Origin: Takakia lepidozioides
Taxonomy: Eukaryota > Plantae > Bryophyta
Assembly: GCA_030704615.1 (NCBI GenBank)
Contig: CM060731.1
Coordinates: 620,001-684,000 of the forward strand
Direction of reading: 5' to 3'
DNA: 64,000 nt
The notes beneath the pieces are model-generated. The model did not search any database. It was not told where the DNA came from and saw only the letters and a list, made by a program, of their open reading frames with translations. Positions 1-64,000 of the stretch are shown here, in pieces (position 1 is the stretch's first letter; the number at the start of each line of letters is the position of its first letter). A program made the position numbers and the translations under genes.

Positions 1-29
1 GGCACGACAGACATAAGAGCCAGGATGGG

Positions 30-2856
30 TTGGTTCGACATCCAGCTGATAGCAAAGCATGGAGACACATTGACACCACATTTGCGGATTTTGCTGCAGA
101 GCCACGATCTCTGCGATTTGGATTGGCCTTAGACGGTGTAAATCCCTACGGAGCTCAATCCACAAGTTGGAGCACATGGCCCGTTCTCTTGGTCAATTAC
201 AATCTGCCTCCGTGGTTAATGACCAAAAAGTTCTTTGTCATGTTAGCGCTACTGATTCCTGGTAAGGAGTCTGTTACCTCGGACAACGTAGATGTTTACC
301 TGATGCCCCTAGTGGAAGAGCTATTGGAACTATGGAGAGGGATTGCAGCTCATGATGTTTCCCGTCCTCGTGGTCAACGCGAATTCACACTGAGGGCAGT
401 GTTGATGTGGTCAATCCATGACTACCCTGCATATGGCTTGCTCTCAGGTCAAGTGACGAAAGGTTATGCTGGTTGTCCAGCTTGTGGACCCGGGGTGACT
501 TCACAGCAGTTACACACATGTGGAAAAATTGTTTTCCTAGGCCACCGAAGATTTTTGGCCCGCAATCATCCATATAGAAGGTCAAGAATGTTCAATGGCG
601 CTACTGAGCATGGAACTCCTCCAAAAACGCAGACTGGAACACAAATCAAGGACCTTGCAACAGCTCGCACTGCATGGGTGGAAAACGGAGGGACGCCAGA
701 TAGCAGGACAGACCCAGCAAAAACTCATGGAGTTAAGCGATTGTCAATTTTATATGTCTTACCTTATTGGGAGGTAATTCCTTCATGGCCTTTAAATTGG
801 CTGTGTACATTTTTGCATTTTCTGTTTAAATTGTGATGAGTAAATGCTCAATTGCTTATGTGTTCATTTTGTAGGGTCTCCTCAACTGCCACACGTTTGA
901 CGCAATGCATTGCGAGAAGAACTTGGCTGAAAATATTATTAAAACTATCTTTGGTGAGAAAGACACATTGAAAGTTCGCTGTGATTTGGAGCTACTTGGG
1001 ATGCGCCCGGAATTGTGGCTACAACGTGATCCTGACAGAGCAGATACGTTAATTATGCCTCCTGCCCCTTATGTCCTCACTGAGGCTGAGTTACAAGTCT
1101 TTCTGGAGATTGTGCAGAACTTGAAAGTGCCAACAGGCTACGTATCAGCTTTCAAAAAGCATGTGGTGAAGAAGAAGTTGTCAGGCATGAAATCACATGA
1201 CTATCATGTGCTCATGCAGCAAATTATACCGCTTGCTATCCGTGGGCTCATGCCAAGTGGTCCTCGAAGGGCCATTTTGCGAGTATGTCGTGTATTTAAG
1301 AAGTTGTGTGCAAAAGTGGTGAATCCTATAGAGTATGAGGAATTGAGAACTGAAGCAGTTCTCACTCTGTGTCTTATAGAGAAGGAGTTCCCACCATCAT
1401 TTTTTGATGTGATGACACATCTGGTTGTTCACCTAGTGGATGAGTTGTACCTATGCGGGCCCGTAGCATCTCGTTGGATGTACCCCATGGAGCGGGCAAT
1501 GAAAGATATGAAGGGCTACGTAAGAAACATGGCAAGGCCCGAGGGGAGCATGGCAGAAGGATACCAATTTGAAGAAGCATTGGGTTTTTGCACAGAGTAT
1601 ATGGCAGGATTTGATGGAAGTGTACGAAGGGTGTGGGATGCAGATGAGGCAGAATCTGTGGAACGTGAAGTTGTGGAAGGAAGTTCTAAAGCCCGAAAAT
1701 TGAATGACCTGTGTGATATTGTACATGAGTACATCATTCAGAACCATCCTCGTCTATCAGTCATGTTGGGGTAAGAAATCTACTTCATTGACATTCAGAT
1801 TTCCAAGTTTTAGTCATTTATCATTAGTTGGCATATGGCGTCTTTTCAAATCTCCCACGCCACCTCTGTCAATCTCCTGGCTGACCCTCGGATTGTGACA
1901 GGATATATGAAGCAGAGTCCACACGGATAGAAGCCAGACGACGCTTGTTTCGTGCGGAGCAAGGGCTGGAAGGCATGAGCAATCCCACGGCAATTCAGTA
2001 CCCTCCTGATTTGCATCCTTGTCCTCCATTTGCTGTTTGGCTCCCTCAAGGTGTACGGGATCATCTCTCAATTCAATCAGATGGGCTTGATCCTACAACA
2101 CGCGAGGAATTACTGGATCTTTCAAGGCCTCCATCATTTACTGCCCTGTCATTCAAGAGTATGACAGCGTATGGTAACCATTACAGGGTTACATCCCCCG
2201 GCATGAACACAACAAGTATGGTGTCTTTTGATTGTGGAGTCTCATCTGTTTTCCAGCACTAGCCCATTACCAACAATTCAGGCAATGACATGGAGGAACC
2301 TACAAGATATGTGGGTCTTATAAGGGAGATTTTGCAAATTGACTATGGCCAAACACAGCCTATAGTGTTTTTGTGTTCGTGGGTACGGGCGAGTCACATG
2401 GATCGTCAACCTATGTCAATGAAGCAGGATGATGCTGGCTTCACACTTGTCAATTTTAACCATATGCTTCCACCTTCTGAGCAACCTTTTGTGTTTCCTG
2501 GCCAGGTTGATCAAGTGTTTTTCTTCTGATTGTGTGAAGGAGCCGGGGTGGAAAGTCGTCCTGGAGAAGAGCCCCCGAGCACGTAGAGTGGTCTGCACAT
2601 ATCAATTGATAATGATGATGTGGCGGAAGTGGAAGGATTGTTAGCCCCACAAAGACTAGAGGAGACTGTGGTTACTGATGGCCCAACATGCAGCCGAGTG
2701 GTACCGGTTACTCCAGAGCAGGTGGCCTCCTTGTACCTCCGAGCACCCCGTAAACGTGGTGATGATGTTCAGCCAACCCTTGGAGAAGATGAAGTCTGTG
2801 ATGAAGACAGTGATACATGTAGTGAGCCAAACATAGATGAGGATGATGAAGATTAG
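30..2856 (+). pseudogene. CACTA TnpD-like transposase (Transposase_21, DUF4218, DUF4216-like), degenerate
   Basis: Motifs RHPADSKAW, LALDGVNPY, YNLPPW, DAMHCEKN, MKSHDYH, FPPSFFDVMTHL, WMYPMER, QPFVFPGQVDQVFF. GT-AG intron 774-874 joins two ORFs in frame; second intron ~1771-1881. Stop at 2260 and frameshift near 2525. Confidence 0.9.
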
Positions 2857-3709
2857 ATATGCGCGATTTGTGCACTCCAGTTATAGACCATGCATGATAG
2901 TTTAAGGTGGTAACACTCCCTTCGCATTCCCATTAAGATATCATGCTTGGACACTGGATTTTATGATCAATTATGGAGTGCTTTCCTTTCAGCACCCTTT
3001 ATTCATTTGTTGTTGCAATTGGCTTTGGACCAACCCGTGTTGGTACCATTGCCATGGGTTTTGCGTGCAATGTTTTCTTGCCATGGATTCGGCACATGCC
3101 ACAAAAGGCCATCTAGACCATCCTCTGGAAATGCTCCAATGTTGTTTCAAACATCTCCACATTGCAATGGATACAACACTGACATTAGATGAGTGAAAGT
3201 GAGACTAGACCTCCAGCCAGCCGGCTTTCCCACATCAAATTGAAGGGGATCTGTAGATTATAGATAAGGGCTGTTGCCTTCTCAATGTCTTTTCCAATGA
3301 CCTCTGCAATGAACTGGGGTATAAGATCATTCAAATCACAAGTTTGAGCATCACGCACAAGCCACTTACGGGGATAGAGTTTCCAATGCGAACCATTGGT
3401 CTTTTATTGATAGCATTGTTGTAAAATACATGGACCAACATGGTCAATTTCGGGAATGACATATAGTACGCTTTCATGTACTATGTAAGCATGCAACTAT
3501 GTACCAGTGACGTGGCTTGTTCACCACTTAACTTGTTTGCCCATTCAGCCAGCTCCACATTGTCATGGATTTTGCATGCTGGATTGTGAGACCATCCACA
3601 CCGTCCTCTGGAAATGCTATCATGGGGTTTCAGCTATGTCCACATTTCCCTGGATTATGCCTGCACGAAGCAAGGCCAACTGCATTCAGCACCCTCCACT
3701 TTATTATAG

Positions 3710-4324
3710 TGTCGCGCACCTCACTTCGGTAAGCTCCCCTTCCAGTCATAGTTACTCGCTCCGATGCGCGCGCCTGACTCCCAACCTGGCCGCCCGGGCC
3801 AACTTGGAGCTTCGGCTGCTCACCAGGACATAACGGTCCCCCCTTCGCTTCCCACTAAACCCTCCACCTATTGGGCCTAGGAGAATTCCGTTTGGTAGAT
3901 GGCAGTCCGGAACAGCTCCCCACTCTTTGGTCGCTTTCCGGCTCGCTCGCTTACTCACTAGTTTTTTGTCACCAACGGGCTTGCACCGTTCTCGGGATCA
4001 CTACTCCCCTTATATATACTTCTATAGCTGTCCGCGGGGGTTTCACAACCAGCCATGCCATTTTATGGCGAACCACCACGAAAACCCTCGACTCCCGGTG
4101 ATGAGTCGCGGTGAGTCTTGGCCCACTCACCACGGCCCCTCTGGACCGTGATGAGTCCCAAGACTCCCCACGACTCCCACCACGAGGTCTCCCCCCCCAT
4201 GGTGAGTCCTATGCCACCCCCACTAAGTCCCGCTAAGCTACCACCACCCCTTGTGGAACCACCCCCACCGCAACCCGGTGTGCGGGGCTCCACCTAGTGA
4301 GCGCCTCCGCCTCCTTGAGTGCCT
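3710..4324 (-). repeat. 3' LTR of copy A, truncated and fused to integrase by an ~2-kb deletion
   Basis: Matches the other LTRs up to CTCCTTGAGTGCCT, then switches directly to integrase sequence (AIMVV) at a CCT microhomology. Confidence 0.9.
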
Positions 4325-5506
4325 ATCCCCCACCACCATGATTGCATCGAATCCTTTTGACAGCGGCATAGCAGTCATGAAATCCATCGAGACACTTTCC
4401 CAAGTCCCCTCTGGAATCGGCAAGGGTTGTAACAGCCCCGCTTGCTTTTTGTACTCGCTCCGGTTTTGTTGGCATGTGGTGCATGTCTTGACATACTCCT
4501 CTGCCTCCTCCCTCAGTTTGGGCCATAAATACTCTTTCTTCAAGAGTGCCGCAGTGCGCTTGGCTCCGCCGTGGCCCGCAAGCGGGCTATCATGGCATTC
4601 TCTCAAGAGGCTATCTCTGATCCCTCCTTTCGGCACGTAGAGACGCTTTTGCTTATACCGGAGCAGTCCATTTTGCAAGTGGAACTGCGATTTAACCCCC
4701 ATCCTCAAGTCCTACATCATGGACTTCGCCAGCTTATCCTTCCGGCAAGCCTTCCGGATCTTCCTTTGCAGCGCCGTCTCGCCCTTGTACACCAACAAGA
4801 GCTGCTGCTTTCTACTTAAAGCATCGGCCACCACGTTGTCTCGTCCCGGTTTGTACTGGATATCCACGTCGAACACCGCCAAAGTATCTTGCCACCTAAG
4901 TTGTTTTGGGGACAACTTGGGCTGCATGGCAAAATACTTCACCGTGACATTGTCCGTGAACACCTTCACTGGGTTGGAACCAACATAGTGGCGCCAAAGC
5001 TCAAGACAGTGCACCACCGCCTTCATCTCTTTCTCGTGCATCGGCCACCGTCGCTCCACTTCATTCAGTTTCTTACTTTCGTAAGCCACTGGGCGTCCAT
5101 CTTGCATCAGTACACCCCCAATCGCGAAGTCCGACGCATCTGTGTGTATCTCGAACGGACGATCGAACTCCGGGATTTTCAAGACTGGAGCTTCCGCCAT
5201 CCGCTGCTTCAATTCAGCAAAAGCTTGGCCACAAAAGATGTTCCATGCCCAGACTTTAGATTTACACAGAAGGTCTAACAGCGGCCCCGCAATCTTGGCG
5301 AAATTTCTCACATACTTCCGGTAATAGGAGGCGAGTCCTAGGAAGGATCGCACTCCCGGGACCGAAGTCGGAGGCTCCCAGTCCAAGATCGCCCTCACCT
5401 TTCTGTCATCCATTTTGACCCCATCCTGTGTAATCACATGCCCCAGGAACTCCACTTTTGTGACCCCGAATTCGCACTTTGAAGCTTTGGCATACAGCTT
5501 CCCTTC
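4325..5506 (-). pseudogene. Copy A pol: RT C-terminus, RNase H, integrase N-terminus
   Basis: [48 protein letters not shown]; nearly identical to 38140-39320. Confidence 0.93.
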
Positions 5507-5592
5507 TGTCGTGCGCATACATATCGCTACACAACTACATCGCTGTCCAAACCACACCACACATATATGCACAATAAAGTAGTCTGCCACAA

Positions 5593-5831
5593 TGATAAAC
5601 AAGCTAAAAAGGACACACACTCCCAACACAAGAAATATGAAATCCATCGCTATCACTCATTGAAACAGAAGTCGAGCCAGGGGCACCCCAAGCTATGAGG
5701 ACTCCACCCCACAACAACCTGTACCCCTACATAAGCACACTCAAACCTAAACGATGCAGGAGCTCGGTCGCGCAGGCTCAACTCGAGAGAGATGAGCTGC
5801 GCGACTGCCGCTCTCGTGAAGATAAGACGGA
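5593..5831 (-). repeat. Partial 3' LTR of the DNMT element (lacks its first 116 bp)
   Basis: Nearly identical to 15909-16147; joined directly to a truncated integrase (GQRAELLR). Confidence 0.88.
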
Positions 5832-8492
5832 GCAACTCTGCACGCTGCCCACATGCACGTGCCCACATGCACGTGCCCACACGTCCGGATCGTCAAGGTT
5901 AAGAACTACAGCAGCTTCTCTGCGAATGGATGCAGACAAATCTGGCTCTCGGCCAAAGAGCAGAAAGTATGGTGAGAAGGAGGCAAGTGATGCTTGCTTG
6001 CTGAACCTGTAGCCCATGGCTAACCAGGGTAACTGAAGGTCCCAATCTCCTAGATGTCCCTTCTGCAAGCCATACTTGCGCAAACCCCTCTTTACTGTCT
6101 GAACAACCCTCTCTGCCAAGCCATCGGCCTCAGGATGATCCCGAGAAGTGGTGCGGTGGTCTATCAAGGCCTTGTCACACAAAGCCTGAAACTCCCCCAA
6201 GAACTCTCTCCCTTGGTCCGTGAGTACCTCAGCTGGAGCACCGAATCGGCTAAGCACACAATCCAAGAATGCATACGCAGCTCCCTCACTAGCCTTATCA
6301 GGCAATGGAACCAACTCAATCCACTTGGAGAAGTGCTCCACCATCACCAACACATACTTGTTGTGACGCATGGTCAGTGGCAACGGCCCTGCGAAGTCAA
6401 GACTTCACTTGTAGCCCAATCCCATGATCGGAAGAGGGTGCAATTGTGGAGTAGGGGCGTTGAATGAAGCACGCACCCTGTCACACACCATGCACCTAGC
6501 CACAAATTGTTGCACCTCTGTGTGCATACCACGCCACCAATACTGCCCCTGCAGTAGGCTATGAGTGCGTCGCACTCCAAAATGCCCCAACTCTCATGGG
6601 CATGCCGCACTAACCGTGCCCGCTGTGTTGGGTGAGGCACAATCCTCACTCGACCATCCTCCCACACTCGGAGCAGGTGTGTCCCCTCCCACTTGAACCT
6701 CTTGGCTCGTTGTAGGATCCGATCCCTCTCCTTGGCAGTCACAGTGGTTGCCGTGTCTCCAGTGCGAAGATAGTCCAACACAGCTGAATCCTCATGTATA
6801 TCTTTGGCGCCACCTTGCTCATTGCTGGCCTCAGGGTCCTCAAACACTTGATCCACAGTCATCCCTGTTGCAGGTCCAACCTGGCCTTCCGCTGCCAAGA
6901 TACAAAGAAATGCAGATGCATGCCATCCGGGCACCATCTCCTCGTCCGTCTCACCATGCCACCGAGCTCCAGTGTCATCCTGCTGGCTCGTGCATGGATT
7001 GCGACTCAACCCATCTGCATTGCGATTGACCAAACCCGGTCGATGCACCACCTGGAAGTCATACTCTTGAAGGATGAGTGCCCACCGTGCAAGCTTCCCC
7101 GTAAGCTTGTCTGACTCCATCAACCACTTGAGTGGTTGGTGATCCGTGACAAGGGTGAAGAGATTGCCATATAGATAGCACCTGAAGTGCGCCACGGCCC
7201 ACACTGCAGCTAAGCATTCTCCCTCATATGAGCTATACTTAGACTCTGCAGCATTGTTCGAGCGGCTAGCATAAGCCACTACGAACTCTTTTCCCTCATC
7301 ATCCACCTGTGTGAGCACCGCTCCAAGCCCCAGCATGCTCCAATCTGTATGCAGCTGAAAAGGACGCCCCCTGATAGGTCGTCTCACGATGGGTGCCGAG
7401 GTCAACCTCGCCTTGAGCTCTTGAAAAGCTCGTTCTTGCTCATCTTCCCACTGCCACTCCTGGTCCACCTTGGTCAGCTTGGTTAGAGCCTTTGCAATGG
7501 CACTAAATCCCTTAACAAACCGTCTGTAATAGTTTGCTAACCCCATGAAAGCTCGAACTTGGCTCACATCCGTGGGGCGTGGAACCTATGCAATGGACTC
7601 TACCTTAGTCTGCTGTACCCCCAATCCTCCAGGATATATCATGTGACCCAGATACTCAATCTGGTTGTGGAAAAACTTGCATTTTCCCGGATGTAACTTC
7701 AATCTGTGCGCCCTCAAGCGCTCAAATACCCCCTGAAGGTGTCTCTCATGCTCCTCCACCGTAGCACTAAAGATGATGATGTCATCTATGTAGCACCGAG
7801 CAAACTCCACCCCTGCTAGAATCCTGTCCATGACTCTTTGAAACTCAGCGGGAGCGTTTTTTAAGCCCAAATGGTAAGAACCGCCACTGGTATAGGCAAT
7901 CCTTCCCGTGCTCATTGATCCCCCAGAATGTCGTCTTTTGTTTATCCGCCTCCTTGATCGGCAACTGGTGATATCCGGATCGTAAATCCAACGTGCTAAA
8001 GACCTTGGAATGCCCAATGGCATCAAAGATCTCCTCTGGTGTCGGCATGGCATACCTATCGGACTTGGTCTGACGATTTACAGGCCGGTAATCACCGCAC
8101 ATACGTCTCTCCGTCCAATTGCCATAGACATCCTTCTTAGCTGGCATCACTGTGGCTGAAGCATACTCTCCACCAGAGAGCTCCACCAAACCTGCCTCCC
8201 AGAGATCTTGAGTCCTCATCTGAATCAAAGACCTCTCCATGTCACTGTATCTATAGGGTCTCCGAAAGATTGGCGTGTCAGTGGCCAACTCAATACGGAT
8301 CTCTTGACCCTTCAGTGCTCCCAAGTCCTTCAAACTGAAGGCAAAGCAATTCCTGTAAGCCCTCAGGAACCGCCGTATACGTCGTCTCTCTCCTCCAGTG
8401 ACAATGGGTCCAATGTCAGGCTCCCAATTGTCCTCCGTAACTGCAACCTTAAGTCCAGTGGGCTTAGAGGTAGAGGACGCGTCCCGTGGTTG
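5832..8492 (-). pseudogene. DNMT element pol: RT, RNase H, integrase; frameshifts and stops
   Basis: [67 protein letters not shown]. Frameshifts near 7860, 6590 and 6400; TAG at 7586. Confidence 0.93.
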
Positions 8493-9884
8493 CTATGCTG
8501 CAACCTCTTGAGCAGTACTCCCTTCCTGCTCAGTCAATGACAAGGCCTCATCCTGCCCCATCATCTCATCATTGAGAACCTCCTCATCCCGAGAAGAATC
8601 CCCAACCTCATCCATCATAGCTGCCTTGGCTGCCAACTCCCTCTGAACCTCGAGCACCTCCCACATGTGCCATGGATGTCTACACCCCGTGGTCCTCACC
8701 GGCTCGCCCCCACTCGCTGCCTGTACCGTCTCGGTAGGCAGAGAGACCATCAAGGGAAGTGTACTCCGCACTCTACGTTGCTCAGCCATAGCCAAGCTGA
8801 CAATCCAGGTCAAGCAATTGAGATCCATTGCTTGCCCCAACACCTGACGACGTGATGCCTCAGAAAAAGAAGGCACCGCCGTGGTCCCAGTGGAAAACCC
8901 CATAGCCCGCTCTCGCTCGTCGGCATTAGGCTCCACTAACTGCTGCAACTGAGCATCCCACAGGAGGCCAGGTCCACCATCCCTAAAAGCATGGGAGCCT
9001 GGGAAGCTGAGCAATGTAGGTAATGCTGCTCGTGGGTGACCCATCCTGTTGACCACTGCCAACGGCGAACGGTCATTATGTCTCACACGTTGAGACTGCC
9101 TCCCTGTGTCCAAAATGCCATCCACGGTGAGGTGTGCTGGGCGCTGCACCCCATCAAATGCACGCTTGAGCAGTGCGGGTGGCATCAAGTTAGTCCACCA
9201 AAGCCGTGGACGATGAGCCCGTGACCCCACTGCAGCTGCATCCAGCAACACTGCTGACCCAAGCCACGACCGGACTTGATGCACACTGGCCATCACCCTG
9301 GCCCGAGAATCACCCCTCAGTGGCACATTCTCCAAGATGTATGCCGGAGATACAGCCTGATGAAGCTGCAAGTGGCGCAAAATCCGCACCATCTCCAAAA
9401 ACAGACCCGTCCTTGAGTCTCGCAATCCATTGCCATGCCCGGCTGATGAATGCCCTTGGCAGGGCCAACCTGCCACTACCAGATCAATGGAGCCAACCCG
9501 CTCCAAATCCTGCGCCCCCAGCAACGCAATGTCTGCTGGCAAGGCCTGCTGATATCCACGAACTGCAGACACCGGCAACAACTCAGGGTACTGCTGCACC
9601 ATCTGAGCAACATGGCGCAGTGAGACGCGTCGTGCAGTCTCATCCCTCTCCACATACAGGTAACGTCGAACTCGTACACCTGCCTGCAGCACTGCAGCCA
9701 ATCCAGTGCTGATCCCGCCAAACAAGTCCAGAAGGCATATGCCTTCATCCGGCCGCTGCCACACAAGAGGTGTGGTGTCCAATGACGACAACTGAGGTGG
9801 TCCTGGTGCAATACCCGCACTCTCATCCTCTCCTGACGGAACAAAAGCCTCTACCCAGGCTTGTTGTACCCGTCGATCGCTCAA
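8493..9884 (-). CDS. C5-cytosine DNA methyltransferase domain (DNMT3/DRM-like) inside the retrotransposon polyprotein
   Basis: Motif I LDLFGGI, II YVE, IV GWPCQG, VI ENV, VIII RPRLWW, IX ERAMGF, X RQVLGQAM, in canonical order. Same frame as RT, separated only by TAG 8493-8495. Confidence 0.93.
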   Translation of the reverse strand: MSDRRVQQAWVEAFVPSGEDESAGIAPGPPQLSSLDTTPLVWQRPDEGICLLDLFGGISTGLAAVLQAGVRVRRYLYVERDETARRVSLRHVAQMVQQYPELLPVSAVRGYQQALPADIALLGAQDLERVGSIDLVVAGWPCQGHSSAGHGNGLRDSRTGLFLEMVRILRHLQLHQAVSPAYILENVPLRGDSRARVMASVHQVRSWLGSAVLLDAAAVGSRAHRPRLWWTNLMPPALLKRAFDGVQRPAHLTVDGILDTGRQSQRVRHNDRSPLAVVNRMGHPRAALPTLLSFPGSHAFRDGGPGLLWDAQLQQLVEPNADERERAMGFSTGTTAVPSFSEASRRQVLGQAMDLNCLTWIVSLAMAEQRRVRSTLPLMVSLPTETVQAASGGEPVRTTGCRHPWHMWEVLEVQRELAAKAAMMDEVGDSSRDEEVLNDEMMGQDEALSLTEQEGSTAQEVAA

Positions 9885-12015
9885 AGGCTGGCCTAGCTGG
9901 CAGCTCCGTCAACCTGGCAGCTGCAGCTTGCCAGGGCGCAGCCGTGGCAGTCTTGACCCTCAAATCCAAGGATCCCTCTGCCACTACACCTCCCACTAAC
10001 TCCGCAGAAGATGAAATGACCTCCCCACTCTCACAGAGTGTTGCTGCTAGTCTGAACACTGCAGCTGGCCTTACCCCCGGCGTCGCAATCATTGTTGCCG
10101 AGAACAGTGGGGCCTGACACACAGAGGTGGCTGCCCCCAATAACACACCGGCCGCACTAGCCTTGGCAGCAGGAGTCAATGCTGCACGTGTAGCTCTCCC
10201 CAATGGCATAGTAACCTCCGCCTCGGTAACAGTCGGGCGAGAACTAGGTGCCATGGATGGCGTCGATACAGTCTCCCCCAATGTGAATGACTGAGGAAGC
10301 CTCGCCTGACGGCTTGCCTCCCCACGCTGTGGATCCAATTCCACCTCTACACCTCGTGGCTCAGGAACTCGTGCTGTTCCTCGAGTCACGGCTGCAGCAG
10401 ACTCCACCTGCTCTAGTGGTAGTGCTGCTCCGCACATAAATCCCATGCCTCCCATATCTCCTCCCTCAGGAGCAGGAGGTGGACCATCCCGCCTGGGAGC
10501 CGGTACCGCCTGGGCTATAGCCATGGCAGCGAGCTTCTGCTCTAGCTGCTGAAGCCGATTGGCCATGCCTTGGTTAACACCCTGACCTCCGCGTCCTTGG
10601 CCATGTGGAGCTTGCCCTTGGCCTGCACCTCGTGCCCGACCACCTCGTCCTCTTTGGGCTGGTCCACCTCGCCCCCGGCCACCATTGTTCCCTTGGAACT
10701 GGCCTGGGCGCAACTCAGGATGCAAGTCATAACACTGGGCATCTCCATGCCCATACTTGCCACAATGCCCACACTGCAACTGTGCAGGCTGTGCTTGTGC
10801 CGGCCTTTTGCCACTCTCTAGGCAATCTCTCTTGACATGGGGTCCTCCACATGTCCAACATATCACCCCTGGTTGCTGTTGGCCTGCAAAAGATGCCACG
10901 GGCCTCTGCACCTGAGGTCCCCTGTAAGCTCCATGGAACTTGGGCTGGGCAACCTTGCCCCCCTGACCACGCTGTTGGGCAGTCCCTTGTGCCTGTGGGC
11001 TGACAGCTGTGCCCCGTGCAGGCATGTCCTTGCCAAATCCAATTGTAACAACTCGCTCCTCCACCATGTTGAGCTCAATCCGCTCAGCCAGCAGAAACAC
11101 ATCTGCTAATGTGGGTTGGGCTGCTTGTAACTGGGTTGCATCTCGCACCCTTCTCTTGAGCTCCTTGTCCAGAATTCCATACCAAAACTGGATTGCCTGA
11201 GCTTCAGTAACCCCTTGGGTCACACTTATCAAGCGCCTCATACGAGTGTACGCCTCTCGCAGGCTCTCACTGGGTTTGCGCTGGAAGTCTTGCAAACTTC
11301 GCAGCTTCTCTGTCCGTACACCTTGGTAGTTCCTCCGCAACTCCTGGAAGAACTCCACCACCGGGTTGAATCTAGGCACATGTGTTGTCGTCGTGGCAGG
11401 AGGAGTAGTAGCACCTTTTGAACTGGTACCACCTGCAGAAGTACCAGCACTACTTGCTCCACTACTAGTGCTGGCAGTGGGAGCTATTGGTACTGATGCA
11501 GCTACTGGTCACGTCGTGCCTCGAGTAATGGAGACGTAGTCAGGTGACCAATACATCCTCCACTCCTCAATCTCTGCTTCATGTCCTCGCCTGAACTCGT
11601 GGTAATCGTCCATAGGCGGGCCTTCCAAATGCTGGAACAGTCCCTTCCACGCCATGAATAGGGTGAATAGCTGTGGATTGCGCATCTGCTGCAAATCACA
11701 CCAGCTGTCGAACTCGTGGATAAAGTCATCCAACTCAATTGTGCCCACAGCTCCAGACTACCTACGAGGCCCCTTGGTGGCTCCATACATCTCCTCCATG
11801 TCGTCCCACAACAATGGCGAATGAAAGTGCACACCTGTTGATGAAGCCTCCGAGTCTGTGTCTGACTCTACAGTAATTGAGGGTGGCGGTGAAGGTGGTC
11901 TGAACCGACTACCTCGTCTTGTGAACCCACTCTCACTGTTACTGCCTGTAGCTGTACTCCCCTCAAAACCTTTGGGTAACTCCGTAATGACACTCACAAT
12001 GTGCACCTCCTCCAC
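9823..12015 (-). pseudogene. DNMT element gag (capsid-like region plus two Zn knuckles), stops/frameshift in the N-terminal part
   Basis: QRKPSESLREAYTR, CWTCGGPHVKRDC, CGHCGKYGHGDAQC, RGG-rich tail. N-terminus ELDDFIHEFDSWCDLQQ is homologous to 25165-25485. Confidence 0.85.
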
Positions 12016-12534
12016 GTGACACTATAAGGCTCTAGTACTAATCTAATAGTGACACGGGTGGGCACCTGTTGCAGTTTAAGGGTCATATCCCAATGGCTCA
12101 GGGCACCTGCACCTGCATCCACCGCAAGAACTCCTATGGTTGGCTGGTCATCAACCCAGCCTCACCATAGAAGAAACACTGGTGGTCTTGCTGGTCATCA
12201 CTCCAGCCTCACCACCGACAGCACACTCTAGGATTGACCGGTGATCAAATCCGGCCTAATCCCTATGAAAGCAAGCGCCCACACAAAACCAACATGGCGC
12301 ACAGTCAAGCATGCAGGTGTTGGGGGGGATCCAAACACAAGAAATCAAAACATCAACACCCCCACACCAAAATCCAGCAGCAACGCTGATCCTGCAGAAT
12401 ATCCCAGCCCAAAACCCCGGACTGACTGGCCTCCACCAAGAGAGGCTTTGGCAACTACAAGTACAAGGTAATGAAAATAGTACAGAGATGGAGGGGAAGA
12501 ATAGAAGCCCGACCAAGCAAGATCTAATCCTGAT

Positions 12535-13284
12535 CTATGCTATCAACTGCCAGACTTCTCTCAAAGTGCCTCGCTCTGTATAATGGTAAGGTGTAGGAGG
12601 TATATCTATGTCCAGAAACCTGCCACTAACCTTGTCCCAAGCTACAGTAGCTCGCTCTAACCAACCCTCCTCCTCTTTCTGCCAGGTAGAGACAAAGCAA
12701 CACTCCGCTATCTCCCGCTCACTGAACACTAAAGAAAACAAAGGTAGGGTCTGATAGTCTCTCAACTCGAAAACTTTGAGACGGTTGCGGGTGTCTTCAT
12801 TGCGAATGACTGCATCGCCTTCAAACAGAACAAACTTGTCCTCGCTAATGAACCCCCGCTCGTGGTTGCCTTGTGCAGAGCGTGTCCGGCTGCAACACTG
12901 TCTAATTGCACAAACTTGTGCAGCTCCTGCTCCTCTGCTCCGGTACACCACGGCCTTGTGGCTGAACACCTTGGTCCCCGGGGCTGTCTTTGGCTGTGTT
13001 CCAAGCCTAGCTTTCACCCACTTTGGTATTTCACCTACAGCTGCAGAACTGCTGGCTCCAACAGAGTTCTGACTGTCCAAGGCGATATTGAGGCCCTCAA
13101 TGCCAATTACAGCAGTCTGTTGTCTACTGCTAATGCCTGACTCCTAGTATGCAATCAACTCGTCCAACTGTTCTCCACTCAAATCAGTCTGAGTTCCTTG
13201 GGAAACATAAATCCTGTCCCCTTGTGTGCACAGGCTAAGAGAAGAGACCTGCCCTTCAATTACGTCCTCATTTCCCCCAGCCAT
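12535..13284 (-). pseudogene. Accessory ORF of unknown function upstream of gag (~250 codons, one internal TAG)
   Basis: ATG at 13284 is in frame with ORF 12535-13080; one TAG at 13144-13146. Confidence 0.5.
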
Positions 13285-15472
13285 ACAAGGAGTACATCCA
13301 CAGATTTGTCTATCATATAGACCAGCTCAGGTTCTAGAAACAGAATTGTGGATCTTTCATGGCACACTCACATTCTAAAAATTCCATAGATTTTTAGCAG
13401 AGTCCTAAAATCAAAAACCAGGTCTAGGTAGGTAGATTTCCCCTTTCTGCAGCTATCCCCTCAAAAACTGAGTCAAACGGAGCTCATTTGACAAAGATAT
13501 GACCAACCAGGCTCTGAATCCTTTAAATTAGATCAAAAGGTTTTTTTTTTTTTTTTTTTTTTTTAACACCAAAACGTTCTCACCATTAAAAACTGTTCCC
13601 ACGTCTGTTGGGATTCACTGCAGGTTCCCTGTTCCCTGGTTCCCTAAGAATTCCTTAGATTCTTAACTCAATCTCTCCAATGTGGAATTACCATGATAAA
13701 GGTAATGTCCTCATTGGTATGCCAGATTTTCAAAACGAGAACACCTTGTTGAAGCTGCTGCTATCAATGCCATCTTATCGTTGTTGTATGAGAGCCCATG
13801 TCTACTGCCCTGTCAGAGTGACCACAACCAGGATGGCTTTCCGCAACCATTCATGTACTGGGCAAATACATATCAACCACAACAATAAGACCATCACGTT
13901 CAATTTGTGATTTCCAAGGTGGTGCTAATACCTTCATCGACCATTGGCATATACCCCAAGAGCAGCCTAAAGATCGCCATAGCAGAGAGGGTTACAGTAT
14001 ATGCTGGTGCTGTAAACGCTCAAGCTCTCCAGGGCCTCAAACACCACTCTAAACTGGCTTAGGGTGGTTATTACATCCCCATGACCAGGGACATGCACAG
14101 AACCAAGGCGATGGGATGAAGCTGCCCCATCTTGAGAACTGATAGCGGGCTTCCAACTGAACGCAAAATCAAAAGGGAGAAGCTCGGCCTGATGTACCAC
14201 TTCAAGGACCAAGTGATATAATTGGACCTGCACCTGCTGGTGGCCGAAATGCCAAATGTACTACAATGTTTTTTTTTTTCCTTTTTGTCTCACAATTTCT
14301 AACTGCAACTCCGGATCAAAGCACCGCTGGTCATGTATGTAGAGCCTCACCTGGTCTTCCTTCGCTAGGCTGCAATGTTAATATATGAGATCACCCCGTC
14401 TCACAAACATTAATGCCGCCACTGTCGCCTAGACCTGATGCAAGACCTGATCGCAAAGCAGGCTACGCGGCTGGTCCTTCCCTGTGTACATCTATCTCAA
14501 GTCACACACACCGCATCTCATGCTTCTACTGCTGATCAGCTTTTCCTTGCTGGATAGCAGCTTATGCACTTGCTAGAAAATCTAGCCTGACCCTGTCCAT
14601 CCATTTGCTAAGATAAGAAAGCTTGCTTCCTCGCAATGTACAGCTAGACAACCTCACATCAACCAGCCCACAACTACTCCTTCATAGTGGCTGGCTATAG
14701 TCCAATTTGACAGTGTACTTGAAAAACGGGCCGTGTTTCTTGTCTTTCCACACCCACTCCCCGGAATCAAATTGGCGAAGGTAACTGGTGCCTGAAGGAA
14801 CCAATGCAGGAAGGGTTTGGTGTGTAGGCCGTTCACGAGAGAAGGGTTCACCTGGCCTATTACTAAGCAGAAAACCCTGATAGCATAGTATGGATTTTCC
14901 GGAATGTCAGCAAAGATTGGCCCGAAAAGGGAACCTGAGGGCCTGACCTTGAACTTCCAACCCTGCAGCAAATGGCCATTGCGAGAGACAGCAAACAATG
15001 CAGACTTGCTGCCTTGCAAATCGGAACTAACCCAAGGAAGCCAGTCCCACTCATGCTGGCGGAATATCGCTGGTCACCAAATCCCAGCCAGCGCTTTACC
15101 TTCGGTGGAACAATCCACTCACAAAGAATAGGCAGAGCAGAGCAGAGGAGAGGCTAGAGCAGAGGCTGATAGGTGGCAGACCTCCTAGCTCTCCAGCAGC
15201 CCGCCGTAGGTTGAACCTTCCACCCTGAGCCTAGCATGCTTGAAGAAGGGCGGGAATCTTCCAGCTCACTCCTTCTTCCTAGCCTCTACCAGCACCAGCG
15301 CAGGTATAAAACGGCTGTTAAGTAATGCTCAGCAGCCACCTGCAGTTGAGATAACATCAACTGCACCTTCTCCAATTGGGTTTATCAGCAACCTCATTTC
15401 CATTCGGCTGTGGCTCGACCTACTGTCGACTGCGAAAGACCATCGGATGCGCTGCAACACTACATCCTGAGC

Positions 15473-15585
15473 TTAGTCGCAAAGACTGAAACCCATGTCA
15501 TCATCAGACTCCTCCTTCGCTTCCTCCTTTTCTCCGGCAGGTGCAGCAGCAGCACCTCCACCAGAGGAAGCCACCACAACCAGGG
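15473..15585 (-). pseudogene. Captured C-terminus of a 60S acidic ribosomal P-protein (P2-like)
   Basis: Translates to VVVASSGGGAAAAPAGEKEEAKEESDDDMGFSLCD*; plant P-protein consensus is EESDDDMGFSLFD*. Confidence 0.88.
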
Positions 15586-15896
15586 ATGACGCCACCCCAA
15601 ACTGTTTGCACTTCGTGATCCAGCCACTCCCGACTGTTTTGGGTCCGAATCCAAAAGTTTACACGAGTCTCGTCTCCCTCCGTCCTAGTGAAAGAGAGTA
15701 GGGAAGCCAACTATCAAAGTCTTCAACCTCCACACCTCTTGGTTTTCAAACTCACGAGCAGAGACGACAACTAAATCTGCGCGCACAACCCATAGAAACA
15801 GCAGGGCCAGATGGACTCCCGCCCCAAGATATATATTATAATAATGCTAAAACAAACATTGTATCTAGCTTAGCACCAGCACACTAGATAACGCTG

Positions 15897-15909
15897 ATCT
15901 CTCTCGAGT
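15897..15909 (-). promoter_or_regulatory. Non-tRNA primer-binding site complementary to the element's own LTR
   Basis: Abuts the CA end of the 5' LTR; no TGG; exact 13-nt reverse complement of 16097-16109. Confidence 0.7.
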
Positions 15910-16263
15910 GATAAACAAGCTAAAAAGGACACACACTCCCAACACAAGAAATATGAAATCCATCGCTATCACTCATTGAAACAGAAGTCGAGCCAGGGGC
16001 ACCCCAAGCTATGGGGACTCCACCCCACAACAACCTGTACCCCTACATAAGCACACTCAAACCTAAACGATGCAAGAGCTCGGTCGCGCAGGCTCAACTC
16101 GAGAGAGATGAGCTGCGCGACTGCCGCTCTCGTGAAGATAAGACGGACCAGGTGTCAAACTAAACTTGACACCTGATTTAACACTTGACCTAAATCCAAG
16201 TGTTAAATACAAATAACTAGTTTTATTCTAGCTGTTTTCACACTGTGCTTATTTAACTTGACA
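15909..16263 (-). repeat. 5' LTR of the DNMT element (355 bp)
   Basis: Sense strand TGTCAAG...TTTATCA; both boundaries also seen in the relative at 24824-25161. Confidence 0.88.
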
Positions 16264-18624
16264 CTTCCCGCAATTTTTGGAACACCCTTTTCAGGTGCTC
16301 CAGGTGCTCCTCCTTTGTTTTCGAGTACACCAAGATGTCGTCGATGTACACGATCACAAAGTCATCCAACCACTCCTGGAAAAGGCTGTTCATCAGCGTG
16401 CTAAATGTCGCTGGTGCATTGGTGAGCCCAAAAGGCATCACCAAGAACTCATATGAACCATACCTTGTCCTGCACGCGGTCTTCTCCTCATCTCCTTCCG
16501 CCACCCGAATTTGGTGATAGCCGGAGCGCAAGTCGATCCGGCTGAAATACTTCGCTCCTGCCAACCGATCGAAGAGGTCATCGATCCTTGGCAAAGGGTA
16601 CCGGTTTTTGATAGTCACCTTATTCAGAGCCTTGTAATCGACACACATCCGCAGCGTCCCATCCTTCTTGTCTGCAAATAGCACCGGGGCTCCGTAATGT
16701 ACCCCTTTGACATTAGATCCTTGAGTTGAGTCTTCAGCTCGACCAACTCTCTGTGGCTCAACCGGTAGGGCGCCTTGGCAGGCGGTTCCGATCCCGGTAT
16801 CACCTCAATCTTGTGATCAACTCTTCTTCGCGGTGGCAAGCCGCTTGGCAAATCCTCCGGCATCACATCATGGTATTTCTCCAAAATCCCCTTGATCCAA
16901 TCTGGGCTCGGCTCTCCATCGCCTTCTCCCTTCACTTCTCTAATGTAGAGCAAAAACTGGGGCTCGTGTGCCTCCTCCACAGCCCACTCCCTTGCTGATA
17001 GAAGGTTTATTTGCCCTCCCACGGGTTTGGGCGTTTCTGAAACTCGTAAGACCTCGCCACCATTCCAACATGGCAGCGTGACTACCCTCTTGCGGCCATC
17101 TATGACCGCTCCGGATTTGCTCAAAAAGGTCATTCCCAAAATGAGATCCACTCCATCGATCTCGCAGACGGTGAAGTTCTCACGTCCCTCCCAACTCCCC
17201 AGTTGAAGAGGAACATCGAACGCCAACCTCGTCGCCAATTGCGGTTCTCCTTTGGCAGAACGCACCTCAATAGAGGCCCCTATGTCAGTTGTCGGGAGTC
17301 CCAACTTTTGTGCCGTTGCCGGTGTCATGAAGGAGTGCGATGCTCCTGTGTCCACCAACAATGACACGTTAGTTCCAGATATTATCCCATCCACGAACAA
17401 TAAGTGACTCCCTTTACGCAATGCGCCAGTTTCCTCATACAACTCACAAGAATATTTGCCTACCTTGCAAGTCCTGGCGACTACCGCTTCCACCAAGCGA
17501 CTGATGGTATCTTCCGACAGCTCCGTGGTTGCCCGAGTCATGTTCAATTGTCGGGGTTTCGTGCACTTCTTGGCCATGTGCCCGGGCTCTCCGCAATTGA
17601 AACACACTCCATCAAAGGTCGCCTTCTGTCCGCCATAAGCCGCTCCACCCGCTTTTCCTTTCGAAGCACCGGGTGCCGCCTTGACGTGTGAAGGCCCTCC
17701 CTTCGATTTCCACGTGCCATTGTTGCCGCGTGGCCTATCCCACTTCTTTTCCGGTCGGAAGGAGTCACCTTCCCGCCGGGTCTTCTTGTGGTTCAGCTCC
17801 GTACGGCCTTGTCTTTCACCCCTAGGGACATCTGAAAAACATTCAGCCCTCTCAATTGCCTCGTTCAAAGTCTTAGATGGCTTCTCCTCCAACTTCCGCC
17901 TGGCCCATGTGGCCAACCCCGCCACAAAGTTGAAGACCATTTCTGGTTCCGCCATATCCGCGACTTCAAGCAACAGCACATTGAAAGCCTGGACATATCC
18001 CCGAATGTCATCTGTTTGCTTCAAATTCCTCATCTTGTCCCCGGCAAGCCAGGACGCATTGAGGGGCACAAACTGTCTCTTCATCAATTCCTTGAACCCA
18101 CTCCAGTTCAAGGTTTCCGGACTTGGACCTCGGTCGTGAAGGCGTTTCTGCCACCATTGTTGAGCATAGCCCCTCAAATAGGTGGGAGCCACTTCCACCC
18201 GATCCTCGTCACTCAACTTGGCCGCCCGGAAGTACTGCTCTAGCTCCAGGAGCCAGGTGTTGAGTGCCTTCCGATTTCGGACGCCCTCGAAGGTGCCGGG
18301 TTCCTTAGGCTTCACTTTAAACTTTGCCTTAGTGGAAGTGGCATTAGCCGCCTTCAACACGTCTTTCAACGTCCCGCCAAACTGTGCCAACAACCCTTCC
18401 CAAAAGGCTGCCGGCATGGGAGGCATCTGTTGGTTGGTCGGAGCTCTCACGGATTCCTTGGGCTCCGACTCCTCGGATTCCTCCCGCTCTTGAGCGGCCT
18501 CGCTTTCAGAAACCTGCGTCGCTTCCTCAAACGGCCGCTTCGGTGACACGTCGCCCCCATCGGGCTCACCAGGATCATCATCTTTTGGGCCGTTCCGCTT
18601 TCGCTTTGGCTTGCCCGACCCCAT
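16264..18624 (-). pseudogene. Copy A gag-protease-RT N-terminus
   Basis: [35 protein letters not shown]; 19-bp deletion near 16698 relative to copy B. Confidence 0.93.
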
Positions 18625-18665
18625 GATGAGGCCAATCCCAAGGACGATCGCGTACTGAATTCTAA

Positions 18666-18677
18666 GCTCTGATACCA
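18666..18677 (-). promoter_or_regulatory. tRNA-iMet primer-binding site of copy A
   Basis: TGGTATCAGAGC on the minus strand, 2 nt from the LTR. Confidence 0.92.
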
Positions 18678-18679
18678 AG

Positions 18680-19330
18680 TGTCGCGCATCTCACTTCGGT
18701 AAGCTCTCCTTCAAGTCATAGTTACTCGCTCTGATGCGCGCGCCTGACTCCCAACCTGGCCGCCCGGGCCAACTTGGAGCTTCGGCTGCTCACCGGGACA
18801 TAACGGTCCCCCCTTCGCTTCCCACTAAACCCTCCACCTATTTGGGCCTAGGAGAATTCCCTTTGGTAGATGGCAGTTCGGAACAGCTCCCCACTCTTTG
18901 GTCGCTTTCCGGCTCGCTCGCTTACTCACTAGTTTTTGGTCACCAACGGGCTTGCACCGTTCTCGGGCCACGAAAACCCTCGACTCCCGGTGATGAGTCG
19001 CGGTGAGTCTTGGCCCACTCACCACGGCCCCTCTGGACCGTGACGAGTCCCAAGACTCCCCACGACTCCCACCACGAGGTCTCCGCCCCCATGGTGAGTC
19101 CTATGCCACCCCCACTAAGTCCCGCTAAGCTACCACCACCCCTTGTGGAGCCACCCCCACCGCAACCCGGTGTGCGGGGCTCCACCTAGTGAGCGCCTCC
19201 GCCTCCTTGAGTGCCTTGGGCACTCAAGGGTGCTTCAGCCCCCCCATACCTATCGCTGCCGCTGCCCCCACCACAGGGGCAGCCCCTCATGTGTCCCGAC
19301 CCCCTGCCCTCAAGGCAAAGGGCCGCGACA
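18680..19330 (-). repeat. 5' LTR of copy A (~70-bp internal deletion)
   Basis: TG...CA; matches the copy B LTRs. Confidence 0.93.
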
Positions 19331-21584
19331 TATAGTATTGCAGCAACATTCAAAGCACTTCCATCGAAAACATCTAGGCTGGAAAAAGACATTGTTGCAG
19401 CAGAACTTAGGAAAGTACTTCTCCCCTTCCACTACACACGTGAAATGAAAGAAGCCAACCAACAGCATACCAGCCAAAAAAATATGAAACCAGCCAAGAA
19501 AAGAGCCAATATATGCAGTGAAGGTCGACACTAAATGAAACTTATCTAACACTTACATTAGAGGAGGGAAGCTAAGTCATACCTCCATAAGCTTGCCCAC
19601 ATCAAATTTGGGAGCTTTCAGAATTTCTCCTTTCCGGTTGAATGAACTTGGCTACAAGATCCTTCAAATCGCAAGTTTGAGCTTCACACACAATGAACTT
19701 GCAGGGATTGAGCTTCCAATGCGAACCAAGAGTCTTATATTGATAGCATTGTTGTAAAACACATGGACCAACAATGACAGTCTCTGGAATGACATATAGT
19801 ACAGTAATGACATATAGTACAGCATGCCGCTTCCAGTTGACCATCTACCCATGTAGGTTTCTTGTACCTATCCTTCCACAGGGAATCATAGGTAATGTGG
19901 AGCTTGAAATCCAGCCCTCTTGGATGAATGTGGACCCACACTCTATCCCTGCTCCTTCAGCTATCCATGCCTCTGACAGCCTACAATTCTACCAGCAAAC
20001 ACCCCAACCATACTAGTGTGTTCTTCCCCAAAACACCCCAACCCTACTTATCACAATCTGAAATGTATCTGCTTCTCTCTGTAGTCCAACAGGCATTCGC
20101 CTTTTTGTCTCCATTGTCCCACCATTGGGGTCGGAAAGTGTTCACCCCAAAGCTTCTCCTCACCTCTATTATATGTTTTTGGATACTTCCCTACTGCCAC
20201 ACTGGCAGTAACTTGCCAAAGTCACTCCAAACCACCACAGATGTACCCAACGACCTAACTTACAGAATTCAATATGCATCTTGCGGCCGAGTTTGATGAG
20301 AGGGCAACACAGGCTGAAATAGGTTGAAGAAGAAGGTGCCCTACCACATTGTCCTTGACCTGTCCTGACCCATGGACGATTTGACCGATGACCTCTTGTG
20401 TGTGCTGCTTGTGTCTGTAGTCATGTAATGTTGGATTGGTCTGTCAGATCGAACCACTACGGCGTAGATGAGTAGTCAGAGATTGAAACACGCTTGCTAA
20501 GACCAAGCTGACTCTCCCAAGAACGGCGAGCTCGCTTGTCCTCGTCTCCTCTCCTCCTCCTCTTCTCCTTCGTGCATCATTTGCTCAACGCCTCCATCCC
20601 ACGCCCCTGCATATCCTGCTATCATCGCGTTCCATCCCTCAGCTATGTGGTGTGGCGCAGGAGACAAAAAGACGCCAAGTCCCAGCCCTCCTTTCTGTTC
20701 ACGATTACACTAATGAGCAACCTTATTAGCAAAAATTTTAACTTTTTTAAACCTAATGGGCAACCTTATTTGCATTATATGTGCCTTCAAAATGACACGT
20801 GTAGTGATGTAGTCGTATAAATAGAGCTCTGAAACCATCTTCAGTCATGGAGTCATAAGATTCCATGAAACGTCGTCCACGTGTAGTCAAACATATCACA
20901 CTAGTCATATAAACCATCCCTGTCATCATGGTCAACAATGTTTGACCAATGCTCCCTAACTTTCCAGAGTCATGTAGTGATATCCATTACTACAAAGTCA
21001 TAAAACTAAAACTGTAATGCATTTCAGCGCTCTGTAGTCATGTACCTAGTGCAGTTTTTATGACTCCGCCAAACCCGTAGTCCTAAAAACGCTCATCTCT
21101 TGTAGTGTGGACAATCGATTTCAACAGATCTCGGAACTGGTGGAGCTCGATGACAAATGCAGCCAATGATTCAGTAGAAGATGGAGCTTATACATGGATT
21201 GGAACTCATATAAGGGACAATGTGCGTACAGCTTAGGGAGCCCAACAGCGAGCATATGTGTTGCGTCATGCAAAAGTGAGAGAACTCACCACATTGGAAG
21301 AAGGAGTACTGATCATGATGATCAAACCAGGAAAGAAAGTGCAACTTGGAGTTTTTAATGTAGTTGAAGTCGGGGGGCACGAGCTAAGGAACTTCCCGAG
21401 AATGAGGATAGAGTAGATGTACCTACAATGTAAATGTAAAACTCTTTAGGCATCATTGGCATGTATCTACAAACAAAAAGTGAAGGCAAGATGGAGGATT
21501 CTTTTTGCATGAGATCTCAATATCAACACCCTATCATGTTTGCGTCAATGCAAGCATGATTTTGGAATACTAATGAGGTCTTAA

Positions 21585-22240
21585 CCCCTAAACGTCCAAG
21601 GGGGGTCGTTGACTTGACCAAAAAAAATCCACCCGTGCAGTGAAAAATCGCAAGCACTCGCTAGAAAATGAGAAATTTAAAGTTTTGACCGCATATTATG
21701 TGCTCACCTACCACATGAAGACATGTGCAAAATTTGGAGGCAATCGCCCCAGATCTGCAAAATTGCCACCGTTGAATGTGGGGCCCATTCTTTGGGCCCC
21801 TAGTTAAAAAAAAACAAGTTGGAGTCATTATATTGGGAATTTGCTGACGGGATGACATCCGTTTTAGCTGAACCTTCTTCCTAGTTGTCCCCCTCCAGAT
21901 CCTTCATCCGGCAAGATAAAAAGCAGGCGATTTGGCCAAGCAATGTGCTTGTGACACTTGGTCAAAGTAGGGGGGTACACCAAACGTGTGAAGTAAATAG
22001 GACCTGCAAGAGGCCAGCGTACAAAAGGCGCGGGAGGTCTCCAGCCGACCCCCTTGTACTTAAAACAAACTCCTACTCACTGCCCTGAGGGGATCTACGG
22101 GATCTGTAAATGGGAGGTGACAGCCAACTTCTAGGCCCTCAAGATGGCCCAAATTTCACCACAAATGGCCAAGATCTGCAAAAGTTGTGGGCCCCGAAAA
22201 CCTCCAGCGACCCGATTCGGGTCGCTTGGACGTTTAGGGG
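21585..22240. mobile_element. piggyBac-like MITE 1
   Basis: 16-bp TIR CCCCTAAACGTCCAAG; TTAA at 21581-21584 and 22241-22244. Confidence 0.82.
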
Positions 22241-22389
22241 TTAAGGTACAAGCCAAAGTCAGAGATCATGCTTGCTGCACAAAACCCACCTTCATTCTAT
22301 ATTATTTTAGTAGCGAGTGTATGTAAGAAGGAGAGGGGAGGATTTGACAAGGGGCTTGCAGGAGGAGCCAGTGCTGTCGGAACCTCCTA

Positions 22390-23005
22390 AAAGTATATAT
22401 ACCCAGAATTTGGCCATGGGGCTATTCGTTGGAAGGTAAGCTTAAGAGCCAAATAAGCGAGAAAAGAGATGCGTGTGAGCGCCTTGCAGAGTGTCAAGCA
22501 GAGGCGATGTTTGATGAGCATCCGCCAGCTCTCTGTTCGCGTACTTTGCGAGCACTGCCTCAGCATGCTTGGCATGGCGGTGCAGCAATAAGGCTGCCTC
22601 CATAGGGCCAATCAGGTTCAATCTAGTGGCAGCAGACAATCCGTCCCGCAGATTCACGGACAAGAAGGCTCGCTGGGAAGTGATTGGATCCATACCCAGG
22701 ATCCCGAAAATATACCCAAACACTGTGGCGTGATGCCCATAGGCCCTTGCAGGCGTGCCCTTCGTGGATGCCCGGATCTTTAACACCTCTTGAGCAACTT
22801 CTTGAAACACAGTGCCTGCTAATCGTAGGAGGGCTTTTCCTTGGCCCAGGGATGCACATCTCACCACATGATTTGTAAGGACTGCGTGTAACGTGCAATC
22901 TAGTTCTGTGCTCTACAACCGGCTTGCAGCGTACACAAACGGTAGCAACAATGCCCCTGCATTTCCACAGAAGTAAGGGCAAACTTCTCTATCGGTGGTC
23001 AAACA
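22390..23005 (-). pseudogene. ureF: Partial duplicate of ureF (3' two-thirds)
   Basis: Near-identical to ~30320-30945 with small deletions; N-terminal FPTGGFAHS motif absent. Confidence 0.9.
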
Positions 23006-25161
23006 TGCCGCAGCTCATGCTTCTCCTTCTGATCAGCTTCTAACCAACTTCTGATCGACCAACTTTGCCTCATAATTTGCCCCAGATCAGTTCAAATCTG
23101 CTGATTGCACATATCCCTGTACATTCTTTAACACGTATTAATTAAGTGGCTCCTTAATAGTGTCACCGCAATGCAAGCAGGCTGAGACTCAAGGAAGCCA
23201 AGTTCACCATACCTTCCAGTACCTTCAGCAATCTGACCTCTGACAGTATATAGGTCCCTCTCCAACCTTTCAAAGTGAGCCAGATAGCTATTTTCTGTTT
23301 CAATATGTCGAATCACATATGCATGCTATGACTCCATCCGCCATTACTCGGTGGCATCTCCATACCCGCGACTACCCCATCTTTCTTCTTTCGGCAACTT
23401 GTTAGTTCATCACTCAACAGTATCGGTGTCAGACACCAAGTGTGAAGTGGCTGTCTATGCACAGAGTGTTTGCCACAAACTAGCCGCTACAGCCCATTGG
23501 CGTCGCGTTGGCTATGATCTGGAGAGCAGTGTTCAATTGTGATGGTCGAGTTATTAGCTGGGTAAGGAACCATTCGATTGGAATTAAGGCTGACCTGTCC
23601 AACTGGGATTCCATCCACTATAATAATAGTAAAAGTCTACTCATGAGCCGCTGATCATGCACATGGCTGCTAGCATCAGACCCACAACCACCATGGCCAC
23701 ACTCTGGTTGCCTTGATCTCTCCCATCGTCCACGTAATCGAACTCCTTCACCTTCACACCACTAGACTCAACACCGCTCAACATCTGTGCCCGTGAATAC
23801 AATAGAGATGCGAAAGAGACCGCAGATCAGAATGAGTATATTACCAAGTCACAATCTGGCCCATATTTACAAGCTTTCTTTTCCAGGCAACCTAGCGACG
23901 CGTTACTGGTTATTTTCCAGCCCCAGTAATCCTTGCGATGCAGCTCTGGCATACTAGCAACGAAGCAGATGTTGTGAACTAGGTGTATACTACAAGAAAA
24001 CCATCCAGGCAGCTCCGCACATATGCTCAAGTGTGAAGAAACTCTATTGTAGAACTTGTCATACTCGAACCCAGTGATGGTGTTATAACAGCCGAAAGCA
24101 TGCAAGGAAAAATCGGCAACCACGAAAAATCAACCCGAGCACAGAAAAGGAGGGACTTCGGGAGCGTTTGAGCTTCAACTTCAGGACTCCATTAAAAACA
24201 AGCCCTATCCACAGCACACCTGAGTGGCATGCTCGACGTACTATTCAGCCAACAGTACCGTGTTTATTCTTCTGAAATGATCCGCTCACATTTCGATGTG
24301 CCACACTTGCATCCTCTCGGCGTTCTTGCCCCTGTCATGCTAACCCATAAAGCAACGGCAACAGCTGCTTCTCACAAGGCCTTTAACCAAAACCATAACC
24401 CGGAGCACTTTTCCGATCGTTCTGCTTCCCAGAAACCTCACTCAATACAGATTAATTACCTGATTTGCAGCTCCATGGTTAGAGCATATGTCTGTGGTTT
24501 CCATTCACAAACCAGTCGTGCCAACGACGGCCAGACACACAGTTGGCAGCTGAAGTCAGCCTTATGATGGCAACAACGATGACAAAGCTGATAAGCAGTA
24601 GAAGGCTTCACAACGTTTTCTAAACATCGCTTAAGTGGCCAAACTTGACATCTTTCTAACTGAAGATTACCTGAACACTAATAATCATTTCTTTGTCTCC
24701 TGTTTGTCACAAACATAATCTATAGACCATAATTTTCTTCTCTCACTTTCAAAACAAAAACCACATGTGCTAAAACTAAACTCACATTGGTACTCACATA
24801 TGCAAGCTAACATCTCTCTCGAGTGATATGAAAACTAAACTCACACTGTTTGATGGTACAAAAACATGAAATACAACACAATCACTCGTTAAAATAAGAG
24901 TCGAGCCATGGACACCCCCAGCTATGGGGACTCCACCCCACAATATCCTACTCTCCCTCCATAAGTACACTCAGATGTTAAGCAGCGAGGGAGCTCGGTC
25001 ATGCAGGCTCAACTCGAGAGAGATGAGCCGCACGATTGACGAGCTCATCAAGTGTCAAGCTAAATTTGACACCTGACAACACTTGAACTAATTCCAAGTG
25101 TTAAATACAAATAACTAGATTTATTCTAGTTAGTTTCACACTGTGTTTATTTAACTTGACA
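23006..25161 (-). mobile_element. 5' part of a diverged relative of the DNMT element (LTR 24824-25161, self-complementary PBS 24811-24824); left boundary uncertain
   Basis: LTR homologous to 15909-16263 with the same termini; abuts the gag fragment of a third relative. Confidence 0.65.
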
Positions 25162-25945
25162 ACACCATAAAAGGCGTAAACAGTTGTGGATTGCGCATCT
25201 ACTGCAAATCACACCAACTATCAAACTCTTGTATTAAATCATCAAGCTCGATGGTGCCCACAACTCCAGAGTACCGACGTGGCCCCTTGGTAGCTCCATA
25301 CATTTCCTCCATAGTGTCCCATAACAATGGCAAGGAAATAGCTTGCACATGTGGCGTGGATCTGAATCAGAACCCTCCTCAGAAGATACAGAAGGTGAAG
25401 GTGGCCTAAACCGCACACCTCGTCTCGTGTACCCACTAGTATCGCTAGTGCTCATACCGATACTTCCCTCAGCAACTAGTAGCACCTCTGTGATAAAAAC
25501 TCACAACCACACATGTTGTAAACCTGTCTCTAATACCCATTTCCACGAGGTAACCGGGTAGAGAACTTGTTGCAGCTAATGGCTTAGACTACTAGGTTCA
25601 TAACATAAACCTGCACCTGCATCCACCGCAAGCACTCCTATGGTCTGCTGGTCATTAACCCAGCCTCACCATAAGATAAACAATGATGGTATGACTGGTC
25701 ATCACCCCAGCCTCACCACCGACGGCACGCTCTAGGATTGGCCGGTGATCAAATCCGGACCAACCTCCTATGAAAACAAGCGCCCACACAAAATTGACAT
25801 GGCGCACAGTCAAGCATGCAGGTGTAGAGAGGATCCAAACACAAGAAAATCAAAATAGTAACTCCCCCACACCAAAAGCACTCCACATTTTCGCTCCTGC
25901 AAGATACCCCAGCCCAAACCCGGACTGACTCTTGCCTCCACCTAC
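25162..25945 (-). mobile_element. Fragment of a third relative: gag N-terminus and conserved leader
   Basis: GYTRRGVRFRPPSP and GTIELDD homologous to 11650-11950; non-coding block similar to 12105-12440. Confidence 0.8.
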
Positions 25946-28574
25946 AGAAAGGTTTTGGCCTACAGAGAGGGTGGAAGATTACAAGGAAGAGAGACTAAAG
26001 CAAATCCTATCACAGCAATATGCTCTCATCCCACTACCATATCTCCACACTCTTTTGCTTAAGCAATAGACAAGACCTTTCAAGGATCTCTCAAATAACT
26101 CTCTAAGAGCCCTCAAGATGTCCCTCGAACAATCTCACTAAGGCTCCCAAAGCTTAATCCAAACAATACACCAAGGCCCCAAGAGCTTGCCAAATCTCGG
26201 CCCTGAAGGACCCCAAATAGTCCTTCAACAAGTCGCCAAAGACTCCTCAAACTCGCCAAATATTGGCCTCCAAGGACCCCAAATAGTTCTCCAAACAGTC
26301 ATCCAAATACCCTTTCAAGAGCTCCTCAGAGTGTCGTCCAAAAGCTCCTCAAAGGACCCCAAAGATCCTCTAAACAATCCTCCAAAAGGCCTATATTGTC
26401 TTTATATGTCACTATGTTTCAGGCCTATAGTGATCGTTCCCACACTTTGGTGACCGTTCCCATGAACCTAGGGTTTCATGTGCATCTCATGCTAGGGTTT
26501 GTGCTTCCTTGAGCTTCATGCTTGCTCTCCTCAAGCATCCATGACTTCTATGAGATACCAAGGCAAACTACCTTGATCTTCTTCACCTCAAGCCACAACC
26601 AAGCTTGGTTCCATCTCACCTAGCAATGCATTTGCCGCACAACAAGCTTCACTTCTCTTTGGAGCTCAAGAATCAAGCTTTTTACCTCATTTGATAAGCA
26701 ACCAAGTCTTGCACTCATTCATGTGCTTTTCTTTGGCCATCCACATACATGCTCTACTCGTGGCTTCTATGTGTTGTTTCACCAAGCATCAATACATCTC
26801 CATCTCATGCAAAAAGGAAGATTCAAGTCCCTTCACTTGCTAGCTCAAGAGCCGTGCTCTCCTCAAGCTTAAGGTTGAAACCCCAACTCAAACATATGCT
26901 CTATAAGTGTTTTTCCTTCACCTAAGTGGAAACCAACCATTTTCCTTCTTTCTTGCTCTCCAAGGCTTGAAAATAGAAGCCTCAATGGGCTGAAAACATG
27001 CTCCATATAAGCATCACCTCATACACAAAGGAATGAACTTGTCCCCTTCACCTTCTAGCTCTCCTCAAGCTTGAAGTTGGAAGCCGCATTTGGAAAGCAT
27101 GCTCCACACATGTGCCACTTGCTTGGTCAACCACTTGCTTCACCAAGAGCAATCCAAGAACTCATAACACTATCAAAAGCACTCTCTTCTAACGCCTTAG
27201 CTTGCTTGTTTGTCAACCAAATGAAACCCCACTTGGCTTCATTTCACCATGGATAAAACAACCACTAGTTCTTAGCTTCTCTTGAGCTATTCAATGTTCA
27301 TCAAGCTACCTTTGTTGTACTCTTTCTATGGTGTCTCCAACCTAAGCATGTGCCGCTCTTTGGTTTCTCTTTCACACCATGAACAACTAGAGTTTGATCT
27401 TGAAACCCTAGTGTCTATCTTCTCCACACACAAGACGCTTCTCTTGTGATGCAAGAGCTCTTCTCCAAGCTCTCAAACCCTTAGTGCACATGCAAGCCCT
27501 CCTTCTTGCAAAACCATGCAAACTTTGTGATATGAGAGCTCCACCTCTATAGAATAAAGTAATGCTTCTCAAACCCTAACATCCATGTTCTCTACACCAC
27601 AAGGATTTTCCTTTGCAACACCTGCAACACCTTGCAACTCAAGAGCTCTCTACCAAGCTCTTTTCAACACACAAGTGCTAAGCTAATCCTTACGCACTCA
27701 CAAACATAAGGTGATCTTCTTCTAGTGAAAAGAGTTGAGAAATGAGAGAAGTGAAAGACCATCAAACCACTCTCAAACATGAAAGAAAACACACTAAGAC
27801 CACACCCTAGTCTTTCAAGTGTGAATCCACTCCATCACTCATATATAAGTCAAGCCAAGGGCGCCTTTGCTAAAGGAATCCACCCTACTAACCCTCACAC
27901 ACTCTCTCTCTCGAGCCCAGACTATGGAGGCTCAACTAGAAGAAGATGAGCCTTCCCAAGCTTCACGTGGAGATAACCCACTCCACAACCCAAGTGAGAT
28001 TAGTCATCTCACTTGGCACATGGAACCTAATGAAGTCCCAATGCACAAAATACAAATATAAATATTCAAAATATCCTAGTTAACTAGAAGTGGGTAATTC
28101 TAGTTAATCATGACTAAAACCATGACATCCCAAACAACGGCCCCAACGCTAGTGCTTGGTATGGTTGGAAAGGCCTCAACGAGGAGGGATGCACGGACGT
28201 GGTCTCACGATTTTTGGACTTGTGGTGTGGGAGATGTGGAATTCCAAGTACTTTTGGTCGCAGGAAATTCACAAAAAATAGTTATGGTAACTAGTAAGTG
28301 AGTAAGTAGTAAGTGAGAGGGAAAGAGAGCCCCGACTCTCTTTATGTACCCTCACAGGGGCGGTGGGACCTTCTAGAATCCCGCCCAGCCCTCGGCACTG
28401 GGACCCTTCTAGAAGGTTGCCTGCCCACGTGCACTTCTCCAAGCCTACGGCTGCTGGGTGTCACTGCTGCACCATCCATGTATTAATGTCCATGTATTAA
28501 TGTCCCCTGACATAGGGTGTGCAGTTTTCAGGCCCTTTCTAAGCCCTCTTCCCGTTCCTGTGGGCCCTAGTTGA

Positions 28575-29705
28575 CCCTTAAGTGCCCAAGCGACCCATTC
28601 TGGGTGGGTTGGGTTTGCTTAACCAACCATAACTTCATGTGGTTAAGGCTGATTGGGCCTTTTTTGGGCTCAATCAATAGAAAATCGGGTCCCCCTTCAT
28701 ATGGCATTGGCCAATTGGTCAATGCCTGAAGGGGTATGGGTCTGGACCAATTGGAAGGGGGCACACTCAGCTTTTGAGGCCAAATTGGCCCCCCTAACCT
28801 GCCCAAGTTGCTGACATGGCAACTGCGGTCAGGTTAGGGCGGCACGCTCCCCCAAACCCCTTGATTGCCCAGCTGGGGCATGCCGCCCGGCGCAGGTCTG
28901 GGCATTCCCAGGCCTGGGCACTAGCCTGAATCGACAGCGATGGCAGCTCCGGCCAACGCCACATAGGGCGGGTTGGAGGGAGTGCAGCCGCGATGGCGGC
29001 AGAGCTCGGGGCTCGAGAAAAATGCCATAAGGGATGGGCCAAACCTAGGGCGGGGGTTTGAGAGGGTTGAGAGTGGAGTGGGCCAAATATCCTAGGCCTG
29101 CAGGCTATAACCTAGGTGTGCCATTTGAAGTCTTGGGCAAGGAACCTAAAGATGTGAGGGAAATCCGATTGGTCCCAAACTTTTTTTGGGATCTCATATG
29201 GATGTTCATGACACTTCAACCGGAGGGATTAGGAATTGAACGGCTGAATTTGTTTGTATAATCTTAGGAAGAGATATTTTGGCCTGCCCAAAGAAAATGG
29301 CATATTTTGACCCCCCAATTTGTCACTACAAAGGAGCCCACTTGAGAGCATTTCAGAAAAAACTGAAAAAATATGAGGATGTGTGTTATCAGGTATGGTA
29401 CAACATTCTTGAGACTCTCAAAAAAAAAGAAATTAAAACTGCCCAAATACGAGAAAAAAACTGCTTTTTTTGGCACCTATTTCTTAGTGAAGAGTTTTTT
29501 TTGTCCCCACTCTACACTTTATAATCTTCTGATCTGGTAGTTGGAATTTGATGAAACTTTTTTGTGGCAGGAGGTGGGGTAGGTGGGAAGTAATTCCAAC
29601 GGTCAGTTTTACAGGGACACAAAGATTTTCCAGATAAAAATGTTTTTGTGGGCCAGGGTCATGTTTTTCCACGAGAGGGTGAAAATGAGTCTGGGCACTT
29701 AAGGG
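28575..29705. mobile_element. piggyBac-like MITE 2
   Basis: 14-bp TIR CCCTTAAGTGCCCA; flanks TTGA (28571-28574) and TTAA (29706-29709). Confidence 0.75.
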
Positions 29706-30364
29706 TTAATTCCTGGACCACTCTCTAATCCCCACACCCCCTTTCAAACCTCGCCCCCTTATTGACGTCATTACACATTAGTCCGAAAGTTGAAAGGCTC
29801 CCGCATTTGAGGGCTCCTCCAGGCTCCTACATTTGGATCTCAACTGAGTGCAAAAGTTGTTAAATTAGAGGACCATTTCTTCGTTAATTTGAAAGCCAAC
29901 AACGCACATGACTGTAGCTACTGCCCTTGGTCAATGACACGAACATAGGTCAAGAGCAAGCTGGGAACAACCGCTCGGGCGTGACAGTGCCTATGTGTGC
30001 ATAAATCAAAAATATATTCATTGTGCTTGAAAGAGTTTATAATTTCTCTTATGCTCATGGAGAGAGAGACCCCTCGATAGTTGAATCTGTCATAACATCG
30101 GTAGAAGAAGGGTGTGCGCAAGTCGTTTACAAATTATATTTTGCACTAAATATCTCAGATTACCGAGGGGGAGCCACCACCACCCGCAGCACAAGACCCG
30201 TTAGATGTTGCAGGAGTATATGTGTACTATTGCCAGTTTAGTGGCTCCCCACCGACTCGTACTAGAACAATGTTTACTCTCGCAGATGTTGTTAACACAT
30301 GAAGAAGAAATTGGGAATGAAGTACATAATACCCAGAATTCTCCTCTGTTTGGCCAAGGTAAGC

Positions 30365-31192
30365 TTAAGAGCAAAATAAGCGAGAAAAGAGATGCGTGTG
30401 AGCGCCTTGCAGAGTGTCAAGCAGAGGCGATGTTTGATGAGCATCCGCCAGCTCTCTGTTCGCGTACTTTGCGAGCACTGCCTCAGCATGCTTGGCATGG
30501 CGGTGCAGCAATAAGGCTGCCTCCATAGGGCCAATCAGGTTCAATCTAGTGGCAGCAGACAATCCGTCCCGCAGATTCACGAACAAGAAGGCTCGCTGGG
30601 AAGTGATTGGATCCATTCCCAGGATCCCGAAAATATACCCAAACACTGTGGCGTGATGCCCATAGGCCCTTGCAGGCGTGCCCTTCGTGGATGCCCGGAT
30701 CTTTAACACCTCTTGAACCACTTCTTGAAACACAGTGCCTGCTAATCGTAGGAGGGCTTTTCCTTGGCCCAGGGATGCACATCTCACCACATGATTTGTA
30801 AGGACTGCGTGTAACGTGCAATCTAGTTTAATCCAGGGTTCTGTGCTCTGCAACCGGCTTGCAGCGTACACAAACGGTAGCAACAATGCCCCTGCATTTT
30901 CCACAGAAGTAAGGGCAAACTTCTCTACCGTGGTGGCATCAAACACCAACCCTGCCTGCGTTGCTGCTTCCAGACCATTAGAATGAGCAAAACCTCCAGT
31001 GGGAAAGACCGAGTCTATCAACTGCCAAGTACTCCAGTTCAACAAACCGACTTGAATGTTCGTCAGATTGCCCGCCGTCTTTAGCACGTCCCGCGATTGT
31101 GAAGTATCTTCTGCATCCTCACTTTGTACTACAGTCTCTCCAGCCCTCTCTGCCACAAACCCAACTCCACAATGCGTTGTGACACTCTCCAT
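30365..31192 (-). CDS. ureF: Urease accessory protein F
   Basis: WQLIDSVFPTGGFAHSNGLE, SAATRLNLIGP, C-terminal FSRLFCS; CDS without introns; first ATG at 31192. Confidence 0.95.
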   Translation of the reverse strand: MESVTTHCGVGFVAERAGETVVQSEDAEDTSQSRDVLKTAGNLTNIQVGLLNWSTWQLIDSVFPTGGFAHSNGLEAATQAGLVFDATTVEKFALTSVENAGALLLPFVYAASRLQSTEPWIKLDCTLHAVLTNHVVRCASLGQGKALLRLAGTVFQEVVQEVLKIRASTKGTPARAYGHHATVFGYIFGILGMDPITSQRAFLFVNLRDGLSAATRLNLIGPMEAALLLHRHAKHAEAVLAKYANRELADAHQTSPLLDTLQGAHTHLFSRLFCS

Positions 31193-31856
31193 GATAATAA
31201 CTCCTCTCGGGTGAGAAAAATTTGTGGGTAGTGAGCAGGCTGGCGGATCGAAGATCACATTGCTTGTCCCTTCCTTATCAATCCATCACTCTAGCACAGA
31301 AGAAAAACCTGGCTGGGTGTGCTAGTTTGGAATAGCATCTTTATGGCTGCTGATAAGTATAAGCGCTACATGGGCCCTATCTAAAACCGACGAAATCTTC
31401 CAAAATCCGACTTTTACAAAACCCGACTCGACTCGTAAAATATAGAAACCCCACAACACTAATTGGAACCCGTGGGGGTTTTGACAGCACTGTTCGAAGC
31501 GGTGGGACCGGTGCTGGGAGAGGATGGCGCTTACCAAATTACACTTCTCGGTGATGAATCTGCCTTCAACGGAGACCATGGGCTACTCGAAGGACGTTGC
31601 TGCCCGCTCTCTCGACCTTCAGGGTCGGTCGGTAGCTTGCGCGGGATTGCATATGAGGGTTATTCTTTGCTAGGATTACAGTGGGCCAGGAGAAGGTTAG
31701 TCGATAGGGAACAGAGTACGGCCACCTTCTGCTGCATCAATATGCAAGTTACTCTTGTCTAGAGTTACAGTGGGCGATCGAAGGAGGCAGTACTTTAAGT
31801 GCTCTAGAAATTCCGATTTACACTCATCCGACGTTCCTGGACGAAAAGAAGACGCA

Positions 31857-33658
31857 ATGGTGCTAGCACATGCTGACAGTAAGGACTTCAAATATGAAGT
31901 AAAGGTCATGAATTTCATAAATTTTAAACGTGAGACAGTGTCAGCGACTCAGATGAGTGGGCGATTTGTGGTCTCAGCCGAATCATCCCAGGTGGGTCAA
32001 TGGCGCCGTGCAAATGTTTCTTGGTTAGGTCTTACTCATCCAGGACGAAGCCTAACCTACACATTTCTTCCTTCTATTGTTGGTAGAAGCTGGGAAGATG
32101 CGGCCGGACGAGTGACTGACTTTGAGTATTGACCCCACAGCCAAGGGGCTCTACTAGATGAAGAATTTGCTTTCTGGCGGGAGCAGGATGGAAATTTTGG
32201 GTAGGTCACAATGACAAAGAGCATGATTGTCAACTCGATTGTGTACGGTAGACCTTCTGAATGCAACCACTTCTGATTCCGTAGGATTATGGTCTTTCTC
32301 TGGAGCTCCAGAATGAAGCCCAACCTCTCTGCAGACAACGTTTTTTTTACTCAATTCATTGTGTTTCCGCAACACTACACCTTATGTTAGTTCTCAGTTT
32401 TCATGCTGATCTTCTTAAGCTGGAAACGTCACTGAGTAGTATGCTTTTTCTGTGTTTTTTGTGGAGAAGAGAGGTGGGTTGGCACAGGATATGGTAGGCA
32501 AGGTGGATGCTTCGTGGCGCATAACTGGGATACTGTCATGCTGCCAAAGTTAAAGCATTCACTTTCACATAGGCTTACCTTTGCAGTTTGAGATTCCTTG
32601 ATGAAATGATGCTTCTCACTTACAGGGCTGTCTGCATCTGTGAAATATCACATTGTCAGAGGGTTTTGAAATTTTATTGGGTCCCTCAGTAGTTTCAGTG
32701 TCAGAACGCCTGCTATTACTTGCAATCAAGTCTAGCCTCCACAACATGTATGCTCTTGTGAAATTTGTGTGGTTCTCCCTTATTGGCATGTGGTGTTGCA
32801 AATGCAGCCATTCGGAGTCTTACATGGGGGCATTACGGCGTTGCTAGCTGAGGATTTGGCTAGCATGGGAGCTGTTCTGGCTGCAGGGGGACGAAGAGTA
32901 GCAGGCATAGAAATAAATGTCAACCACTTGCGAGCTGTGCCTATCGGGAATGAGGTCATCGTCAAGGCAGAACCTCTCATGGTGGGGAAAAGGGTTCAGG
33001 TACTCAAGTCAAACATGGTCTGGCTAGTGGCTGAAGGAGCCAGTCTTTCCATGAAAGATTGCCTGGATTGTCATGCACATGGATGCTTTCTGTATGTACT
33101 AGCCATGATTTCATGCAAGAGAAGAGATTGATATGATGTCTGTGGATGTTAAAGAAAATGACATTTTCCTGTATATTGTCAACTGAGATGAATTAGAGAT
33201 AGTGCCAGAGCGCTGGAAGGGTCTAGAGACGGCTGTAAAAATGTCCCAACCTTAGTCAACCTCAAGTTCAGATTTCAGGGTTTGTATCATAACTCAGATT
33301 CTCTTCTCACTGATGAGAGGTATTAGCTTGTGTATTCCTTCTTGGTCATGTAATGGCTGTTCACCATGGAAGTCCACAAAACTTGAGTTGAGAGATTTAC
33401 ACCTGAGTCTCTCTAGCCATATATCTATTTATTGAAACTATTTGAACTCTTTTGCTTGTGAGAGTGGTCCTCATATGATCTTGTTTTATTCAGGTCTGGG
33501 AAGTAAAGTTCTCAACAAGTTTGAAGCAAGATGGGGACTCTGGAAAATCATCCGAATCTGTTACCACGGCGGTTTCACGTGTCACTGTTATAGTGCTGCC
33601 GATTTCGGAGAAAGTCAAAAATGAAAAGAAGGAATACATAGGACTGTCTAAATTGTAG
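31857..33658 (+). CDS. Peroxisomal hotdog-fold thioesterase (DHNA-CoA thioesterase-like); exons 31857-31991, 32808-32999, 33494-33658; 163 aa
   Basis: QPFGVLHGGITALLAE, NVNHLR, QVWEVK; GT-AG phase-0 introns; C-terminal SKL (PTS1). Confidence 0.9.
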
Positions 33659-34499
33659 GATTCACAAGAGATGTGTGTCAATGGGGGTATATTGAATATA
33701 TATATATATATATATATACCCTTGTGCAAGTTTAGGTACTTGGATGTATACCCTTATATTAGGGTATATTTTTATGATATATTATATTTACCCTGCATCA
33801 AGACGGCCAATATACCCTACTTTTCTAAAGGGTATATGTTAAAATGAAGGGTATATCTAAGCAGGGTATATAAGGGTTAGGGTGACAGCTTCACCTTGAC
33901 ATTTAGGGCGGAGGTACTTTTGGGGAATCACACCCATCTAGCGAAATCTAGTAGGGATTTTTTTTGGGACATACAATTAGTGCCGGACAACCTTTATGTG
34001 CTAAGGTCTTCTCTCTTTTCGTTGTGTTGTTAGAGAGCCTTGAGCTGTAAGAAAGCTCCAATCATAGTTAAGAAAATGGTACATATCCATCATTCCTAAA
34101 ATGTCATATAACCCAAATAAACCTTCTTCAGATCTTATATATATGTTTTAGAGAATATTTTTTGAATCTCAAACCTCCTTCCTGTTGCATTGGAAATTAA
34201 AACCAAAATCTTATGCAATATCTCATCAATTTTCTCTTTGATGATAGATTGTTTCTTTTGTTCACTGCACATATATGGGATTTTGTACTTGGGCTTAGAT
34301 GACAATGGACACTTGGGCCACATGCTACCCTAGAGGTCGCACTTGGGCCTCGACATAGGACATAGGAGACCCACTTGGATACATAGGAGGTTGCTAGATG
34401 ACACTGGACACTTGGGCCAACGGCACAAGCCGCCCTAGTATTGATATGAAGCAAGGTAGTTTGTCTGTTTCGTTTTGCTTTGTTTTGTAGCGTTGAGAT

Positions 34500-34640
34500 G
34501 TCCCAAATCACGCCGGCCCAGCCCGGGTGTTTGGAAAGCCCTCGATGAGAAGGAGTGCACCAACTTGGTCTCATGATTTTTGGACCTACGGTGTGAGAGA
34601 TGTTGAATTTCAAATACTTTTGGTCGGTGGAAATTGGGGA
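34500..34640 (+). repeat. Dispersed repeat; second diverged copy at ~28125-28270
   Basis: Shared TTGGAAAG.CCTC..GAG..GG..TGCAC..TGGTCTCA.GATTTTTGGAC..GGTGTG.GAGATGT.GAATT.CAA.TACTTTTGGTCG. Confidence 0.65.
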
Positions 34641-34994
34641 AAAATAACAACGTGGGCTTTCTTTGAGAAATGATTGGAGCCTCGACAGGAAATATATCAA
34701 TAATGATTGGATATATTACTACTCAATAAATTCATGAAAAAAACAATTGGGCCTTCACATGGGATACGTACTTGGATACATAGGAGATTGCATACTGGGC
34801 CTCGACATGGGAGACGCCCTTGGATACATATGAGATTGCACATGGGCTTAAATGACACTGGACACTTGGGCCTCTACGCAAGAGATGCACTTGGATACAT
34901 AAATAGAAGATTGCGCGTGGGCTTAGATGGGCCTTGACATAGGAGACTCACTTGGATACATAGGAAATTGCTAGACTCAATTCTTCACACATGG

Positions 34995-37900
34995 TGTCGC
35001 GGCCCCTTGCCTTGAGGGCAGGGGGTTGGGACACATGAGGGGCTGCCCCTGTGGTGGGGGCAACGGCAGCGATAGGTATGGGGGGGCTGAAGCACCCTTG
35101 AGTGCCCAAGGCACTCAGGGAAGCGGAGGCGCTCACTAGGTGGAGCCCCGCACACCGGGTTGCGGTGGGGGTGGCTCCACAAGGGGTGGTGGTAGCTTAG
35201 TGGGACTTAGTGGGGGTGGCATAGGACTCACCATGGGGGCGGAGACCTCGTGGTGGGAGTCGTGGGGAGTCTTGGGACTCATCACGGTCCATACGGGCCG
35301 TGGTGAGTGGGCCAAGACTCACCGCGACTCACCCCGGGAATCGAGGGTCTTTGTGGTGGTTCGCCATAAAATGGCATGGCTGGTTGTGAAACCCCCGGAC
35401 AGCTACAGAAGTATATATATGGAGTAGTAACCCCGAGAACGGTGCAAGCCCGTTGGTGACCAAAAACGAGTGAGCGAGCGAGCCGGAAAGCGACCAAAGA
35501 GTGGGAGCTGTTCCGGACTGCCAACTACCAAAGGGAATTCCCGCTGGTTCCAAATCGGTGGAGGGTTCTTTGGGAGAACAAAGGGGGACCGTTATGCCCC
35601 GGTGAGCAGCCGAAGCTCCAAGTTGGCTCGGCGGCCAGGTTGGGAGTCAGGCGCGCGCATCAAGGCGAGTAACTATGACTTGAAGGGGAGCTTACCAAAG
35701 TGAGGTGCGCGACACTTGGTATCAGAGCTTAGAGTTCAGTACGCGATCGTCCTTGGGATTGGCCTCATCATGGGGTCGGGCAAGCCGAAGCGAAAGCGGA
35801 ACGGCCCAAAGATGATGATCCCGGTGAGCCCGATGGGGGCGGCGTGTCACCGAGGCGGCCATTTGAGGAAGCGATGCATGTTTCCAAAAACGAGGCCGCT
35901 CAAGAGCGGGAGGAATCCGAGGAGTCGGAGCCCGAGGAATCCTTGAGAGCTCCGACAAACCAAGAGATGCCTCCCATGCCGGCAGCCTTTTGGGAAGGGT
36001 TGTTGGCGCAGTTTGGCGGGACGTTGAAAGACGTGTTGAAGGCGGCTAATGCCACTTCCGCTAAGGCAAAGTTTAAGGTGAAGCCTAAGGAACCCGGCAC
36101 CTTCGAGGGCGTCCGAAATCGGAAGGCACTCAACACCTGGCTCTTGGAGCTAGAGCAGTACTTCCGAGCGGCCAAGTTGAGTGACGAGGATCGGGTGGAA
36201 GTGGCTCCCACCTATTTGAGGGGCTATGCTCAACAATGGTGGCAGAAACGCCTTCACGACCGAGGTCCAAGCCCGGAAACCTTGAACTGGAGTGGGTTCA
36301 AGGAATTGATGAAGAGACAGTTTGTGCCCCTCAACGCGTCCTGGCTCGCCCGGGACAAGATGAGGAATTGAAGCAAACAGATGACATTCGGGGGTATGTC
36401 CAAGCTTTCAATGTGTTGTTGCTCGAAGTCGCGGACATGGCAGAACCAGAAATGGTCTTCAACTTTGTGGCGGGACTGGCCCCATGGGCCAGGCGGAAGT
36501 TGGAGGAGAAGCCACCCAAGACTTTGAACGAGGCTATTGAGAGGCTGAATGTTTCTCAGATGTCCCTAGGGTGAAAGACAAGACCGTACGGAGCTGAACC
36601 ACAAGAAGATTCGGCGGGAAGGTGACTCCTTCCGACCGGAAAAGAAGTGGGATAGGCCACGCGGCGAAAATGGCACGTGGAAATCGAAGGGAGGGCCTTC
36701 ACCGTCAAGGCGGCACCCGGTGCTTCGAAAAGAAAAGCGGGTGGAGCGGCTTATGGCGGACAGAAGGCGACCTTTGATGGAGTGTGTTTCAATTGCGGGG
36801 AGCCCGGGCACATGGCCAAGAAGTGCACGAAGCCCCGGCAATTGAACATGACTCGGGCGACCACGGAGCTGTCGGAAGATACCATCAGTCGCTTGGTGGA
36901 AGCGGTGGTCGCCAGGACTTGCAAGGTAGGCAAATTTTCTTGTGAGTTGTATCAGGAAACTGGCGCCTTACGAAAAGGGAGTCAGTTATTGTTCGTGGAT
37001 GGGATAATATCCGGAACTAATGTGTCGTTGTTGGTGGACACAGGGGCGTCGCACTCCTTCATGACACCGGCAACGGCACAAAAGCTGGGACTCCCGACAA
37101 GTGACGTGGGGGCCTCTATTGAGGTGCATTCTGCCAAAGAAGAACCACAGTTGGCGACAAGGTTGGCGATTGATGTTCCTCTTCAACTGGGGAGTTGGGA
37201 GGGACGTGAGAACTTCACCATCTGCGAGATCGATGGAGTGGATCTCATTTTGGGGATGAACTTTTTGAGCAAATCCGGAGCGGTCATAGATGGCCGCAAG
37301 AGAATAGTCACGCTGCCATGTGGGAATGGTGGCGAGGTTTTACGAGTGTCGGAAACGCCCAAATCCGTGGGAGGGCGAATAAACCTTCTGTCAGCAAAGG
37401 AGTGGGCCGTGGAGGAGGCACACGAGCCCCAGTTTTTGCTTTACATTAGAGAAGTGAAGGGAGAAGGCGATGGGGAGCCGAGCCCAGATTGGATCAAGGG
37501 GATTTTGGAGAAATACCAGGATGTGATGCCGGAGGATTTACCAAGCGGCTTGCCACCGCGAAGAGGAGTTGACCACAAGATTGAGGTGATACCGGGATCG
37601 GAACCGCCTGCCAAGGCGCCCTACCGGTTGAGCCACAGAGAGTTGGTCGAGCTGAAGACTCAGCTCAAGGATCTAATGTCAAAGGGGTACATCCGGCCGA
37701 GTAAGTCACCTTACGGAGCCCCGGTGCTATTTGCAGACAAGAAGGATGGGACGCTGCGGATGTGTGTCGATTACAGGGCTCTGAATAAGGTGACTATCAA
37801 AAACCGGTACCCTTTGCCAAGGATCGACGACCTCTTCGATCGGTTGGCAGGAGCGAAGTATTTCAGCCGGATCGACTTGCGCTCCGGCTATCACCAAATT

Positions 37901-40900
37901 CGGGTGGCGGAAGGAGATGAGGAGAAGACCGCGTGCAGGACAAGGTATGGTTCATATGAGTTCTTGGTGATGCCTTTTGGGCTCACCAATGCACCAGCGA
38001 CATTTAGCACGCTGATGAACAGCCTTTTCCAGGAGTGGTTGGATGACTTTGTGATCGTGTACATCGACGACATCTTGGTGTACTCGAAAACAAAGGAGGA
38101 GCACCTGGAGCACCTCAAAAGGGTGTTCCAAAAATTGCGGGAAGGGAAGCTGTATGCCAAAGCTTCAAAGTGCGAATTCGGGGTCACAAAAGTGGAGTTC
38201 CTGGGGCATGTGATTACACAGGATGGGATCAAAATGGATGACAGAAAGGTGAGGGCGATCTTGGACTGGGAGCCTCCGACTTCGGTCCCGGGAGTGCGAT
38301 CCTTCCTAGGACTCGCCTCCTATTACCGGAAGTATGTGAGAAATTTCGCCAAGATCGCGGGGCCGCTGTCGGACCTTCTGTGTAAATCCAAAGTCTGGTA
38401 TGGAACACATTTTGTGGCCAAGCTTTTGCTGAATTGAAGCAGCGGATGACGGAAGCTCCAGTCTTGAAAATCCCGGAGTTCGATCGTCCGTTTGAGATTC
38501 ATACAGATGCATCGGACTTCGCGATTGGGGGTGTACTTATGCAAGATGGACGTCCAGTGGCTTACGAAAGTAAGAAACTGAATGAAGTGGAGCGACGGTG
38601 GCCGACGCACGAAAAAGAGATGAAGGCGGTGGTGCATTGCCTTGAGCTCTGGCGCCACTATGTTGGTTCCAACCCAGTGAAGGTGTTCACGGACAATGTC
38701 ACGGTGAAGTATTTTGCCACGCAGCCCAAGTTGTCCCCAAAACAACTTAGGTGGCAAGATACTTTGGCAGTGTTCGACGTGGATATCCAGTACAAACCGG
38801 GACGGGACAATGTGGTGGCCGATGCTTTAAGTAGAAAGCAGCAGCTCTTGTTGGTGTACAAGGGCGAGACGGCGCTCCAAAGGAAGATCCGGAAGGCTTG
38901 CCGGAAGGATGAGCTGGCAAAGTCCGTGATGCAGGACTTGAGGATGGGGGTTAAATCGCAGTTCCACTTGCAAAATGGACTGCTCCGGTATAAGCAAAAA
39001 CGTCTCTACGTGCCGAAGGAAGGGATCAGAGATAGCCTCTTGAGAGAATGCCATGATAGCCCGCTTGCGGGCCACGGCGGAGCCAAGCGCACTGCGGCAC
39101 TCTTGAAGAAAGAGTATTTCTGGCCCAAACTGAGGGAGGAGGCAGAGGAGTATGTCAAGACATGCACCACATGCCAACAAAACCGGAGCGAGTACAAAAA
39201 GCAAGCGGGGCTGTTACAACCCTTGCCGATTCCAGAGGGGACTTGGGAAAGCGTCTCGATGGATTTCATGACTGCTATGCCGCTGTCAAAAGGATTCGAT
39301 GCAATCATGGTGGTGGTAGATAGGTTCAGTAAAATGGGCCATTTCATCCCCACCAAGGAGACGGCAACGGCGCAGGAGACAGGGCGACTTTACTTCGCCC
39401 ACGTCTTAAAGCATCATGGAGTCCCGAAGGATATTGTCTCGGACCGCGATCCAAAGTTTACGAGTAAATTCTGGAGAGCACTTTGGAAGAAGATGGGGAC
39501 GAGGCTGAAGATGAGCACCGCCTTCCGACCTACGACGGACGGCCAAACGGAAAGAGTGAATTCCGTAGTGAAGCAATTCTTGCGAAATTACGTGTCAGCA
39601 GACCAATCAGACTGGATGGAACACTTAGACGCGGCAGAGTTCTGTTATAATAACACAGAACACTCCGCAACGGGAGTTTCCCCTTTCGTATTGGTCTATG
39701 GAAAAGCACCTCTGGTGCCGACAAGTTGGGCCGCCCAGGACGTTGAGGAACCGGCAGTAGCAGCGGTACTGGAAGAACGCGAACGTTTGTTGAAGCTCGC
39801 AAAGTACAACATTGCCAAAGCTAGGAAACGGTATGAAAGGCAAGCGAATCGGAAGCGGAGGGAAGTGAAGTTTGAGGCAGGCACAGATGTCTGGTTGAAC
39901 ATCAAGAATTTCCGACTACCTCCGGAAGTGAGTCAGAAGTTCGTACCTCCGTATGCGGGACCCTTTCGCATTCGGAAGGTTATGAATGAGGATGTGTATG
40001 AATTGGAGCTGCCGGCAAACAGCAAAGTGCACCCAGTATTCCATGTCTCCCTTTTGAAGCCTTACTTCAAAGATGAAGCGCGTCCGAATCGGCATCAAGT
40101 GTTGCGTCCGCCACCTATGCTGTTGGATCATGAGAATGAACCTGAGTACGAGGTGGAGGCAATACTTAAGTCGAGGAGGTTCAGGAACCGAGAAACGGAG
40201 TATTTCGTCAAATGGAAGGGCTATCATCAGGTGGAGACCTCTTGGGTGCGTGCCTCAGAAATGGGAAACGCATCCGAGGCGGTCGCAACTTTCGAAGGGC
40301 GACCTCAAAAGCGGAAGAAGAGTTGATGGGGACATCAACCTTGGAGAGTGGGGGAGGAAATGCATGCTTAGTCCGGCTTAGCTAGCTTAGGAATCCGATT
40401 GCAAAAACTTGTATTGTACCAAAACGTGTTATAAATGAAATGGATTCCAAATGTTGTGCGTCCTATTTTGTTTGGAATGGTGATGCATGGTATGGTTGGC
40501 TAGTGTGTAGAATGCATGCTAGCTTATAAAAGTGGGAGAGGTAAATTGGGTTAATCGTGTGTTTGTGTAGTGCCGAAATCGGGTGACCCCCATCCGAGGG
40601 GCAAGGAAACTTGCACCTTCCTTGGGAGTTCACGTGCTAGTGCGCACCTGGCGCGTGCGCGTACTATAACTGCGCTACCGAGGGGGTTGCCTTGTAGTGC
40701 GGGCTAACGCGGAAGCTACGTGCTTCCGTTCACGTACTATAATCGTGTAGCCTCGGGACGAAGTCGTAGTGCGGCTTCGGCGTGTTCCCGTACCTCAGGC
40801 CAGCATTCCAAGGCGGACCCAATTGTAGTGATTGGGGCGCACGGTTGGTTCAAGGTTATCTTCCTAGTCAAAGAGGGTTCCAGGGAACCCTTGCTCAAGG

Positions 40901-41955
40901 TGATGCCAAAAGCGGCATCATGAGCGATCGCAAGCAATGTTGTTGCAGCAAGGCGATTCGATCCTCAAGGAGGATCGTTCATTCGCCTTGAAGTAGGCCA
41001 AGAAGAGTGCACTGGGAGGAGCTGGAGAGGCTCCACCCTTGGCCGGGACTTGGAGGAAGTCGGCCGAACTAGCTAGTGGAGAGTAGAGTCAAGTGTGGGG
41101 TTTGGTTCTTTGTCATGGGACGCCATGGTACAGAAACAAACTCCTTGATGTGGGACGCCACAACTTGGATGTTCGTTTCTACAAAATGGACAAGTCGATG
41201 ATGACATCGACTCCATGTTGGTAGGGGTGTGTGTCGCGGCCCCTTGCCTTGAGGGCAGGGGGTCGGGACACATGAGGGGCTGCCCCTGTGGTGGGGGCAA
41301 CGGCAGCGATAGGTATGGGGGGGCTGAAGCACCCTTGAGTGCCCAAGGCACTCAGGGAAGCGGAGGCGCTCACTAGGTGGAGCCCCGCACACCGGGTTGC
41401 GGTGGGGGTGGCTCCACAAGGGGTGGTGGTAGCTTAGTGGGACTTAGTGGGGGTGGCATAGGACTCACCATGGGGGCGGAGACCTCGTGGTGGGAGTCGT
41501 GGGGAGTCTTGGGACTCATCACGGTCCATACGGGCCGTGGTGAGCGGGCCAAGACTCACCGCGACTCACCACCGGGAATCGAGGGTCTTTGTGGTGGTTC
41601 GCCATAAAATGGCATGGCTGGTTGTGAAACCCCCGCGGACAGCTACAGAAATATATATAGGGAGTAGTAACCCCGAGAACGGTGCAAGCCCGTTGGTGAC
41701 CAAAAACGAGTGAGCGAGCGAGCCGGAAATCGACCAAAGAGTGGAGAGCTGTTCCGGACTGCCAACTACCAAAGGGAATTCCCGCTGGTTCCAAATTGGT
41801 GGAGGGTTCTTTGGGAGAACAAAGGGGGACCGTTATGCCCCGGTGAGCAGCCGAAGCTCCAAGTTGGCCCGGCGGCCAGGTTGGGAGTCAGGCGCGCGCA
41901 TCAAGGCGAGTAACTATGACTTGAAGGGGAGCTTACCAAAGTGAGGTGCGCGACA
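34995..41955 (+). mobile_element. Ty3/gypsy chromovirus (Galadriel-like), copy B, structurally complete
   Basis: LTRs 34995-35714 and 41232-41955; TSD CATGG; PBS TGGTATCAGAGC at 35717-35728. Confidence 0.96.
35770..40326 (+). pseudogene. Copy B gag-pol (gag, PR, RT, RH, IN, chromodomain) with several small frameshifts
   Basis: Zn knuckle, DTGA, YIDD, TDAS, SDRD..TDGQTER, GPF motif, chromodomain EYEVEAILKSR..YFVKWKGY. Confidence 0.94.
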
Positions 41956-43006
41956 CATGGGCCAACGACATAGGCTACACTAGAGGTCGCACTTGGGCCT
42001 CGACATACGAGACCCATTGGGATACATAGGAAATTGCACTTGGTCTTATATTTCAATTCTTCACGCATGGGCCAAAGGTACAGGCTACCCTAGAGGTCGC
42101 ACTTGGGCTTTGACATAGGAGACGCACTAGGATATACAGAAGATTTTACACTTGGGCTTAAATGACACTGGACTCTTGGGCCAATGGCACATGCTACCCT
42201 ACCGGTTGCATTTGGGCCTCGACATAAGAGACGCAATTGGATACATGGGCCAAGGGCACATGCTACCCTAGTAATGTGTGAGATAATCCGTGGGACAGTG
42301 GCGGCCTATATTTTAATGCTATTGTACACATGAACTAGCCACAAATTAGTTCATATGGTTATGAACCGTGGTTCAGCGTACCTATATTGGAATGTTTCTA
42401 TATCCCCAGACAACCCGATGCCCATTGCCCACTCCTTCAGAGCCCATGAAGCCCCACCGCCTCCATCATAATGTTTCTTCACCTATCCAAGCATACTAGA
42501 ATGTTTTATGAAGCAATGAATCTATACCAAAGATGCCGATTGCTTCTGCTTTAATATTTCTATACATAAGTGATTGTACTCTCTATCTGGTTTCTCTCTC
42601 ATTCATTGTGGGTGCTTCTCTCTATTGTACTTCAGTGTTCATTCCTTCTCTCTTGTCCAAATTACATCAGGTTGTCTTGTTGTGTGTTGTCAAATCACAA
42701 CCACCAGTACTTCAGTACTATCCTGCATGAATCAGTAGATGTGGATTACCATTCGCCAGCTCAAGCAAATGGATGGTGTCGCACAATACAGCCACTCTTT
42801 TAAAAACAAATACATTATTATAGCCCACGAACTGAACATTTCCCTCCCAAAGTGCCCACTTGTGCCTCATTCAGATTTCAAGAAAAAAACATGGTTTGGC
42901 TACATCTTTTGCAGGAGAGCATGGGTACATTTAATGTCAATATTGTGGTCTAGACCACAATATTGTGGTCATATGGTGCGGTGCATTGCTATGTTGTGAG
43001 CCTTAA

Positions 43007-43829
43007 CCCTTAAGTTCCCAAGCGACCTCAATCGGGTCACTTTGAACTTGCGGTTCGACCTAACTTTTGCAGATCTAATCTGATGGGGCCCACTCCTGAA
43101 GCTTTAATGACAAGGGATTTGTCTGGAGTATGATGCAAAAAACAGAATTTCAAAAAAACAAAAGCTTCAACCTACAAAAAATATCTTAGATCTCTCATTT
43201 ACGTTTTGGGGCCTGAAAAGGGCTTGTTGACCGCTGACATGGCAGGTAAACAAGCCTAAAACAGATTGCACTCCAAAGGCCATTTTTGGCATAAAATTAG
43301 CAATTTTGGAAAAAACACTTCACCATGTGGCGTGTGAGCATTACATACACACATCCACCATTGGCTTTTAAAAAATTTTGTTAAAAAAAAAGTACTTCAC
43401 TCGGAGACACATTTTCTCTTGTCAATTTTGAGATTTCAACCCCCGTGTAATTGCATGAATAGCAAGCATAGGTGAAAAAATCAGTTGGACCTGCAATTTA
43501 GTGGGGTCATAGCCACTCCACTATTGATTTGGAAATGGTGGGTCTTGGGGCAAGCAAAATTGGATAAAGCTAGGTTTTGATTTGGTCAAACCAATTTCTA
43601 TCTCAGTTTTTCTTTGGGACCTGATATTTGAGGTCCTGGCAATCGCTATAATCTCACAATTTCCACGGTGGACTTGGCTCCCTTTTTGGTATGTCATGCA
43701 TAAATGAGCTGGCCCATTGCTATAAGGCTGGAATCTTTGGATGATTTTCGGTAGGTTTCTAGGGGCAATTTACTGCAGCTGGGTACCCAAAATTGGTAAA
43801 AAGTCAACAAGGGCTTGGGAACTTAAGGG
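43007..43829. mobile_element. piggyBac-like MITE 3
   Basis: 17-bp TIR CCCTTAAGTTCCCAAGC; TTAA at 43003-43006 and 43830-43833. Confidence 0.82.
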
Positions 43830-45585
43830 TTAAACTCCCAATTATTCAACAATGAGAAGCTGTAGTGATTAAGAAGATAAGGTGGTTTTACATTTTTTCA
43901 TTTAAAATAAGCCTCAAATGGCCATTGGCTCTCTTGCTTTGCTTTGGCACAACATAAGAGGAAGGTAAGACTAGGGAGCATGACTCAGCACAACACACCC
44001 ATCAGCCCCTTGACACGGTGTAAGGTACTTTGACCACATTTTCTCCATTGACTTGCATGTCTCCGCAAAGTCTCTCATAGAAGTGGATCTTCTCTCCTAT
44101 TCCCATCCTCCCATCCCCCACTTTCAAGCTCCTCACCTCCGGCTTTCTCTTTTTAGGCTCCCCTCCTCCCCTTCCGTCCAACCTTCACGCTCCCCAGCTC
44201 CTGTAACAACAAACTTAATCTTGAAAGGGGTTACAGGAGGAGGAAAACTTGAAAAAAGAGCACGCCATATGGGAAGCTTGATGGTAGGGAGGATGGACAG
44301 GATGGGGTGGGCATTTGACAGCGGGCCCGCTAGAGGAGTCTGGGGCTGCCCGGGCGACCATTTCGCCTGGCAGGCCGGCCGGGCCGATGGGATGACATTA
44401 TCTTATTTGAGGTCTAGGTCAGAAGTGTACTCCACATAACTTAGTTACCTTTAAGGGGTTATACAAATTAATGAACCAAAAAATAAAAATAAAAATAATG
44501 ATTTACCCTTCATACGGGTAATGGTAAATGAAAAGGGTACATCCGGGTACTTATTTACCCCTTAACCTGCTTTACCCTCCAGGTGAATCCAGATAAACGA
44601 ATTACCGGCACAAGATTGGTATGGTATGATCTCAGTAGACCAACGGAGGGAATCTTCCTTAGGCGCAAAGTTTAGAGCTCTCGGAGCTGTGCAAAAACCC
44701 AAATTTGCTGGCATGCAGGCCAGAGAATGACGCCGGCAGGAGTTCTTCAAAGATCCTTCAGAAATGGTAGGACAACGGGCTTGACAAAGGTGCGGTAATC
44801 TTCATGTATGCGCTGGAAGAGTTTTTGGGGGAGGGGCTGGCCCGGGGAATTTTGAGGACAGGACTATATCTGCAGTGTTCAGTTAATTGTGGATTTCTGG
44901 TTTTCTGCAACAGCTGGAAAGTGGTTCTTGGTTTCGTGCTTCATGCTCAGCATGGATATGGTGGAGGAGGCTTTCGAGTAATGGAATAAATGCAATAGGA
45001 GGGCTAGAAGCCAAACATTCTCAGCTTTTAAAGTGTTATGTGTGATTGTCGTGCCAGCCTACATGGCAGCTTGCTTTCTCTTCACTTCGTCACATATTTC
45101 TGGTTTAGAAAGACGAAGATGGGGAATGGAGTGACTAATATTGGAAGATGTATCTGCCAGTTTGCTCCTTTGGCCAGGTGAAACACTTGAGAGCACTCCC
45201 ACTAACACACCAGCGGACCGGGATTTCCGGATACTTTGATTAATGAAGACAACATCTATCTTAATATTTTCGGTGTTGTGAAGAAGCACATGTGCTGGTT
45301 ATCCCATTCCACGTTATATGGGGAACTCCAGAGGGGAAATGGTGTTGTTGCTCATCTCATAAGAGGCCCACATGGTTCTACTCTATCCAGGTATGATAAG
45401 AGACACGATAGTCGCTTATCGTCTGCCTTTGTCCGAGCTAGAGTTGTTTCGGAGATCGAGTTCTATTCACGAAAACCCGAGGGGATGTCTCAGACTTGGG
45501 CATGGCAGGTCTGGTGCAAGCATGTTCAGGGACAATCCTCAGAGTCCCTTGACTGGGATCTTCTTCTTAAAATTTTAACTCCACA

Positions 45586-48500
45586 ATGGATTTGCTCCCA
45601 TTCTCCCTCTCCCCTTTCTCCTTACACACACAGTTGTTTCTTTGGCATCTGAGTGGCAGCAAGGGTCCTGGTGTTGGTCCTTCCATTATCGGCACAGCTG
45701 TGACTCGAGGGGGAAGAGAGTATGGAAAAGGCATCAAGGACTCTTGTGGCACTGGTGGATACGTGATGTTTCTCTGCAAGGAGGGCCGGTTGCAGGAGGC
45801 AGTGTATGTTTTGGATTTTATGGATCATCAAAGCATGCCTGTATACCCGGATACCTATGCTTGTCTGATGCAAGGCTGTGGCAAGATGAAAGCCCTGGCA
45901 GAGGGCAAGCAGGTCCATGCCCACATGATTAAAAATGGGTTCGAGCAAGACATTTTTCTAAGGAGCAGACTTGTCAGTATGTATGCCAAGTGTGGAAGTG
46001 TTTTGGATGCCCGGCAATTGTTTGACACAATACCAGAACGAGATGTGGTTTTGTGGACTTCAATCATTGCAGGATATGCTAAACAAGGGGATAAAGAAGA
46101 GGCTTTCAAACTCTTTGAGCAAATGCAGCGTGAAGATGTGAAGCCAAACAAAGTCACCTTCATGAGCCTGCTGAATGCATGTGCGAGCCCAGCAGCACTA
46201 GAACGGGGCAAGTGGGTCCATGCCTGCATTGCAGAAGCTGGATATGAGGCAAATGTCCGTGTGGGAACTGCCCTTGTCAGCATGTATGCCAAGTGCGGGA
46301 ATGTGTTATATGCCCGCGAAGTGTTCAATAGAATGCCTACAAGAGATGTGGTCTCATGGAATGCCATGATAGCAGCCTATGTTCAGCAAGGGTACAATGA
46401 AGAGGCATTGCAACTTTTTTGGCATATGCAAGTCAGCGGCACAAAACTAGACAAGGTGACCTTCTTGAGCATCCTCAATGCATGTTCTAGCCCAGCAGAC
46501 CTGGAACAAGGCAAAGCGGTTCATGCGCACGTTACAAAAAGTGGCTTTGAGGCAAATTCCTGTGTGGGGAACGCCCTTGTCAGCATGTATGCCAAGTGTG
46601 GGAGTGTAGTGGATGCCCGCCAAGTGTTTGACATAATGCCTAAGCGAAATGTGGTCTCCTGGAATGCAATGATTGGAGGATTTGCTCAGCAAGGGCAAAG
46701 TGACAAGGCATTAGAGCTCTATTTGAAAATGCTACAAGAAGCTGTGCATCCCAATAGGGTTACCTTCATCAGCATTCTCATTGCATTTGCTAGCCCGGCA
46801 GCTTTGCAACAGGCCAAGTGGGTCCATTCCCACATTTCAAAAGCTGGGTTTGAGTCGGATATCCGTGTGGGAACTGCTCTTATCAGCATGTATGCCAAGT
46901 GTGGGAGTGTGGTGGATGCATGCCAAGTTTTTGACAAGATTTCTGAACGAGACATGGTCTCATGGAACGCAATGATTGCAGCTCATGCTCAGCATGGGCT
47001 TGGGAAAGAGGCCTTTGAGCTCTTTGAGCAAATGCAACAAGAGGGCCTCAAACCAAACAAGATCACTTTTATTAGCATCCTCACTGCATGTGCCAGCCCA
47101 GCATTTCTTGAACAGGGCAAGAGGATCCATGCCCACATCATGGAATCTGGTTATGCATCAGAGGTCCGTGTGGAAACTGCTCTTATGAGTATGTATGCTA
47201 GGTGTGGGAGTGTTGTGGTTGCTAGCCAAATATTTAATGAAATGCCTAAACAAAATGTTGTGTCCTGGAATGCGATGATCACAGGATATGCTCAGCAAGG
47301 GCATGGTGAAGAGGCATTTGACGTCTTTGCGCAAATGCAGCAAGAATGTGTGAAGCCAAATAAGGTCACCTTCATTAACATCCTCAATGCTTGCAACTCA
47401 GCAGCCCTGGAAAAAGGCAAGCAGTTCCATGCTCAGATAAGTAAAGCTGGATTTGAGTCAGACATCCGTGTGGGAACTGCCCTAATCAGCATGTATGTCA
47501 AGTGCGGGTGTATGGTGGGTGCCCGCCAAGTTTTTGACAGATTGTTTGAACGAGATGTGGTCACATGGAATGTGATGATTGCCGGATCTGCTCAGCAAGG
47601 ACGTAGTGATGAGGCATTCAAACTCTTTTGGCAAATGCAAGAAGAAGGTGTGAAGCCTGACGAAGTTACTTTCATTAGCATCCTTAGCGCATGTGCCAGC
47701 CTAGCGGCTCTGGACGAGGGTAAGCGCGTTCATACCTATATCACGGAAGCTGGATTCAAGTCAAATATCTCTGTTGCCAATTCTCTTGTTGACATGTATG
47801 CCAAGTGTGGGAGTATGGTGGATGCACATCATGTGTTCGACAGTATACGTAAACGCAATGTAATCTCATGGACTGCAATGATAATGGGCTATGCTCGGCA
47901 TGGACGTGGCAAGAAAGCCCTTCAGATGTTTGAAAAGATGCAACAGGAAGGGGTCAAGCCAACTGATGTCACGTTCCTTGGTGTTTTATCAGCATGCAGC
48001 CATGTGGGCTTTTTGGATGAAGGCCATCGTCACTTCCATTCCATGGTTTCAATCCACGGAATCACACCAACAGGCAAGCACTATGGGTGCATGGTTGACC
48101 TACTTGGTCGTGCAGGGCAGTTAGTTGAGGCAGAGGACTTAATAAGGAAAATGCCATTTGAACCAGATGTTTCAGTGTGGGGGGCCTTACTTGGTGCCTG
48201 CAGAATTCATGGTAATGTCCAGCTAGCAGAACATGCTGCAGAATGTATTCTCAAGTTGGAACCACAAAATTCTGGAGCATATGTGCTGCTATCAAACATC
48301 TATGCTGCAGCCGGCAAGTGGGAGAATGTCGCGAAGGTGAGAAGAGCAATGGAGGACAAAGGCGTGACAAAGGATTGAGGTCAAGGACAAGATACATATT
48401 TTCTCTGTAGGAGATAGATCACACCCACAAACAGAAGCTATATATGCTGCATTGGATAGGTTGACTAGGGAAATGAAGGAGGAAGGATACGTTCCTGCCA

Positions 48501-48766
48501 CGCACTTTGATTTGCATGACGTTGCTGAGCAGCATAAGGAATGGTCTCTCTGCCACCATAGTGAAAGGCTGGCGATGGCCTATGGGCTCATCAGCACGCC
48601 TCCTGGAGAATCTATCCGGATCATTAAAAACATTCGGGTGTGTGGCGATTGCCACACTGCCATGAAGTTGATCTCCAAGATTGTTGGGCGAGATATTTTC
48701 ACAAGGGATGCCACCCGCTTTCATCATTTCAAAAATGGGGTGTGCTCTTGTGGGGATTATTGGTGA
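45586..48766 (+). pseudogene. PLS-class PPR-E-DYW C-to-U editing factor, frameshifted between E and DYW (start codon uncertain)
   Basis: About eight P-L-S triplets (SMYAKCG, VVSWNAMI, KPNKVTF); E domain VWGALLGACRIHG. DYW domain (HSERLA, CGDCH, GDYW) lies in another frame after a stop at 48376-48378. Confidence 0.9.
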
Positions 48767-49303
48767 ACATAAGTGAAAGATGTGCCAATATCCTTTACAC
48801 TTTTACATGTCTGGAAGGGGAAAATACAGCATGCAAAATTGTCTTTAGGTCCCAATTGATGATGGTTACGAACACAAACTCTTCTGACACTTGTGAGGAT
48901 GTGAGAACGTCATATTATGAAGAGCTGAGGCTCATGTCAAGGTGAAACAAGGCTCCATGGGAGATTATTTTTTCCTCACCATACTCAATTTCCAGGGCCT
49001 CTGTCCCCTGTTTAAACAAATATAAATTAAAAAATCAAGTATCTACGTGCACATTAGCAAAATTGGAGTATGAAGTGCATGGAGTTTTATATCAAAACTT
49101 GAGCTAACAAAGTTCACAAATGTGAAAGACACTTGCAATCACATTTGATAGTGTCGCAAGGGATCTACGCGGCTTGCTAAAACAGGCCAAGAATCATTGC
49201 TTCATGTCTCTTTGATCTTCTACTTCTCCATGGATTCTCAGATCACAGCTGTTGTGGTTCTTGCATACGGATCTTCTTGGAGCCGATAAAGTCAGGTACA
49301 TTA

Positions 49304-49954
49304 GAGTTATCCGTAAAGTAATCCCGAGTTTGGTGCCCTGTTTGGACTCGAGTTACGGGTTTCATCCTGAGTTTGAGTTAATCCGTAAAGTGCAGAAAAC
49401 TGGGCACGAAGTCAGAAAATTGGGCACCAAATCGTAAACTGGGGATGAGGGCAACGGCTGCTTCCTCTGACGATTGAGTGTTAGTGTAGTCCAATTCATC
49501 CTCGCAGTCCGCCATAGGTTAACACAAAGTTGCCCCCAAACCCTGTAAACGAAACAACCTGCAGCTGAGAGAAGAAGTCACCAAAGCCCACCTGAGGACC
49601 AGAATGCACGAGTCTGAAAAGAAAGAAAACACCAGCCGCTGGCCACGATTCCCCACCGCGCGCACTCCAATCTGCAAACGAGCACACCCAAATGGACAAA
49701 AACGTGCTCCAACGATGCGCGACCTCCCTCCAGAAGCTTGCTATGGCGCAAGCTCGTGAGCTCTGACTCTCTTGGCCTCGATGCAAACAAAACTCGGCAC
49801 CAAACTCCTTTCACCCCCATTTTCATGGTCCTGGCAGTTTGGTCCCCTGTTTTTTTCTAGTCGTGCCGCTTGATCCCATGTTTTGAGTTTCATGCCGAGT
49901 TTTGGCCAAACTCGGGGTTCTCATGCCGAGTTTGGGACCCTTTACGGATAACTC
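49304..49954. mobile_element. MITE with 15-bp TIR GAGTTATCCGTAAAG and TA flanks
   Basis: TAGAGTTATCCGTAAAG (49302-49318) versus CTTTACGGATAACTCTA (49940-49956); subterminal CCGAGTTT repeats. Confidence 0.65.
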
Positions 49955-50960
49955 TATTGGTTCTGCTTTCTTCCTCACGTCTTGCCGCTGCACATACTGT
50001 CCTCTGTGAAGGATATATTAAGCGTCGGTGCTGTGCTGGCATTGAAAGGTGATCCCGGTCACGTGGCTTCACTGCTGGTGAAAGCGCGGTCGGGATGCCA
50101 CTTGGCCTCAAGATGGGGCAGCAAGCAAGTGTAGAGGGATAAATCTCTTCCTCCTTTTTGTTGTTGCTCTCAATGTTAGCTCCCTTGCACTATACATTTG
50201 GTGGATTTGAACAGGGAGAGTGTCCTCTTCAAAGAATTCATGTATGCCTCGGCTCTGCTCACAATTGAGAAACTCCTACCAGATCGCACGGTTTCACACT
50301 GCTGGTCGAGAGGGTGCGACGGGGACGGGGACGCCGCTCCCGCTTGGCAGACTATTCGGTCAACCTTGGAAGGAACTACTTGGGAGTTGATACCCGATCA
50401 GGAAAATGAAGACGTTGTAAAACCATTCCAACCTCAGATGCCAGTGGGCCGCGAGTTGTACAGGGATAATAAGCCACTTCCCTTCAGCAGATCCACAGTT
50501 TCCATCAGGGAAATTGTTCCAATTCTCAATTGAGCGAGATAGAAATAAATCCACCAGGGCTGCGCTGGAGAATCTTACGGAAGCTCCAGGTCAGCTCTTT
50601 GCTCAGAACTGCTATTGATTGGAATATTACATAATGTAGATGGAATGACATGAGTTTTAATTTGTGAGTCTACGGTACCTCATCACATTGCCATTGAAGG
50701 TGGGAGGACAACGTGCGTGTCCTAGAGTGCAAGATACGTTCCACTTCAGAATTTGAGTCTGCACTCCTAGCTTCAATGACAATGACACAGACGACAACAG
50801 ATTGATCAATGTGCCTTTACAGCATAGTTGAAATGTTACCATGGAAGAGAGAGAGAGAGGTTGCTGGAATTTGTTTAACTCAAATTGTCGGGCACGACGA
50901 GGAGAAGTTAAAGTACTGGACGGACCCATTCTCTTCCTTGTTAATGCGGCAGGTGACAGC

Positions 50961-60237
<9,277 letters not shown>

Positions 60238-60542
60238 TCTCAGATCTGTCTCATATACATGTTGGTGGACTTGATGCCATGGAAGTTGAAAATGAGGAGT
60301 ATGTGCTTGCTACTGTTCTACTTTTGCTTCAGGAAAGGATGTTTAGAGGCTTATGCTTCAATGTGGTAAGTACTTGTTTTCTGAGATTGAGGAGCACTCG
60401 CATTTGTAGTGTAGCAGCTGACATGGTTGGTTAGAAGACTGTGACCTGTTCCCATCTGTTCAAAAATAGGTGACATGGTCATGTAGGACAATGTTGGAGT
60501 GTCAAGGTTATAGCCCTTGCACGGCTCTTTGAGAACAGAACG

Positions 60543-60614
60543 GGATGGGTAGCTCAGTGGTAGAGCACCCCTCCGGAATGGGGGAGGTCCTAGGTTCAAT
60601 CCCTAGCCCGACCA
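60543..60614 (+). ncRNA. tRNA-like cloverleaf in the TRIM 5' LTR (Pol III A and B boxes)
   Basis: D arm GCTC-AGTGGTA-GAGC, T arm CTAGG-TTCAATC-CCTAG, acceptor GGATGGG/CCCGACC; anticodon loop non-canonical (no U33). Confidence 0.8.
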
Positions 60615-60756
60615 CACGCCAGTGGTTTTCCAACATGGTATCAGAGCCAAGGTTGGGGGTGGTCAGAATGGGCATTAGCTATAAGGGCTATGCCTTGAGG
60701 GGGAGTGTTGGAGTGTCAAGGTTATAGCCCTTGCACGGCACTTTGAGAACAGAACG

Positions 60757-60828
60757 GGACGGGTAGCTCAGTGGTAGAGCACCCCACCGGAATGGGGAAG
60801 GTCCTAGGTTCAATCCCTAGCCCGACCA
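60757..60828 (+). ncRNA. tRNA-like cloverleaf in the TRIM 3' LTR
   Basis: Same fold; acceptor GGACGGG/CCCGACC. Confidence 0.8.
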
Positions 60829-62132
60829 CTCGCCAGTGGTTTTCCAACAGACAATTGATTTAGTACTCACAACAAGGGCCACAAACTGTTGGCATTCTCC
60901 TAAATTGTTGGGATGGGCCATACCAAGAATGTAGTGGTTGGGCTACCATTGTTGTCAGCAGAAATTTCGGGTTGATATGCTCTGCACTGTCTTCAGGTCA
61001 CGAGTCATTTAAAAATGAAGATGGTATGGACATGGTCATTTATGATAGTCTCGAACTTCTGGTGCAGTGGGGAAGTACTCCGACACATGCAATCTCAATA
61101 GATTATGGGCCACTACATTAATCTTGTAAAGAGAGATTAACTAAATAGTCCCAAAAGCACTAAGGAGCAGAATCAAGAGGCAAAAGTGTGGTGTTTGTTG
61201 GAGGACCAAGTGAAAGATCGGCTAGGAAGAATGGTTCGATGGGATCACCAAGTGAGGAAACATAGTACTAGAGGAACATCAACAGGTAGAACGGAGGTGG
61301 TGTGGTTTCTTTCTACTATGGAACAATATGTAGGACCCTATGCACATTGCCCACTGGCCACCCATTTTGGCTCACCTGTCATCGTGTATCCATGACCAAT
61401 TCCATCTGCAATCTAAACAATTGCTTAACCAAAAGGGCCAATAAACAAGCGAAAACTTCCTTGGCACACACTAGGATACACATTCAAAAATGGACTGAAT
61501 TAAATGTTAAGAATCACAAACTATGTAACCACCTCTCGACTACCAATCACCAAACCATCACATATGCCCAAATGCCCTAGACAATCCAACTTAGTTATGT
61601 ACAATATATGGATAATCAACGCAAACATCTATTTTTCTTTGCCTAACTTATATCCATCGCCGATCTACTCACTCTATATATCAAACCCCACCATGCGACT
61701 GGCTGCATCTCTTTGGACAATGGTCGCACATTATCATTACATGGCCTTGGAATAATACGTCACAATCAAGTGATTGACCTTCACAAACTTGTGTTGCAAA
61801 CACCTTTGGCCCAATTAAAAGATTATTCGTTTTAGGGAACCGAATGCTCCGCAAACTTCGCGCACATCTGCAATCGAAATGACTTGGCCGCATTCCAATA
61901 TGTTTTCTCTAAGCTAACTTCCATTTTTTAGGTTTCCACTTTAAATTTAGCTTCCATGAGTATTCTGATGATCATTTTTAGCCACCGCTATTAAATTTTT
62001 ACTTAGCCATAGCAGCTCAAGCTGCCTTTCTCCAAGTGCTCTCCTGTTTGAATATCATCTCTCTAATCCCCAGCACTAATAGGAACGCCTTGCTTATCAC
62101 TAGCCCACATAGTTCTCTTCAGCAAGTACACC

Positions 62133-63673
62133 ATGGCACTTAGAATCTCCATCGATTTTGACAACGATTCCACAGCTTCTATTGACAACTCGCAGCATCC
62201 CCACTTCAACACATCTGACGCATACATCAGGGCAGAGCCCCAACTTCCACGGCTTGTCGTGCAGCCTTGTGACGAGCAGTAGGTGCTTATAACGATTCCC
62301 CAGCAAATCAAGGCACATTCAGAAAACAATCGACCAAACAATGACTACTACGTTTTGTGTGAGGCAGAAACCCTAAACCCTGCAGAATATCCTACGGGCT
62401 ATCTAACAGAGGAAGAAGAAGCATTCCAAGAATTTTGTGCAGAAAACGCCCAGAGTCTGAGCCAGGTCGGAGATCGCCCTCCCCTTCTCGAAACGCAGAA
62501 TCATCAGGTACTATTCCTAGCGGTCTTCCAGAAAAGTACGGATTATACGACACTACGCACTACTTTCAACTTGAAGATTAGCACATGGGCGAACAGTCTC
62601 AACCTCAAGAAGAGTTTCACGGAAGTGCTCAATCTGGCCAAGCGAGCATAATTCAGCCCACACAACACTTGGCTGTGATGTGGAGCTTACAACGTTAGAC
62701 AGTTTGTGGTATGATCGTTTTGAGGTTGTGGTGGATGCCTCGATTGACGCCCTATCTAGCATATTAATGCTCAAACTGTGCGAACGAGTGGCCCAACAGT
62801 AACTTCACCGCTAGCTACTGTTACAAAGATTGTTGACAAATGTCTTCATATACAGCTGCCACTAGCAGAAATCAAGTGTGCACTGCTCAGAGGTGATTCC
62901 CTCTATTGGCGACAACTTGGACTATTGCAAGAACTCTGCTTTGGGGAACAGGACGGTGCTCTTACCCACACTGGTCCACATATCAGGATCAACAAATTAT
63001 GGATTGATGTCTTTATACATGGCCAGGGCACCTTTTTGTTGCGATTCCTACGTTTTGGACAGGCACGACCATCCACACTGGAATACAAACATATCTTCTC
63101 AGGACTATCTACTTCACAAGCCAAAGCATTGGACGGGGAGCTGGTCATACTCCCGGCTGTCAAATTTGAAGATGAGAAAGTTTACAGACTTCAGGCAGGT
63201 AACTTGGCTGGATGGCATGGCTACTGGCGCTATCCTGGTTCGTGAATGGGGTACACACCCCACATTCGTGGATTTTTGGATTAAAGAACCAAGAGTCTGG
63301 CACATGCTTGCTGCATCTGCCTACACTAGCGAAACACACGAGCTCATCAAGGTTACATACCTACAGGAATGGAGATCCCCGAAACTCTTTGCTGGAGATA
63401 ATCACACATGGTCCCTATCTGCCGAATTACGACGACAACGCCAGGAGGCAATATAATCCTACAACTCTGAACTACAGATGGGATCTTTTCCATCTAAAAT
63501 CTGCAGCCTTACATGATGGCTCATTGACTGCCCAACTCGTGACTGGACCTGATCCTGCCTCCAGTCATCTACTGTACTTTACACTTGCTGTTGGGACCCT
63601 GGTGGATGTCACTTGCTTCCAAATTGGCCATTTTGCAATCCTCCAGGTTGGGGATGGTGGACAATCTCTGTGA
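62133..63673 (+). pseudogene. Decayed long ORF of unknown family
   Basis: ATG 62133 and ORFs 62283-62651 and 62778-63245 share one frame with several stops; overlapping ORFs continue to 63673. Confidence 0.35.
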
Positions 63674-64000
63674 CGAAGACTCTTTGTTGGACTGGCGGTG
63701 ACTTTCAGCTGCCCTTGAGTCTGGAATGCCCTGCGGGAGGTTGGTGTGGAGTAACTTCGGAGGTGCACCTCCTTCCTGCCTGGTTTGGCAACACCAAAGT
63801 GTTGCCTTCCTCTGATCATTTCCCAGAGGTACTCCCACTACCCACCAAACCCCCTTGCATTATTCGCTACATCTTAATGTTGTCCCCCCTTCTCTATAAT
63901 TATATTGTTGCATATTGCCCGTGTAGTCAGCCTGCTTTTGATTTCTTGCAATCAATCCAAGTTCTACTAACCCCAATCGATATAAGCAAACACGATACTA

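Follow-up and report, generated by a model that had tools for sequence, protein, structure and literature searches.

A dead copy of a DNMT3-bearing Ty3/Gypsy retrotransposon in Takakia lepidozioides and its family in the green lineage

A defective Ty3/Gypsy insertion in the window

The window, that is, the whole stretch of 64,000 nucleotides analysed here, contains at 5507-16263, on the minus strand, a defective 10.76-kb insertion of a PHD-type Ty3/Gypsy retrotransposon with the ends TGTCA...CGACA. The insertion interrupts the RT gene of a chromodomain Ty3 element, and its empty site is seen in contigs of the same organism that join 5502 directly to 16264. From its 5' end, the following parts were distinguished.

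16264..16267, no strand: upstream copy of the 4-bp target-site duplication (TSD), from the element junctions
15909..16263, minus: repeat A1, 355 bp, TG...CA, read as the 3' part of a B+A LTR; 98.8% match to 5593-5834
16098..16109, minus: predicted self-primer, a 12-nt segment within A1 complementary to the primer-binding site
15897..15908, minus: primer-binding site immediately after A1, from the sequence, putatively of the self-priming type
13668..15896, no strand: low-copy passenger DNA in the 5' region between primer site and gag, about 2.2 kb, approximate limits from contig depth
9879..11799, minus: gag, with premature stops at 11760 and 11511; 48% identity to residues 1-603 of Marchantia protein P0003, and a weak PF03732 match below the cut-off
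9878..9879, minus: deletion joint, about 220 codons including the aspartic protease missing; P0003 residues 604-815 unmatched, with the protease motif LLDSGAQP at 636
8766..9758, minus: DNMT3-like C5 cytosine methyltransferase core, motif order unrearranged, catalytic Cys in GWPCQ; from motifs, PF00145 and fold match
8487..8495, minus: conserved stop TAG (8495-8493), then CAA CCA, a CAR-YYA readthrough context; from the sequence
7586..8492, minus: RT, YIDD at 7792, with a frameshift near 7857 and a stop at 7586-7588; PF00078
6593..7585, minus: RNase H and start of the integrase zinc-binding region, with a frameshift near 6592; PF17917/PF17919
5880..6404, minus: integrase core, shortened; PF00665
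5593..5834, minus: remainder of repeat A2, 242 bp; 98.8% match with A1
5507..5592, minus: repeat B2, 86 bp, ending GCACGACA, the right end of the element; same terminal motif as B of relatives
5503..5506, no strand: downstream copy of the 4-bp TSD, from the element junctions

A preliminary description of this DNA, made from the sequence alone, had given the element LTRs and a TSD. The TG..CA ends, the 4-bp TSD and the empty site agree with this, but there is no LTR pair, the repeats standing as A...A-B. A1 lies where A lies in full-length relatives. These retain IN-PHD-PPT-B-A-B at the 3' end, and by comparison the window copy has lost the integrase C-terminus with the PHD finger, the polypurine tract (PPT), B1 and the first 113 bp of A2. 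The loss of about 220 codons with the protease at 9878/9879 puts gag and DNMT out of frame, and this deletion is private to the window copy, since the contigs of all four runs (X1, X5, X6 and X7) diverge there, with loose ends either side of 9878. With its protease deleted, its frames shifted and its integrase tail lost, the copy is dead and cannot express the DNMT domain.

In run X1, depth is 790-1830 in bins 13668-15637 and about 0.65-1.3 million across the coding region, which is several hundred times deeper than the passenger stretch and therefore present in many copies, depth itself being no copy number. The passenger DNA includes, at 15479-15640 on the minus strand, the C-terminal part of a gene for a 60S acidic ribosomal protein (PF00428). 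A 202-codon open frame (12535-13143, minus) lies in the element's multi-copy 5' leader and has no match in Pfam or among the fetched loci of relatives.

Other features in the window

The preliminary description had also counted two further relatives in the window, from which it argued for a diversified lineage. These proved to be a single pair of adjoining remnants of the same lineage:

24812..25161, minus: A repeat and primer site, no DNMT; sequence match
25162..25964, minus: 5' leader and 5' fragment of gag, no DNMT; sequence match

A tblastn search for a second DNMT within the window gave none, no B end was found for the remnant at 24812-25964, and it is sequences from elsewhere that attest to diversity. 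Among named sequences, the host UreF gene of the window is closest to that of the moss Ceratodon (66%), ahead of Calypogeia (55%) and of vascular plants (56% at most), which by itself points to a probable moss host. A partial duplicate of this gene, 96% identical (22433-23005 and 30356-30945), lies some 1.8 kb downstream of the second A repeat and is possibly another host fragment linked to the DNMT element family.

The chromodomain Ty3 element is present in two copies that are 95-97% alike, one at 3708-5506 plus 16264-19330 (minus), which is the target of the DNMT element, and one at 34994-41960 (plus). Both are CpG-rich (0.82-0.89 vs 0.54 for the window). A long PPR gene with an E motif lies at 45571-48766 (plus), with a DYW-ending frame in a second ORF and a frame break near 48370; it is an organellar RNA-editing factor. 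Frames at 875-2262 (minus), read by eye, resemble a remnant of a CACTA/En-Spm transposase.

Identity of the methyltransferase domain

The domain is carried by a frame at 8493-9908 of the minus strand. The six catalytic motifs that had been described as intact and in order were all located, from 9728 to 8826: DLFGG (9728-9714), GWPCQ (9470-9456), LENV (9335-9324), AHRPRLWW (9218-9195), ERERAMGF (8918-8895) and LGQAM (8840-8826). Motifs I, IV, VI, VIII, IX and X are thus present in the unrearranged order, which differs from that of DRM, and the catalytic Cys, Glu and Arg are kept. The PF00145 profile, proposed as a check, matches above its cut-off (E 1.9e-11). Among PDB sequences, DNMT3A ranks first (1e-9), before DRM (4e-5) and HhaI (5e-4), and a predicted structure with a pLDDT of 91.7 has only DNMT3 enzymes (DNMT3A/B) as its top Foldseek matches (E 1e-19, TM 0.72/0.83). 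By sequence and predicted fold, the domain is therefore nearest to DNMT3A/B and not to DRM, DNMT2 or bacterial enzymes.

Host plant DNMT3 proteins, such as PpDNMT3a/b, have the same DNMT3-type catalytic domain in unrearranged order; they carry a DUF3444 (PMC6453930), whereas the element domain lies inside a retrotransposon polyprotein and has no DUF3444 by Pfam. The DNMT of the family is very likely an active enzyme. The corresponding Klebsormidium domain gave no activity in yeast, a result termed inconclusive by its authors (PMC5890265).

Distribution, architecture and selection

By protein searches, 57 relatives of greater and 205 of near length were found (120 of the latter were listed). 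Named relatives came from Calypogeia, Marchantia polymorpha, Marchantia paleacea, Riccia, Sphagnum, Closterium, Chromochloris and Monoraphidium, and ferns, lycophytes, hornworts and seed plants contributed none of the named matches listed. One domain, 51% identical (P0076), is labelled as a Candidatus Obscuribacterales MAG protein; its contig measures 2.4 kb and is probably of plant origin, wrongly binned with a bacterial genome. A profile search gave 640 clusters at E <= 1e-30, and looking up 20 of the best 150 added Klebsormidium, Scenedesmus and Cymbomonas.

The elements follow two architectures. In bryophytes and streptophyte algae the order is Gag-PR-DNMT-RT-RH-IN(-PHD), while in the named chlorophytes the DNMT stands between RNase H and integrase (RT-RH-DNMT-IN-PHD); among 114 representatives with a full domain, 11 belonged to the first, 76 to the second and 27 were assigned to neither. 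At the family level, the order gag-PR-RT-RH-IN with a DDE integrase is that of Ty3/Gypsy elements. REM1 of Chlamydomonas is likewise a PHD-bearing Gypsy element. Elements of the clade are often nested in or adjoin one another (L077 2524-3677, L079 6429-11539, L070 14619-17204, L035 1-2025 and L073 2958-5072), and L070 contains a second, divergent IN-PHD element that also ends in PPT-B-A-B.

In an alignment of 115 cluster representatives less than 50% identical, the catalytic residues are nearly invariant (Cys 114/115, Glu 115/115, and the two Arg 115/115 and 114/115), and the Pro preceding the catalytic Cys is often Glu. The dN/dS ratio, another check that had been proposed, is 0.075-0.22 for the DNMT between lineages where computable, with dS near saturation, which indicates purifying selection. 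Within a young Sphagnum-like group, the median is 0.58 for the DNMT vs 0.36-0.41 for RT, RH and IN, the pattern expected of decaying copies with a somewhat less constrained DNMT. Comparing the window copy with others of its organism, 14 of 27 core differences are synonymous vs 26% expected (p 0.003, from the best 40 of 70). Of 49 single-frame DNMT matches, just 7 are free of stops.

The preliminary description had named absence of the domain from other copies as grounds for rejection; the domain is present, and in the same position, in elements of mosses, liverworts and streptophyte algae. It is extremely improbable that the DNMT is a chance capture of a host-gene fragment or a decaying passenger: the window copy is dead and a piece of a host gene does lie in its 5' region, but we rejected this reading on the shared position, the 640 clusters, the purifying selection between lineages and the retained catalytic residues.

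In a DNMT tree, Marchantia and Sphagnum group together to the exclusion of Calypogeia and the window copy, so that paralogy or transfer is in play. In a further quick, unrooted tree, which like the first held retroelement domains only, the Klebsormidium sequence stands at the base without a resolved placement.

The Klebsormidium protein, GAQ93235.1, matches the profile at E 3e-94 and has the order Gag-PR-DNMT, as in the window family. We infer that it is KnitGypsy-Dnmt3, which was described from Klebsormidium nitens with Gypsy domains and DIRS-like repeats and interpreted as captured within the lineage of K. nitens (de Mendoza et al. 2018, PMC5890265); a later paper restates the finding for 'streptophytes' (PMC12344493). 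Like the window family, KnitGypsy-Dnmt3 has Gypsy domains, an unrearranged Dnmt3-type domain with catalytic residues, purifying selection and, by comparison with the figure legends of PMC5890265, DIRS-like A-coding-B-A-B repeats, for which the available parts of that paper propose no mechanism. It differs in that its DNMT lies in the Pol ORF with RT and RNase H, whereas the window family has a conserved stop between them, and it represents one algal lineage, whereas the window family is found at high copy in mosses and liverworts.

The claim of a land-plant retrotransposon with its own C5 methyltransferase, akin to the Klebsormidium element, is thus borne out. The preliminary description knew of no characterised land-plant family, and our literature search likewise found no report of a DNMT-bearing Gypsy element in land plants; Repbase, Dfam and REXdb sequences, subscription journals and bioRxiv supplements were outside its scope and may hold the family.

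A conserved stop codon between DNMT and RT

The DNMT frame of the window copy ends at TAG CAA CCA, in frame with RT. The preliminary description had placed the domain between gag and RT in the RT frame; position and frame hold, but DNMT and RT are not one open frame because the TAG at 8495-8493 separates them. The stop is also present in an independent contig of this organism, which has five differences, all at other positions.

We surveyed the stop in 80 metagenomic loci, 59 of which, together with the window, had the DNMT end and the RT start and were deduplicated to 49 clusters. TAG or TAA followed by CAR was present at the homologous site, in the RT frame, in 44 of the 49 (window included); the background frequency of stops is 1.2% of codons. 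A 45th candidate, TGA-CAT, was not counted, its site not being homologous. The five clusters lacking the signal comprise one without a stop, one with TAA-TAA, one with TAA-AAA and two that are decayed or shifted. Six clusters, drawn from at least four divergent lineages including that of the window, have the exact CAR-YYA, and the largest group has CAA-CCC, a 5/6 match to the signal, followed by an in-frame ATG. DNMT-to-RT spacings are 270, 315, 333, 393 and 396 nt, every one a multiple of 3. Several Marchantia, Calypogeia and metagenomic proteins terminate at about this position, and in Closterium proteins such as P0446, DNMT and RT are continuous.

CAR YYA after UAG is the readthrough signal of TMV, and the same stop and hexamer are found in the window and at least three other lineages (PMC2754532). 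The TMV case differs in that the largest group of the window family has CAA-CCC, the stop follows a Gag-PR-DNMT polyprotein and readthrough is here predicted. On the strength of the stop and its context, we consider it probable that Pol is made by TMV-type readthrough, which is the best reading of the conserved stop. A leaky stop would yield abundant Gag-PR-DNMT and a rarer Pol (RT-RNase H-integrase-PHD), placing protease and DNMT at the abundance of Gag and RT and integrase at a few percent. A search for RNA folds after the stop found none that is strong in four of five cases tested (z -0.2 to -1.3), with z -2.8 in L006. No report of this readthrough in such elements was found in the literature search.

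An unlikely alternative is that Pol comes from a spliced or separate mRNA, or from reinitiation, with the TAG doubling as a 3' splice site. Ogre elements splice between gag-pro and rt. In the Sphagnum-like group, the TAG is preceded by a short run of T and followed, two codons on, by an ATG, and Tca2 bypasses its gag-pol stop in non-canonical ways (PMC2194720). The TAA variants could have spoken against an acceptor had they formed a transposing subfamily. That possibility was rejected, since TAA copies are unclustered on the tree (8 changes vs 8.3 when shuffled); TAA is therefore probably post-insertion decay and active elements probably all carry TAG, which could then double as a splice acceptor. 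Against splicing, the stop is in frame with both DNMT and RT over five different spacings, the conserved bases past it are CAR-YYA and not a typical acceptor context, and no ATG follows it in the window, L006, L026 or L044.

Possible substrates of the methyltransferase

Readthrough, as the favoured account of the stop, bears on what the enzyme may do. Packaged in the particle at Gag-like abundance, the DNMT would likely methylate cytosines of new cDNA, and its position, its retention and its predicted abundance fit such cDNA methylation inside the particle. The preliminary description had suggested that a packaged enzyme could methylate new cDNA or the insertion site, of which the former is plausible. 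We see about an even chance that the element's own cDNA is the substrate.

CpG across codon boundaries is 0.20-0.39 in the element vs 0.76-0.78 in the chromovirus family in the window, with a single family on either side of the comparison. The window's host genes are CpG-poor too (0.27 and 0.55), so that the depletion of the element does not discriminate. Mutations of the Sphagnum-like copies follow host silencing (CHG 0.24, CG 0.19, CHH 0.06), and their spectrum held no self-methylation signature distinct from it. Such data leave some room for another role of the DNMT, be it methylation, jointly with the PHD-integrase, of host chromatin or the target site, modification of element RNA or structural DNA binding. 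The CpG poverty that window host genes share with the element and the lack of a separate signature agree with a role of this kind, whereas the near-invariant catalytic residues speak against a purely structural one and the element is far poorer in CpG than the chromovirus family; we regard these roles together as rather less likely than cDNA methylation.

Taken as a whole, it is reasonably probable that the window holds a dead copy of a green-lineage PHD-type Ty3/Gypsy family that encodes Gag-protease-DNMT3 up to a conserved stop, with likely low-rate readthrough into RT-RNase H-integrase-PHD, so that the DNMT would be packaged at Gag-like abundance and likely methylate new cDNA.

Permuted ends and a possible route of integration

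Full-length relatives are arranged as TSD-A-primer site-coding-PPT-B-2 nt-A-B-TSD, and the window copy as A (355 bp)...A (242 bp left)-B (86 bp). This is not the canonical LTR layout: the 5' end has A only and the 3' end PPT-B-A-B. PPT-B-NN-A-B is present in 8 Sphagnum-like loci and, wholly or partially, in the divergent L026, L044, L070 and L072. Contigs of the window organism join a B end to an A start across two bases, and the ACA-NN-TGTCA junction at B|A is conserved across lineages. A 4-bp TSD was found in all seven independent full insertions, two of which have a changed TG, and none of the seven is NCGN, the target preferred by Phygy, a non-chromovirus clade of REXdb (PMC6317226).

Complementarity between the primer site and an internal segment of A extends over 12 nt in the window and 9-16 nt in four of five relatives tested; the fifth, L048, had no match of at least 6 nt. 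Self-priming elements with comparable complementarity are described (PMC6317226), and minus-strand synthesis is quite likely self-primed here, judging by this complementarity.

Because the PPT stands before B, not A, and the primer site follows A, the real LTR would be B+A and the insertion a circular permutation of B-A-internal-B-A. Reverse transcription bounded by PPT and primer site would yield B-A-internal-B-A; its two cDNA ends would be joined, giving an A|B joint; and the DDE integrase would insert from the abutted CA-NN-TG at the upstream B|A boundary, leaving A-internal-B-A-B. The arrangement of the repeats tips the balance slightly in favour of this route. The A|B joint is variable, with primer-site sequence in L031/L033 and PPT-end sequence in L069. 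Such remnants at a joint are what end joining of linear cDNA would leave (cf. two-LTR circles), and ACA-NN-TGTCA resembles two abutted integrase ends of the kind on which IS3-family DDE enzymes act.

A plain two-LTR circle, with two equal B|A sites, predicts the other permutation (A-B-A-internal-B) also; 5' ends preceded by B were observed in 0 of 17, an asymmetry that is unexplained. The single permutation is accounted for if A-B-A-B ends arise without a free circle, through an extra late end-to-end template jump and trimming at the outermost CA-NN-TG sites. This requires an additional step of which there is no direct sign, and joints with primer-site and PPT remnants resemble end joining, though a jump could leave them too; we find it possible, and clearly less probable than insertion from end-joined cDNA.

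Eleven loci end in a single B. Such ends were considered as one-LTR-circle insertions and rejected as evidence, L056 (B only) being the same locus as L068 (B-A-B); they give no independent support because B-B recombination or assembly collapse explains at least one.

The split direct repeats of Ngaro, PAT and VIPER elements have the same order, A1-coding-B1-A2-B2 (PMC9210276, PMC6681497), and SymbioDIRS-Dnmt3 also carries a Dnmt3, one shown to methylate CG de novo (PMC5890265). These elements use a tyrosine recombinase, whereas the integrase of the window family is a DDE (rve) enzyme with PHD, and the family further shows a PPT, a self-primer site and 4-bp TSDs. Pfam matches of the family include no recombinase domain, which sets it apart from DIRS elements. 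Gypsy-7a_cRei of Chlamydomonas is, like the window family, a Gypsy element with a PHD finger, and its left LTR lacks the last 8 bp of the right one, a small asymmetry in the same sense; the likeness is by description only, and the description lists no DNMT (PMC9940879). No Gypsy element with split or permuted repeats was found in the literature search.

A more speculative and, in our view, improbable scenario would unite ends and enzyme. An ancient green-plant Gypsy clade, with hundreds of lineages and copies in Marchantia, would integrate by DDE chemistry from end-joined cDNA through CA-NN-TG, and a packaged, Gag-abundant DNMT3 would methylate that cDNA, CG methylation beside the first-made junction confining the integrase to the other one.

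Significance

New here are the spread through land plants and chlorophytes, the conserved stop of the leaky type and the anatomy of the permuted ends. DNMT3-bearing retrotransposons are extended from one alga to mosses, liverworts and many green algae. The permuted ends and TSDs point to an integration route unlike that of the textbook linear two-LTR cDNA, and detection tools that rely on paired LTRs may misplace the ends of these elements. In bryophytes, counts of DNMT genes and methylome studies may also be confounded by DNMT3 copies that reside in transposons. From the conserved stop, one would expect the enzyme to be an abundant component of the particle and not an appendage of Pol. Marchantia, whose methylation mutants wake transposons, carries the family, and the question of why a transposon carries its own silencing enzyme is therefore testable in a genetic model.
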